Shown in pieces: positions 1 through 64,000 of a stretch of 64,000 nt of DNA. The position numbers and the translations under genes were made by a program. The DNA is from Heterodontus francisci. Taxonomy: Eukaryota. Under the pieces are notes generated by a model, which did no database searches, was not told the DNA's origin, and worked only from the letters and a program-made list of their open reading frames with translations. The stretch covers positions 496,001-560,000 of the forward strand of contig NW_027142279.1 of the NCBI RefSeq assembly GCF_036365525.1, in the 5' to 3' direction. How positions within the stretch are numbered: position 1 is the stretch's first letter; every line of letters starts with the position of its first letter.

Positions 1-324
1 AGCCATCCATTTATCACTTTGAGAGCTGTTTGCAAGCTGAAAGATAGAGATGCAGACTCACACAGACAATACCAGCACAGACGAAGAGATTTTTCTTTTA
101 ACTTGTTGAGTTATTCTGATCAGGAATGCGATGCCTGAAAGGATGGAGGAAGCAGATTCAACAGTAACTTAGAAAGGAGATTGGGAAATATATTTGAACA
201 GGAAATATCTACACTCTGAAAGTTGATGGAAAACTCTGCAAAGTTTCATCAATGAACAGCTGACTTTATGAGCTCTGCTTACTTGAGTTTTTCTCTCTAA
301 CACTCACAGTATAAGAGGGTGGTA

Positions 325-363
325 TGTTTTTGACCCAGCCCTGCACCTGTTTGAATCACTGTG
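325..363 (-). other. 23-RSS of V1
   Basis: Heptamer CACAGTG (357-363), 23-nt spacer, nonamer TCAAAAACA (325-333). Confidence 0.95.
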
Positions 364-1025
364 ATCACTAGCAGCACAGTAATACACCGCCCTGTCAGTC
401 TGATCCACCCTCAGTATTTTCAGGCTGCAGGTTTTAAGATCGGGTCTGGTGGCTTTAAATCTCTCCTTGAAACCCTCTTCAGGCCTGGAATCAGAGGTGC
501 CAATCGAGGTCACTATGAGCTGTAACCCTGCTCCGCTCTGCTGGCGATACCAGTACATGTAGCTCTCGCTGGTGTCATTCTGGAAACAGTGCATTTCCAC
601 CGTTTTCCCCTCTGCGACCGTCAGCCGGTTCCCCCACTGGGTAACGAGAGCGCTCCTGGACCGGGCTGTGGAGGAACATGAGAAACAGATCGGGTCAAAG
701 AGAACAGACACAATGAGGAGAGAGAGAGAGCTTTAATGGTAAACCTCCCGATGCACACTACAGTCGATCAGCCCGCTGACGCCCCAGCACAGGGGTCATG
801 TGCTGATTCCCAGAATCGCTGGGCACAACTGCAGTGGCGCTAAATAACGACACTTGTCCTCAACAGTAAAACCAAACCAGTAAATCTCTAACTGATTGGA
901 GCCCTTCGATATCAACAGGAATTGTGTCTCAAAGCTGATTAACTGGGGCCTGAATTTCCCTCCAAGTAGGAACAGTAACCTGGGAGCAGCAGAAACAGTA
1001 GATGGAGGTAAACAGTACACAGCAT
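364..1025 (-). CDS. TRBV: TCR beta-type V gene segment V1 (family A); leader exon 980-1025, V exon 364-665
   Basis: Leader MLCTVYLHLLFLLLP (46 nt, phase 1, GT donor). Acceptor ccacag at 666-671. V exon has C...YMYWYRQ...DRAVYYCAASD, directly followed by a 23-RSS. Assignment to beta rather than another locus is inferred from the motifs. Confidence 0.9.
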
Positions 1026-1129
1026 GATGCAGGAATGTGAACCCTTCTTTCAACCTTCCAGCTTGGTCCAGCTCTCACACACACTGCAGTCCTATTGGTG
1101 CACAGCCTGCTTTTGTGAAGCAATGCGGA

Positions 1130-1140
1130 AGTGACGTCAT
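1130..1140. promoter_or_regulatory. CRE / TCR V-beta decamer in the V1 promoter
   Basis: AGTGACGTCA at 1130-1139, about 105 bp upstream of the leader ATG. CCAAT (minus strand) at 1094-1098. Confidence 0.7.
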
Positions 1141-1459
1141 TGCAAGGGCAACCTTCCTTGTGTATCCAACAAAGCAGATGGTTCTTTCATATTTGTGGGT
1201 GTAAGAATTAGAATTACACAGGATTGACTTGCAAAGTCCCATCTATTGCAATGTTTGGGGATGTTCATAAAGATTTGAATGGTTGACATATATGTGTTTT
1301 ATAGAGAGATATCTCACCTGAATTGATTGTAGAATCTCCCGGGGGAGACCTCATTTCACCACTCGGTATCTCAGAAGACCAGTGAGCGGATAGTCAAACC
1401 AGGGGACCCTTTCTAAACTTTTCCCATCATAGGACAGCAGTGTTAGTAATGCAGAACCT

Positions 1460-1870
1460 GGAACTGTCCTCCGGAGGAGCAGAGAAGGTTAAGAGGGGAT
1501 TTGATAGAGGTTCAAAATCAGGAAGGGTTTAGATAGAGTAATTAAGGGGAAACTGTTTGCAGTGGCAGAAGGGGCGGTAAAGAGAGGACAAGAATTAAAG
1601 AATTCTTAATAGAGCAACAGGGAAGATTAGGAATTTTTTTCTTTCACTTGGTGAGTTATTCTGATCAGGAATGCTCTGCCTGAAAGGATGGTGGAAGCAG
1701 ATTCAACAGTCACTTTCAAAAGAGATTGGGATGTATATTTGAACAGGAAATATCTGCCACCCATTGAGGATAGAGTGTAGAGTGGGATGAAACAAGTAGA
1801 TCTTTCAAAATGTTGGCACAGGAACAACGGGCCGAATAGCCTCTACTGTTCTGTATGATTTTCAACTTCT
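1460..1870 (+). mobile_element. CR1-type LINE 3' fragment (degenerate)
   Basis: Remnants of RRLRGDLIEV.. and RV..WN.LP..VVEA coding, plus a 3' UTR ending gggccgaatagcctctactgttctgtatgatt. Confidence 0.75.
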
Positions 1871-2059
1871 CTGGAGATTATTTCCTCTGCTTTGGAAAGT
1901 ACTGAAATGAGTCTTTGGATATTGAACTGTCATTCAGGGAGCACTTAGAATCTATTGGAATATTCCACATTCTGCTGGGTTTGGAAAACTTCCCAAAGCT
2001 CCATCCAGGAACAGTTGTCTTTATGATCTCTCCTGGAAAGTATAAACAGGATTGGACCA

Positions 2060-3180
2060 AGTCAGCATTTGTTTGCGAAAGGGAAATCATGCTTAACAAA
2101 TCTACTGGAGTTGTTTGAGGACTTAACAAGTAGAATAGATAAGGGAGAACCAGTGGATCTGGTGTATTTGGATTTTCAGAAAGCTTTTAATAAGGTCCCA
2201 CATAAGAGGTAAGTGTGCAATATTACAGAACGTGGGATTGCGGTAATATACTGGCATGGAATGAAAATTGGTTGACAGACAGGAAACAGAGAGTAGGAAT
2301 AAGTGGGTCTTTTTTCCAGGAGGCAGGCAGTGACTAGTGGGGTATCACAGGGATCAGTGCTTGGGCCCCAGCTATTCACAATGCATATTAATGACTTGGG
2401 TGAGGGAACTAAATGTAACATTTCCCTGTCTGCAGATGACACAAAGCTGGGGGTAATGTGAGCTGTGAGCAGGATGCAAAAAGACTCCAATATGATTTGG
2501 ACAAGTTGGGTGAGTGGGAAAATGCATGGTAGATGCAGTATAATGCGGATAAATGTGAGGTTATCCACTTTGGTTGTAAAAACAGAAAGGCAATGAGTAA
2601 CTGAATGGTGATCGACTGGGAAAGGGGAGGTTCAGTGAGACCTGGGGATCCTTGTACCCCAGTTGCTGAAAGCAAGCATTCAGGTGCAGAAAGCAATTAG
2701 GAAGGCGAATGGTATGTTGGCCTTCGTTGCAGGAGGATTTGAGTACAGGAGCAAGGATTTCTTACTGCAGTTATACAGAGCCTTGGTGAGATCAGATCTG
2801 GAGTATTGTGTGCAGTTTTGGTCTCATTATCTGAGAAAGGATGTTCTTGCCATGGAGGGAGTACAAAGAAGATTTACTAGGCTGATTCCTGGGATGGCAG
2901 GATTGACGTATGAGGAGAGATTGGGCCGACTCGGCCTAAATTAACTAGAGTTTAAAAGAATGAGAGGGAATCTCGTAGAAACCTCTAACATTCTAACAGG
3001 ACTATACAGGCTAGAAGCAGGAAGGATGTTCCCGATGGCTGGAGAGTCCAGAACCAGGGGTCACAGTCTCAGAATACAGGGGATGTCATTTACAGCAGAG
3101 ATGAGGAGAAATGTCTACACTCAGAGGGTGGTGAACCTGTGGAATTCTCCTGCTCCTATTTTCTGTGTTTCCATGTTTCC
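2060..3180 (+). mobile_element. CR1-type LINE ORF2 (RT and C-terminal) fragment, frameshifted
   Basis: YLDFQKAF, QGSVLGP, ADDTK and LEYCVQFW motifs spread across frames (ORFs 2663-2944 and 2960-3202). Confidence 0.9.
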
Positions 3181-3227
3181 CTACTTGACTTTTCCTCTCT
3201 AACAGCTCACAGTATAAGAGGGTGGTA

Positions 3228-3266
3228 TGTTTTTGACCCAGCCCTGCACCTGTTTGAATCACTGTG
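3228..3266 (-). other. 23-RSS of V2
   Basis: CACAGTG (3260-3266), 23 nt, TCAAAAACA (3228-3236). Confidence 0.95.
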
Positions 3267-4436
3267 ATCACTAGCAGCACAGTAATACACCGCCCTGTCA
3301 GTCTGATCCACCCTCAGTATTTTCAGGCTGCAGGATTTAAAATCGGGTCTGGTGACTTTAAATCTCTCCTTGAAACCCTCTTCAGGCCTGGGATCAGATG
3401 TACCAATCGAGTTCACTATGAGCTGTAACCCTGCTCCGCTCTGCTGGCGATACCAGTACATGTAACTCTCGCCGGTGTCATTCTGGAAACAGTGCATTTC
3501 CGCAGTTGTCCCCTCTGCGACCATCAACCGGTTCCCCCACTGAGTAAGGAGGGCACTCCTGGACCGGGCTGTGGAGGAACATGAGAAACAGATCGGATCA
3601 AACATTTAAATAGGCACAGTAAGGACAGAGAGATAATTAATGTTTAAAATTGCGATGCACGCCACAGTCCATCAGTTCACTGAACAAACATACAGACCGG
3701 TCATCTCTGGAGGCTCAGTATCCGCTGGGCACACCTGCAGCTGCGCCCAAATCGCTGCACTTGGCCTCAGTGTCCATTGCTGGGGAGGACAAAAGTCAGC
3801 CAGCTTGCCCACTTTCCCCGCCGCCAACACTGGCTCTATTGCAATGTCCTTGCACCGTCCGCCAGTCCAGCGACACTGACTGGGTCAGCTCATTGACATT
3901 GTGGGCAATGTGCCCAAAATCAGCTGCCTAGGACTGGCCAACCTTCAGGTAATGGGCAGGGCGAACAAGGCAAGTTACATTTATTATTGAACAGAGTAAG
4001 AAACAATTAGGACCCAAAAGAAAGGCATTTACAGAGCCAGAGAATGATACAGCTCAGCAGGAAGCCCTTCGGCCAATCGCGACTGTGCTAGCTCTTTGAA
4101 GAACCTTTGCAAATATTCCAACTCCCCTGCTCTTTACCCAGATTCCTGCAAATATTGCCCATTCAGGAATTTATCCAGGTCTCTCTTTTTTTTTTAAAAG
4201 AAAAGGTTGCAATTGCATCCACCCGGCTTACAGACAATGTATTTCAGAGCAGAACAATTCACTGCTTCAAACAGTGAAGAATCCTCCAAGTGATCGAACT
4301 GTTTGAAGACTTTCTGCAACAACGAGAATTGATGTTGCCCAGAAGCAGATTAATCCGGGCCCGGATTTCCCTAAAAGTAGGAGCAGTAACCTGGGAGCAG
4401 CAGAAACAGTAGATGGAGGTAAACAGTACACAGCAT
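3267..4436 (-). CDS. TRBV: TCR beta-type V gene segment V2 (family A); leader exon 4391-4436, V exon 3267-3568
   Basis: Close paralog of V1 with the same 46-nt leader and 302-nt V exon ending YYCAASD. Intron enlarged to 822 bp, partly by a CR1 3' end at about 4030-4290. Confidence 0.9.
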
Positions 4437-5217
4437 GATGCAGGAATGTGAACCGTGCTCTCAGCCTTCCAGCTTCGTCCCGCTCTCACACACACTGTAG
4501 TCCTATTGGTCCTGCACATGTCTTTGTCATCCAGGGAGCAAGTGACGTTATTGCAAGGGCAACCAATAGAACGACCCTTGTGTATCCAAGCAAATCAGAT
4601 CCTCCTTTCCAATGTCTGAATGGAAGAATTAGAATGACACAGGACTGACTTGCAAAGTCCCATCTATTGCAGGGTTTGGGGATGTTCATAAAGATTGGAA
4701 CGCTTGACAAATCTGTGCTTTATAGAGGGATATCTGATGTGAAGTAACTGTAGAAACTCATGGGGGAGAACTCATTTCACCAATCAGCATTTCAGGTGGC
4801 CAGTGAGTGGATAGTTAAGCCAGGCCTCTCGATATAAACCTTCACCATCATAGGACAGCTGTATTAGTAATGTAGAAACTGGGACTGTCCTCCTTAGAGC
4901 AGAGAAGGTTAAGAGGAGATTTGATATAGAGGTTCAAAATCAGGAAGGGTTTTGATAGAGTAAATAAGGAGAATCTGTTTGCAATGGGAGAAGGGTCAGT
5001 AAACATGGGACACGGATTGAAGGTGATTCATCAAAGAACCAGAGAATGTCTGGAGGCTCGGTGTCCGCTGCACAGAAATGAACCTGCTCGAAATCAATAG
5101 CAAGACCAAATCTCTGAAGGATTTAACTGATTGGAACCTTTTCATATCAACAAGAGTTGCTGATGTTCAAAGCTGATTAACCGGGGCCCGAAATACCCTC
5201 CAAATAGGAGCAGTAAC

Positions 5218-5263
5218 CTGGGAGCAGCAGAAACAGCAGGTGGAGGTAAACAGTACACAGCAT
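5218..5263 (-). pseudogene. Orphan family-A leader exon with no V exon of its own
   Basis: Intact 46-nt leader (MLCTVYLHLLFLLLP + G|GTTACT) with diverged promoter copy. Only intron remnants and a CR1 fragment lie between it and the V2 promoter. Confidence 0.8.
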
Positions 5264-8200
5264 GATGTGGGAATTTGAAGCCTCCTATCTCAGCACCCTT
5301 GTCACACTCTGCAGACCTCTCTACCTCCCTCTGCGCCTCCTCTGGTGTTGAAGTGCAGAGATGCCGTCACTGCATGACCGTCCAATAGAACCTCTTGTTT
5401 CTCAATGCAAAGCACATTGTTCCTCCTTAGTTGTGAAGAATATTGAATGTACAGCAATGACTTGCAATGTGCAAGCAATTACAGAGGTTCGGGAATCTCC
5501 TGAAGGGTGCAATGTGTGGAGGTGTAGATTATTTGGAGAGTTTGGAAGAGTTAGGACTGTCTTCCTCTTTACAGAGAAGGTGAAGAGGAGATTCAATAGA
5601 GGTGTTCAGAGCCATGAGGGGTTTTGACAGAGTAAGTAGTGAGACACTGTTTGCAGTGACAGGAGGGTCGGTAACCAGAGGGGCACAGATTTGAGATCAT
5701 GGGCAAAAGAACCAGTGTCCCCTCGTCCTTGTACCATCAACTCATGGGAACAGATTTTCTTTGTCTACTTTACCTAAACCTCTCTTCATTTTGTACACTT
5801 CTATCAAATCTCCCCTCAATTTCCTTTGCTCCAAGGAGAACAAACCACAGATTCAACAACCTAACCATGTAGCTAAAATCTCTCATCCCTGGAACCATTC
5901 CAGTAAATCTCCTCTGCACCCTCTCAAGGACCCTACATCCGTCCTCAAGTGTGGTGACCAGAACTGGACTCAATACACAAGTTGGGGCCTAACAAGAGCC
6001 TTATAAATGTTCAGCTCAATCTCCCTGCTTTTGTACTTTACACCTCTATTTATAAATCTCGAGATCCCATAAGCTTTGTGAACCTCTCTCTCCATATGTC
6101 CTGCCACCTTCAAAGATATATGCACATTAACCCCCAGGTCCCTCTGTCCTTGAACACTCTTTAGGCCTGTGTCATTAAGTCTGTATTTCCTCTCTGTCTC
6201 CCTTCTGCCAAAATGTATCACCTGATAACAATGTAGTTCACTGTTAACTGCCTCTGAAATGGGCTAGCAAGTCATTCAGTTCAGGGCAATTCGGCATAGG
6301 TAATGAATGCTGACCTTGTCAGTAATGTGCACATCCCTGAATATGTGCTCCTTTATATAAAATGCCTCCTTCTCCATTTTTCTTTCACTGTTTTCTGACT
6401 TTGCTTCCCCTCTTCACTTCCTTCCGATCATCTGTTTCAGTATATCACAAGTGTTGCTCAAACCAGTCACTATGAACGAGCAGACTTGGGGAAATCCAAT
6501 TGTCTATTCTGTGTGGAATGGTTATGATTTGAATCTGTTTCAGAGTTAGTGGAATTGACTATTAGGTAGATTGGTCAAGTCACTGCTGTGTTGCTCGCTC
6601 AGTCTTTTCAGAAGCAAGTGGGACTCAGGCTGCGGTGGAGCTCCATCCCCACCTCGTGGCTGTAATGCGTAACTACAGGCACCTGTGATTTGCACAGTGC
6701 AATTGATAAAATAGGCATTCTGAAGACATGCTTTGAAATTGCTCAGTCTTCCCATTTTTTATCCATGGCTTCGGCTGCTGACGCTGGTGACATCGAATTA
6801 GGCCGGCGTGAATCTCCAGGGGACATGCGTTCGAATCCCACCAGGTCAGATGGTGGAATTTAAATTCAATCGATGAAAAAATACAATTATTTCATTGGAA
6901 AATCTGCAATTGAAAGCTGGTCTCAGTTAAGGCGCCCTGACACCCAGCTGGCTCACTCATGTCTTTCAGGGAAGGGAATCCGCCGTCCTTACCTGGTCTG
7001 GCCTGCATGTGACTCCAGACCCACAGAACACAAGAAATAGGAGCAGGTGTAGACCATATATCCCATCGAGCCTGCTCCGTCATTCAATACAATCATGGCT
7101 GATCTTGGGTTTCAATTTCACTTTCCTGCCTGCTCCCCATATCCCTTGATTTCCTGAGGGATCAAAAATACCATCTTTAAATTTATTCAATGAAGGACCA
7201 TCCACAACACTCTGGGATAGAGAATTCCAAAGTTTCACAACCCTTTGAGTGAAGTCATTTCTCCTCATCTCAGTCCGGAATGATTGATCCCTTATCCTGA
7301 GATTTCTCACTGCCTCTTTTCTTGAAAAGCCGTGTAACATTTGTCAGATTTCAATCCGATGGGACCATTCCTGAATCTAAGGAATTCTGGAAAATCATAA
7401 CCAGCGCCCCCACTCTCTCTGCAGCTATCTCTTTTAGAACTCTGGTATATAATCCATCTGTTCCAGGGGACTTGTCAGATTTTAATCCCTCAAGTTTCTC
7501 CAAAAGTTTTTCTCAATTGATATGAATATCCTTAATTTCCTCACTCTTTTTAGGCCCCAGATAACTGCCTATTTCTGGGATGGAACTTGTGTCTTCAACT
7601 GTGAAGACAGGCACAAAATATTAGTTCAATTCCCCTGCTATTTCCCCATTCCCCATGATGATTTTTCCTGTCTTTACCTCGAAAGAACCAACGTCAGCTT
7701 TAGCTACTCTCTTACTTTTTATGTAAAAGCTCCTACCATCTGTTTTTATATTGCTGGTTAGCTTATTCTCATATTTTATTCCCACATCCGATGAAAGAAC
7801 ATAAACAATGTCTTCACCCAGCCCTATCAGTATGACGTGCTATTTCCTGCTCCCTAATGTTTTTATCCAGCATTCATTTACATATATTTGGTTATACACA
7901 TCATTTCTTTCTGTGTGCAAGTGAATTCCACATTCTCACCACTCTGTATAAATTCATTTCTTGGAGTTATTAGTGGGTATGATGTATTCATGACCTTCCC
8001 TACAAGTGCAGGCATATTCTTTTCCTCTACCCTATCATATTCCTTCATAATCTTGAACAGGTCTATCAGGTCACCCTCAGCATTGTCCTCAGCACTTCAG
8101 GTGTCGTGTAAACAAAGTATATAGAGCTGAGAATTGTGCACAGTGCTCCAGGTGTGGTCTAACCGAGGTACGTGTTGAAGAGCCGTTCTATGAACCATTA

Positions 8201-8377
8201 TACAGGTGTGGGCACAGAGAGTGTGTGTTGCCTATCTGGAGGTTGTGGGGAGTTAGAACATGGGCGTTCTGCCAGTCGACCGGGCACTGAACAGATGCAG
8301 ATCCGCATCCGATCAGCCAGGGCTGCTCTTCACCGAATGCTGGGTTAAATGCACCCGTTTGAAGGGAGACGTGTGAG

Positions 8378-8416
8378 GGTTTTTGTCAAGGCGGACAATG
8401 ACTCTGAACCGTTGTG
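8378..8416 (-). other. 23-RSS of V3
   Basis: Variant heptamer CACAACG (8410-8416), 23 nt, perfect nonamer ACAAAAACC (8378-8386). Confidence 0.9.
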
Positions 8417-9150
8417 TCCCATCACCAGCTGCACAGAAATACACCGCCTCGTCCGTGGCGTTCACACTCTCGATCGTCAGAGTGGATTTCTTATTGTCCA
8501 GAGTCCTGGTAATAACAAACCCGCTCTTAATACCCTCTTCATACTGAGGTTCATTGCTTAGATAGTTAAACCCGATTAACAGGAATCCTCTGCTGGGGGA
8601 CTGACGATACCAGTACATGTAGCTGCGAACTGTTCCTTTCTGCAGACAGTTCATTTCCACGGGTCCTGGTTGTTTAAAAGCCAGTGACTGAGGCCATTGA
8701 TGTATCACCTCACCCCGGCAAACACCTAGAAAGAGAAATTAGAGGGAATGAACTAGTATCGATCGAGTTACAATTGAGACGATGGGCGTCGGTGTTGCAC
8801 CAAATTAACGACAGAAATTCGGTCTGTGTCCTAATTTCCTACAAGAACCTGGATCTTTACAACTGTAAGATAGAATTGTGGAATCCACAAGCTTGCAAGT
8901 GGGTGCAAACATTGAAGAGTTAACATCATATTAATAACACTTGTCTTCCCAAACTAGGGGACAGATGAATGAGTTCACTGTCTGATATGAAATAATCGAT
9001 TACTGATTTAACAAGTCACTGCCGCTCAGTTTTATTGAGATCATTAATCATCCCTTTCAGTTGATCAAATGTTGAAGAGTGATTGGGACAGAATTTTAAC
9101 CTACTCAGCGCCAGAATGGAAATAGCAAAGAGGATGAAACTGAAAGGCAT
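8417..9150 (-). CDS. TRBV: TCR beta-type V gene segment V3 (family B); leader 9105-9150, V exon 8417-8725
   Basis: Leader MPFSFILFAISILAL with A|GTAGGT donor. Acceptor ttctag. V exon SVCRG-EVIHQWP..MNC..YMYWYRQ..DEAVYFCAAGDG. Confidence 0.88.
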
Positions 9151-10182
9151 GTTTGCGGTGGATCTGAGAGACTTTCTGCTGGTTACTCTGGGTTTTAAGG
9201 GAGGGAGACAGATGAGGTGTTGGCAGAGCGGATCGTCATAAGAGGAAGCTACCTCAAGGCAATGATCCCCGCCCCTACCTTTAAGTTGTCCCCCATTCTT
9301 TCGTTTGCTTCCTTCCGCCCCTTTCCACTTTTTTCTTCTCTCCATTTTCCTCCTTCCACCCCACTTTCTACTCCTCTGCAAATATCTTCACTCTCTTCCC
9401 TTTGTGAGATTGCTTTCATGCCGAGGCGAGGGGAACTGTGTTGGAGAGGGTGGGTGAAAATACAAGGGGCGGTATAACGATAGCTGCTTTGGGTGACTCC
9501 AGAGGTAACGGTGCAGAACAGGGGATTATTAACATCCTTTTGCAAATTAAAAGCAGTAGTGGAGGAAGAGAAGGTGGATAGTTCGATGGCAGCGGAGGCG
9601 GCTCATATAACATCACTGTAAAGTGGAAATCTAACTGCATTTAGCATTGAAAGTGGAAAGATTGCAGAAGCAGAGGAATTGGCTCATTGATCAGCGGCGC
9701 CAAAGCCTGTGGTGGCGCGAAATACCGTGGAGCCATAGCGCCGACCAGTGGCAGCATTGTGCAACTGCAACAAGCTGTGTTTGTTACTTTCCCAGTGAAA
9801 CCCATTGCTCTTTCGGAGAGCCAGTGCAGACACGATGGGCCGAATGTCCTCCTCCTGCGCTGTAACAATTCAGCGATTATGAATGTCGATGACAACTGGC
9901 AATATTTTGATTTCAATTGTTAACCAGATGATCAATATTGTGTAATATTTGTGATGGATTCAAATGTTACAGGATGATATTCTAAGATACTAAGATGTAT
10001 CTATCCATTGGTCTGTTTATATCTCTGTCTTTCAGGCTACCGAGCCATCTATTTATCTCTAGAAGAGCTGGTTGGCAGCTGAAAGATACAGATGTAGACT
10101 CGCAAAGGCAACCAGACAAAGTCAGACCCCGAGACGGCGCGGAGATGAACAGAAGAGGATAGCTGTAGCAATGAGCCTGAGT

Positions 10183-10221
10183 GGTTATTGTCATAGTGTG
10201 GAAGGGGTTTGAAGCATTGTG
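10183..10221 (-). other. 23-RSS of V4
   Basis: CACAATG (10215-10221), 23 nt, ACAATAACC (10183-10191). Confidence 0.9.
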
Positions 10222-11026
10222 CTCCTTCAGTGGCGGCGCAGTAATACATCGCCCTATCTCCGGGGCCTGCAGTCTGAATTTTCAGAGTGCTCCTTTGAAT
10301 GTCAGCTCTCACCACCTCGAATCGCCTCTCGAACTCTTCCTGGAAAGTAGGCTTGCTCCCAGACACGTCCGTCACCAGAAGCTGGGGGCCTTGCCCGTGG
10401 TGCTGGCGGTACCAGAGCATGGTGATGTGCTCCGTGTCCTTCTGCTGACAGGTCAGTGTTGCGCTCTCCCCACGTCCCACAGTCAGTTCACTGGGTGTCT
10501 GGGACACTGAGGCACATCGACAACAATCTAGGGAAGTGGGAAGGGGGGAGAAAGGAAAGGGTCCAAGATTCAGTTAACGCAGCCACATCAGGAAAAGTCT
10601 GCAGTGCATCCCAGTGCATTTTCTGATCGAATATGAGCTCAGACAATCAGCTAACATGTGAAGGAGGCCGTTCATCCCAGCAGGCCTGTGCTAGCTCTTT
10701 GAAAAAGCTATGCAATGAGTTCATTCCCCAACTTTTCTCATCTCAATTTAGTTTTAAATGTAATTTATTCCAGTTTTCTAAGAATAAGAGTGAGGTCCTG
10801 TCTGGCAGATCATGCACCGGTTATAGAAGTAAATATCAGTGCAAAGTAACTCAATGTCTGTTTCTATATGAAGGGGACAATGACAACATCAATGAACGAT
10901 ATTACATACGGATCATTAAGTGTATTTCTTAAAGAAACTCAGGTTAAATGAAACAAGAATAGCATTCTGAAGTTACTTACGCGGCATCAGCAATGAAAAG
11001 GCCCAGAGCAGGAGTTTGAATTCCAT
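10222..11026 (-). CDS. TRBV: TCR beta-type V gene segment V4 (family C); leader 10981-11026, V exon 10222-10527
   Basis: Leader MEFKLLLWAFSLLMP with C|GTAAGT donor. Acceptor ccctag. V exon HCCRCASVSQTP..LTC..MLWYRQ..DRAMYYCAATEG. Confidence 0.88.
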
Positions 11027-11539
11027 CTTGGTGAGGTAACCAAGATGTGGTCTGGCAGCAGGAGAGGTGGGAAGAATGTGGCGCCTCTTGTTGAAGACAT
11101 GGGGGAAAAGGTGCAACATAGACGACTGGAAATGGCGTCACGGATATTGCAAGCCTGAAAGTAAGGGAGAGGAAGTGAGTTATCATGGCAGGGGATTGCT
11201 TCAACTGTTGAGCTTCCAGTCCACGGTCATCTGAGATTGAAGAGTTGTTAACTCGCTCAGATCCTCGTTCCACAAAACAGTTGTGGGGCATGAGTGGAAT
11301 TACTTCTATTTCATTCAATGGGTTGAGTAGGGTCCACGGTGTGATCAGGTATTAGTTGGTATAGGGGAGCCCAGAGCAGGAGTTGCTGAATAAAATAACG
11401 CCTACAAACGTGTGATCAGAGCCATCGATTTAAAATAAACCACAGTTATTCTGGGAGTCGATTGCAGATCTGTTAGCAAATTCTAAAATATTCTATTAGC
11501 AATAGCATATGTGAACAGAAATGCGAGGAGGGCAGAGTC

Positions 11540-12298
11540 AGAACAGCAGAGGAGGAGCACGTTCGGCCCTTCGAGTCCGTGTGAGCTCTCTGTACGGCAA
11601 TCCAATTAGTCCCATGCCCCAAGCAAGTTTATTTCTCTCCAAGTTTACATCCAATTACATTTTGAAATCATTCATTCTCTCTGCTTCCAGCATCCAGGTA
11701 GGCAGTGAGTTCCACATCATTACACCGCGCTGTGTAAACAAAATATGCCTCACATCGCCCCTGTATCTCTTCCCCAAAACCTTACATCTGTGTCCCCTAG
11801 TCCTTGTATCCATCAGCTCATGGGAACAGATTTTCTTTGTCTATTTTCCGCAACCTCTCTTCATTTTGTACACTTCTGTCAAATCTCCCCTCAATTTCCT
11901 TTGCTCCAAGGAGAACAACCCCAGCTTCACCAAACTAACCATGTCGCTAAAATCTCTCATCCCTGGAACCATCCCGGTAAATCTCCTTTACACCCTCTCA
12001 AGGACCCTACATCCTTCCTAAAGTGTGGTGACCCGAACCGGGCTCAATACTCAAGTTGGGGCCTAACCAAAACCTCATATATGTTGAGCATAACCACGCT
12101 GCTTTTGTACTTTATACCTCCATTCATGAATCCCAAGATCCCATAAGCTTCGTGAACCTCTCTCTCAATATGTCCTGCCACCTTCAAAGATCTATGCACA
12201 TTAACCCCCAGGTCCCTCTGTCCTTGAACACTCTTTAGGCCTATGTCATTAAGTCAGTAATTCCTCTCTGTCTCCCTTCTGCCAAAATGCATCACCTG
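11540..12298 (-). mobile_element. 5'-truncated CR1 LINE, duplicated with the 6.2-kb unit (also ~5716-6225 and ~17720-18480)
   Basis: Minus-strand translation gives LERVQRRFT.M.PG and VMHFGRR..Y.LN..RDLGV, typical of the CR1 ORF2 C-terminus. Confidence 0.85.
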
Positions 12299-12939
12299 AT
12301 AGCAATGTAGTTCACTGTTAACTGCCTCTGAAATGGGCTAGCAAGTCATTCAGTTAAGGGCAGTTCGGCATAGGCAATGAATGCTGACCTTGTCAGTGAT
12401 GTGCGCATCCCTGAATGTGTTTTTATATAAAATGCCTCCTTCTTCATTTTTCTTTCACTGTTTTCTCACTTTGCTTCCCCTCTTTACTTCCTTCAGATCA
12501 TCTGTTTTAGTATATCACAAGTGTTGCTCAAACCATTCACTATGAACGAGCAGACTTGGGGAAATCCAATTGTCTATTTTGTGTGGAATGGTTATGATTT
12601 TAATCTGTTCCAGAGTTAGTGGAATTGACTATTTGGTAGATTGGTCAAGTCACTGCTGCTTTGCTCACTCAGTCTTCACAGAAGCAAGTGGGACTCAGGC
12701 TGCGGTGGAGCTCCATCCCCACCTCGTGGCTGTCATGTGTAACTACAGGCACCTGTGGTTTGCACAGTGCAATTGATAAAATAGGCATTATGAAGACATG
12801 CTTTGAAATTGCTCCGTCTTCCCATTTTTTATCCATTGCTTCGGCTGCTGACGCTGGTGACATCGAATTAGATCGAATTTGCAGCACAGATTCAGGCTAT
12901 TCGGCCCGATGGGACCATGTTCCAGAAGAGCCTGGGGCA

Positions 12940-13207
12940 GATGGCGGTGTACTTGTCATGTCTCTGAGCTGGTAATCCAGAGGATGGGGATAATCTCCAG
13001 GGGACATGCGTTCGAATCCCACCAGGTCAGATGGCGGAATTTAAATTCAATTAATGAATAAATATAATTATTTCATCAGAAAATCTGCAATTGAAAGCTA
13101 GTCTCAGTTAAGGGGCCCTGTCACCCAGCTGGCTCACTCATGTCTTTTAGTGAAGGAAATCCGCCGTCCTTACCTGGTCTGGTCTACATGTGACTCCAGA
13201 CCCACAG
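12940..13207 (+). mobile_element. tRNA-derived shark SINE, 5' part (copies at ~6808-7027 and ~19120-19387)
   Basis: Pol III B-box-like GTTCGAATCC at about 13010 in a body matching a recalled elasmobranch SINE. Interrupted at 13207 by an antisense CR1 3' end. Confidence 0.65.
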
Positions 13208-14545
13208 AACACAAGAAATAGGAGCAGGTGTAGACCATATATCCCATCGAGCTTGCTCCATCATTCAATACAATCGTGGCTGATCTTGGGCTTCAATTCC
13301 ACTTTCCTGCCTACTCCCCATATCCCTTGATTTCCTGAGGGATCAGAAATCCCAGCCTTAAATGTATTCAATGAAGGAGCATCCACAACACTCTAGGGTA
13401 GAAAACTCCAAAGATTCACAACCCTTTGAGTGAAGCAATTTCTCCTCATCTCAGTTCGGAATGATTGATCCCCTGTCCTGAGATTTCTCATTACCTCCTT
13501 TTTTGAAAAGCCGTGTAACATTTGTCAGCGTTCAATCCGATGGCACCATTCCTGAATCTAAGGAATTCTGGAAAATCATAGCCAGTGCCTCCACTATCTC
13601 TGCAGCTATCTCTTTTAGAACCCTGGGATGTAATCCATCTGCTCCAGGGGACTTGTCGCATTTTAATCCCTCAAATTTCTCGTAGACTTTTTCTCAATTG
13701 ATATGAAAATCCTTAATTGCCTCACTCTTTTTAGCCCCCAGATAACTTCCTATTTCTGGTATGGAACTTGTGTCTTCTACTGTGAAGACAGACACAAAAT
13801 ATTTTTTCAATTCCCCTATTCCCCATGATAATTTCTCCTGTCTTTACCTCTAAGGGACCAACATCAACTTTAGCTACTCTCTTACTTTTTATGTAAAAGC
13901 TCCCACCATCTGTTTTTATATTGCTGGTTAGCTTATTCGCAAATTTTATTCCCACATCCAATGAAAGAAACTAAACCATGTCTTCATCCAGCCCTGTCAG
14001 TATGACGTGCTATTTCCTACTCCCTAATGTTTTTATCCAGCATCCATTTACATATATCTGTTTGTACACATCATTTATTTCTGTGTGCCAGCGAATTCCA
14101 CATTCTCACCACTGTATAAATTCATTTCTTGGAGTTATTAGTGAGTATGATGTATTCATGACCTTCCCGACAAGTGCAGGCATCTTCTCTACCTCTACCC
14201 TATTATATTCCTTCATAATCTTGAACACCTCTAACAGGTCACCCTCAGCATTGTCCTCAGCACTTCAGGTGTCGTCTAAACAAAGCCTGTAGAGATAAGA
14301 ATTATGCACAGAGCTCCAGGTGTGGTCTAACCGAGGTACGGGTTGAAGAGCCGTTCGATGAACCATTATACAGGTGTGGGCAGAGAAAGTGTGTGTTGTC
14401 TGTCTGGAGGTTGTGGGGAGTTAGAACATGGGCGTTCTGCCACTCGAACGGGCACTGAACAGGTGCAGATCCGCATCCGATCAGCCAGGGCTGCTCTTCA
14501 CCGAATGCTGGGTTAAATGCACCCGTTTGAAGGGAAACGTGTGAG

Positions 14546-14584
14546 GGTTTTTGTCAAGGCGGCCAATGACTCTGAACCGCTGTG
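14546..14584 (-). other. 23-RSS of V5
   Basis: CACAGCG (14578-14584), 23 nt, ACAAAAACC (14546-14554). Confidence 0.92.
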
Positions 14585-15318
14585 TCCCATCACCAGCTGC
14601 ACAGAAATACACCGCCTCGTCCGTGGCGTTCACACTCTCCATCGTCAGAGTGGATTTCTTATTGTTCAGAGTCCTGGTAATAACAAACCCGCTCTTAAAT
14701 CCATCTTCATACTGAGGTTCACTGCCGAGGTAAACAGAGCCCATTGAGAGGAATCCTCTGCCGGGGGACTGACGATACCAGGACATGTAGTCGCGAATCT
14801 TTCCGTTCTGCAGACAGTTCATTTCCACGGGTCCTGGTTGTTTAACAGCCAGTGACTGAGGCCATTGATGTATCACATCACACCGGCAAACACCTAGAAA
14901 GAGAAATTAGAGGGAATGAACTAGTATCGATGGAGTTACAATTGAGACGATGGGTGTCGGTGTTGCACCAAATTAACGACGGAAATTCGGTCTGTGTCCT
15001 AATTTCCTACAAGTACCTGGATCTTTACAAATGTAAAATAGAATCGTGGAATCCACAAGTTTGCAAGTGGGTGCAAACATTAAAGAGTTATCATCATATT
15101 AATAACACTTGTCTTCCCAAACTAGGGGACAGATGAATGAGTTCACTGTCTGATATGAAATAATCGATTACTGATTTCACAGGTCACCGCTGCTCAGTTT
15201 TATTGAGATCATTAATCATCCCTTTCAGTTGATCAAATGTAGAAGAGTGATTGGGACAGAATCTTAACCTACTCAGCGCCAGAAGGGAAATAGCAAAGAC
15301 GATGAAACTGAAAGGCAT
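14585..15318 (-). CDS. TRBV: TCR beta-type V gene segment V5 (family B); leader 15273-15318, V exon 14585-14893
   Basis: Duplicate of V3 with intact splice sites and an open frame to YFCAAGDG. Confidence 0.88.
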
Positions 15319-16365
15319 GTTTGCGGTGGATCTGAGAGACTTTCTGCTGGTTACTCTGGGTTTTAAGGGAGGGAGAGAGATGAGGTGTAGGCAGAGCGGA
15401 TCGTCATCAGAGGAAGTTATCTCAAGGCAATGATCCCCGCCCCTACCTTTAAGTTGTATCCCATTCTTTTGTTTGCTTCCTTCCGCCCCTTTCCACTTGT
15501 TTCTTCTCTCCATTTCCCTCCTTCCACCCCACCTTCTACTCTGCTGCCAATATCTTCACTCTCTTCCCTTTGTGAGCTTGCTTTCATGCTGAATCGAGGG
15601 AAATTTTGAAGGTAGCGAGGTGTTGGAGAGGGTAGGTGAAAAAAACAAGGGGCGGTGCAACGATAGCTGCTTTGAGTGACTCCAGAGCTTATGGCGCACA
15701 ACAGGGGATTATTAACATCCTTTTGCAAATTAAAATCAGTAGTGGAGGAAGAGAAGGTGGATAGTTCGATGGCAGCGGCGGCGGCTCATATAACATCACT
15801 GTAAAGTGGCAATCTAACTGCATTTAGCCTTTAAAGTGAAAAGATTGCAGAAGCAGAGGAATTGACTCATTGATCAGCGGCGCCAAAGCCTGTGGTGGCG
15901 CGAAATATAGTGGAGCCACTGCGCCGACCAGTGGCAGCATGGTGCAACTGCAACAAGCTGTGTTTGTTACTTTCCCAGTGAAACCCATTGCTCTTTCGGA
16001 GAGCCAGTGCAGACACGATGGGCCGAATGGCCTACTTCTGTGCTGTAACAATTCAGCGATTATGAATGTCGATGACAACTGGCAATATTTTGATTTCAAT
16101 TGTTAACCAGATGATCAATATTGTGTAATATTTGTGATGGATTCAAATGTTACAGGATGATATTCGAAGATACTAAGATGTATCTATCCATTGGTCTGTT
16201 TATAACTCTGTCTTTCAGGCTACCGAGCCATCTATTTATCTCTATAAGAGCTGGTTGGCAGCTGAAAGATACAGATGTAGACTCGCAAAGGCAACCAGAC
16301 AAAGTCAGACCCCGAGACGGCGAGGAGATGAACAGAAGAGGATAGCTGTAGCAATGAACCTGAGT

Positions 16366-16404
16366 GGTTATTGTCATAGTGTGGAAGGGGTTTGAAGCAT
16401 TGTG
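16366..16404 (-). other. 23-RSS of V6
   Basis: CACAATG (16398-16404), 23 nt, ACAATAACC (16366-16374). Confidence 0.9.
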
Positions 16405-17209
16405 CTCCTTCAGTGGCGGCGCAGTAATACATCGCCCTATCTCCGGGGCCTGCAGTCTGAATTTTCAGAGTGCTCCTTTGAATGTCAGCTCTCACCACCT
16501 CGAATCCAATCTCGAACCCTTCCTGGAAAGCCGGCTTGCTCCCAGACACGTCCGTCACCAGAAGCTCGGGGCCTTGCCTGTGGTGCTGGCGGTACCAGAG
16601 CATGGTGATGTGCTCCGTGTCCTTCTGCTGACAGGTCAGTGTTGCGCTCTCCCCATGTCCCAACGTCAGTTCACTGGGTGTCTGGGACACTGAGGCGCAT
16701 CGACAACAATCGAGGGCAGTGGGAAGGGGGGAGAAAGGAAAGGGTCCAAGATTCAGTTAACGCAGCCACATCAGGAAAAGTCTGCAGTGCATCCCAGTGC
16801 ATTTTCTGATCGAATATGAGCTCAGACAATCATCCAACATGTGAAGGAGGCCGTTCATCCCAGCAGGCCTGTGCTAGCTCTTTGAAAAAGCTATGCAATG
16901 AGTTCATTCCCCAACTTTTCTCATCTCAATTTAGTTTTAAATGTAATTTATTCCAGTTTTCTAAGAATAAGAGTGAGGTCCTGTCTGGCAGATCATGCAC
17001 CGGTTATAGAAGCAAATATCAGTGCAAAGTAACTCAATGTCTGTTTCTATATGAAGGGGACAATGACAACATCAATGAACGATATTACATACGGATCATT
17101 AAGTGTATTTCTTAAAGAAACTCAGGTTAAATGAAACAATAATAGCATTCTGAAGTTACTTACGCGGCATCAGCAATGAAAAGGCCCAGAGCAGGAGTTT
17201 GAATTCCAT
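16405..17209 (-). pseudogene. TRBV: TCR beta-type V segment V6 (family C), open frame but mutated splice acceptor; leader 17164-17209, V exon 16405-16710
   Basis: Duplicate of V4. The acceptor reads ...ccctCG| (16711-16712) instead of ...ccctAG|. Leader, frame and RSS are otherwise intact. Confidence 0.75.
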
Positions 17210-20111
17210 CTTGGTGAGGTAACCAAGATGTGGTCTGGCAGCAGGAGAGGTGGGAAGAATGTGGCACCTCTTGTTGAAGACATGGGGGAAAAAGTGCAAC
17301 ATAGACGACTGGAAATGGCGTCACGGATATTGCAAGCCTGAAAGTAAGGGAGAGGAAGTGAGTTATCATGGCAGGGGATTGCTTCAACTGTTGAGCTTCC
17401 AGTCCACGGTCATCTGAGATTGAAGTGTTGTTAACTCGCTCAGATCCTCGTTCCACAAAACAATTGTGGGGCATGAGTGGAATTACTTCTATTTCATTCA
17501 ATGGGTTGAGTAGGGTCCACGGTGTGATCAGGTATTAGTTGGTATAGGGGAGCCCAGAGCAGGAGTTGCTGAATAAAATAACGCCTACAAACGTGTGATC
17601 AGAGCCATCGATTTAAAATAAACCACAGTTATTCTGGGAGTCGATTGCAAATCTGTTAGCGAATTCTAAAATATTCTATTAGCAATAGCATATGTGAACA
17701 GAAATGCGAGTAGGGCAGAGTCAGAACAGCAGAGGAGGAGCACGTTCGGCCCTTCGAGTCCGTGTGAGCTCTCTGTACAGCAATCCAGTTAGTCCCATTC
17801 CCCAAGCAAGTTTATTTCTCTCCAAGTTCACATCCAATTACATTTTGAAATCATTCATTCTCTCTGCTTCCAGCATCCAGGTAGGCAGTGAGTTCCACAT
17901 CATTACACCGCGCTGCGTAAACAAAATATGCCTCACATCACCCCTGTATCTCTTCCCCAAAACCTTCCATCTGTGTCCCCTAGTCCTTGTATCCATCAGC
18001 TCATGGGAACAGATTTTCTTTGTCTATTTTCCTAAACCTCTCTTCATTTTGTGCACTTCTGTCAAATCTCCCCTCAATTTCCTATGCTCCAAGGAGAACA
18101 ACCACAGCTTCACCAAACTAACCATGCAGCTAAAATCTCTCATCCCTGGAACCATCCCGGTAGATCGCCTCTGCGCCCTCTCAAGGACCTTACATCCTTC
18201 CCAAAGTGTGGTGACCAGAATCGGGCTCAATGCTCAAGTTGGGGCCGAACCAAAACCTCATATATGTTGAGCATAACTGCCCTGCTTTTGTACTTTATAC
18301 CTCTATTCATGAATCCCAAGATCCCATAAGCTTCGTGAACCTCTATCTCAATATGTCCTGCCACCTTCAGTGATCTATGCACATTAACCCCCAGGTCCCT
18401 CTGTCCTTGAACACTCTTCAGGCCTGTGTCATTAAGTCTGTATTTCCTCTATCTTCCTTCTGCCAAAATGCATCACCTGATAGCAATGTATTTCACTGTT
18501 AACTGCCTCTGAAATGGGCTAGCAAGTCATTCAGTTCAGGGCAATTCGGCATAGGTAATGAATGCTGACATTGTCAGTGATATGCACTTCCCTTAATATG
18601 TGTTTTTATATAAAATTCCTCCTTCTCCATTTTTCTTTCACTGTTTTCTGACTTTGCTTCTCTTTACTTCCTTCCGATCATCTGTTTTAGTATATCACAA
18701 GTGTTGCTCAAACCATTCACTATGAACGAGCAGACTTGGGGAAATCCAATTGTCTATTTTGTGTGGAATGGTTATGATTCTAATCTGTTTCAGTGTTAGT
18801 GGAATTGACTATTAGGTAGATTGGTCAAGTCACTGCTGCTTTGCTCGCTCAGTCTTCACAGAAGCAAGTGGGACTCAGGCTGCGGTGGAGCTCCATCCCC
18901 ATCTCGTGGCTGTAATGTGTAACTACAGGCACCTGAGATTTGCAAAGTGCAATCGATAAAATAGGCATTGTGAAGACATGCTTTGAAATTTCTCCGTCTT
19001 CCCATTTTTTATCCATTGCTTTGGCTGGTGTCGCTAGTGACATCGAATTAGATTTAATATGCAGCACAAATTCAGGCTATTCGTCCCGATGGGACCATGT
19101 TCCAGACTAGCCTGGGGCAGATGGCGGTGTCGATGTCATGTCACTGAGCTGGTAATCCAGAGGCTAGAGTGAATCTCCAGGGGACATGCGTTCGAATCCC
19201 ACCAGGTCAGATGGTGGAATTTAAATTCAATGAATGAATAAATACAATTATTTCATTGGAAAATCTGCAATTGAATGCTAGTCTCAGTTAAGGTGCCCTG
19301 ACACCCAGCTGGCTCACTCATGTCTTTTAGGGAAGGGAATCCGCCGTACTTACCTGGTCTGGCCTGCATGTTACTCCAGACCCACAGAACACAAGAAATA
19401 GGAGCAGGTGTAGACCATATATCCCATTGAGCCTGCTCCGTCATTCAATACAATCATGGCTGATCTTGGTTTCCAATTCCACTTTCCTGCCTGCTCCCCA
19501 TATCCCTTGATTTCCTGAGAGATCAAAAATCCCAGCCTTAAATATATTCAATGAAGGAGCATCCACAACACTCTGGGATAGAGAATTCCAAAGATTCACA
19601 ACACTTTGAGTGAAGTCATTTCTCCTCATCTCAGTCCGGAATGATTGATCCCTTATCCTGAGATTTCTCACTAGCTCCTTTTTTGAAAAGCCGTGTAACA
19701 TTTGTCAGCTTTCAATCTGATGGGACTATTCCTGAATCTAAGGAATTCTGGAAAATCATAGCCAGCGCATCCACTCTCTCTGCAGCTATCTCTTTTAGAA
19801 CTCTAGTATGTAATCCATCTGGTCCAGGGGACTTGTCAGATTTTAATCCCTCAAGTTTCTCCAAGACTTTTTCTCATTTTATAAGAATATCCTTAATTTC
19901 CTCACTCTTTTTAGGCCCCAGATTACTGCCTATTTCTGGTATGGAACTTGTGTCTTCTACTGTGAAGACAGGAACAAAATATTAGTTCAATACCCCTGCC
20001 ATTTCCTCATTCCCCATGATGATTTTTCCTGTCTTTACCTCTAAAGAAACAACGTCAACTTTAGCTACTCCCATGCTTTTTATGTAAAAACTCCAACCAT
20101 CTGTTTTTATG

Positions 20112-21000
20112 CTCAACAACAACCTCAACAGGAAAAAATCACCAACCAATTCAACAACAACGTCAGCAGAATGAAAACACCAACAACCTCAACAGCAGTA
20201 AAACACCAACTTGTTCAACAACAACCTCGACAGAAGAGATCCACCAACAAATGCTGCAATTTCTATAGGATAAAATCACCAACAAATTCAACAACAACCT
20301 CAACAGTGGAAAATCACCAACAAATTCAACAACAACCTCAACAGGATAAAAGCTCCAAAAAATTCAACAACAACCTCGACAGGAGTGAAACACCAACAAT
20401 TTCAACAACAACCTCAACAGGAGAGAAGCAACAACAAATTTAACATCAACTTCAGCAGGATAAAATCAACAACAAATTCAACAACAACCTCAACAGGAGA
20501 GAAACACCAACAAATGCAACACCAATTTCAGTAGGATAAAACACCAGCAAATTCAGCAACAACCTCAATAGGAGAAAAACACCAACAAATTCGACAACAA
20601 CCTCAACAGGAGGAAATCACCAACAAATTCGACAACAACCTCAACAGGGGAGAAACACCAACAAATTCAACAACAATCTCAACACAGAAAATTATCAACA
20701 AATTCAACAACAATTTCAGTAGGATAAAACACCAGCATATTCAGCAACAACCTCAACAGGAGAGAAACACCAACAGAACGACAACAACCTCAACAGGAGA
20801 AAATCACCAACAAATTCGACAACAACCTCAACAGGAGAGAAACACCAACAAATTCAGCAACAACCTCAACAAGAGAGAAACACCAACAAATTCAACAACA
20901 ACGTCAACAGGAGAAAGCCACCAACAAATTCAACAACAACCGCAACAGGAGAAAAACGCAAACAAATTTAACAACATCTTCAGTAGGATAAAAACACTAA
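20112..21000 (+). repeat. CAA-rich minisatellite, ~36-37-bp unit (caacaaattcaacaacaacctcaacaggagaaaacac)
   Basis: Direct tandem copies. Related arrays at ~24950-25290 (+), ~27095-27780 (reverse complement) and ~28980-29430 (+). Confidence 0.9.
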
Positions 21001-22366
21001 CATTATCAGAGGGATAGATCAGAGCAAGCTAATGGGATGTTTTACACTAGCTGCACAGCTGTTTGATAGAGTACAAAGGGAGAAATTATTTCCCCTGCTG
21101 GAGCTTCAGAGAACAGAGAACTCAGATATAGGATCATGACTAACAGTTTCAGAGGGATAGATCAGGAGAATCTGTTTAAACCAGTGAGTTATAATATGTA
21201 ACACTCTGCCTGAAAGTGAGAGGGAAGCAGATTCAAGAGGAAGTTTCAAAAAGGCAGTTGGACAAAACCTTGAAGTTGAAACGAAATGCAGGGCGATTGG
21301 GGAGGAGCAGGGAGTGGGAGAAATTGAATAGGGGAGATGCAAAACTCTTTTGGGCCTCCTTATCTCGAGAGACAATGGATATGCGCCCGGAGGTGGTCAG
21401 AGGGTCACCAATATAAGGCAGTTACTAATAAATCCAATAGGCAATTCAGAATCAATGACTTTACCCAGGGAGTGGGGAGAATCTGGAACCCGCATTAACA
21501 GAGTGGGTTTAGGCCACTAGTGGAGATGCATTTAAGTGGGAGACTATATGAGGACATGTGGGATAAAGGTACAGAAGGAGGTGCTGATAGGGTAAGATGC
21601 AGAGGGATGGAAGGAGGATGATATGTGTTGCATTGGGTAGCTCTTTCGAACAGCCGGGCCAGGCTCAATGGGCTGAATGGCCTTTGCCTCTGCTGCATGA
21701 TTCTATAAACAAATAAGACGCATCAAGTTGCTTGTTTGTATTAGGCAGATCAAAATTAATTTCCCCTGTGCTAAACAACAATTCAAGGGTTATGTTTTAC
21801 ATTGGGGTGAAATCTTAGATACTTTGAAAAGCGACAGTGTCATGAAGAAGTGGGTTAACTATTTTAAACAGATGCTCAAACCGCCGTCAGGAGGCAGGTG
21901 TTCCAGTGAGAGACCTATCTGGGGAGGTGTCTCACTTTTGCATTGTATGAATCATTGGGGACATGTACAATAGGGAGCTATGTGTAACTCTTGTCCTAAT
22001 CCACCGACAGCTCATTCAACAGGACCATGAACCCATTTACCCCACCTCGGAATCTGTTCTTTACAGGTCGAGGCTGCCTTAACGAGAAGGATCTGAGCAC
22101 ATTGCTGCAGCATTTTTAATAATTCATAATGTATTGATGTACTCTGAGTCGAAGGAGAGCAAGAAGATGAAACTATCAGTAAAATACAAATCATGATATA
22201 TCAATAATTAAACTGGTATGGTGTAAAGAATGGTGTTCGATAGATGATAAACGTCAGATATATGGTGGATGCATATTTAGAGAGGTGAGAGACAGGTAGA
22301 TAGATAACTCGGTGACAAATATGTATATGATCGAGGTACATAGATAGACAAATAGTGCAATGTAAC

Positions 22367-22502
22367 NNNNNNNNNNNNNNNNNNNNNNNNNNNNNNNNNN
22401 NNNNNNNNNNNNNNNNNNNNNNNNNNNNNNNNNNNNNNNNNNNNNNNNNNNNNNNNNNNNNNNNNNNNNNNNNNNNNNNNNNNNNNNNNNNNNNNNNNNN
22501 NN
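22367..22502. other. Assembly gap (136 N)
   Basis: Run of N. Confidence 1.
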
Positions 22503-22596
22503 GCGACACAGAAACCCGCAGATAGTCAGAGAGACAGAAAGACACTGAGATAGACAGACAGGTTGAACACCCACAAGTGCTTTCCTCCCCCTTTAG

Positions 22597-22635
22597 AGTT
22601 TTTGCTGAACTCCGGCGCCTTTCTGAGTCACTGTG
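22597..22635 (-). other. 23-RSS of V7
   Basis: CACAGTG (22629-22635), 23 nt, GCAAAAACT (22597-22605). Confidence 0.92.
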
Positions 22636-22936
22636 CAGACTCCAGGCACAGTAATACACGGCTGATTGATTCACCAACAGGCTGGAGGACTCCAGGTAAA
22701 AATGGGTGTTGTCGGGTCTCCTGGCGGTGAAACCGTCCACCTCACCGGAGGCGGTGACCGTTCCGGCAGAGGTGGAATAGAAAAGGTTCTCGTGCTCACG
22801 GTCCGGATGCCACCGGTACCAGTAGACATCGGAGCCAGCATCTGCCTTTGTGTAAATACACTGGATACTGACTGGAGAGCCTGGGGAATAGGATATGGAA
22901 GCGGGAACCTGCTGGATCAACATGGCCCCCACATCT

Positions 22937-22968
<32 letters not shown>

Positions 22969-23591
22969 TAAACCCAGGGACAATGTTTAAATTGATATCG
23001 GCCACGAAGAGGGGAGAGGCACGATGGGCTGAATGACCTACTGTGTGCCCTAAATGTCCCGTGTTTCTATGTAAGAAGGGAGAGGTGGGAGATGGGGAGC
23101 TGCAAAGAGAGAGAGAGAGACATAGAGTGAAAAAGAGTGAGAGAAAAAGAGAGAAGCAGAGAGAGAGAGAGAGAGAGAGAATGAAAAAGAGCGAGAGAAA
23201 ATCAGAGAAGCAGAGAGAGAGAGAGAGAGAGAGAGAGGGAAGCACAGACAGAGGGAGAAAAACAGCAACATTCTAGACATGGGCAACAGACATGAAGGAG
23301 CTAATAGGACAGGGAGAGAGAGCAAGAGAGACAGAGAGAAAGGGAGAGTGGGAGGGACAGACATAGAGGAACAAATATCGTTAGACAGAGAGAAAGAGAG
23401 AGAGAGGAAGGAATACAAAACGAGAAAGAGAGCAGCTGAAATAACTATCACAGTGACGGTGCCTAGTAAGGGGGTAAACCCCCAATGGGGTCACACAGGC
23501 AAAGAGCAGTGAGGATGACTGGCATCTCTCAGTCGAGTTCCACCTTACCCCTTAACACCAGCAACACAACCCAGAGGTGAGACACAGTCAT
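22636..23591 (-). CDS. TRBV: TCR beta-type V gene segment V7 (family D, CAWS-type); leader 23549-23591, V exon 22636-22934
   Basis: Leader MTVSHLWVVLLVLR with G|GTAAGG donor. Acceptor ttacag after a (CT)n tract. V exon DVGAMLIQQVP..IQC..VYWYRW..NQSAVYYCAWSL. Confidence 0.87.
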
Positions 23592-25446
23592 CTCTGGAGG
23601 GAGACAGATCCATGTGTTCATTGTGTGAAATCACTGAGCTGTTTTACTGCAGAATATCTAAATGTTCTGAGTGACATTTACTGGCCCCTCCTCCCCAGTG
23701 TTTCATGTTCCCATTAGTGGGAGGGAAGGGTGAGGGGGTGGGTTGCAAATTCCTGATGGTTCATTGACTCCCACATGTTGACATGTTGACAGGTCATTTC
23801 CGGGGCTGAGCTAAGGAGGCCTCAGGGGAATCCGGGGGGCCTCTGGTCACTATTAAAGACCAGACATGATGAAGTCTAACTGCGTTTTTCTGTGTGGGTG
23901 AAATAGTTGAGAAGTGAAACATTTCAGAAGCAGCCAAGTTGACCTGTGGAGCTGCTGTGGGTGAAGCTCACTCTGTCTGAGCATGTTCTGGGCAGCGGCT
24001 GCAGTGGAGTAACACTGGCACCTAGTGGCTCCAGCTGCAACTGCAAGCACCGATTCTGCAGGCGTTTCAGTGTCAGACCCTGAACTGGTTTCAGTCATTA
24101 GTTATATTCTCCTACTCGACTCGTGTTGGCGCTTGTGGCATAGAACCAGATGCAAGTCAATGCACAGATCGGCGCCATTCGGCCCCACAGCTCTCTGCTT
24201 CACTCCAGCCTCAACCAGTCAAATACATTTTGAAGTGCAGTCACTGTTGTAATGCAGGGAAGGAGGCAGACAAGCTGCAAGATCAAGTGCAGGGTTATTC
24301 AGAAAGAACAGGGAGTGGGAGTAATTGGACAGGGAGGATGGAAACCAGGGATCAAAAATGTAAGGTAGTCCTTAATAAATCCAATTGGGAATTCAGGAGG
24401 AGGTTCTTTAACCCAGGGAGCGGTGAGAATGTGGAATTACAGACCAAATGGAATGGGTTGAGGTCGAATAGAGACGATGCAGTTAAGGGGGAGCTGAATA
24501 AATACATGAGTGAGAAAGGAATAGAAGAATCTGTTGATAGGGTAAGATGAAGAAAGATGGGAGGAGGTCGCTCTTTCGAGCTGCCAGGCCAGGATCGATG
24601 GGCTGAATGGCCTGGATTTGACCTGCATGACACGATGACCCAATAAGACCCGTCAGCCTGCTGCCTTGTTTCGGGGCCAAGACAGTTTTATTTCACCCCC
24701 TTCTGCTAAACGGGAGTTATAGGGTTAAGTTCTTCACCGCACTGAACTCCAGTCATTGTGAAAATTCTTCACTGTCACTGGGTCAAAATCCTGAAACTCC
24801 CTTCCTAACAGCACTGTGGGTTTACCTACCCTACATGACTGCAGTGGTTCAAGAAGGCAGCTCAGCACCACCTTCTCAATTAGACGATTAGGGATGGACA
24901 ATAAATGCTGACCACAACCAAAATCTCATGAATGAATTAAAAAAGAGAAAATAACCTCAGCAGGGGGGAAAAAACTCCAAAAAATACAACAACATGAAAA
25001 ACCAAATTGAACAACAACTGAAGCAGGGAAGGAAACAAGTACAACAAAAACCTCAGCAGGGAAAACACCAACAAACACAACAACGACCTCAAAAGGAAAA
25101 CAACGCCAACAAATTCAACAACAGATCAGCAGGAGATTCAAACACCAACAAATTCAACAACAGATCAGCAGAAGATTCAAGCACTAACAAATTCAACAAC
25201 CTCAGTCGGAGAAAAGCACCAGCAAATACAACAACAAATACAACAACAACTTCAGCAGCAGATCTATACCAACAAATGCAACAGCAACTACTGGCAGCCA
25301 ATGGTAGAGAGCGGGGCGTGGTAGGAAGGTAGGAAGGTGTTGGACAAACCTGAATCACTTGCTTGAGTCTTCATGTGGCTTCTCACAAGACTCAACTCTC
25401 TTCTTTCCACTGATTTCCCAATTGCAGGATAAGCTTCCAGTGGAAG

Positions 25447-25939
25447 ATGTATCTGTTACTGAGTCTCATGGTCTTATTTCAAAGTAAGAGATCTTTCTCA
25501 CCTCCACCCCACACCCCCATTGTTTGTGTTAACAGCTCTCTTTCTTATTTTCTTTCTCTCTATCTTTCTCTCCTTCCTTCATTCTTCACATCCCAGATTG
25601 TCCCTGTTCACTGACCTTCTTCTCTCCCGGTCTCTTCCTTCAGGCGCGATCTCAGCGAGGGTCCACCAGACTCCCACCGCCGTCTCCAGATTTCCTGGGG
25701 AGGGAGTGGGACTGGAGTGCCGTGTGGAGGGTGAGAGTAGCGGTTACATGTTCTGGTACAGACAGGACCTGGGGAAGGAGCTGCGGCTGATGTATTACTC
25801 CGCAGTTACACCAAGTGTGAACTCAGAGGGGACGGTGGAGGGTTTCACTGCCAAACGACCGACTGGTTCCCAGTTCAACCTGGAGTCCTCCAGCCTGCAG
25901 GAGAATCGCTCGGCGCTGTATTTCTGTGCCTGGAGTCTG
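25447..25939 (+). CDS. TRBV: TCR beta-type V gene segment V8 (family D, CAWS-type), inverted orientation; leader 25447-25483, V exon 25644-25939
   Basis: Leader MYLLLSLMVLFQ with A|GTAAGA donor. Acceptor cttcag ending 25643. V exon SAISARVHQTP..LEC..YMFWYRQDLGKELRLMYYS..NRSALYFCAWSL. Confidence 0.9.
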
Positions 25940-25978
25940 CACAGTGACTCAGAGAGATGGAGCAGTTCAACAAAAACA
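25940..25978 (+). other. 23-RSS of V8
   Basis: CACAGTG (25940-25946), 23 nt, ACAAAAACA (25970-25978). Confidence 0.95.
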
Positions 25979-26069
25979 CCAACAGAAACACCTGTTTCAG
26001 ATAAAAGCCTGCAGCTCTGTATCCTGTTGGGTTTATCTACTGCAGTGTGAACATGTCTTCGACATGAAG

Positions 26070-26950
26070 AAGACACAGAAAGATGTTCAAGGATGATATC
26101 AGAACTGAGAGGTTATAATGATCAGGAAAAGACTGAATAGACTGGGGCTCTTTTCTCCAGAAAAGAGAAGGCTGAGGAGTGACCTGATAGAGCTCTTTAA
26201 GATTATGAAACGGGTTTTGATCACATTATTGTGGAGAAGATTTTTTCCATTTGCAGGTGAGACCAGAAAAAGGGGGAGGGGTCATCAATATAAGACAGTC
26301 ACCAATAAATCCAATTTGGAATTCGGGAGAAACATCTTCACCCAGAGAGTGGGGAGAATGTGGAACTCATTACCACAGGCTGAGAGGAATAGGCAAGATG
26401 TATTTAAGCTTGGGGGGATGGGGAAGCTGCATCGGACATGAGGGAGAGAGGAACAGAAGGAGATGCGGCTGGGGGCGAGATGAAGAGGGCGTGGAACGAT
26501 GTTCGTGTGGACCAAAAAGGCCTACATGGACGTGTCTGGCCGAATGGTCTGTTTCTGTGCTGTAAATTCCCTGCAGCTGGAGCGAGGAGCAGGAACACCA
26601 ACACTGTGGGACTAGTCAGTGGAGCTGGGGAACTGACTCCTGGGTGAGGAGCAGCTTTTCTTTGTGATCCTCATCTAAACCTGTCACAATCTTGCACACC
26701 TCTATCAGGTCTCCACTCAATCTCATTTTCTCCAGGTTTTCCAACCTAACCTTGTAACTAAAATCCCCCATCCCTGGAACCATTCTGGTAAATCTCCTCT
26801 GCACCCTCTCAAGGAAACTCACCTCCTTCCTAAAGTGTGGTGACCAGAACTGGATGCAATTGTCCAGTTGTGGCCTAACTAGAGCTTTATAAAGATTCAG
26901 CATAACTTCCCATATTTTGTAGGCTCTGCCGCTATTTATGAAGCCCAAGA
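26070..26950. mobile_element. Two opposed CR1 3' fragments (+ ~26070-26570; - ~26650-26950)
   Basis: ORFs RLGLFS.EKRRLRSDLIE (+) and LYKALVRPQL..CIQFWSP (-). Confidence 0.8.
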
Positions 26951-27094
26951 TCTCACAGTTTTGCTAATCTCATATGTTTTGCTATTCCCATATTCTTTGC
27001 GACTGTTTCGAAGTACAGCCACTGCTGTAATGCAGGAAGTGTGGCAGCCAGTTTCTACAAGGCAAGATCCCACGAACAGACAACGTGCAGAGCC

Positions 27095-27780
27095 TGCTGA
27101 GGTTGTTGTTGAATTTGTTGTTTTTTTCTCCAGCTGAAGTTGTTGTTGACTTTGTTGGTGTTTTTCCTGTTGAAGTTGTTGTTGCATTTGTTGCTTTTTT
27201 TCCTGTTGAGGTTGTTGTTGAATTTTTTGGTGTTTTTCCTGTTGAGGTTGTTATTGAAATTGTTGGTGTTTTTCTCCTGCTGAAGTTGTTGTTGAATTTG
27301 TTGATGTTTTTCCTGTTGAAGTTGTTGTTGAATTTGATGGTGTTTTCCCTGTTGAGGTTGTTGTTTTGAATTTGTTGTTGTTTTCTCCTGCTGAAGTTAT
27401 TGTTGAATTTGTTGGTGTTTTTCTTGTTGTTGAATTTGTTGGTGCTTTTCCTCTTGAGGTTGTTGTTGAATTTGTTGGTGTTTTTCTCCTGCTAAAGTTG
27501 TTGTTGACTTTGTTGGTGTTTTTCTCCTGTTGAAGTTGTTGTTGATTTTATTCGTACTTTATTTTTCTCCTGTTAAAGTTATTGCTGAGCTTGTTCGTGG
27601 GTTATTTTTCTGGTGCAGTTTTTTTGTATTTTTTCCTGTTTGTCTCCTGCTAAATTTGATGTTGAATCTATTGGTGTTTTTTCTCGATGTTGTTGTTTTT
27701 CTCCTGAAGTTATTGTTGAATTTGTTGGTGTTTTTCCTGTTGAGGTTGTTGCTGAATGTTTTGGTGTTTTTCCGTGTTTA
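27095..27780 (-). repeat. CAA minisatellite in reverse orientation (TTG-rich on +)
   Basis: Unit gttgaggttgttgttgaatttgttggtgtttttcct is the reverse complement of the 20112-21000 unit. Confidence 0.9.
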
Positions 27781-29559
27781 ACGTGTTTTTAACGTGTTTG
27801 ACTCCCTGACCACCCGGTGTGATTGTAAATCTGATTGTAAACTGTGTCTTTAAAGTTTTATTGCAGTCTCTGTCTGCTCAACACATCTATGAACGCTGAA
27901 CATGACCGTCTCAAGAAGGTTTTGATTTTGCTGGAATGACTTTCCCATCTGATCATGGAAATCCAGTGTTTTTGTTCTGGGAGGGAACACTCACTCTTAA
28001 ATGATTGCTGAGGGATAGGATCAGAAGGGATGTGACTGTGCATGGTGGGTCTGCCCAGCATTCCCCAAACCTCGTGCTGCTCCATTCTTTTCTGGTCAGT
28101 GCTTCCACCCTGGATAATCCAGCTCACTCAAATCCTGACAGAGGAAAATGAGAAATCCTGGCAGCAGGAATGGGCCATTCGGCCCATTCAAGCTTGTTCC
28201 GGCATTCAGGGAGATCATGGATCATCTACAACTTATTTCCATTTGCCCATCTGGGTTCCATATCATTTAATACCCTCACCTAACATCAATCTAGCAAGCT
28301 CTGCTTTGTAATGTCTGATTAACCCCCCTCACACCCCCATCTGTAGAGCTTTTGAGGGAGAGAATTCCAGATTTCCACTACCAGCTGTGTGAACCAGCGT
28401 TTCCTGACATCACTCCTGAACAGCCCCACCCCACCTTGCCCTGGACTCCCCCAGCAGAGGAAATTGTTTCTGTCCATTAACACCATCGAATCCTTTAATC
28501 ATCCTAAATATTTCAATGAGATCACCCTTTAATCTCCTACACTTAAGAGAATATAACATTAGGCCATGCAAACTGTGAAGCTAATTTAACCCTTTTAGAC
28601 CTGGTGTCATTACCTCCAAGGCTGAGACATCCTTCCTGAGTTTTGATGCACAGAACTGAACATGGTTTCTCCAGAAGGGGTCTAATCCGAGCTGCATACA
28701 ACAGTAACACAACATCCAGCGCTTTCTATTCCAGCCCCCTTGAGGGAAAAGGGACAATACTCTTTGTTGTAATAGTTACTTAATGTTTTAATTATTTGAC
28801 CTGGAAACGAACCTGCAGAAAGGTTATTTCAATGAGCAGGAGGTCGCTCTGTGGAACAGGGTCCCAGGGAGACGCTGGAAGCAGATATTACCTGCACATT
28901 AGAGAGATTTCACTCAGGGATACAGTTACAGTGTAAGCTGAGTCATGAGGGGTGGTGAGTGTAACATGTTCAGGAGGAACAGGGGAATTCAACAACTACT
29001 TCAGGATGGGGGAAAAGAACAACAAATACAACAACGTCAGGAGCAGAAAGACACCAACAAATTCAACAACTTCTTCAGGAGAATTAAAAACAAACATCAC
29101 AACAACTTCAACAGGAAGATTACACCAACAAATCCAACAACAACTTCAGGAAGCAATCACCAACAAATCCAGCAACATTAGGGGAAGCGGGGAGGAAAAA
29201 AACAACTACTATTCTCACAACGTCAGCAGGGGAAACACCTACAACTTCACCAACAACTTTAGGGAAGTACATCAAGCAATGCAGCAGCAACTTCAGCTGG
29301 GCAAAGACACCAACAGGTTCAACAACAACTTCAGTGAAAAAAACAACAAATACAGCAACAACTTCAGCAGGGGAAAAACACTATCAAATTGAACAACATC
29401 AGAAGGGGGTAAAACACTGACAAATGGGGAAATTGCACAACTTGTTGAGGTTGATGGGAATTCGTTCACAAAAGCTCCGAGTATCTGATCAGACCTGGAT
29501 GATGTAATTGTTGCAAACAAAGCCCATTTCAGCCTCAATGTGGAAAGGGGAGAGGGAGA

Positions 29560-31110
29560 TTCATAAAAGGGGCTCAAAGATCTTCTACCAGCACGTAAAT
29601 AGTAAGTGAGTAGTAAGAGGTAAAGAGGGGTCAAGTAAGGACGGAGAGAGTAATATGTGCTTTGAGGCACAGGGCAAAGCTAATATACTTAATGAGAACT
29701 TTGTATCAGTGTTCCCGAAGGAACTGGAGGCTGAAAATTATCTGCAGAAGCAGAGAGAGTAGAGGCAATGGATGGGATAACAATTGAGAGCTGGTACTAA
29801 AAGGGCTGGCTATGCTTTGGGTGGATAAGTCACCTGGTTCAGATAACTTGCATCACAGGTTGTGAAAGGAAGTGGAGGGTAGAGATAGAAGAAGGGCTTG
29901 CCGTCATCTTCAAATCTTCCCTGGTTATGGGGGAGGTGCCAGAGACGACAGAGTGGCAAACCCTTATTCAAGAAAGGGTGTAAGGACAGTCCGAGCAACT
30001 ACAGGCCACTTAGTTTAACATCAGTGATGGGTTTGGTTCTAGAAACAATAATCAGAGAAAAATCAATAGACGGTTGGAGAGGTTCGAGTTTAATTAAGGG
30101 TAGCCAGCATGGATTTTCAAAAGGCTGAACATTATTGACTAATCTAATTGAATTCTTTGATGAAGCAACAGAGAAGGTCGATGGAGTGAATGTGGTGGAT
30201 GTTGTTTATGTGGATTTTAAGAAAGCGTTTGACAAGGTACCCCATAAAATGCTGGTTAACACAACTGAGGCTCATGGATGAGAGGGTCAGTGTTCATTTG
30301 GGTGAAAAAGTGCCGTCAGGACAGGAAACAGCGAATCGTAGTAAATGGTTGCTTTTTTGACTGAGGGATGGTAGTCACTGGTGTTCCCCCATGGGTCAGT
30401 GCTGGGACCACTGCTTTTTCTGCAACATATAAATGACTTGGATCTTGAAATACAGAGCAGAATCTCAAAATTTGCTCTCCACACCAAACCTGGAGGTGCA
30501 GCAAACAGTGAAGATGATATGAACTGCCTGGATCAGGTCATAGATAGACGAGCAGAATGGGCAGAAAGGTGACCAATGGAATTTCATTCTGACAAGTGTG
30601 AGGTGATGCATTTTAGCAGAAGGAATAGGGAGAGACAATATATACTTAATGGCACAGTTGTAAAGAGTGTGCAGGGACAGAGGGACCTGGGGGTGTATGT
30701 GCACACATCTTTGAAAATGGCAGGACATAGTGAGAGCTTGGTTAGGAAAGCATGTGGGATCTTGGGCTTCATAAATAAAGGCATTGGGTACAGATAACTC
30801 AGACAAGGAAAACTGGTTCCCATTAACTAATGGTACAATAAGGAGGTTGAAGGTTTGGGTTAGAGATGCAGGGAATATAAGGAAGAATTTTATTTGCACT
30901 AAGGGTGTTAATGACCTGGAACTCACTGCCCACAGGATGGTGGAAGCGGAGATGATCAATGACTTCAAGAGATAGTCGGATAGCCACCTGAGAGAAATAG
31001 ACTTACAGGGCTACAGGGATCGAGCCAGGGGAGTGCACTGATTGCACAGCACCGTGGAGAGCCAGCATGGACCCGATGTTCCGAATGGCCTTCTTCAGTG
31101 CCGTAAATGA
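29560..31110 (+). mobile_element. Old, degenerate CR1 LINE (ORF2 RT to 3' UTR, internally deleted)
   Basis: PLFKKG..NYRPLSLTS, GSVLGPLLF and CEVMHF motifs with frameshifts. Confidence 0.85.
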
Positions 31111-31984
31111 CTCGATGACTCCTTCAAAAGAAGCAACCCTTGACTCCTCTGTCCTTACAAAATACTGACCCATCTCCAACCTCCCTTTCCTCTCCGAAAT
31201 CCTGGAACAAGCTGTGCCCAGCTTTCCCAGAATTCCATGTTTGAATCCATCAGCCCCTAGCTATGGTTCTGATATTAATCCCAGCCATATCAGTAATGGG
31301 TCAGTATTTGACAATAGCCTATCAATAACTCCCTCAGATATACAGATTAATGCTTCGAGAAATACACCCTTGGCAATGTTTGACTTGAAATTTAAATACA
31401 GAGCCCATCGCAGTCCCATCACTGTCCCAATGTTAGGGTGTGACCAGCAGTCAGTCTCTGGTCCATTGATAGCTGGGCAGAGGCTTCACAATGTCACATT
31501 TCCTGATTACACAGCGACTCTCACAGCTCTCTCCCTCTCTCTCTCTCTCCCTCTCTGGCTGTCTTCACTCTTGTTTGCCTATGTACCTGAATATGTACCG
31601 GTGCCTTTTCGGGAGATCCTATCTGTGCCTCTGATCTAAACAGTCCATTGTCCTCAGTCTGTGAGACTCATCTGACTGGCACGACATCAGTACTGGGTCA
31701 TATTGTGGCAATGTGCTCTGTATCCTCTCAGGTTAATGGACACTGAGTATCCGACAGAAAATATTCACAAGATAAATACCTCCCATATCAGTAATGTGTC
31801 AGTATTGAGCAATAGGCTGTGTATATTAGAACATAAATGGACACTGAGTGTCCCAGACAGATCATTCTCACGATAAATTGCTTCAATATGTCAGCAACCG
31901 TCCAGGACCCCAAACTCTCCTTCCAGGTGAAACAGCGATTCACTTGGACTTTCAATTTCAAATAGAAAGAGGGAATTATTGACA

Positions 31985-32625
31985 GAAGATTTTATAACAC
32001 CCTCATGACGACCCGCCAAAGTGCTTTGCAGCCAATGAAATGCTTGTTTTGCTGCAGTGCAGTCACTGTTGTAATGTAAGAATCATGGCAGCTGATTTGT
32101 GCACAGCAAGCTCCCATAAACAGCAATGTGAGAATGACCAGGTAATCTGTTTTAATGACGTTGATGGAGGGATAATTATTGGCCAGGACACCAGGGAGAA
32201 CTCCCCTGCTGTTCTTCAAAATAGTCCAATGGGACTGTTTATATCCACGGGAGTAAGAGGATGGAGTCTCTGTTTAATGTGACATCTGAAAGAGGGCATC
32301 CTGACAGTGCAGCACTCACTCAGTACTGCCGCTCTGACAGTGCAGCACTCACTCAGTACAGACCCTCTGACAGTGCAGCACTCCCTCAGTACTGCCCCTC
32401 TGACAGTGCAGCACTCACTCAGTACTGCCGCTCTGACAGTGCAGCACTCACTCAGTACAGACCCTCTGACAGTGCAGCACTCACTCAGTACTGACCCTCT
32501 GACAGTGCAGCACTCCCTCAGTACTGCCCCTCTGAAAGTGCAGCGCTCCCTCAGTACTGACGCTCCGACAATGTAACATTCCCTCAGTACTGACCTTCCA
32601 ACAGTGCAGCACTCCCTCAGTACTG
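31985..32625 (-). mobile_element. DeuSINE (SacSINE1-like) with an internal ~33-bp segment tandemly amplified (~32300-32625)
   Basis: Reverse complement matches the recalled Deu-domain/SacSINE1 body (GAAGAACAGCAGGGGAGTTCTCCCTGGTGTCCTGGCCAATA..TTGCTGTGCACAAAT..ACATTACAACAGTGACT). About ten copies of ctgacagtgcagcactccctcagtactgcccct. Confidence 0.75.
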
Positions 32626-35600
32626 AAAATAACTTTCCTTTCAGTGCAGCAGCTTTTTCGGGAGCAGAGTGTGAGCGAGTGAGCAGCTGGGAAAGTCAGT
32701 TTGAAAGTAAATTTAAAATCCTTTTGTTTTTCGGCGGAGGCCGGGGGCTGCTGGGTAAGTAAAACACTATATATTTGGGCGGTTTAAAATAACTTTCCTT
32801 TCAGTGCAGCAGCTTTCTCGGGAGCAGAGTGTGAGCGAGTGAGCAGCTGGGAAAGTCAGTTTGAAAGTAAATTTAATTTCCTTTTGTTTTTCGGCGGAGG
32901 CCAGGGGGCTGCTGGGTAAGTAAAACACTATATATTTGGGCGGTTTAAAATAACTTTCCTTTCAGTGCAGCAGCTTTTTCGGGAGCAGAGTGTGAGCGAG
33001 TGAGCAGCTGGGAAAGTCAGTTTGAAAGTAAATTTAAAATCCTTTTGTTTTTCGGCGGAGGCCAGGGGGCTGCTGGGTAAGTAAAACACTATATATTTGG
33101 GCGGTTTAAAATAACTTTCCTTTCAGTGCAGCAGCTTTTTCGGGAGCAGAGTGTGAGCGAGTGAGCAGCTGGGAAAGTCAGTTTGAAAGTAAATTTAAAA
33201 TCCTTTTGTTTTTCGGCGGAGGCCGGGGGCTGCTGGGTAAGTAAAACACTATATATTTGGGCGGTTTAAAATAACTTTCCTTTCAGTGCAGCAGCTTTTT
33301 CGGGAGCAGAGTGTGAGCGAGTGAGCAGCTGGGAAAGTCAGTTTGAAAGTAAATTTAATTTCCTTTTGTTTTTCGGCGGAGGCCAGGGGGCTGCTGGGTA
33401 AGTAAAACACTATATATTTGGGCGGTTTCTGAACCCGAGATACCACACTTGTAGTGTCTCCCACCCGCCCTCCTCCTCTAACCAAAAAAAAAGGACTCGG
33501 TGGGGTGTTTATAAGGTAAGGCTTTTTCGATTTCTCTGGTTTTATTGTGATTGGTAAAAATTTTTCGTTTCTTTTTCATTTAACTAAGTTTAAACTTAAG
33601 ATTAAAAATGGCAGGAGATCTCAGACCCGTATCATGCTCCTCTTGCTCAATGTGGGAGCTCAGGGACATGGCTGATGACCCTGACTCCTTCACGTGCAGG
33701 ATGTGTGTCCAGCTGCAGCTCTTGTTAGACCGCATGACGGCTCTCGAGCTGCGGATGGACTCACTTTGGAGCATGCGCGATGCTGAGGAGGTCGTGGATA
33801 GCACGTTTAGTGAATTGGTCACACCGCAGATTAGGATTGCTGAGGGAGAAAGGGAATGGGTGACCAAAAGGCAGAGAAAGAGCAGGAAGGCAGCTCAGGA
33901 GTCCCCTGCGGTCATCTCCCTCCAAAACAAGTATACCGTTTTGGATACTGTCGAGGGAGATGGCTCACCAGGGGAAGGCAGCAGTAGCCAGGTCCATGGC
34001 ACCGTGGCTGGCTCTGCTGTTCAGAAGGGCGGGAAAAAGAGTGGAAGGGCTATAGTCGTAGGGGATTCGATTGTAAGGGGAGTAGATAGGCGGTTCTGTG
34101 GTCGAAAACGAGGCTCCCGAATGGTATGTTGCCTCCCAGGTGCACGGGTCAGGGACGTCTCAGATCGGCTGCAGAACATTCTAAAGGGGGAGGGTGAACA
34201 GCCAGTTGTCATTGTGCACATAGGCACTAATGATATAGGTAAAAAACGGGATGAGGTCCTATAAGCAGAGTTTAGGGAGTTAGGAGCCAAGTTAAAAAGT
34301 AGGACCTCAGAGGTAGTAATCTCAGGATTACTACCAGTGCCACGTGATCGTCAGAGTAAAAATGAAAGAATAGTCAGGATGAATGCGTGGCTTGAGAGAT
34401 GGTGCAGGAAGGAGGGGTTCAGATTTTTGGGACATTGGGACCAGTTCTGGGGGAGGTGGGACTATTACAAATTGGACGGTCTACACCTGGGCCGGACTGC
34501 AACCAATGTCCTTGGAGGTGCTTTTGCTAACGCTGTTGGGGAGGGTTTAAACTAATGTGGCAGGGGGATGGGAACCAATTGAGGTCAGTTGACAGTAAGG
34601 AGGTAGTAACAAAAGCCTGTAAGGAACTAGATAATGAAGTCAGTGTGACTAAGGGGAAGAGCAGGCAGGGAGCAGATGATGAATATAAAGGGACTGGTGG
34701 TCTGAGGTGCATTTGTTTTAATGCAAGAAGTGTAGTAGGTAAGGCAGATGAACTTAGGGCTTGGATTAGTACCTGGGAGTATGATGTTATTGCTATTACT
34801 GAGACTTGGTTGAGGGAAGGGCATGATTGGCAACTAAATATCCCAGGATATCGATGCTTCAGGCGGGATAGAGAGGGAGGTAAAAGGGGTGGAGGAGTTG
34901 CATTACTGGTCAAAGAGGATATCACAGCTGTGCTGAAGGAGGGCACTATGGAGGACTCGAGCAGTGAGGCAATATGGACAGAACTCAGAAATAGGAAGGG
35001 TGCGGTAACAATGTTGGGGCTGTACTACAGGCCTCCCAACAGCGAGCGTGAGATAGAGGTACAAATATGTAAACAGATTATGGAAAGATGTAGGAGCAAC
35101 AGGGTGGTGGTGATAGGAGATTTTAATTTTCCCAACATTGACTGGGATTCGCTTAGTGTTAGAGGTCCAGATGGAGCAGAATTTGTAAGGAGCATCCAGG
35201 AGGGTTTTCTAGAGCAGTATGTAAATAGTCCAACTCGGGAAGGGGCCATACTGGACCTGGTGTTGGGGAATGAGCCCGGCCAGGTTGTTGAAGTTTCAGT
35301 AGGGGACTACTTTGGGAATAGTGATCACAATTCCGTAAGCTTTAAAATACTCATGGACAAAGACGAGAGTGGTCCTAAAGGAAGAGTGCTAAATTGGGGG
35401 AAGGCCAACTATACCAAAATTCGGCAGGAGCTGGGAAATGTAGATTGGGAGCAGCTGTTTGAAGGTAAATCCACATGTGATATGTGGGAGGCTTTTAAAG
35501 AGAGGTTGATTAGCGTGCAGGAGAGACATGTTCCTGTGAAAATGAGGGATAGAAATGGCAAGATTAGGGAACCATGGATGACAGGTGAAATTGTGAGACT

Positions 35601-36495
35601 AGCTAAGAGGAAAAAGGAAGCATACATAAGGTCTCGGCGGCTGATGAAAGACGAAGCTTTGAAAGAATATCGGGAATGTAGGACCAATCTGAAACGAGGA
35701 ATTAAGAGGGCTAAAAGGGGTCATGAAATATCTTTAGCAAACAGGGTTAAGGAAAATCCCAAAGCCTTTTATTCATATATAAGGAGAAAGAGGGTAACTA
35801 GAGAAAGGATTGGCCCACTAAAGGACAAAGGAGGAATGTTATGCTTGGACTCAGAGAAAATGGGTGAGATTCTAAACGAGTACTTTGCATCGGTATTCAC
35901 CGAGGAGAGGGACATGACGGATGTTGAGGTTAGGAACAGATGTTTGATTACTCTAGGTCAAGTCGGCATAAGGAGGGAGGAAGTGTTGGGTATTCTAAAG
36001 GGCATTAAGGTGGACAAGTCCCCAGGTCCGGATGGGATCTATCCCAGGTTACTGAGGGAAGCGAGAGAGGAAATAGCTGGGGCCTTAACAGATATCTTTG
36101 CAGCATCCTTAAACACGGGTGAGGTCCCGGAGGACTGGAGAATTGCTAATATTGTCCCCTTGTTTAAGAAGGGTAGCAGGGATAATCCAGGTAATTATAG
36201 ACCGGTGAGCCTGACGTCAGTGGTAGGGAAGATGCTGGAGAAGATACTGAGGGATAGGATCTATTCCCATTTGGAAGAAAATGGGCTCATCAGTGATAGG
36301 CAACATGGTTTTGTGCAGGGAAGGTCATGTCTTACCAACTTAATAGAATTCTTTGAGGAAGTGACAAAGTTGATTGATGAGGGAAGGGCTGTCGATGACA
36401 TATACATGGACTTCAGTAAGGCGTTTGATAAGGTTCCCCATGGCAGGCTGATGGAGAAAGTGATAGCTGATGGAGAAAGTGATGGAGAAAGTGAA
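32626..36495 (+). mobile_element. CR1-clade LINE with intact 5' end (5 x ~160-bp monomers, ORF1, ORF2) but 3'-truncated
   Basis: Monomers at 32626-33428. ORF1 33608-34555. ORF2 from 34555, breaking off inside the RT after DFSKAFDKVPHGRLMEKV. Confidence 0.93.
33608..34555 (+). pseudogene. LINE ORF1: CxxC..CxxC zinc-binding, coiled coil and SGNH/GDSL esterase, with one premature stop
   Basis: CSSC..CRMC; GDSI, HIGTND and DGLH esterase motifs. In-frame TAA at 34262-34264; the frame continues to TAA at 34553-34555. Confidence 0.88.
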
Positions 36496-36525
36496 AGAGA
36501 AAGGAATAGCTTGATGGATGTTTAA
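34555..36525 (+). CDS. LINE ORF2 N-terminal part (APE endonuclease, linker, start of RT), truncated
   Basis: FNARS, ITETWL, GGGVAL, YRPP, GDFN, LDLV and SDH endonuclease motifs; KSPGPDG, NYRPVSLTS and DFSKAFD RT motifs. Confidence 0.9.
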   Translation: MWQGDGNQLRSVDSKEVVTKACKELDNEVSVTKGKSRQGADDEYKGTGGLRCICFNARSVVGKADELRAWISTWEYDVIAITETWLREGHDWQLNIPGYRCFRRDREGGKRGGGVALLVKEDITAVLKEGTMEDSSSEAIWTELRNRKGAVTMLGLYYRPPNSEREIEVQICKQIMERCRSNRVVVIGDFNFPNIDWDSLSVRGPDGAEFVRSIQEGFLEQYVNSPTREGAILDLVLGNEPGQVVEVSVGDYFGNSDHNSVSFKILMDKDESGPKGRVLNWGKANYTKIRQELGNVDWEQLFEGKSTCDMWEAFKERLISVQERHVPVKMRDRNGKIREPWMTGEIVRLAKRKKEAYIRSRRLMKDEALKEYRECRTNLKRGIKRAKRGHEISLANRVKENPKAFYSYIRRKRVTRERIGPLKDKGGMLCLDSEKMGEILNEYFASVFTEERDMTDVEVRNRCLITLGQVGIRREEVLGILKGIKVDKSPGPDGIYPRLLREAREEIAGALTDIFAASLNTGEVPEDWRIANIVPLFKKGSRDNPGNYRPVSLTSVVGKMLEKILRDRIYSHLEENGLISDRQHGFVQGRSCLTNLIEFFEEVTKLIDEGRAVDDIYMDFSKAFDKVPHGRLMEKVIADGESDGESERERNSLMDV

Positions 36526-37544
36526 AATAGAGGCTATTGCCTCTGGATCTCTCCTGATGTTTCCATCTCCATACCTATCTCCTATATGTTTGTGCACACA
36601 GCAGTGAAGGATTACATCAAATTCATATATCTTACATTCTCCCTTTCAATCCACCCCAACAATCTCTCTCTCTCTCTCCAACCCTGTCCCTCTCTACTGC
36701 CCGCTCTCTGTCTGCATATCTAACCCTCTCTCCCTCTGTCTCACTCCTAGTGTCAGAGAGAGCAGGAGGAAGAGACGGAGAGAGGAAGACAGAGAGAGAA
36801 TTTAGAAGGAACTGTACTCTGTTCCTAAGCTGAACCTGCACTCGGAGTGTTTGAGGGGCTACATTAATCGGCCGTGTACAGTCCTTTATCTGGCTGTGAA
36901 GAAGCAGAGCATGTTCAGGACTCAACGGGTCAAAGGGAACGATTCACTCCTGTCTGCTACGGGAAAGAGAGACTGACCTTAACATCAATGCCGCGTTTGA
37001 CCGAGTGTGACAGCGAGGAGACCGAGTAAAACTGAAGTCAGTGGGAATCTGCTGGTTGGAATTATACTGAGCACAAAGGAAGATGGTTGTGGTTGTTGGA
37101 GGTCAATCATCTCAGTTCCAGGACATCACTGCAGAATAATAGAGACAAGGTAGATGAAAACTTTCTGTCTGCCATAAAAAGTGAAATGGTCAAACAATGT
37201 TGTTATTGGAGAGGTCTGGCCTCTATCTGATTCCATTCAGACAGACAGACAGATATCAGTATAAATGAAGACATATATTTGCCTGGGTTAGAGATGGAAG
37301 ACTGAACATTCCCTTCGGTCTTGTTACTACCTATCAGCAGCTGTGTACAATTTCTAATTGCACTGGTTTGATGTGGGTAATATTTATGTTTGTAAGGATG
37401 GGGTGAATCTTATAACAATCTCCCCGAGATGAAGTGGGATTGAGGGATTGGAGTAAAGGTCAGTAACAGTGCAATGCACTTTACACGACTGAGTAACAAA
37501 CATTGTTGTGTTAAAGTTTAATAAATCACACTTGTGTTGCAAAG

Positions 37545-38475
37545 AACAAATAAAGAACAAAGAACAAAGAACAGTACAGCACAGGAACAGGCCATTCGGC
37601 CCTCCAAGCCTGCGCCGAACTAGATGCCTGCCGAAACTAACATCTTCTGCACTTCCGGGGCCCATATCCCTCTATTCCCTTCCTATTCATATATTTGTCA
37701 AGATTTCTCTTAAATGTCACTATCGTATCTGCTTCCACCACCTCCCCTGGCAGCAAGTTCCAGGCACTCACCACCCTCTGTGCAAAAAATTTGCCTCGCA
37801 CATCCCCTCTAAACTTTGCCCCTCGCACCTTAAACCTATGTCCCCTAGTAACTGACTCTTCCACCCTGGGAAAAAGCTTCTGACTATCCACTCTGTCCAT
37901 GCCGCTCATAACTTTGTAAACCTCTATCATGTCGCCCCTCCACCTCCATCGTTCCAGTGAAAATAATCCGAGTTTTTCCAACCTGTCCTCTAGCTAATGC
38001 CCTCCAGACCAGGCAACATCCTGGTAAACCTTCTCTGTACCTTCTCCAAAGCCTCCACGTCGTTCTGGTAGTGTGGCGACCGGAATTTCATTCAGTATTC
38101 TCAGTGTGGCCTAACTAAGGTTCTATACAGCTGCAACATGACTTGCCAATTTTTATACTCTATGCCCCGACTGATGAAGGCAAGCATGCCGTCTGCCTTC
38201 TTGACTACCTTATCCACCTGCGTTGCCACTTTCAGTGACCTGTGGACCTGTACGCCCAGATCTCTCTGCCTGTCAATACTCCAAAGGGTTCTGCCGTTTA
38301 CTGTATACCTCCCACCTGCATTAGACCTTCCAAAATACATTACCTCACATTTGTCCGGATTAAACTCCATCTGCTATTTCTCCACCCATGTCTGCAACCG
38401 ATCTATGTCCTGCTGTATCCTTTGACAATCCTCATTATTATCCGCAACTCCACCAACCTTTGTGTCGTCCGCAAT
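37545..38475 (-). mobile_element. 5'-truncated CR1 LINE with (TTTGTTC)n-type tail
   Basis: Minus-strand ADDTKVGG..MEFNPDKCEV..RDLGVQVH; aaagaac repeats at 37541-37575. Confidence 0.9.
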
Positions 38476-38899
38476 TGCTGATATATATTTTTTAATGATA
38501 TGGATTGTTTTTCTCACAGGATTTTCGATTGTAATTTCCTTTATTTTGGCTGATGTATAGAATATAAGGGCAGGGAGCTTATGCTGGAACTGCATAAAAC
38601 ACTAGTTAGACCACAGCTAGAGAACTGTGTACAGTTCGGGTCAGCACATTACAGGAAGGATGTGATCACACCAGCGAGGGTACAGAGTAGATTTACAAGG
38701 GATGTTGTCAGGAATGGAGAATTTTAGCTATGAGGAAAGATTGGACAGGCTGGTGTTGTTTTCTTTGAAACAGAGGAGGCTGAGGGGAGATTTAATGGAG
38801 GTGTGTAAAATGATGATGGGCCCAGATTGAGTGGATCGGAAGGACCGATGGAGAATAACCCAAGCTCTCCAATACATCCATATACCTGAAGGAACTGAA

Positions 38900-41800
38900 A
38901 TAAAGACAGAGAGAACGAGGGACAGAGAGAGATAGAGGGGGAGAGATATAGAGAGTCTCAGCGACAGAGAGATAGGGCAAGGAGTGATAGGGGGGTAAAG
39001 AGAGAGAGAGAAGGAGAGAGAGAAGGAGAGAGAGGGACAGACAAAGAGAAGGAGAGAGGGAGTGACAGAGAGGGAATGATAGCTGGAGGGACAGAGAGAG
39101 ACACAGAGAGAGAGGCAGAGACAGAGATAGCAGGAGAGAGACGGAAAGACAGAAAGGGAATGACAGATGGAGGGCCATACAGAGAGACAGAGAGAGTGGC
39201 AGAGACAAAGATAGAAGGAGAGCGAGCGAGTATCAGGAAGGGAAAGACAAATTGAGGGACAGAGAGAGAGACAGAGAGAGAAGGAGAGAGATGGAGTGAC
39301 AGGGAGGGAAGGATAGATGGAGGGATAGAGAGACGGAGAGACAGAGAGGGAAAGACAGATGGAGGGACAGAGAGAGAGACAGAGAGAGTGGCAGAGACAG
39401 AAATAGAAGGAAAGAGAGGGATTGCCAGGAAGGAAAGGACAGATGGAGAGACAGAGTGAGAGACAGAGAGAGAAGGAGAGAGATGGAGTGACAGGGAGGG
39501 AAGGACAGATGGAGGGATAGAGAGAGAGACAGAGAGCGAGACAGAGACAGAGTTAGAAGGAGACAGAGGGAGTGACGGGGTGGTGGAGGGAGACAGATGA
39601 AGAGACAGAGAGAGAGAGAAGGAGAGAGATGGAGAGACAGGGAGGGAAAGACAGATGGAGAGACAGAGAATGAGAGGCAGAGATGGAAGGAGAGAGATGG
39701 CGTGACAGGCAGGGAAAGACAGATGGAGAGACAGAGAGGAAGACAGAGAGAGAAGGAGAGAGAGGGAGTGTCAGGGAGAGAAAGACAGATGGAGGGACAG
39801 AATGTGAGGGAGAGAGATAGAAGGAGAGGGTGGGAGTGACACAGAGGGTAATACAGATGGAGGGACAGAGAGAGAGACAGATATAGAGATAAAAGGAGTG
39901 AGAGTGAGTGACAGGGGGTGGGAAAGACAGATGGAGAGACAGAGAGAGAGAGACGGAGAGATGGAGAGAGATGGAGTGACTGGCAGGGAAAGATAGATGG
40001 AGCGACAGATAGAAAGACAGAGAGAGAAGGAGAGAGAGGGAGTGTCAGGGAGGGAAGGACATATGGAGGGATAGAGTGAGAGACAGAGAGACAAGGAGAG
40101 AGAGGGAGTGTCAAAGAGGGAAGGGCAGATGGAGAGACAGAGAGATAGAGACAGTGATGGAAGGAGAGAGAGGGAGGGACAGAGAGGGAAAGACAGATGG
40201 AGGGTAAGAGAGAGAGTGAGAGAGATAGAAGGAGAGAGATGGAGTGACAATGAGGGAAGGACAGATGGAGGGAGAGAAGGAGAGAGACAGAGATAGAAGG
40301 AGAGAGATGGAGTGACGGAGGGGGGGGAAGAAGACAGATGGAGGGACAGAGAGAGAGAGAGACAGAGACAGAAGGAGAGATATGGAGAGACAGAGAGGGA
40401 AAGAGAGATGGAGAGACAGAGAGTGAGAGGCCGTGATGGAAGGTGAGAGATGGAGTGACAGGCAGGGAAAGACAGATGGAGAGACAGAGAGAAAGACAGA
40501 GAGAGAAGGACAGAGAGGGTGTGACAGGGAGGGAAGGACAGATGGAGGGATAGAGAGAGAGAGACAGAGACAGAGTTAGAAGGAGAAAGAGGGAGTGACG
40601 GGGTGGGGAGGGGGGAGACAGATGGTGAGACAGTGAGAGAGAGAGAAGGAGAGAGATGGAGAGACAGAGAGGGAAATACAGATGGAGAGACAGAGAGAAA
40701 GACAGAGAGAGAAGTACAGAGAGGGAGTGTCAGGGAGAGAAAGACAGATGGAGGGCCAGTGTGTGAGGGAGAGAGATAGAAGGAGAGGGTGGGAGTGACA
40801 GAGAGGGTAATACAGATGGAGGGACAGAGAGAGAGACAGAGATAGAGATAAAAGGAGAGTGAGTGAGTGACAGGGGGTGGGAAAGACAGATGGAGAGACA
40901 GAGAGAGAGAGACGGAGAGAAGGAGAGAGATGGAGTGAGGGGGAGGGAAGGACAGATGGAGGGACAGAGAGTGAGAGGCAGAGATGGAAGGAGAGAGAGG
41001 GAGTGTCAGGGAGAGAAAGACAGATGTAGGGACAGAGTGAGAGAGACGGAGAGAAGGAGAGAGATGGAGTGAGAGGGAGGGAAGGACAGATGGAGGGGCA
41101 GAGAGAGAGATACAGAGATAGAAGGAGAGAGAGGGTGGGACTGAGAGGGAAGACAGATGGAGGGACAGAGAGAGAGAGAGATAGATAGATAGAAGGAGAG
41201 AGATGGAGTGACAGGGAAGGAAGGACAGATGGAGGGACAGAGAGAGAGAGAGAGATAGCGATAGAAGGAGAGAGATGGAGTGACAGTGTGGGAAGGACGA
41301 TGGAGGGATAGAGTGAGAGACAGAGAGGCAAGGAAAGAGAGGGAGTTTCAGGGAGGGAATGGCAGATGGAGGGATAGAGAGAGAGACAGAGATAGAAGGA
41401 GAGAGAGGGAGGGACAGAGAGGGAAAGACAGATGGAGGGAAAGAGAGAGAGATAGAAGGAGAGAGATGGAGTGACAATGAGGGAAGGACAGATGGAGGGA
41501 CAGAGGGAGAGAGACAGAGATAGAAGGAAAGATATGCAGAGATAGAGAGGGAAAGAGAGTTGGAGAGACAGAGAGTGAGAGGCCGTGATGGAAGGTGAGA
41601 GAGGGAGTGACAGGCAGGGAAAGACAGATGGAGAGCCAGAGAGAGAGACAGAGCGAGAAGGAGAGGAGGGTGTGACAGGGAGGGAAGGATAGATGGAGGG
41701 ATTGAGAGAGAGAGACAGAGATAGAAGCAGAGAGTGGGTGTGACAGGGAGGGAAAGAGAAGTGGAGGGACAGAGAGATAGACAGGGATAGAGATAGAAGG

Positions 41801-44800
41801 AGAGAGAGGGTGTGACGCGGAGGGGAAGACAGATGGAGGGATAGAGTGAGAGGCAGAGAGAGAAGGAGAGAGATGGAGTGACAGGGAGGGAAGGACAGAT
41901 GGAGGGATAGAGAGAGAGACAGAGAGCGAGGCAGAGACAGAGTTAGAAAGAGAAAGAGGGAGTGACGGGGTGGGGGGGGGAGACAGATGAAGAGACAGAG
42001 AGAGAGAGAAGGAGAGAGATGGAGAGACAGAGAGGGAAAGACAGATGGAGAGACAGAGAGTGAGAGGCAGAGATGGAAGGAGAGAGAGGGAGTATCAGGG
42101 AGAGAAAGACAGATGGAGGGACAGAGTGTGAGGGAGAGAGATAGAAGAAGAGGGAGGGAGTGACAGAGAGGGTAATATAGATGGAGGGGCAGAGAGAGAG
42201 ACAGAGATAGAGATAAAAGGAGTGAGAGTGAGTGACAGGGGGTGGGGAAGACAGATGGAGAGACAGAGAGAGAGAGACGGAGAGAAGGAGAGAGATGGAG
42301 TGACTGGGAGGGAAGGACAGATGGAGCGACAGATAGAAAGACAGAGAGAGAAGGAGAGAGAGGGAGTGTCAAAGAGGGAAGGGCAGATGGAGAGACAGAG
42401 AGATAGAGACAGTGATAGAAGGAGAGAGAGGGAGGGACAGAGAGGGAAAGACAGATGGAGGGTAAGAGAGGGAGTGAGAGAGATAGAAGGAGAGAGATGT
42501 AGTGACAATGAGGGAAGGACAGATGGAGGGACAGAGGGAGAGAGACAGAGATAGAAGCAGAGAGATGGCGTGACGGAGGGGGGGGGGAGAAGACAGATGG
42601 AGGGACAGAGAGAGAGAGACAGAGATAGAAGGAGAGATATGGAGAGACAGAGAGTGAGAGGCAGTGATGGAAGGTGAGAGATGGAGTTACAGGCAGGGAA
42701 AGACAGATGGAGAGACAGAGAGAAAGACAGAGAGAGAAGGACAGAGAGGGTGTGACAGGGAGGGAAGGGCAGATGGAGGGATTGAGAGAGAGAGACAGAG
42801 ATAGAAGCAGACAGTGGGAGTGACAGGGCGGGAAAGAGAAGTGGAGGGACAGAGAGAGAGACAGAGATAGAGATAGAAGGAGAGAGAGGGTGTGACGGGG
42901 AGGGGAAGACAGATGGAGAGACAGAGAGAGAGAGACAGAGAGAGAAGGAGAGAGGGGGAGTGACAGGGAGGGAAGGACAGATGGTGGGATAGAGAGACGG
43001 AGAGACAGAGAGGGAAAGACAGATGGAGGGACAGAGAGAGAGAGACAGAGAGAGTGGCAGAGACAGAGATAGAAGGAAAGAGAGGGATTGCCAGGAAGGA
43101 AAGGACAGATGGAGGGACAGAGTGAGAGACAGAGAGAGAAGGAGAGAGATGGAGTGACTGGGAGGGAAGGACAGATGGAGGGACAGAGAGTGAGAGGCAG
43201 AGATGAAATGAGAGAGAGGGAGTGACAGGCAGGGAAAGATAGATGGAGCGACAGATAGAAAGACAGAGAGAGAAGGAGAGAGAGGGAGTCACAGAGAGGG
43301 AAAGACTGTTGGAGGGACAGAGAGTGAGAGGCAGAGATGGAAGGAGAGAGAGGGAGTGTCAGGGAGAGAAAGACAGATGTCGGGACAGAGTGAGAGAGAC
43401 GGAGAGAAGGAGAGAGATGGAGTGAGAGGGAGGGAAGGACAGATGGAGGGGCAGAGAGAGAGATACAGAGATAGAAGGAGAGAGAGGGTGGGACTGAGAG
43501 GGAAGACAGATGGAGGGACAGAGAGAGAGAGAGAGATAGATAGAAGGAGAGAGATGGAGTGACAGGGAGGGAAGGACAGATGGAGGGATAGAGAGAGAGA
43601 GAGAGACAGCGATAGAAGGAGAGAGATGGAGTAACAGGGAGGGAAGGACAGATGGAGGGATGGAGTGAGAGACAGAGATAGATGAGAGAGAGGGTGTGTC
43701 TGGGTGGGAAAGACAGATGGAGGGACAGAGTGAGAGACAGAGAGAGAAGGAGAGAGGTGGTGTGTCAGGAAGGGAAAGGCAGATGGAGCGACAGAGTGGG
43801 AGACAGAGCGAGAAGGAGAGAGATGGAGTGACAGGGAGGGAAGGACTGATGGAGGGATAGAGAGAGAGAGAGAGAGATAGAAGGAGAGAGAGGTAGTGTC
43901 AGGGAGGGAAAGGCAGGTGGAGAGACAGAGAGAGAGAAAGACACATGGAAGGAGAGAGCGGGAGTCACAGAGAGGGGAAGACTGTTGGAGGGATAGAGAG
44001 AGACAGAGATAGAAGGAGAGAGAGGGAGTGTCAGGGAGGGAAGGACAGATGGAGGGACAGAGAGAGAGGCAGAGAGAGAAGGAGAGAGATGGAGTGACAG
44101 GGAGGGAAGGACAGATGGAGGGACAGAGAGAGAGGCAGAGAGAAAAGGAGAGAGATCGGGTGATGGTGGGGGCGGGAGCGGCGAGACTGATGGAGTGACA
44201 GAGAGAGAAGGAGAGAGTGGGAGAGACAGAGTGAAAGACAGATGGAGAGAAAGAGAGAGAGAGGCAGAGATGCAAGCAGTGAGGGAGTCACAGGTAGGGA
44301 AAGACAGATGGACAGACAGAGAGAGAGACAAAGATAGAAGGAGAGAGAGGGAGTGTCAGGGAGGGAAAGACAGATGCAGGGACAGAGAGAGAGAGACAGA
44401 GAAAAAAGGGAGAGAGAGCGAGTGTCAGGGAGGGAAAGACAGATGGCGGGACAGAGAGAGAGGGAGAGATAGAAGGAGAGAGAGGGAGAGACAGAGAGGG
44501 AAAGACAGATGGAGGGATAGAGAGAGACAGAGATAGAAGGAGAGAGAGGGAGTGTCAGGGAGGGAAAGACAGATGGAGGGACAGAGAGAGAGACAGAGAG
44601 AGAAGAAGAGAGAGGGAGTGTCAGGGAGGGAAAGACAGATGCAGGGACAGAGAGAGAGAGACAGAGAAAAAAGGGAGAGAGAGGGAGTGTCAGGGAGGGA
44701 AAGACAGATGGCGGGACAGAGAGAGAGGGAGAGATAGAAGGAGAGAGAGGGAGAGACAGAGAGGGAAAGACAGATGGAGGGATAGAGAGAGACAGAGATA

Positions 44801-47800
44801 GAAGGAGAGAGAGAGGGAGTGTCAGGGAGGGAAAGACAGATGGAGGGACAGAGAGAGAGACAGAGAGAGAAGGAGAGAGATGGAGTGACAGGGAGGGAAG
44901 GACAGATGGAGGGATAGAGAGAGAGACAGAGAGCGAGGCAGAGACAGAGTTAGAAGGAGAAAGAGGGAGTGACGATGTGGGGGGTGGAGACAGATGAAGA
45001 GACAGAGAGAGAGAGAAGGAGAGAGATGGAGAGACAGAGATGGAAAGACAGATGGAGAGACCGAGAGTGAGAGGCAGAGATGGAATGAGAGAGGGGGTGA
45101 GACAGAGAGGGAAATACAGATGGAGGGACAGAGAGAGAGCGATAGATAGAAGGAGAGAGGGGGTGAGACAGAGAGGGAAATACAGATGGAGGGACAGAGA
45201 GAGAGCGATAGATAGAAGGAGAGAGTGGGAGAGACAGAGAGGGAAAGACAGATGGAGGGACAGAGAGAGACAGAGATAGAAGGAGAGAGATGGAGTGACA
45301 GGGAGGGAAGGACAGATGGAGGGACAGAGAGAGAGAGACAGAGAGAGAAGGAGTGATGGAGATTGACAGGAATGGAAGGGCAGATGGAGGGATAGAAAGA
45401 GAGAGAGACAGAGATAGAAGGAGAGAGAGGGAGTGACAGAGAGGTAAAGATAGATGGAGGGACTGAGGGATACAGAGAGAGAGGAAGAGACAGAGATAGA
45501 AGGAGAGAGAGGGACATAGAGGGAGGGATCAAGAAAGAAGGAAATATGGTTGAAACCATTGCTGTATTGGGAGCGAGGGAGGAAGGGAGAGAAAAATGAA
45601 AGAGAGACGGGGAAACAGAAAGGGAGAAATGGTGTCATAGAGACACAGACAGAGTTATGGACAGAGGCAGTGAAAGAGAGGGAGAGAGGGAGAGACAGAG
45701 AGAGAGAAAGAGGGAGAGACAGAGATAGAAGGAGAGAGAGGGAGTGACGGGGAGGGAAAGACAGATGGAGGGGCAGAGAGAGAAGGAGAGAGATGGAGTG
45801 ACAGGGAGCGAAAGACAGATGGAGGGACAGAGAGAAACAGAGAGGAAGAGGTAGAAATAGAAAGGGAGACAGAGATATGGAGAGGAAGATAAAGAGACAG
45901 TGAGAGAGTGAGATAGAGAGAGAGAAAGGCAGAGATGGTGTGAGAGAGACACAAATAGAGTCATGGACAGAAGCACAGAGAGAGAGAGAGTAACAGAGAG
46001 AGAGAGAGAGAGTCAGAGAGAGAGAGAGACAGACAGAAAGAGAGAGATAGAGACACAGAAAGAAACAGACAGAAAGGGAGCGTCAGTGAGAGAGATGAGA
46101 TAGAATGAGAGAGAGGGAGTGACAGGCAGGGAAAGACAAATGGAGCGACATAAAGAAAGACAGAGAGGGAAGGAGAGAGAGGGAGTATCAGGGAGAGAAA
46201 GACAGATGGAGGGAAAGAGAGAGAGACAGAGATATAGATAGAAGGAGAGAGAGAGTGAGTGACGGGGATGGGAAGACAGATGGTGAGACAGAGAGAGAGA
46301 CAGAGAGAGAAGGAGAGAGAGGGAGAGATGGAGAGGGAAAGATAGATGGAGGGACAGAGAGAGAGAGACACAGAGATAGAAGGAGAGAGATGGAGTGACA
46401 GGGAGAGAAGGACAGATGGAGGGATAGAGTGCGAGATAGAGAGACAAGGAGAGAGATGGAGTGACAGGGAGGGAAAGGCAGATGGAGGGATAGAGTGAGA
46501 GACAGAGATAGAAGGAGAGAAATGGAGTGTCAGGGAGGGAAGGACAGATGGCGGGACAGAGAGAGAGGGAGAGATAGAAGGAGAGAGGGGGTGAGACAGA
46601 GAGGGAAAGACAGATGGAGGGACAGAGAGAGAGCGATAGATAGAAGGAGAGAGTGGGAGAGACAGAGAGGGAAAGACAGATGGAGGGACAGAGAGAGGCA
46701 GAGATAGAAAGAGAGAGAGGGAGTGTCAGGGAGGGAAAGACAGATGGAGGGACAGAGAGAGACAGAGATAGAAGGAGAGAGAGGGAGTGTCAGGGAGGGA
46801 AAGACAGATGGAGGGACAGAGAGAGAGACAGAGATAGAAGGAGAGAGACGGAGTGACAGGGAGGGAAGGACAGATGGAGGGACAGAGAGAGAGAGTCAGA
46901 GAGAGAAGGAGTGAGGGGGATTGACAGGAATGGAAGGGCAGATGGAGGGATAGAAAGAGAGTGAGGCAGAGATAGAAGGAGAGATGGGAGTGACAGAGAG
47001 GTAAAGACAGATGGAGGGACTGAGGGATACAGAGAGAGAGGCAGAGGCAGAGATAGAAGGAGAGAGAGGGACAGAGAGGGAGGGGTAAAGAAAGAAGGAA
47101 ATATGGTTGAAACCATTGCTCTATTGGGAGCGAGGGAGGAAGGGAGAGATGAAAAGAAAGAGAGACGGGGAAACAGAAAGGGAGAAATGGTGTCATAGAG
47201 ACACAGACAGAGTTATGGACAGAGGCAGTGAAAGAGAGGGAGAGAGGGAGAGACAGAGAGAGAGGGAGAGACAGAAACAGAAGGAAAGGGAGTGACAGGG
47301 AGGGAAAGACAGATGGAGGGACAGAGAGAGAAGGAGAGAGATGGAGTGACAGGGAGGGAAAGACAGATGGAGGGACAGAGAGAGAGAGACTGAGAGGAAG
47401 CGGTAGAAATAGAGAGGGAGACAGAGATATTGAGAGGAAGATACAGAGACAGTGAGAGAGAGAGATACAGAGAGAGAATGGCAGAGATGGTGCGAGAGAG
47501 ACACAAATAGAGTCATGGACAGAAGCAAAGAGCGAAAGAGTAACAGAGAATGAAAGAGAGAGAGAGAGAGAGAGAGAGTCAGAGAGAGAGAGAAAGACAG
47601 AAAGAGAGAGATAGAGACACAGAAAGAAACAGAGAGAAAGGGAGCGTCAGTGGGAGAGGGAGACAGAGACAGTGATAGCGAAAGACAACGAGAGAGAGAG
47701 ATGGGGAGAAAGAGTTGTAGGGGAAGAGAGAGAGATAGAGGGGGAAGAGAGATATAGAGGGGGCAGAGAAAGATAGAGGGGGAAGAGAGTGATGGGGGAG

Positions 47801-48590
47801 AGAGAGAGGGGGAGAGAGAGAGGGGGAGAGAGAGAGGGGAGAGAGAGAGGGGGAGGGGATGAAAGAGAGGGGAGAGGGAGAGAGAGGGGGTGAGAGGGAG
47901 TGAGAGGGGGTGAGAGAGGGGTGAGAAGGGGTGAGAGGGGGAGAGGGCGAGAGAGGGGGAGAGGGCGAGAGAGGGGGAGAGGGCGGGAGAGGGGGCGAGG
48001 GAGAGAAAGGGGAGAGAGAGAGAAAGGGGGAGAGAGAGAGAAAGGGGAGAGAGAGGGGGGAGTGGGAGAGAGAGGGGGAGGGAGAGAGGGGGAGGGAGAA
48101 AGAGGGGAGAGGGAGAGAGAGTGGGGAGAAAGAGCTAGAGGGGGAGAGGGAGATAGTGGGGTAGATAGAGGGGGGAGAGGGAGAGAAAGGGGGAGAGGGA
48201 GAAATGGGGAGGGAGAGAGAAAGGGGAGAGAGAGGGGGGAGTTGGAGAGAGAGGGGGAGGGAGAGAGAGGGGGAGGGAGAAAGAGGGGGAGAGGGTGAGA
48301 GAGTGGGGAGAAAGAGTTAGAGGGGGAGAGGGAGATAGAGGGGTAGATAGAGGGGGAGAGGCAGAGAGAGCGGGAGAGGGAGATAGAGGGGGAGAGTGAG
48401 ATGGATGGGCCGAGGGAGATCGAGGGGGGAGAGGGAGATCGAGGGGGGAGAGGGAGATTGAGGGGAGAGAGGGAGATCAAGGGGGAGAGGGAGATCAAGA
48501 GGGAGAGGGAGATAGAGGGGAGAGGGAGATAGAGGGGGGCGAGGGAGATAGAGGGGGAGAGGGAGATAGAGGGGGAGAGAGAGATGGGGA
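38900..48590 (+). repeat. ~9.7-kb polypurine (GA-rich) complex satellite
   Basis: Degenerate ~60-70-bp unit gggagggaaggacagatggagggacagagagagagacagagatagaaggagagagatggagtgaca. Higher-order duplications such as ~45480-46090 versus ~47010-47650. Ends in a near-pure G/A tract. Confidence 0.95.
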
Positions 48591-50265
48591 AGGGGGTGGT
48601 GAACCTGTGGAATTCTCTGCCGCAGAAGGCAGTGGAGGCCAAGTCATTAAAGATATTCAAGGAGGGAAGAGATATATTTCTTAGTGTCAAAGGGATCAAG
48701 GGCTATGGGGAGAAAGTAGGAACAGGGTACTGAATTAGCCCATTGGTCATGATCTTTATTGAATGGCAGAGCAGACCCGAGGGGCCGAATGGCCTGCTCC
48801 TGCTCCTATTTTCTATGTTTCTATGAGAAGGGCAGACTGAGAGAGGGAGAGATCGAGAGAGAAGGAGAAACGGAGAGAGAAGGAGAGATAGAGATGCAGA
48901 GAGGTGACCCTGAGATTCTCTCTCTCACACACACAAACATGTAGACACACACAGACACACACAGAGACTGACAGACACACACACACACACACACACACAA
49001 ATTTTACAATCCACACTGATGACAGTAACAATGGCCAACAGAACCTCTGTAACAATCCCCTGTGTCTGCCCAGTCCTGTGAGAGACACAGAGAGAGATAG
49101 GGAGTGACGGTAAGTGACAGTGGAAGAAGGAGGACAAAACAGCTTGTAGGAGAAACCTTACATTTATTTGTGTTCAACAGATTTTATTAAAAGTTGAAGG
49201 GACTGGACACTGAAAAAGGTTTCAGCACACAAAAAAACCCTGAGGGTCCCATTTGCACTTGTTCCATCCAGCCCTGTCTGTGAGGTTTGCTGATGTTTTG
49301 GGCAATGCTTCGTGAACTTAGAGAAAAAAGATGCACGATGCCCATTTTAATTCATTTTACTGTAGTTCTGAAGTTAGCTTTCTCTCTGTCTCCACATTCT
49401 TTCCCTGTGTCTCTATCTCCCGCCATGCTTTCTCTTCTCTGACTCTGTTTCACACTCGCCTTCTCCATTTAAAGCTTTAACAAATAAAAAAACATGCCAC
49501 ACACAGCAATGCGATTTGTCGTGATTTGAAATAGTGAGACGGAATCAGCAGCTTGTTCCCAGTTTCAGGAGGGATTCGCTCTTTCTGGGGACTGAAATCT
49601 GGCTATTATCACATTGCTGCTTGTGGGATCGTGCTGTGCATCTAGTGGCCTGCAGCATTTCTTCCATGACAACAGTTTCAAATTCAGCTTCCTGAGGGTC
49701 TGAGTGTGGATTTATCTGTGTTTTTAGAAGAATTTTACAATAATTGCAAGAGCTGAACGTGAAGCTGTATAAAGACTTGGCATTAGTTTAACGATGGAGT
49801 TTAGCATTTTCTGAGGACTGTGATGGGATATTTGGCTATGATCACATTGTGGGATCCTGCTGTGCATACATTCCCTGAATCAATTCCTGCATCCAACACT
49901 GAGGCAGAAACAGATGGAGAGAAAAAGAGAGAGAGTGAGAAACAGCTGGAGGTGGCAGGTTAAACAGAGAGAGAGAGAGAGACAGGCAGAGTGTGGGTGA
50001 GGGAGGGAAGGCAGAGAAAGATGGAGAAAGACAGAGAGAGGGCGAGAGAGAGAGAAATCCACACTCAAAAGCTTGGTACACTGAATATTGAAGTGTCAAC
50101 ATTGCTGGGATCTTGCTGTGCACTAAAAACAGATTATCTGCATATTTGCATTATCTGAAGGCCTGGAATTAAAGTCCTGAGCTTGAAGCCAGTACAATTC
50201 CGGAGTAATGATGGTGTTTTGGGCAGTGCCCTGAATTTGAGGGTGAAATGAAATTGTGGGATCTT

Positions 50266-52278
50266 GGTGAAATTGTGAGACTAGCTAAGAGGAAAAAGGA
50301 AGCACACATAAGGTCTAGGCGGCTGAAGAAAGCCGAAGCTTTGAAAGAATATCGGGATTGTAGGCGCAATCTGAAACGAGGAATTTAGAGGGCTGAAAGG
50401 GGTCATGAAATAGCTTTAGCAAACAGGGTTAAGGAAAATCCCAAAGCCTTTTATTCATATACAAGGAGCAAGAGGGTAACTAGAGAAAGGATTGGCCCAC
50501 TCAAGGACAAAGGAGGAAAGTTATGCTTGGACTCAGAGAAAATGGGTGAGATTCTAAACGAGTACTTTGCATTGGTATTCACCGAGGAGAGGGACATGAG
50601 GGATGTTGAGGTTAGGGACAAATGTTTGATTACTCTAGGTCAAGTCGGCATAAGGAGGTAGGAAGTGTTGGGTATTCTGAAAGGCATTAAGGTGGACAAG
50701 TCCCCAGGTCCGGATGGGATCTATCCCAGGTTACTGTGGGAAGCCAGAGAGGAAATAGTTGGGGCCTTAACAGATATCTTTGCAGCATCCTTAAACACGG
50801 GTGAGGTCCCGGAGGACTGGAGAATTGCTAATGTTGTCCCCTTGTTTAAGAAGGGTAGCAGGGATAATCCAGGTAATTATAGACCGGTGAGCCTGACGTC
50901 AGTGGTAGGGAAGCTGCTGGAGAAGATACTGAGGGATAGGATCTATTCCCATCTGGAAGAAAATGGGCTCATCAGTGATAGGCAACATGGTTCTGTGCAG
51001 GGAAGGTCATGTCTTACCAACTTAATAGAATTCTTTGAGGAAGTGGCAAAGTTGATTGATGAGGGAAGGGCTGTAGATGTCATATACATGGACTTCAGTA
51101 AGGCGTTTGATAAGGTTCCCCATGGTAGGCTGATGGAGAAAGTGAAGGCGCTTGGGGTCCAAGGTGTGCTAGCTAGATGGATAAAGAACTGGCTGGGCAA
51201 CAGGAGACAGAGAGTCGCAGTGGAAGGGAGTTTCTCAAAATGGAGACGTGTGACCAGTGGTGTTCCACAGGGATCCGTGCTGGGACCACTGTTGTTTGTG
51301 ATATACATAAATGATTTGGAGGAAAGTATAGGTGGTCTGATTAGCAAGTTTGCAGACGACACTAAGATTGGTGGAGTAGCAGATACTGAAGGGGACTGTC
51401 AGAGAATACAGCAGAATATAGATAGACTGGAGAGTTGGGCAGAGAAATGGCAGATGGAGTTCAATCAGGGCAAATGCGAGGTGATGCATTTTGGAAGATC
51501 CAATTCAAGAGTGAACTATACAGTAAATGGAAATGTCCTGGGGAAAATTGATGTCCAGAGAGATTTGGGTGTTCAGGTCCATTGTTCCCTGAAGGTGGCA
51601 ACGCAGGTCAATAGAGTGGTCAAGAAGGCATACGGCATGCTTTCCTTCATCGGACGGGGTATTGAGTACAAGAGTTGGCAGGTCATGTTACAGTTGTATG
51701 GGACTTTGGTTCGGCCACATTTGGAATACTGCGTGCAGTTCTGGTCGCCACATTACCAAAAGGATGTGGATGCTTTGGAGAGGGTGCAGAGGAGGTTCAC
51801 CAGGATGTTGCCTGGTATGGAGGGCGCTAGCTATGAAGAGAGGTTGAGTAGATTAGGATTATTTTCATTAGAAAGACGGAGGTTGAGGGGGGACCTGATT
51901 GAGGTGTACAAAATCATGAGAGGTATAGACAGAGTGGATAGCAAGAAGCTTTTTCCCAGAGTGGGGGATTCAATTACAAGGGGACATGAGTTCAAAGTGA
52001 AAGGGGAAAAGTTTAGGGGGGATATGCGTGGAAAGTTATTTACGCAGAGGGTGGTGGGTGCATGGAACGCATTACCAGTGGAGGTGGTAGACGCAGGCAC
52101 GATAGCGTCTTTTAAGATGTATCTAGACAGATACATGAATGGGCAGGAAGTAAAGAGATACAGACCCTTAGAAAATAGGCGACAGGTTTAGATAGAGGAT
52201 TTGTATCGGCGTAGGCTTGGAGGGCCGAAGGGCCTGTTCCTGTGCTGTAATTTTCTTTGTTCTTTGTTCTTTGTTCTT
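50266..52278 (+). mobile_element. 5'-truncated CR1 LINE, same subfamily as 32626-36495, with complete RT, 3' UTR and (TTTGTTC)n tail
   Basis: ORF 50665-52191 (508 aa) contains GVPQGSVLGP and FADD. The upstream part carries TAG stops. It is highly similar to 35584-36460. Confidence 0.93.
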
Positions 52279-52670
52279 GCTGTGACCAAATGGCATGCAG
52301 TGTTTCCAACATTGCAACAGTGACGACCACTTTAACAATCAATTCACTGAGTGTCAAATGTTCCCGATTCATTTCAGTTCATTTTACTGAAGTTCTGAGT
52401 TTCGATTTGTCTCTCTGTCTCACTCCAGCTTTCTTTCCCTCTGTCTCTCTAATTAAACCTTTAATAGTTAAAAACACACACAGCAGGGTGATTTGTTGTT
52501 GGTTTAAATGGTGAGACAGAAGTATTTCATAACTATTTTCAGTCAACACTACATATGAGATAGAGGGACAAAAACAGATATGGACAGAGAAAGAGAAGGA
52601 GAGACAGGGGACGAATGGGATAGGAACAGAGAGAGATACAGAGACAGTGGAGATAGAGATAATGAGACAG

Positions 52671-52702
<32 letters not shown>

Positions 52703-55569
52703 GTGGAGGTTGCTGTCACAATCCTTTTATCCTTTGGTTTATTAACTGTGATTTGTTTGTATTTGGGTGTTGCTGAGAGAGTGTCTGTGTAACCGAGGGA
52801 AATTCCTGGGCTCTTGCTGTGCTATTTTGTTTAACAATGCATTTTAATCAATTTTCTCTCTCTCCGTCTTGCCATAGGAATTTTCATTCTGAAAACTGCA
52901 TGGTGAAGATGAAAAGAGGGAAAGTTTGGGACGAGGAATCCTTGGACAGGAGCTTCCTCCTGAGGGGACGGACTGAGGCCTTGTCCACAGGCTGCACCCA
53001 AAGGGCCCACGTGAGTTGTGTCTGTTTATTAGGCCGTGGTTTAATTTCATGTCTGGGGTCCTGGGCTAACCAGTTCCTGTCGGATTGGGGCCCTGCTGTT
53101 TTAAATAGGTTGAAAGCCTGGGGTTAAAGGAGCAGCCTTGGTGCAAAACCTTGGTTGAAGTGGCACCATTGCTGGGATCTTGCTGTGCACAGCTTGCCGG
53201 CTGTTATCACACTGCTGCTTGTGGGATCTTGCTGTGTACCAATGGCCTGCAGCATTTCCAACATTGCAACAGTGACGAGCACTTTAAAAATTAATTCATT
53301 GAGTGTCAAATACTTCTGTGAATCAGCAATGAAATGGCTGAAATGTGAAGGTTTGGAAAGGCTTGTTCTCATTCCCGAATAATGCTGGTGTCTTAGGCTG
53401 TGGGCTGAATTTGACAGTGAAATGAATCACCTGGCAGAGTTTCAGGGATGGGAATGTGGATTTCTCTCTCTATCCTTCTATGGGAGAGAGGATGGGGGTC
53501 ACCAGTGTTTGTGTGTTTTTACAATGAGGCAGAAACAGATGTAGAGAGACACACAGAGAAATAGAGAGAGAGAGAGAGAGAGAGAGGGAGGGAGAGACAG
53601 CAGGAAATGACAGGGTAAACACATCCACACTTCCCAGTCTCTGGCTCTGTGTCGGGGATGTGTTAGTAAGATGGGGAGTCACTGGGAGATTGTTTTCTGT
53701 CAGTGAGTGAGAGAAAGAGCCCTGGGCTCTCGCTGTGTTTTATTTCTGTTCAAAAATGCTTTGCTTTATTTGAATCTAATTTATTTCTTATTCCCAAGGA
53801 GAATCTTTTCGGAAGCTGCAGCTGTGATGATGCAAAGGTAGAATCTTTAGGCCACGTGGAATTCTCAGACAAGAGCTTTAACCAGGGAGGGAAAATAATA
53901 ATAAATATATATTTGTCATTGTCAAGTTCATTTCTAAATACAAAAAAGAAGACTGTGTGTGATTTCGGGGCTGATAGAAAAACAAAGTGCTGGAAATGCT
54001 CAGTATTTCCAGCACGGTTTTTATTTCAAATTGCCAGCATCTGCAGTATTTTGATTTTGTGTTTTCGGGGGTCTGTGGCTTTTCTCCCAATAGGGAGGGG
54101 GCTGGAGGGCGCTCCCGAAGGGAATAGTTTGGGAAGCGCTGCTCCAGAACAGTCAATGTAATCCCGTAGATTTCCCTTTCTCCATCTCTTGCTGCAACAT
54201 GTTCCCTGCACCTTCCTCCTTGTTCCTAGTTCTTTTTCTTCACATCTTTAAATCTCTATCTCTATCTCTCAACATCCTTTCTTTCTCTGCCCCTCGCTAG
54301 AGTCTCACAGGTTTCCATTGTCACTCTCTTTCTGCGATTCTCTGCTTCTTTATCTGTCTCTCTCTCTCTTCTCCCACTCACTTCCAAATCCCTGAATCTT
54401 TCCATCTCTGCTCCTCCTTTCCTGCAAGATTATCTCTGCATTTCCCCCATCCCGGGACACCCCTCTCTTATCTGGAAACGCGTCTTACTTTGTATCTCTG
54501 CCCCTCCACTTCTTTCTGTCTCTGCATCTCTCTTTGTCTGCGATCTTTCTCAATATCTACATCTCTGTGTATGTCTCCATTTCTCTCTCTCTCTGCCCTT
54601 CTCGGTATTTCTGTCCCTCTGTTCTCAGTTTCTCTCACTGGTTTCGGACTCCAGCTCCATTTCCATTTATTTCTCTCTCTTTCTGTTCTGTCCTAATCCT
54701 GGGATCTGTTTTCTGTGTCACTCTCCCTCTGTCTGGGGGTGGATTTGAACTCGCTGCCTTGGTGTTGTACAGGGTGATTGTGAAGTGGGATCCTGCTTTC
54801 CATCTCTGCCCAGTTTTGCTCCCATTGATGTAAAAACAGGGGGGAGGAGCTGAACGGACAGCCGATTCACAACCACCCTCCTCCCCTCCATCCTGGTTTG
54901 CACCATTGGCACCAAGTCCGAGTCCAGCCCAGTGTTTCTTTGACTCTCTGTGTATCTGCTCCCTGACTGTCTCTGCCTGTCTCCTTGTGGCTCAATGGGG
55001 GAAGGGACAGATCAGCCATGATCTAACATGGGTGGGTCAGGCTCAAAAGGCTGAATGGCCTCCTCCCGTCCCTGTGCCAGTCAGTGTGTGAGTGTTTGTG
55101 TGTGTCTCCCTCTGTTTGATTCCCTGAAGCCGATGGGGAGAACAGGTGAAACACCTTTCTGCAGAGAGGGATGTGTCTGGAGCTGGGATCTTCCTGTGCA
55201 TTAAAGGCTCAGAATGCCAGTTAGCCTCTGAAGGTCCTTGCTCGATGCCCGGCCCAGTGTTTGGCCTGACATGAGTTAAAGGTGCCGGTGCTCTGGGAGC
55301 CTGTTGATGGAATTCCACTGGCTTATCCAGATCAGGAATTAAAGTGAACGAAGGGTTGTCGGGAGACGGAGCCAAACCGAGGTAAGTGATGGAGGTGGGA
55401 ATAACACGGGGGGGGGGGGGTGGAGGGGTGCGGGGAGGGGGCTGTTCACGGGGGAGATGATACAGTGTGGGATTAAATAAAGGGGTTGCTTTTACACGAC
55501 AGGGAGGGCATTCAGAAAGGGGAAGTGTTTACAGTGGAGGGTAGGGGGCAGAATTAGATTACGGTCAGT

Positions 55570-56260
55570 TAATGGGGGGTATTTGGATGGGAGTCTGCTC
55601 CTGGGGGTATTTAGATGGGGGTCTGTTCACAGAAGGGGGCAGTATTTAGATGGGGGTCTGTTGCGGACGGGTATAGAGATGGGAGTTTGTTCCCGGGAGG
55701 TATTTAGATGGGTGTTTGTTCCAGGGGCTATTCAGATGGGAAATTTTTCCCGGGGTGTATTCAGATAGGGGTTTGTTCCTGGTGGGGGTATTTAGATGGG
55801 AGTTTGTTCCTGGGGGGGTATTTAGATGGGGGTCTGGTCCTGAGGGGGGGTTTATTCATATGGAAGCAAGTTACTGGGGGGTATTTAGATGGGAGTATGT
55901 TCACGGGTGGGAGGTATTTAAATGGGAGCTTGTTCTCGGGGTGTATTTAGATGGGAGTCTGTTCCTGGGGGGTACTTAGATGGGAGTCTGTTCCCGGGGG
56001 GTATTTCGATGGGAGTCTGTCTGGGGGGGGGGGTGGTATTTTGATGGGGGTCTGTTCGCGGGGGGATATTTAGATGGGAGTCTGTCTGGGGGTATTTCGA
56101 TGGGTTGTCTTGTAACAGAGGGAAGGGGATAATTAGATGGGTTCTGTTGATAATGAGGGTATTAGATGGGGGTCAGTTAACAGGAGATATCAGATCGGGG
56201 TCTGCAGACGAGGATTATTTAGATTGGGGGGGGTCTGTGCAAGGGGGAGATGTTTTCTGG
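55570..56260 (+). repeat. G-rich minisatellite, ~30-34-bp unit (gggggtatttagatgggagtctgttcct)
   Basis: Roughly 20 degenerate tandem copies. Confidence 0.85.
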
Positions 56261-56354
56261 GGGGGGGAAGTATTGCAGGGAAAAAGATTTGCTTGGTGCA
56301 CAAAAATTGCAGGGGGTGGATAAATTGAGGGGTGGATAAATTGATGGGGTGGAT

Positions 56355-57770
56355 AGGGTCAGAAAAAGACAGAAAAAGTCAGAAAGAGAGAGAGAAATGA
56401 TAGAAAGAGAAATAGAGAAGACAGAAAGATACAAAGAAAGAGAGAGAAAAAGAAGGAGAGAAAAGATAGAAAGAGACAGAGAAAAGATAGAAGTAGACAA
56501 GAAAGAGAGAGACAAGGTGAGAGTAAAAGAAAGAGAGAAAAGATAGAAAGAGAAAGAGAGAAGATAGAAATAGAAAGAGAGAAGATAGAAAAGAAAGAAA
56601 GACACAGAAACAGAAAAGAGAGAGAAACTCAGAGAAATAGAGAAAAGACAGAGAGACAGAAATAGAGAAAAGACAGAAAAAGTCAGAAATAGAGAATTGA
56701 AGGAAAGTCAGAATAAGAAAAAGGACAGAAAGAGAGAGAAAAAGAGGAGGGGAAAAAGTGGAGGGAAAGAACAAAGACTCAAAGAAATTGCAGGCACCAA
56801 AGAGACAGACAGAAAGCCAATGAGAAAGACACAGAGAATCACAGAGAGATTGAAAGAGATGACAGAGAAAGCCATTGAGACAGAAAGACGCACAATCACT
56901 CAGAGAGAGAGAGAAACACAAAGTGAGGGAGAGAGAGAGAGATGGAGGAACACAGAGAGGGAGAAATACAGAGAGCAGAGATTGAGGAACAGAGAGAGAG
57001 AGAGTAACAGAGTCAGAAATACAAAGTGAGGGAGAGATTGAGAAATAGAGAGAATGAGAGAGAGATTTAGTGCGAGAGAGAGAGTGATTGAGTGCGAGAG
57101 AGAGAGAGACATTGAGTGCGAGAGAGAGAGAGGGAGAGATTGAGTGCGAGAGAGAGAGAGACTTCAGTGCGAGAGAGAGAGAGATTCCAGTGCGAGAGAG
57201 AGAGAGATTTCAGTGCGAGAGAGAGATTTCAGTGCGAGAGAGAGATTTCAGTGCGAGAGACAGAGATTTCAGTGTGAGAGAGAGAGATTTCAGTGAGAGA
57301 GAGAGAGATTTCAGTGAGAGAGAGAATTCAGTGAGAGACAGAATTCAGTGAGAGAGAGATTCAGTGAGATTCAGAGAGAGAGATTCAGTGAGAGAGATAT
57401 TGAGTGAGAGAGAGATTGAGTGAGAGAGAGATTGAGTGAGAGAGAGATTGAGAGAGCGAGAGATTGAGTGAGAGAGAGATTGAGTGAGAGAGAGATTGAG
57501 TGAGAGAGAGATTGAGTGAGAGAGAGATTCAGTGAGAGGGAGATTCAGTGAGAGAGAGATTCAGTGAGAGAGAGATTGAGTGACAGAGAGAATTCAGTGA
57601 GAGAGAGAATTCAGTGAGAGAGAGAAATCAGTGAGAGGGAGATTGACTGAGGGAGACTGAGTGAGAGAGAGAATTCAGTGAGAGGGAGATTCAGTGATAG
57701 GGAGATTCAGTGAGAGAGACTGAGTGAAAGAAACTGAGTCAGAAGGAGGGAGAAAGGGAGAGAGAGACAA
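56355..57770 (+). repeat. GA-rich low-complexity tract plus (gagagagattcagt)n array (~57060-57730)
   Basis: Direct inspection. Confidence 0.9.
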
Positions 57771-59766
57771 TAAAGATGTGATACACACCATCCCACACCG
57801 TCTGCGTTCCATCGTTGGACTCTAACACCATCTCTCCATCAACTCATCCATGGGGAAAAGATCCTGGAGAGGGGCATTGGGGTGGGATTTGGAGATAAGC
57901 GTCAGGACTGGGACAGAGAGAGCAGGGGAATCAGACTGGACATTCACACACACACATACACTGTAATCAGCTTGCAATTCACCTGGGCACAGAGACACAG
58001 AGACTGAAACACAGAAACTCACCTTCAGAAACCAGCCGCATGGAAAGAAAGAATGGAGGCTGATGTTGTCCTAATATATCCCAGAACCTGTCACTCAAAA
58101 CAGCCAGTCCACCCAAAATACAGCTTATCCAACCAGCTCTCAGCTTCCTCCATCTGGACACTCCCTCCCAGGTATGGGACAGTCCAAGGTGAGTTTCTGT
58201 GCAAACAGGGAATGGTAGAGAGAGGGATATTCCAGCCATATCCCAAATGGACCATTCCAGACAGAAACCTGTCTGTCTGTCTGTCTCTCTCTCCCTCCCC
58301 CAAAAACCTCATGAACAGAGCAGAAAAGCTGCTGTCATTTAAAACCTGGAGGGGCCGGTTTGGATAATGGCCATTTAACACTGATTGTATTAAATGTCTT
58401 TCACTATTCACCTCCAGTTAACAGAAAGTTCAGAAAATGACTCACTGCAGTTACCTTGAAATTGTGACAAAGTGTTATTGCTGGAGAGGCCGGTTTGACT
58501 GCAGTATAAACAGGCAGTTTTTATTCGGTTTTTCAATTTCACTGTATGACAAAGAGTGAAACTGGAGCCAGGTTAATGCGGCAGCCAAGAGAACTTTTAT
58601 AACCAGTGACATTTCACACAACAATTCGTACCCAAATTTACTGTTATATTTGTCAATGATTCTTTGTAGTTTATTTGCTGCTGCTGTATTTATGCATTAG
58701 CCTGTAATCAATCAAAAAAACCTCCTGAACATTCGCCAGTTTAATGTTACAAGGGTTTACAAAGCTGGGAAATGGACATTTAACACAAATTGTATTAAAG
58801 ATCTTCCACTTTTCACCTCCAGTTTATATAAAGTTCAGTGATAAAGACCTCCACATTCTGACAAAGAGTTTTTACTGCTGCAATAAAGTGTCACTTGTTT
58901 CCATTTGCTTCCTGACTGTTTCTTTCCTCTGTTCTCCTGGGGGATTCAGAGGGATTTTTGTTCATTGTTTGTCCACATTCCTCTGCAGCTGCTGTCCTGG
59001 AGAAATTAATTATATTGTATTCAAAATCTTTCCCTCAGTTTGGAGATATGAGGAGAGACTGTTTTCACTAGCAGAGGGGAGAAACAAATAGGCAGGGAGT
59101 TGCTCTGGTCTGGAATTCACTGTCTGACAGGTTTCTGAAAGCAGATTCAATATTAACTTTCAAAATACAATCGGATCAAAACTTCAATTTCTCTGAATTA
59201 TAGTAGAGAAGATACCAGCAGAGAGGAGTGAGAGCGAGACAGATATGCCATAACCATAGTGATGAAGAATTGAACACCACTTATATAGAGAGTTTTTATT
59301 TGAAAATGATTGAGTTTAATTTGATGCTGTTAATTTATTTATCCATTACCTTTAATCATTTAAAATAATTTTCCAAACAGTAACGAGTTTAATGTTACAA
59401 GTGTTTACATCGTAGTAAAATAGCCACTTTACACAAACTGTATTGAAATTATTTTATTGAGCATCTCAAGTTTACAGAAAGAAAATTCCGCAAACTTGTA
59501 AAAACTTTCAAACATTCAGCAACACAGAATCTCGATCAGCAACGGCTCAGCATCTCCATCTCCTGGTGCCCCTCTCTCACTGCAGTTACAGTCTCCCTCT
59601 CACCATCTCCATCTGCTGGTGTCCCTCTCTCACTGCAGTTGCTGCCCCCTCTCACCAACTCCATCTGCTGGTGTCCCTGCCTCACTGCAGTTACTGCCCC
59701 TCTCCCCACCTCACAATCACTGCCATTTGCAGCTTTGTCCACTGGCGGCGGTTGTTGACAAGGCAA

Positions 59767-59780
59767 CCACTAGGTGGCGC
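59767..59780 (+). promoter_or_regulatory. Consensus CTCF core motif
   Basis: CCACTAGGTGGCGC matches CCASYAGRKGGCRS fully. Confidence 0.65.
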
Positions 59781-59977
59781 TGTACTAGCACATGCGCAAA
59801 TGTACACTGTTCCAATTAAACGTCATGGTCTGCCACGTGCAGGCAGCTGCCAGGACTAAAGATGGCGCCGGTCAAATAATCACAAAGGTGGGTGGAGGGT
59901 GGGAGGTGGAGCTGGGGGTCTGGGGGGGGAGGGGGGAATGGGATTTAGTTACAGTGTTTGAAACCCTTCAGCTCTTT

Positions 59978-60882
59978 CTATGATTTCACTAATTTAACAA
60001 TGAGATTGAGAGGGTATTTCACCCCCTTCTTCAGCTCCTGTCTGAATTTAGTCTGGGTCACAATGTAAATACATGTGTTGGTGCAGGAACTGAGAATCTG
60101 CAGCATCTTTGATGTTTGTTCTGTGATAAAGAGAGGGTCAGTGAGGGAGGAATAATATAGAATATCTGCAATTCGACAATAAATGATAAACACAACACGG
60201 GTCACCCATAACAGGATAAAACTGCCGGATATACTGAAGAGTAAAATAACTGATTTCCTGCGATTCTCCATCTCTGCGTCCTTGTGATTCTCTGCATTGC
60301 TGTGGCGCCGGAATCCCCTGCGGACTTTACTGGAGAATAAAATCCGTCTGACAGTCAGAACATTGAGCAGCAACATCAGAAAGACCGGGACACAAGGGGT
60401 TAAAATGTAATTAAACAATTCAAATGCCCCCCATATGGGGGAAGTAAAGAAACTCAGTTTATAAACACAACCCATGGGAACATTATTAATAATGTAATAT
60501 TGTTCCTGTGTAAAGTACCAGGGGAGAGACTCTAAACAGCCCAGCACACTCACTGTTCCAACAACCACAGCCGCCGTTTTCTCGCTGCAATATTTTGTTT
60601 TCAGCTTCTCACAACAAATGGCCACAAATCGATCAAAGGTGAAAGTGACTGTGAGCCAGACAGAAACAACTGTGGATGCAGAAATCAAAACGGCAAGGAG
60701 AGAACAGACAGGAGTAATGTTCAGGAATGAATATGGAAAATAAATTGATCCAATCCATCTCAATATGGGATTAGTGATAACGACCAGGAGATCAGACACT
60801 GCCATTCCCACCAGGTAGACAGTGATACATTTGGAGAGACCGCACTTTCCTCGGGACAGGATCACAATCGCCACCAAGTTAA
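59978..60882 (-). CDS. Main coding exon of a class A GPCR of the GPR139/GPR142-like family (first exon not identified)
   Basis: Hydrophobic TM segments with YLVGMAVSDLL (TM2), FTFDRFVAIC (TM3) and SSCTNTCIY..FRQEL (TM7/H8). Polypyrimidine acceptor ctctcttccag at 60883-60893. The N-terminal 35 aa of the ORF track are probably intronic. Confidence 0.85.
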
Positions 60883-61967
60883 CTGGAAGAGAGAGAGAAA
60901 AGGAAGCAGAGAAATTACTGATCAGACCTGGAGACAAAGCAGCAGTTTGACAGGATCTGGGCTGAAATTTCCAGCTTTGTTGCTGCATCGAGCAGTGAAA
61001 ACTGATTCATTGAACTGGGCAGTGCTTTGTCAAAGTGAAATGTTTGAAAACACAATTATTAATAATGAATTGGGAAATTGATATAGAAAGTGAATAAAGT
61101 CAGCACTGGATATACTGGAAGTACTGCGTGAGGATGCAGTGTCAGTGGGGAAATGAGAAGGGGTTTTACAGAGATGGAATCCAATGTGTTAATTGAGAAT
61201 GTGTCTCCAGACTGTTGGTTAGGAAGGTTTGTGGAGAGCGGGATGGTTTGTTGCTCTGGGTTTAGGGACTGTTATCAAATGGGAAAAGGCTGAAAACTGC
61301 AGCGCTGAGTTTGAGTATCAGCCATGATCTAGAATGGTGGAGCAGGCCCGAAGGGCTGAATGGCCTCCTCCTACTCATATGTTACTGTATTCCTATCAGG
61401 TTGGACGAGGCAGCAGGAGGTGGAGCCAGTGAGGGTAATTGGGAGGGAGAGAAGGAAAAGGACATGTTGGAGCTGGAGGGGAGACTGGAGCAAATGGTTT
61501 GGGAATGTGGATAAACTGAAGCAATGGATGATGAGGAGACTGAAGATTCAATACAGTGAGAGGAGAGGCTGAGATTCACAGAGAGAGACTGCAGCAGAGT
61601 GTTAGAGGAAATCTAATATATAGATCCCAGCAATACAACTCAATTCATACATTCAAACAATAATCCCTGTGGTAATTGGTGTTGGAGCACAGTTTGTACA
61701 ATATCGTCAATATATTTAGTTTGTAGAGGCAATTAAATATAAATTTAAATATATTTCTGATATCAGCCTCGCTCTTTATTGAATTCAGTAGTCACAGAGA
61801 TTTTAAAGTGCAGTATTTAAATAAAAAATTTCCATCAGTGTAAAACTGATTCTATTCAGATCATGCAGTCACTAAGTAAGGAACAGGAACTTTCCACAAA
61901 ACAAAATGAGGCCCTGACAGAAATCAACACAGAGGAACAAGTCCAACAGGAAAATGAACACAATCTG

Positions 61968-62899
61968 GAAATGACCTGGAAGAGTGTGTAGAAGGGTGGG
62001 TTAGTAAATTTGCGGATGACACTAAGGTCGGTGGAGTTGTGGATAGTGCCGAAGGATGTTGTAGGGTACAGAGGGACATAGATAGGCTGCAGAGCTGGGC
62101 TGAGAGATGGCAAATGGAGTTTAATGCGGAAAAGTGCGAGGTGATTTACTTTGAAAGGAGTAACAGGAATGCAGAGTACTGGGCTAATGGGAAGATTCTT
62201 GGTAGTGTAGATGAACAGAGAGATCTTGGTGTCCAGGTGCATAAATCCCTGAAGGTTGCTACCCAGGTTAATAGGGCTGTTAAGAAGGCATATGCTGTGT
62301 TAGCTTTTATTAGTAGGGGGATCGAGTTTCGGAGGCACGAGGTCATGCTGCAGCTGTACAAAACTCTGGTGAGACCGCACCTGGAGTATTGCGTGCAGTT
62401 CTGGTCACCGCATTATAGGAAGGATGTGGAAGCTATGGAAAGGGTGCAGAGGAGATTTACTAGGATGTTGCCTGGTATGGAGGGAAGGTCTTACGAGGAA
62501 AGGCTGAGGGACTTGAGGTTGTTTTCGTTTGAGAGAAGGAGGAGGAGAGGTGACTTAATAGAGACATTTAAGATAATCAGAGGGTTGGATAGGGTGGATA
62601 GTGAGAGTCATTTTCCTCGGATGGTGATGGCAAACACGAGGGGACATAGCTTCAAGTTGAGGGGTGATAGATATAGGACAGATGTCAGAGGTAGTTTCTT
62701 TACTCAGAGAGTAGTAGGGGCGTGGAGCGCCCTGCCTGCAACAGTAGTAGACTCGCCCACTTTAAGGGCATTTAAGTGGTCATTGGATAGACATATGGAT
62801 GAAAATGGAATAGTGTAGGTCAGATGGTTTCACAGGTCTGCGCAACATCGAGGGCCGAAGGGCCTGTACTGCGCTGTAATGTTCTATGTTCTATGTTCT
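61968..62899 (+). mobile_element. 5'-truncated CR1 LINE with (GTTCTAT)n tail
   Basis: NDLEE..SKFADDTK, then the uninterrupted ORF 62039-62818, 3' UTR and tail at 62881-62900. Confidence 0.92.
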
Positions 62900-64000
62900 A
62901 TCAGTGTAGAACTGATTCTATTCTGTTTATTCAGTCACTAAGTAAGGAATAGGAACTTTCTACAAAACAAAATGAGGACCTGACAGAAATCATCACAGAT
63001 GATCAAGTCCAACAGGAAAATGAACACAATCTGACAGCAGACAACTTCAACTCACAGTTTCTCTCACTAATTGTTCTGGACATTCCAGCACCTTATGATA
63101 GCGAATTATTTACACTGCTGCTTCTTTCTCTTACTTCTGCTTATCTCTTTCCATCGGTTTCGTTCCCCCTGCTCCTTTTCTCCTTCCCTATCTCTCACAC
63201 CCTGTAAATTGTTACTTAATGATGCTTTTCACATAGGATTTATTTCTAACATTCTGCGTCTGTGTTCTGTTCACCAGCCCCAGGTTCAATTATTCTATTC
63301 TCAGAGTAAGTTTGTTCAACGGTGAAACCTCTGTGAATAATTTAATGCATCTACAGAACATTCAAGTCTCCACCTGTTCACCTGCACTCTTCACTTCATC
63401 TACAACATATGGAATAAACAGGATCGAAAGCTACTTCCAGACAAACCTCACAGTCATTGAAATTACTTCTCCTGGAATTATAAAGTAATCTGTTAGAATG
63501 TGGGATTGTTTAATTAATAAAACACCAACATCAGCGCTGCAGCTGATAATCTACAGAAAGACTCTTGATTCCAACTGATCGAATGAAAACCAATAAAACA
63601 TCATATCAATACTTTCTATTTTACAATGTAGTCCAGTGACAGTGAAGGGTCCACAGTGAAGCAGAGAAGGGGAAGTGAAAGTGTCAGCAGCAAACTCAGT
63701 TCAGTAGCCAGACTTCTGAAGCAGTGTCAGACACACACAGAGTGAAATAATGTTTGATAACAGTGATAATCAATAAATACATTGAAATCCCAGTTAAACT
63801 GAGCCATGTTATTGGGGAGGGAGGATATTGTTCTGTTCCCTTGTAACACTGAGACTGTGAGATGTCTCATTATCAATCACTAAAAAGATATCATAAAAAT
63901 ATTCCAGGACCGGTTAGATCCACATCATGAAAATGTTAAAAACTCCGAATGGTCTGATTATTAATCGTAACGGAGAACATGATTTGAATGCAGTCAATAC

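Follow-up and report, generated by a model that had tools for sequence, protein, structure and literature searches.

Do the V genes of a shark TCR-beta locus carry CTCF sites that point toward the D-J-C genes with which they recombine? To our knowledge, oriented CTCF sites at antigen-receptor loci have been described almost only for mouse and human. We analysed a 64,000-nucleotide stretch of the Heterodontus francisci genome (contig NW_027142279.1, positions 496,001 to 560,000; hereafter the window), for which a preliminary description had proposed bipartite CTCF-like sites among TCR-beta V genes, all facing a presumed D-J-C region. That region was found 9-34 kb left of the window, and minus-strand motifs therefore face it. 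The proposed identity of the locus was borne out by its gene parts, namely V genes with a 23-RSS, D with 12/23-RSSs, J with a 12-RSS, and C-beta. TCR beta chains made up most of the 60 PDB matches listed for the C exon, the best six being immunoglobulin-type chains. Genome-wide, at least 21 C-beta exons, each marking a unit and all near-identical, lie on six contigs; there are two D-J blocks per C, and V blocks flank each unit on both sides. Some of the 21-23 units may be alleles. Work in the 1990s reportedly described a multicluster TCR-beta in the horn shark.

Eight V-beta exons in the window are relevant here. Seven lie on the minus strand: Va1 (364..645, ending CAASD, 23-RSS heptamer at 363), Va2 (3267..3548, 23-RSS at 3266), Vb1 (8418..8696, ending CAAGD, 23-RSS at 8416), Vc1 (10223..10501, ending CAATE, 23-RSS at 10221), Vb2 (14586..14864, 23-RSS at 14584), Vc2 (16406..16684, 23-RSS at 16404) and Vd (22636..22917, ending CAWSL, 23-RSS at 22635). 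The eighth, Ve (25658..25939, ending CAWSL, 23-RSS at 25940), has the opposite orientation to this block and lies on the plus strand.

The six proposed sites were recovered among these genes on the minus strand, with the upstream 9-mers and the gaps of 9, 9 and 8 nt that had been described for them. F1a (6635..6677) consists of an upstream motif (6669-6677), a 9-nt spacer, a 19-mer core (6644-6662; 11.7 bits) and, downstream, a CTCCAC (6635-6640, minus strand). F1b (12705..12747, 11.7 bits) is its copy within a tandem duplication, and F1c (18885..18927, 10.6 bits) lies in a partial third repeat; the preliminary description had listed copies of its quoted cores, which are present, although the one at 18896 is one base off. 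F2a (9727..9769) combines a perfect upstream hexamer with a weak core of 9.5 bits, and its copy F2b (15910..15952) scores 7.4 bits. F3 (24004..24045, 14.0 bits) has an 8-nt spacer. All bit scores given here come from a CTCF core matrix other than a database copy; by this matrix the six cores span 7.4-14.0 bits (p from 1.4e-4 to 6e-6), and the plus strand at F1, F2 and F3 reaches 2.1 bits at most. The likeness to the 15-bp consensus CCACCAG(G/A)GGGCGC is weak, with one to three mismatches, and near-invariant columns are mismatched in every one of the six. The upstream hexamer differs from TGCAGT at no more than one position, at 9 nt in F1 and F2 and 8 nt in F3. The CTCCAC 3' of the core is conserved, yet it is not a known CTCF motif; the downstream hexamer reads GCTCCA or ACTCCA and matches the finger-1 motif GAGCCA at three to four of six positions, at an offset inferred from the published description.

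Relative to the V genes, the sites have a V exon about 1-3 kb downstream, and the nearest upstream V end (RSS side) is 472-3946 bp away. F2a has a Vb exon about 1.05 kb downstream and a Vc exon 0.47 kb on its other side; F3 occupies the interval that separates the divergent genes Vd and Ve and has the Vd exon about 1.1 kb downstream. None of F1, F2 and F3 is placed like an Igh-type CBE, within about 100 bp of a V RSS. The RSS-proximal type in this locus is F5, 45-bp arrays located some 70 bp behind the Vg RSSs outside the window.

The preliminary description had treated F1, F2 and F3 as three unrelated sites, a view that their surroundings contradict. A tandem duplication of about 6.2 kb reduces the six sites to three families. 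In alignments of the flanks only, F1 and F3 scored 61 (shuffled, 20.9+-2.8) and F2 and F3 scored 34 (21.2+-2.7); the F1-F2 score of 22 was not significant (19.8+-2.7). In all three families CTCCAC follows the core at the same distance on its 3' side, and the homology extends about 200 bp past the motif. Judged by these alignments, F1, F2 and F3 are diverged copies of a single V-upstream element. F1 resembles 7SL/Alu-like sequence over 11 bases, but the controls gave no such match, and an origin of that kind was dropped. The strand of these sites is always that of the downstream V gene; one ancestral element with its strand tied to the V gene duplicated with it amounts to one orientation event, not three.

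All six sites in the window point toward the D-J-C. Among the F1, F2 and F3 copies listed genome-wide, 121 of 129 face the nearest D-J-C and eight do not, all belonging to one lineage; about half of those listed lie in the inverted block 3' of C. Each of the 14 mixed intervals holds a single polarity switch, and each switch is divergent. An orientation bias, for which a locus-wide test had been suggested, was not significant across independent motif families in V territory: at 10 bits or more, 13 families were co-oriented and 10 anti-oriented (p 0.68), and at 13 bits or more the ratio was seven to three (p 0.34). Nor do all V-region CTCF motifs share one orientation; a common direction holds for the six sites listed, but F10 (59764..59782, plus strand), at 22.6 bits the strongest CTCF-like core of the window, faces away from the D-J-C and forms a divergent pair with F9. 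The latter comprises three repeat units of about 53 bp (59551..59695, minus strand), each with an upstream motif at 9-nt spacing from a CTCF-like core of 10.8-13.8 bits, and 42 of 45 copies of F9 arrays are oriented against the nearby V genes. F9 does not appear in the preliminary list. A TCR-gamma-like locus (C5, 200 kb) displayed no such bias, having mixed strands, no site of 16 bits or more, and one plus-strand family (12-15 bits) near one V family.

Stronger motifs flank the D-J-C genes. Ten motif families of at least 16 bits, one of them LINE-borne, occur in about 249 kb of non-redundant locus, against 0.97 expected and none in 600 kb of other DNA. F8a and F8b (16.9 bits) face the V genes from 3.3-4.6 kb 5' of D1, and F7 (18.5 bits) does so from 7.2 kb 3' of C. 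F8c (20.7 bits) faces D and is a convergent partner for the V sites of the 3' block. F7 was found in 19 places and F8c in 23, one per unit and with fixed polarity; in one of three units F8b was absent and F8a weakened. Strong motifs in opposite orientation are present at both ends of every D-J-C, at positions resembling those of mouse CBE1 and CBE3.

On balance, we think it probable, by a modest measure, that the six sites arose by duplication from one V-beta-upstream element, that this element likely binds CTCF by combining a strong upstream motif with a weak core, and that its copies would provide V-side loop anchors directed toward the D-J-C of their own unit. This reading draws on sequence, position, strand, homology, paralogue conservation, the D-J-C itself and the stronger flanking motifs; the CTCF and cohesin steps are those we infer. 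CTCF fingers 9-11 would read the upstream motif and offset the one to three core mismatches. If loaded close to V promoters or to the recombination centre, cohesin would stall between F1, F2 or F3 and the V-facing F8a/F8b 5' of D1 or F7 3' of C, whereas V sites in the inverted 3' block would have the D-facing F8c as their partner. The D-J-C would lie inside both loop domains, so that V genes on the 5' side, which join by deletion, and those on the 3' side, which join by inversion, could each reach it by diffusing within the loop, as has been proposed for mouse Tcrb. Since element and V gene would be copied and inverted together, every new unit would inherit the polarity. The multi-unit, two-sided layout suggests that Igh-style linear scanning is a poor model here and that looping plus diffusion, as in mouse Tcrb, is a better one.

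One could also envisage CTCF binding at F1, F2 and F3 with a purely local effect: upstream of each V promoter the sites would serve as an insulator, or as a barrier that phases nucleosomes, against the surrounding repeats, with a polarity passively acquired by being copied with the V gene and no part in V choice. The single ancestral element, the constant tie to the strand of the downstream V gene and the lack of a family-level strand bias all agree with such a role, and sites with an upstream motif are described as typical of enhancer-blocking insulators (PMC12885311). A 765-bp piece containing F3 also occurs around an alpha-tubulin array (contig C49) that has no V gene. In addition, the V genes of the window lie only 9-39 kb from D1, and at the short distances in the window, 15-33 kb, loops may be dispensable. 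Against a purely local role are the independent families F4, F5/F6 arrays and F11, which likewise follow V polarity, and the oppositely oriented motifs at the ends of every D-J-C; some F1, F2 and F3 copies are up to 263 kb from their D-J-C centre. We regard such a role as unlikely, albeit the most serious competitor of the loop-anchor reading.

Conservation among paralogues bears on whether these are CTCF sites at all. Among 36, 28 and 12 unique paralogues of F1, F2 and F3, parsimony placed two changes in the 27 columns of the upstream motif and 19 in the 26 columns of the spacer (permutation p 3e-4), and four of 42 key columns were variable against 13 expected from the flanks (p 8e-4), both tests having been chosen post hoc, after a first unselected one. 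That first test, of all upstream and core columns against the flank, was null for F1 (p 0.51) and gave p 0.028 for F2 and 0.07 for F3. Families F4, F7, F8a, F8c and F11, with three to seven unique copies each, gave the conservation test no power, and a row anchored on 'F4up' was dropped as a microsatellite with 366 unrelated matches. A conserved upstream motif beside a drifting spacer is likely a CTCF-like footprint. In comparisons between F1, F2 and F3, the core was no better conserved than aligned flank (11-13 of 19 positions; two pairs, counted by hand).

It is conceivable that the element is instead a conserved V-upstream module read by a factor other than CTCF, or the decaying remnant of a CTCF site, and that its likeness to CTCF sites is ancestral or incidental. 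Each family has its own pattern of core drift, yet all have retained the upstream 9-mer, CCAC and CTCCAC, and homology reaches well beyond the motif. In F2, 14 of 15 core columns are unchanged in 28 of 28 unique copies with three non-consensus bases kept, and two of the 36 F1 copies have damaging core changes. Most F1 core changes, on the other hand, fall at tolerated positions, and the 8/9-nt variation in spacing, the free spacer and the invariant upstream motif reproduce the known geometry of CTCF sites (PMC9004084, PMC10484683). This alternative appears improbable.

In a comparison with shuffled sequence, of the kind that the preliminary description had suggested, the sites stand out: positions 1-27000 of the window contain these six combinations of a core (at least 7 bits) with an upstream motif and no others, while 150 dinucleotide shuffles averaged 0.15 and never exceeded two. 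In 864 kb, 31 distinct cores, which include many repeat variants and represent about five families, had an upstream motif at a spacing of 8-9, and no more than five did at each of the remaining spacings between 2 and 17. None of the repeats identified from control DNA (200 kb) contains F1, F2 or F3. The composite pattern has 134 matches in the genome, and all 100 listed are on small TCR-type contigs, none on a chromosome-scale one. Among the 24 sequencing runs listed, none was a ChIP, CUT&RUN or ATAC library, and no run containing the sequence was catalogued as RNA. Although the six sites form one lineage in a repeat-rich region where one strong motif family is LINE-borne, chance matches or transposon-borne motifs spread by segmental duplication are largely refuted and hardly credible, given the shuffling result, the location outside repeats, the rate of change below that of the spacer, the confinement of the listed matches to TCR-type contigs, and the runs of four other organisms, whose contigs, compared with window positions 6300-10700 at 80% likeness, covered the repeats very deeply and left F1 and most V exons uncovered. 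The chance, repeat and paralogue tests agree that F1, F2 and F3 are likely bipartite CTCF elements.

If the loop-anchor reading is correct, candidate CTCF sites would let sharks fold TCR-beta much as mice do, and the sharing of a mouse Tcrb-like layout would place the origin of loop-assisted V(D)J assembly at the base of jawed vertebrates. We tentatively raise the further possibility, doubtful as it is, that the CTCF scaffold of TCR-beta (V-side anchors, CBE1- and CBE3-like partners, and inverted 3' V genes) predates the split between sharks and bony fish, and that the shark multiplied the complete folding module into at least 20 two-sided units, among which divergent CTCF polarity would provide insulation, with V genes joining their own D-J-C by deletion on one side and by inversion on the other. 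In that case, allelic exclusion would face a choice among dozens of loop domains, each self-contained, and how one TCR-beta is picked among many units becomes open to study. An arrangement with many units and V genes on both sides also lends itself to distinguishing scanning from diffusion, since about half of the sites belong to V genes joinable only by inversion.

Known bipartite CTCF sites engage zinc fingers 3-7 and 9-11 (PMC12885311, PMC9004084, PMC10484683, PMC13470930), and the upstream motif precedes the 19-bp core by 5 or 6 bp, that is, CCAC by 8 or 9 (PMC9004084). The shark sites resemble them in the TGCAG-type upstream motif, the two spacings one base apart, the free spacer and the pairing of a strong upstream motif with a weak core. 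They differ in mismatches at near-invariant core columns and in the extra CTCCAC, which is partly like the optional finger-1 motif reported 2 bp past the core. Mouse proximal VH genes have RSS-proximal CBEs (PMC5859386, Table 2) that are likewise V-linked and directed toward the recombination centre; those adjoin the RSS, whereas the shark sites are 0.47-3.9 kb from the nearest RSS side. A 2019 review describes cartilaginous-fish TCR genes in translocon form (PMC6795676). In salmonids, TRB comprises three to four V(n)-D-J-C units arranged as inverted pairs (PMC10464911), and the shark shares with it, and with multicluster TRB, the repetition of complete V-D-J-C units, some inverted; it has far more units than salmonids, C exons that are nearly identical, a pair of D-J blocks for each C, and two-sided V genes. 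Skate TAD borders carry inward-facing CTCF motifs (PMC10115646). A close counterpart is mouse Tcrb, where 18 V-region CBEs converge on 5'PC, CBE1 (3 kb 5' of D1) and CBE3 (PMC10772921). At the level of motifs, the shark departs from it in having at least 21 C-beta units on six contigs, V blocks on two sides, about half of the listed sites inverted 3', V-to-D distances often of tens of kb, and a D-facing site on the V side of the V-facing ones, with which it makes a convergent pair; in mouse, CBE2 occupies the interval from CBE1 to D1. Common to both (PMC10772921, PMC5859386, bioRxiv 10.1101/2024.10.13.618029) are V-associated motifs, several near promoters, all toward D-J-C; V-facing motifs both 5' of D1, at about 3 kb, and in the stretch that separates C from the inverted 3' V gene (Trbv31 in mouse); one D-facing motif between V and D; and an inversional V gene 3' of C.

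Six minus-strand bipartite CTCF-like sites at window positions 6646..24045 had been claimed in the preliminary description, and all six cores were recovered there with their upstream 9-mers. Scored with an MA0139.1-like core matrix, on which all bit scores given here rest, the cores reached 11.7, 11.7 and 10.6 bits (family F1), 9.5 and 7.4 bits (F2), and 14.0 bits (F3), and at most 2.1 bits on the plus strand. When a bipartite site was defined as a core of at least 7 bits whose CCAC is preceded, at 8 or 9 nt, by TGCAGT (one mismatch allowed), positions 1-27000 held exactly these six, compared with a mean of 0.15 and a maximum of 2 in 150 dinucleotide shuffles. The six represent three families, because positions 5715-13919 are repeated at 11790-20110 (about 93% identity). 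These families had been thought unrelated, a view that must be abandoned: local alignment of the flank 3' of the motif only gave scores of 61 for F1-F3 (shuffled, 20.9±2.8) and 34 for F2-F3 (shuffled, 21.2±2.7), the F1-F2 score over this flank (22) not being significant. CTCCAC occurs at one offset in all three, and a co-oriented V exon lies 0.8-3.1 kb downstream in 23 of the 23 copies listed from 864 kb. Judged from sequence, F1, F2 and F3 are one ancient V-upstream element, and their shared strand is a single event, not independent ones.

The presumed D-J-C cluster is real. It lies left of the window on the minus strand of the same contig (C2233:462283-487121) in the order D1-J(7)-D2-J(12)-C, with D1 (12-RSS/23-RSS) at 487.1 kb and a single C exon at 462.3 kb, for which TCR beta chains made up most of the 60 PDB rows shown; the six minus-strand motifs therefore face it. 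Of the eight intact-looking V exons in the window (C2233:496001-560000), each with a 23-RSS, seven share the minus strand and only Ve is on the plus strand, and a second, inverted V block lies beyond C on the plus strand (C2233 342-430 kb). About 18 kb beyond C on its 3' side, the other strand carries a decayed C-like exon (C2233 444.4 kb; also 183.8 kb). Contigs with a D-J-C supplied 129 of the listed copies, comprising 93 of 100 listed matches to a composite pattern (five on C352 and two on C876 were left out) and 36 of the best 40 F3 matches (four on C49 were left out). The nearest D-J-C was faced by 121 of the 129, 62 on the 5' (deletional) side and 59 on the inverted 3' side; four of the eight exceptions faced another centre at similar distance, three a contig end within 131 kb, and one no known centre. 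Every interval holding both strands (14/14 among these copies) switched once, from left-facing to right-facing. This orientation pattern is the V genes' own polarity. When independent motif families, counted up to 3 kb from a V exon, were compared, strand bias was not significant at 10 bits (13 vs 10) or at 13 bits (7 vs 3). Among strong or bipartite families, V polarity was followed by F1-F3, F4, F5/F6 and F11, and mostly not by the F9 arrays. Co-orientation towards D-J-C holds for the six sites but not for F10 (59764, plus strand), whose 22.6-bit core is the best in the window and faces away. A purely local insulator is a possible, if doubtful, reading of the F1-F3 element. Behind Vg-family genes, at about 70 bp from the RSS, begin F5-type tandem arrays with a 45-bp unit, which hold strong CTCF-like cores in as many as roughly 35 copies (e.g. 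C2233:372569-372883 and 668972-670547) and are always V-oriented.

The reading we are inclined to prefer, by no great measure, is that the element acts as a V-side anchor to which CTCF binds mainly through the upstream motif; we infer CTCF binding, loop formation and a possible influence on V usage alike. Upstream motifs of CTCF sites are reported 5 or 6 bp from the core (PMC9004084) with a consensus like CTGCAGTTTC (PMC12885311), finger 8 is described as a spacer (PMC10484683), and upstream motifs are said to stabilise weak cores (PMC13470930); F1-F3 fit such sites in upstream motif, spacing and weak core. Within 864 kb, the motif lay 9 nt away in 28 distinct cores and 8 nt away in 3, many of these cores being repeat variants of about five families, and any other spacing had at most 5. 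With flank anchors, paralogues were gathered from the 864 kb, from C49 and from 40 regions selected on the position of Vb, yielding 36 (F1), 28 (F2) and 12 (F3) unique copies. A first test of all upstream and core columns against flank gave p values of 0.028 for F2, 0.07 for F3 (three copies) and 0.51 for F1. In comparisons picked after that test, and hence post hoc, the upstream motif had 2 changes in 27 columns vs 19 in 26 for the spacer (p = 3e-4), and 4 of 42 near-invariant matrix and upstream-hexamer columns were variable vs 13 expected (p = 8e-4). F1 core changes fell mostly at tolerated positions, with damage in 2 of 36 copies. That another factor reads the element seems unlikely to us.

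The composite pattern, which did not take in F3, had 134 matches genome-wide; the 100 listed all lay on TCR-type contigs and C352, none of them on a chromosome-scale contig, and the best 40 F3 matches comprised 36 on TCR contigs and four on C49. The elements also lay outside the repeats seen in 200 kb of control DNA, and we consider a chance or transposon origin highly improbable. C352, a contig without a C-beta match, carries five F1 copies 27-37 kb apart (151835-284826). Tandem alpha-tubulin-like genes at C49:11.685-11.823 Mb, where V genes are absent, are flanked by F9 arrays and by a 765-bp piece that contains F3 and matches window 23927-24691 at 92% identity; F3 points inward from either side and F9 points outward.

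Returning to CTCF anchoring, motif families of at least 16 bits numbered 10 (one LINE-borne) in about 249 kb of non-redundant locus vs 0.97 expected, and 600 kb of DNA from elsewhere yielded no such site. Wherever a contig end does not interrupt, C is accompanied by F7 (18.5 bits), which points back from about 7.2 kb on the 3' side (19 places). F8a and F8b (16.9 bits) lie 5' of D1 and face the 5' V block, and F8c (20.7 bits; 23 places) lies in the V-D interval and faces D; F8b was absent and F8a weaker in one of three units examined. Loops of the 5' V block would be closed by F7, F8a and F8b and those of the 3' V block with F8c, and both types would enclose D-J-C. A divergent cassette at 59551-59870, consisting of F9 (three 53-bp CTCF-like repeat units, minus strand, 59551-59695), F10 and a weaker core, divides the 5' V genes into proximal and distal blocks; its CpG-rich words we take to be NRF1/E-box/YY1-like. 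At a single TCR-gamma-like locus (C5:199.32-199.52 Mb; V ending CAYW with 23-RSS, five J, one C) no strong CTCF motif was found, and the V genes of one family have, about 0.3 kb upstream, motifs of a single 12-15-bit family that point at J-C.

Six small contigs of the 6.0-Gb assembly hold 21 C exons, which are 98-100% identical and lie in either orientation. These contigs (C407, C761, C779, C1317, C1675 and C2233) form a multi-unit TCR-beta region of several Mb, with units in both orientations, and carry the 23 F8c copies beside the near-identical C-beta exons. Alleles may account for some units, as C1317 opens with a nearly exact repeat of the window's unit. In one run, taken to be RNA only by guess, contigs covered the Vb exon and leader and left most upstream DNA uncovered; a contig identical to Vc over 10228-10527 extended past both ends, a faint hint of a spliced, rearranged transcript if the run type is right. 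A long LINE-like element (so labelled from sequence reading; 32626-38480), whose 5' end bears a 161-bp tandem repeat, precedes a GA-rich simple repeat of about 10 kb (38900-49000). The head-to-head Vd/Ve pair (22636-25939), both ending CAWSL, marks the close of this block, as it does of several inverted ones; Ve points away from the D-J-C of its own unit and, where the block is a 3' one, at the adjacent unit. CAA-rich minisatellite arrays (36-38 bp) surround the pair in both orientations (20097-21015, 24929-25287, 27105-27800 and 29009-29400). The CAWSL ending is, we presume, like that of mammalian inverted TRBV30/Trbv31.

Multicluster TCR-beta was reportedly described in horn shark in the 1990s, so the multi-unit layout may not be new. 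Cartilaginous-fish TCR loci are called translocons in a 2019 review (PMC6795676), and among titles and abstract openings on shark TCR organisation or CTCF we found no work on CTCF sites in the TCR loci of sharks. Inward-facing CTCF motifs are reported at skate TAD borders (PMC10115646), and the CTCF machinery is therefore expected in sharks. Inverted 3' TRBV genes are reported in amniotes, salmonids and some amphibians (PMC11754216). As far as motif analysis goes, the six sites are real and probably functional, though weak and not independent of one another, and they belong to a scaffold that is multi-unit, two-sided and similar to mouse Tcrb. In mouse Tcrb, 18 V CBEs are reported to be convergent on 5'PC, CBE1 and CBE3 (PMC10772921), CBE1 lying 3 kb 5' of D1 and CBE3 before the inverted Trbv31, with inversional joining possible by diffusion within loops (PMC10772921; PMC5859386). 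Mouse CBE2 is placed between CBE1 and D1 (bioRxiv 2024.10.13.618029), an order of which the shark V-D sites present the reverse.

What the first reader, a model, noticed from the sequence alone, without database searches (positions are those of the whole stretch)
22597..25978. Head-to-head pair of CAWS-type V genes, one inverted, echoing the inverted mammalian TRBV30/Trbv31
Seen: V7 (-) and V8 (+) are divergent, with ATGs about 1.86 kb apart. Both end CAWSL, share similar RSS spacers (ACTCAGA...AGTTCA) and have an N-x-S sequon before the Y-x-C motif. They lie on the same side of the N gap, so their opposite polarity is not a scaffolding artefact. Known: the inverted V in mammalian TRB (human TRBV30, mouse Trbv31) ends CAWS, lies 3' of C and rearranges by inversion. 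Inference: here a CAWS V is inverted at the distal end, so its use would invert the entire V array and preserve the intervening Vs. The link between this lineage and inversion may be ancient, and the two genes might share bidirectional promoter elements.
Basis: partly seen in the sequence, partly recalled or inferred. Interest (0 to 1): 0.7.

Follow-up and report, generated by a model that had tools for sequence, protein, structure and literature searches.

The report
Back-to-back shark TRBV30-family V genes
Two intact horn-shark T-cell-receptor beta V genes that group on trees with mammalian TRBV30 sit back to back, but the pair is one of 15 near-identical copies in a locus repeated many times over, where about half of the V genes face backwards, and the backward gene here would likely be used by flipping about 35 kb of DNA.

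Summary
The pair is real: two intact CAWSL-ending TRBV genes, ATGs 1,856 bp apart, each with a 23-RSS. The constant gene is 100% identical to a Heterodontus francisci TCR cDNA. With the alignment cut at the second cysteine, V7 and V8 fall in one clade with horse and lizard TRBV30 (96/88). V8 is not a lone distal gene. The pair recurs 15 times on six contigs. The whole 1.1-Mb contig holds four intact D-J-D-J-C units, all on minus, and 151 V loci, 74 on plus. V8 would likely invert 35 kb (V1-V7 only); use was not shown. In 8 of 11 placeable copies V7, not V8, is the inverted partner, lying 3' of C like TRBV30. Those backward rows lead into J relics and a frameshifted second constant gene (C2) whose catshark relatives are intact. 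A shared promoter is unsupported. The scan noted inverted TRBV30-clan shark V genes and multiplied units before, on other DNA; the dead C2 unit is the added point.

The parts
23549..23591 (-). V7 leader exon (ATG at 23591)
   Evidence: GT donor, in-frame splice
22636..22934 (-). V7 V exon, family F2, TRBV30 clade, ends CAWSL, intact
22597..22635 (-). V7 23-RSS (heptamer consensus, nonamer 2 mismatches)
23592..25446 (.). Spacer between the two ATGs; most of it is dispersed repeat and a CAACAA minisatellite; the two proximal upstream regions are not homologous
25447..25483 (+). V8 leader exon
25644..25939 (+). V8 V exon, family F4, TRBV30 clade, ends CAWSL, intact; opposite to the unit's D-J-C
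25940..25978 (+). V8 23-RSS (heptamer consensus, nonamer 1 mismatch)
325..16690 (-). V1-V6 (families F1, F1, F7, F10, F7, F10; not TRBV30 clade), which a V8 inversion would flip; the unit's D, J and C lie left of the window (C2233: D 487120 and about 477960, 12 J found, C 462603)
22503..26100 (.). The duplicated V7/V8 cassette: 14 further complete copies at 90.7-99.5% identity

Best explanation
V7 and V8 are two old subfamilies of the TRBV30 clade that sit head to head in a 3.6-kb cassette copied 15 times in a multi-unit horn-shark TCR-beta locus; the cassette likely marks the seam between opposite-facing V rows, this copy was likely turned round by a block inversion, and V8 would likely join the D 35 kb to its left by RAG inversion. 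Shown: the repeat unit on C2233 is [plus V row, mostly CAW/CAC type] - J relics - pseudo-C2(+) >< C1(-) - J - D - J - D - [minus V row]. In the commoner layout V7 heads the backward row 3' of C1 and V8 faces the neighbouring unit; in the window the block is an inverted copy, so V7 faces its D-J-C and V8 faces away. Inferred: the RSS geometry (V8 23-RSS outside, D 12-RSS inside the cut interval) gives inversion, leaves V1-V7 flipped but kept, and leaves a chromosomal signal joint; synapsis would be by diffusion, as shown for mouse Trbv31 and an engineered inverted Trbv1 RSS. Each gene likely has its own promoter.
For: Cassette copies: 14 complete plus the window among 20 loci examined, picked from hits; 41 exact CAWSL+heptamer matches, 18 plus and 23 minus, 0 for the reversed control. 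Contig map: 4 intact C1 with D and J, all minus; 6 frameshifted C2, all plus; 151 V loci, 77 minus and 74 plus. C2233 521134-528262 is an inverted copy of 339694-332567 at 97.8%, and other plus rows have inverted copies in minus rows. Placement against the nearest C1 within 200 kb: V7 inverted 3' of C in 8, V8 inverted 5' in 3, unresolved 4, of 15. Tree: 40-row clade with V7, V8, Equus TRBV30, Podarcis TRBV30, 96/88; in the 274-domain FastTree all 34 CAW-ending domains fall in this clade, SH 0.953. Inversional use is shown in mouse (PMC10772921, passages) and inferred from repertoire in newt (PMC12698447, passages).
Against: No V8-D-J or V7-D-J junction was seen; the one run that covers these exons is only guessed to be RNA and its listed contigs read through the germline RSS. 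The direction of the block inversion rests on a majority count of related copies, not on a rooted history. The tree has 91 columns for 106 rows, its rows came from a search with V7 and V8 themselves, the group was drawn after the first tree, and no AU test was run. Copy numbers across contigs may include uncollapsed haplotypes.
Confidence: 0.75

Rival explanations
1. One reading: V8 is the special, conserved inverted CAWS gene at the distal end, the shark counterpart of TRBV30, with a promoter shared with V7.
For: V8 is in the TRBV30 clade, is intact, is opposite to its D-J-C, and the head-to-head cassette is kept in all 15 complete copies.
Against: V8 is the inverted partner in only 3 of 11 placeable copies; 55 of 74 plus-strand V loci on the contig are CAW-family, so V8 is one of many; shark CAW genes as a whole, not V8, are sister to the bony-vertebrate group (21 rows, 95/90); V7 and V8 upstream regions share nothing beyond 7-13 nt chance matches, and V7-family and V8-type upstream blocks also occur without the partner; one copy has lost most of V7 and kept V8 (L013).
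Confidence: 0.08
2. V8 in this copy is an intact but unused passenger of a recent segmental inversion; the V8 protein is supplied by copies that face a D-J-C and join by deletion.
For: On this contig two near-identical V8 copies (140k, 339k) are on minus with a minus D 95-112 kb to their left; the inversion is recent (97.8%), too recent for decay to show; no junction seen.
Against: Near-consensus RSS 35 kb from D; orientation-independent synapsis is shown in mouse Tcrb (PMC10772921); about half of all V loci here are inverted and 46 of them are intact with RSS.
Confidence: 0.3
3. The mixed polarity and the many units are assembly artefacts (misjoins, haplotype duplicates).
For: The locus is split over seven unplaced contigs of 0.3-2.0 Mb; some blocks are 99.4-99.8% identical.
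Against: Four units lie on one contig with a single 136-base N stretch, mostly 92-98% identical to each other; the closest copy (C1317) matches the window's V row at 99.4% but another unit's D-J-C at 99.7%, so it is a mosaic and no plain allele; bamboo shark and bichir tables show several units and both polarities (PMC10322711 supplement 16).
Confidence: 0.07

Closest known systems
Mammalian TRBV30 / mouse Trbv31 / opossum TRBV28 and the amniote 3'-inverted TRBV clade (PMC2275272, PMC11754216, PMC10772921; passages read)
   Same: Same V clade on the tree; CAWS end; 23-RSS; opposite polarity to D-J-C so that joining needs inversion.
   Different: One gene 3' of C in mammals. Here the clade is the largest V group (95 of 151 loci on one contig), occurs in both polarities, and V8 in this copy lies 5' of its nearest D-J-C; a pseudo-C2 with J relics lies between the backward row and C1.
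Bamboo shark (Chiloscyllium punctatum) and bichir TRB as tabulated by Giorgetti et al. 2023 (PMC10322711, supplement 16, part 1 of 5 read)
   Same: Several V-D-J-C units; rows of V genes opposite to and 3' of the nearest C; head-to-head V junctions (TRBV14-/TRBV15+ in the shark; TRBV21-/TRBV22+ in bichir).
   Different: 2 and 5 units there against 21 C1-type hits here; the table gives no sequences, so the clade of those inverted Vs was not checked; it lists no pseudo-C.
Multicluster horn-shark TCR homologs (Rast and Litman 1994, PMC44789; only the reference entry seen; content recalled, text not held)
   Same: Same species by constant-region identity; multicluster organisation as I recall it from the abstract.
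   Different: As recalled it rested on clones and blots and gave no polarity map, no second constant type and no TRBV30 link; not verifiable here.
Newt and tuatara TRB with several inverted V genes (PMC12698447, PMC11754216; passages)
   Same: Multiple inverted Vs near several D-J-C units, expressed in newt.
   Different: Far fewer units; no dead opposite-facing constant gene appears in the passages read.

Membership tests
TCR-beta V gene (TRBV) | Leader exon, V exon with both Cys and Trp, 23-RSS | tested here: met
TCR-beta V gene (TRBV) | Linked to D (12/23-RSS), J (12-RSS) and a TRBC | tested here: met
TCR-beta V gene (TRBV) | Found rearranged in V-D-J-C transcripts | tested here: inconclusive
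   no junction among listed contigs of one run guessed to be RNA
TRBV30 clade | Groups with TRBV30 on a tree that excludes the CAWS motif's A-W-S | tested here: met
   96/88 in IQ-TREE, 106 of 274 domains; SH 0.953 in FastTree, all 274; labels are database names; sampling biased by the query
TRBV30 clade | One-to-one orthology of V8 with TRBV30 | tested here: not met
   bony-vertebrate members form their own group (95/90); V7, V8 and other shark CAW genes are co-orthologs at best
3'-inverted TRBV (TRBV30 position) | Opposite polarity to D-J-C | tested here: met
   V8 plus, all four intact D-J-C minus; V7 in this copy is not inverted
3'-inverted TRBV (TRBV30 position) | Lies just 3' of the constant gene as the locus end | tested here: not met
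   V8 is 5' of its nearest D-J-C and 233 kb 3' of the next C1, with many Vs between; the position is met by V7 copies and their rows in 8 of 11 placeable cassettes
3'-inverted TRBV (TRBV30 position) | Rearranges by inversion with chromosomal signal joint | not testable with these tools
   needs thymocyte DNA reads
Bidirectional promoter pair | Shared elements driving both genes | tested here: inconclusive
   no homology of upstream regions, partners separable in paralogs; no activity data

The most novel reading that the evidence does not exclude
The backward position of TRBV30 is the relic of a second TCR-beta unit. The ancestral locus held two units tail to tail, V(CAW)n-(D)-J-C2 facing C1-J-D-V(others)n; loss of the C2 end stranded the CAW genes as inverted Vs 3' of C1. 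Catsharks keep C2 intact with a J, the horn shark keeps it as pseudo-C2 with J relics and no D found in some 19 copies, and mammals keep one V. The horn shark then multiplied the whole module about 20 times over some 8.5 Mb, so that a large share of its TCR-beta joins would go by inversion.
Probability: 0.25. Interest if true: 0.75.

Novelty: new variant of a known kind. Interest (0 to 1): 0.5.

Why it matters
It puts the TRBV30 clade at the base of jawed vertebrates and shows it as the dominant, often backward-facing V group in a shark. That bears on a question left open in PMC11754216 (why and how inverted TRBV genes arose) and in PMC10772921 (why Tcrb supports orientation-independent synapsis). 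The dead opposite-facing C2 unit gives a concrete, checkable origin for the inversion. The V7/V8 pair itself is an ordinary seam between duplicated blocks.

Tried and rejected
The search for homologous proteins with V8, longer proteins: 0 of 72 candidates passed. Pfam C1-set search of the genome: the 150 scored of 626 candidates held no hit on the TRB contigs. Sequencing runs: no RNA holder listed; 3 runs of one sample, RNA only guessed. X1 covers V7 and V8 exons and the V7 leader, X2 and X3 hardly; no V-D-J joint or D/J-like loose end among the rows shown, tables cut; not used as evidence on expression. PDB search: mouse and human TCR-beta chains score alike (Mel5 beta 60.5 bits among many), uninformative for clade. 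Idea that the CAACAA minisatellites flanking V8 inverted V8 alone: rejected, the inverted block includes V7 and V8 together and the same flanks occur in other copies. Idea that CAW Vs belong only to C2: not borne out; a bamboo-shark model joins a CAW V to J and a C1-type C, and two of three catshark C2 models carry a CASS V. Whether C2 predates bony vertebrates: unresolved; only one tetrapod C was in the tree and the tool warned of long branches (two teleost rows dropped because the motif was not found). Relaxed scans for a plus-strand D before five pseudo-C2 found only V ends. Fisher p of 4.5e-7 for lineage by strand is not used as a probability, since copies are related. Literature searches returned no paper that maps horn-shark TRB polarity or a second shark TRBC type; subscription papers, Rast and Litman 1994 and Criscitiello 2010 were not readable, and parts 2-5 of supplement 16 and the other supplements were not read, so absence from print is not shown.

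Full report
Observation. V7 (minus) and V8 (plus) each have a leader exon, a GT..AG intron, an open V exon ending CAWSL and a 23-RSS with a consensus heptamer; the ATGs are 1,856 bp apart. The sequon and spacer likeness are real but general to the family: 45 and 40 of 48 intact CAW-family genes on the contig carry them. The proteins are 41% identical, so the pair is no recent inverted duplication of one gene. V7 groups with a cloudy-catshark V (100/99) and V8 with a bamboo-shark V (94/80), so the two subfamilies are old. The N stretch left of V7 is no misjoin: a copy on C1317 matches both flanks in register at 99.6-99.7%.

What locus. The window is G000:C2233:496001-560000. The intact constant exon nearest the window is 100% identical to a Heterodontus francisci TCR cDNA protein, and 52-61% to TCR-beta models of other sharks. 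I fetched the contig up to base 1,112,000 of 1,112,283 and mapped it. It holds four intact units C1-J-D-J-D, all on minus (C1 at 20k, 202k, 463k, 755k; V-proximal D at 45k, 227k, 487k, 780k; second D near 36k, 218k, 478k, 771k), six frameshifted constant genes of a second type, all on plus, and 151 V loci, 77 minus and 74 plus, of which 46 and 46 are intact with RSS. Genome-wide a constant-domain query scored 150 of 433 candidates and gave 21 full-length C1-class hits and 17 truncated or stop-bearing hits on seven contigs; two more pseudo-C2 came from the contig map. I read 6 of the 21 C1 directly. Fourteen of 21 C1 have a pseudo-C2 tail to tail within 16-21 kb. These numbers are lower bounds from the search and may be inflated by haplotypes. 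Earlier scan notes pointed me to the multiplied units (e1-9975573); I tested that here.

The pair is a repeated cassette. An exact CAWSL-plus-heptamer pattern occurs 41 times (18 plus, 23 minus; control 0). Among 20 fetched loci, 14 more complete V7/V8 cassettes align at 90.7-99.5%; one copy has lost most of V7. Against the nearest C1 within 200 kb in the direction V7 points, V7 is inverted and 3' of C in 8 copies, V8 is inverted and 5' in 3 (the window among them), and 4 are unresolved. The window's block 521-528k is an inverted copy of 340-333k at 97.8%, and whole plus rows recur inverted inside minus rows. So the seam between two opposite rows was copied and turned several times. After V8 come 48 kb without V, then 18 more minus V loci, so V8 is not the end of the array.

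Kinship with TRBV30. A profile of V7 and V8 found 1,769 representatives; the best 150 were returned. I cut 274 V domains from these, from later hits and from contig families at the second cysteine, so that A-W-S could not drive the tree. FastTree put all 34 CAW-ending domains in a clade of 40 (SH 0.953). IQ-TREE on 106 of the 274 rows (47 in or next to the clade, all named and horn-shark rows, 30 random others; 168 left out) gave the same 40-row clade at 96/88. It holds V7, V8, rays, other sharks, bichir relative, sturgeon, gar, tarpon, salamanders, a caecilian, a turtle, lizard TRBV30 and horse TRBV30 (names). The bony-vertebrate members form their own group (95/90), so the shark genes are co-orthologs, not one-to-one. 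Limits: 91 columns, query-biased sampling, group drawn after the first tree, no mixture model, no AU test. The CAC-ending family F3 is a separate group of open position.

Polarity and lineage. CAW families make up 55 of 74 plus loci and 40 of 77 minus loci; with F3, 71 of 74 and 49 of 77; only 3 plus loci are of other families. The plus rows lie 3' of C1, the TRBV30 position (PMC2275272, PMC11754216, passages). Copies are related, so this is one or a few events, not 74.

How V8 would work. Its RSS is 34.8 kb from the nearest D and 44 kb from the second, both on minus. Cutting at both inverts the interval, joins V8 to D, keeps V1-V7 flipped and leaves a signal joint on the chromosome (inference from RSS geometry and the 12/23 rule, established knowledge). 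Joining to the next unit's D, 258 kb to the right, would also be inversional. The nearest plus-strand J relic and pseudo-C2 lie 213-217 kb to the right, with no D found, so they offer no productive partner. Mouse Trbv31 and an inverted Trbv1 RSS recombine by inversion through diffusion (PMC10772921, passages); newt inverted V clusters appear in repertoires (PMC12698447). For V8 itself use is not shown, and forward-facing copies could supply the same protein.

Promoter. The 400 bp upstream of each ATG share only 7-13 nt matches at E 2.8 or worse; a V7-family copy keeps 1.2 kb of V7's upstream without V8's, and V8-type upstream blocks occur apart from V7. The middle of the spacer is dispersed repeat. 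A shared promoter is not excluded but has no support.

The second constant gene. Each plus row ends in one or two J-like relics (damaged FGXG motif or splice phase, weak RSS) 2-8 kb before the pseudo-C2. Pseudo-C2 is 57% identical to catshark constant models that are intact and preceded by a J, and 36% separates C1 from C2. On a tree it joins the catshark C2 (100/99), apart from 11 C1-type rows from nine shark species. All C2 copies read are frameshifted (6 on C2233, 3 elsewhere). The backward rows thus look like the V array of a dead second unit. One catshark model has a CAWS V ahead of J-C2, but two have CASS Vs, and a bamboo-shark model links a CAW V to C1; these are automatic gene models. 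Whether the same event explains TRBV30 in mammals is inference, hence 0.25.

What is known. Several units and mixed V polarity are tabulated for bamboo shark and bichir (PMC10322711 supplement 16, part 1). Multicluster horn-shark TCR genes were, as I recall, reported in 1994 (text not held). The amniote 3'-inverted V clade is published (PMC11754216). The scan has noted TRBV30-clan rows and a backward V in this and other shark genomes.

Verdict. Observation confirmed; interpretation partly supported. A new variant of a known kind, interest 0.5, carried mainly by the locus architecture and the dead C2 unit rather than by the pair.

Noticed in passing
C2233 175848-184100, 438040-444704, 735232-739015, 1099561-1106499 (loci L037/L038, L049/L050, L083, L119/L120): J relics and a frameshifted second-type TRBC (C2) on plus, tail to tail with the intact C1; C2 is intact in catshark gene models.
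   Followed up: partly
window 20113-21002, 24950-25300, 27093-27549, 28986-29425: A 36-38-bp CAACAA-rich minisatellite in both orientations around V7/V8 (inverted pairs 70-88% alike); a possible substrate for block inversions.
   Followed up: partly
C2233, all four intact units: Each unit has two D-J blocks before one C (D-J3-D-J9-12-C).
   Followed up: partly
L013 (C1317 343001-353000); window 22729-23486: A cassette copy with most of V7 deleted; the same joint appears in run X1.
   Followed up: no
C1317 1-67000 (L121-L126, L010): Mosaic unit: V row 99.4% identical to the window's, D-J-C 99.7% identical to a different unit of C2233; suggests recent unequal exchange between units.
   Followed up: partly
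L002-L011 V7-family copies: Eight V7-family cassette copies read WYP in place of WYR and share a block of linked changes; function unchecked.
   Followed up: no
C2233 family F3, e.g. 365549-372494: A CAC-ending (CACSI) V family, 25 loci on this contig, with relatives in Mustelus and Pristiophorus; carries an extra cysteine at the CDR3 start.
   Followed up: no
window 23670-23679: AGTGACATTT about 80 bp upstream of the V7 ATG resembles the mammalian V-beta promoter decamer (motif recalled, not tested).
   Followed up: no
window 32626-33428 and 38999-48600: Five 161-bp tandem copies at 98% identity, and about 10 kb of GA-rich satellite in the V-free stretch right of V8.
   Followed up: no
C2233 780207-790922 (L087, L088): An 11-kb tandem array with a period near 44 bp directly upstream of the fourth unit's D.
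   Followed up: no
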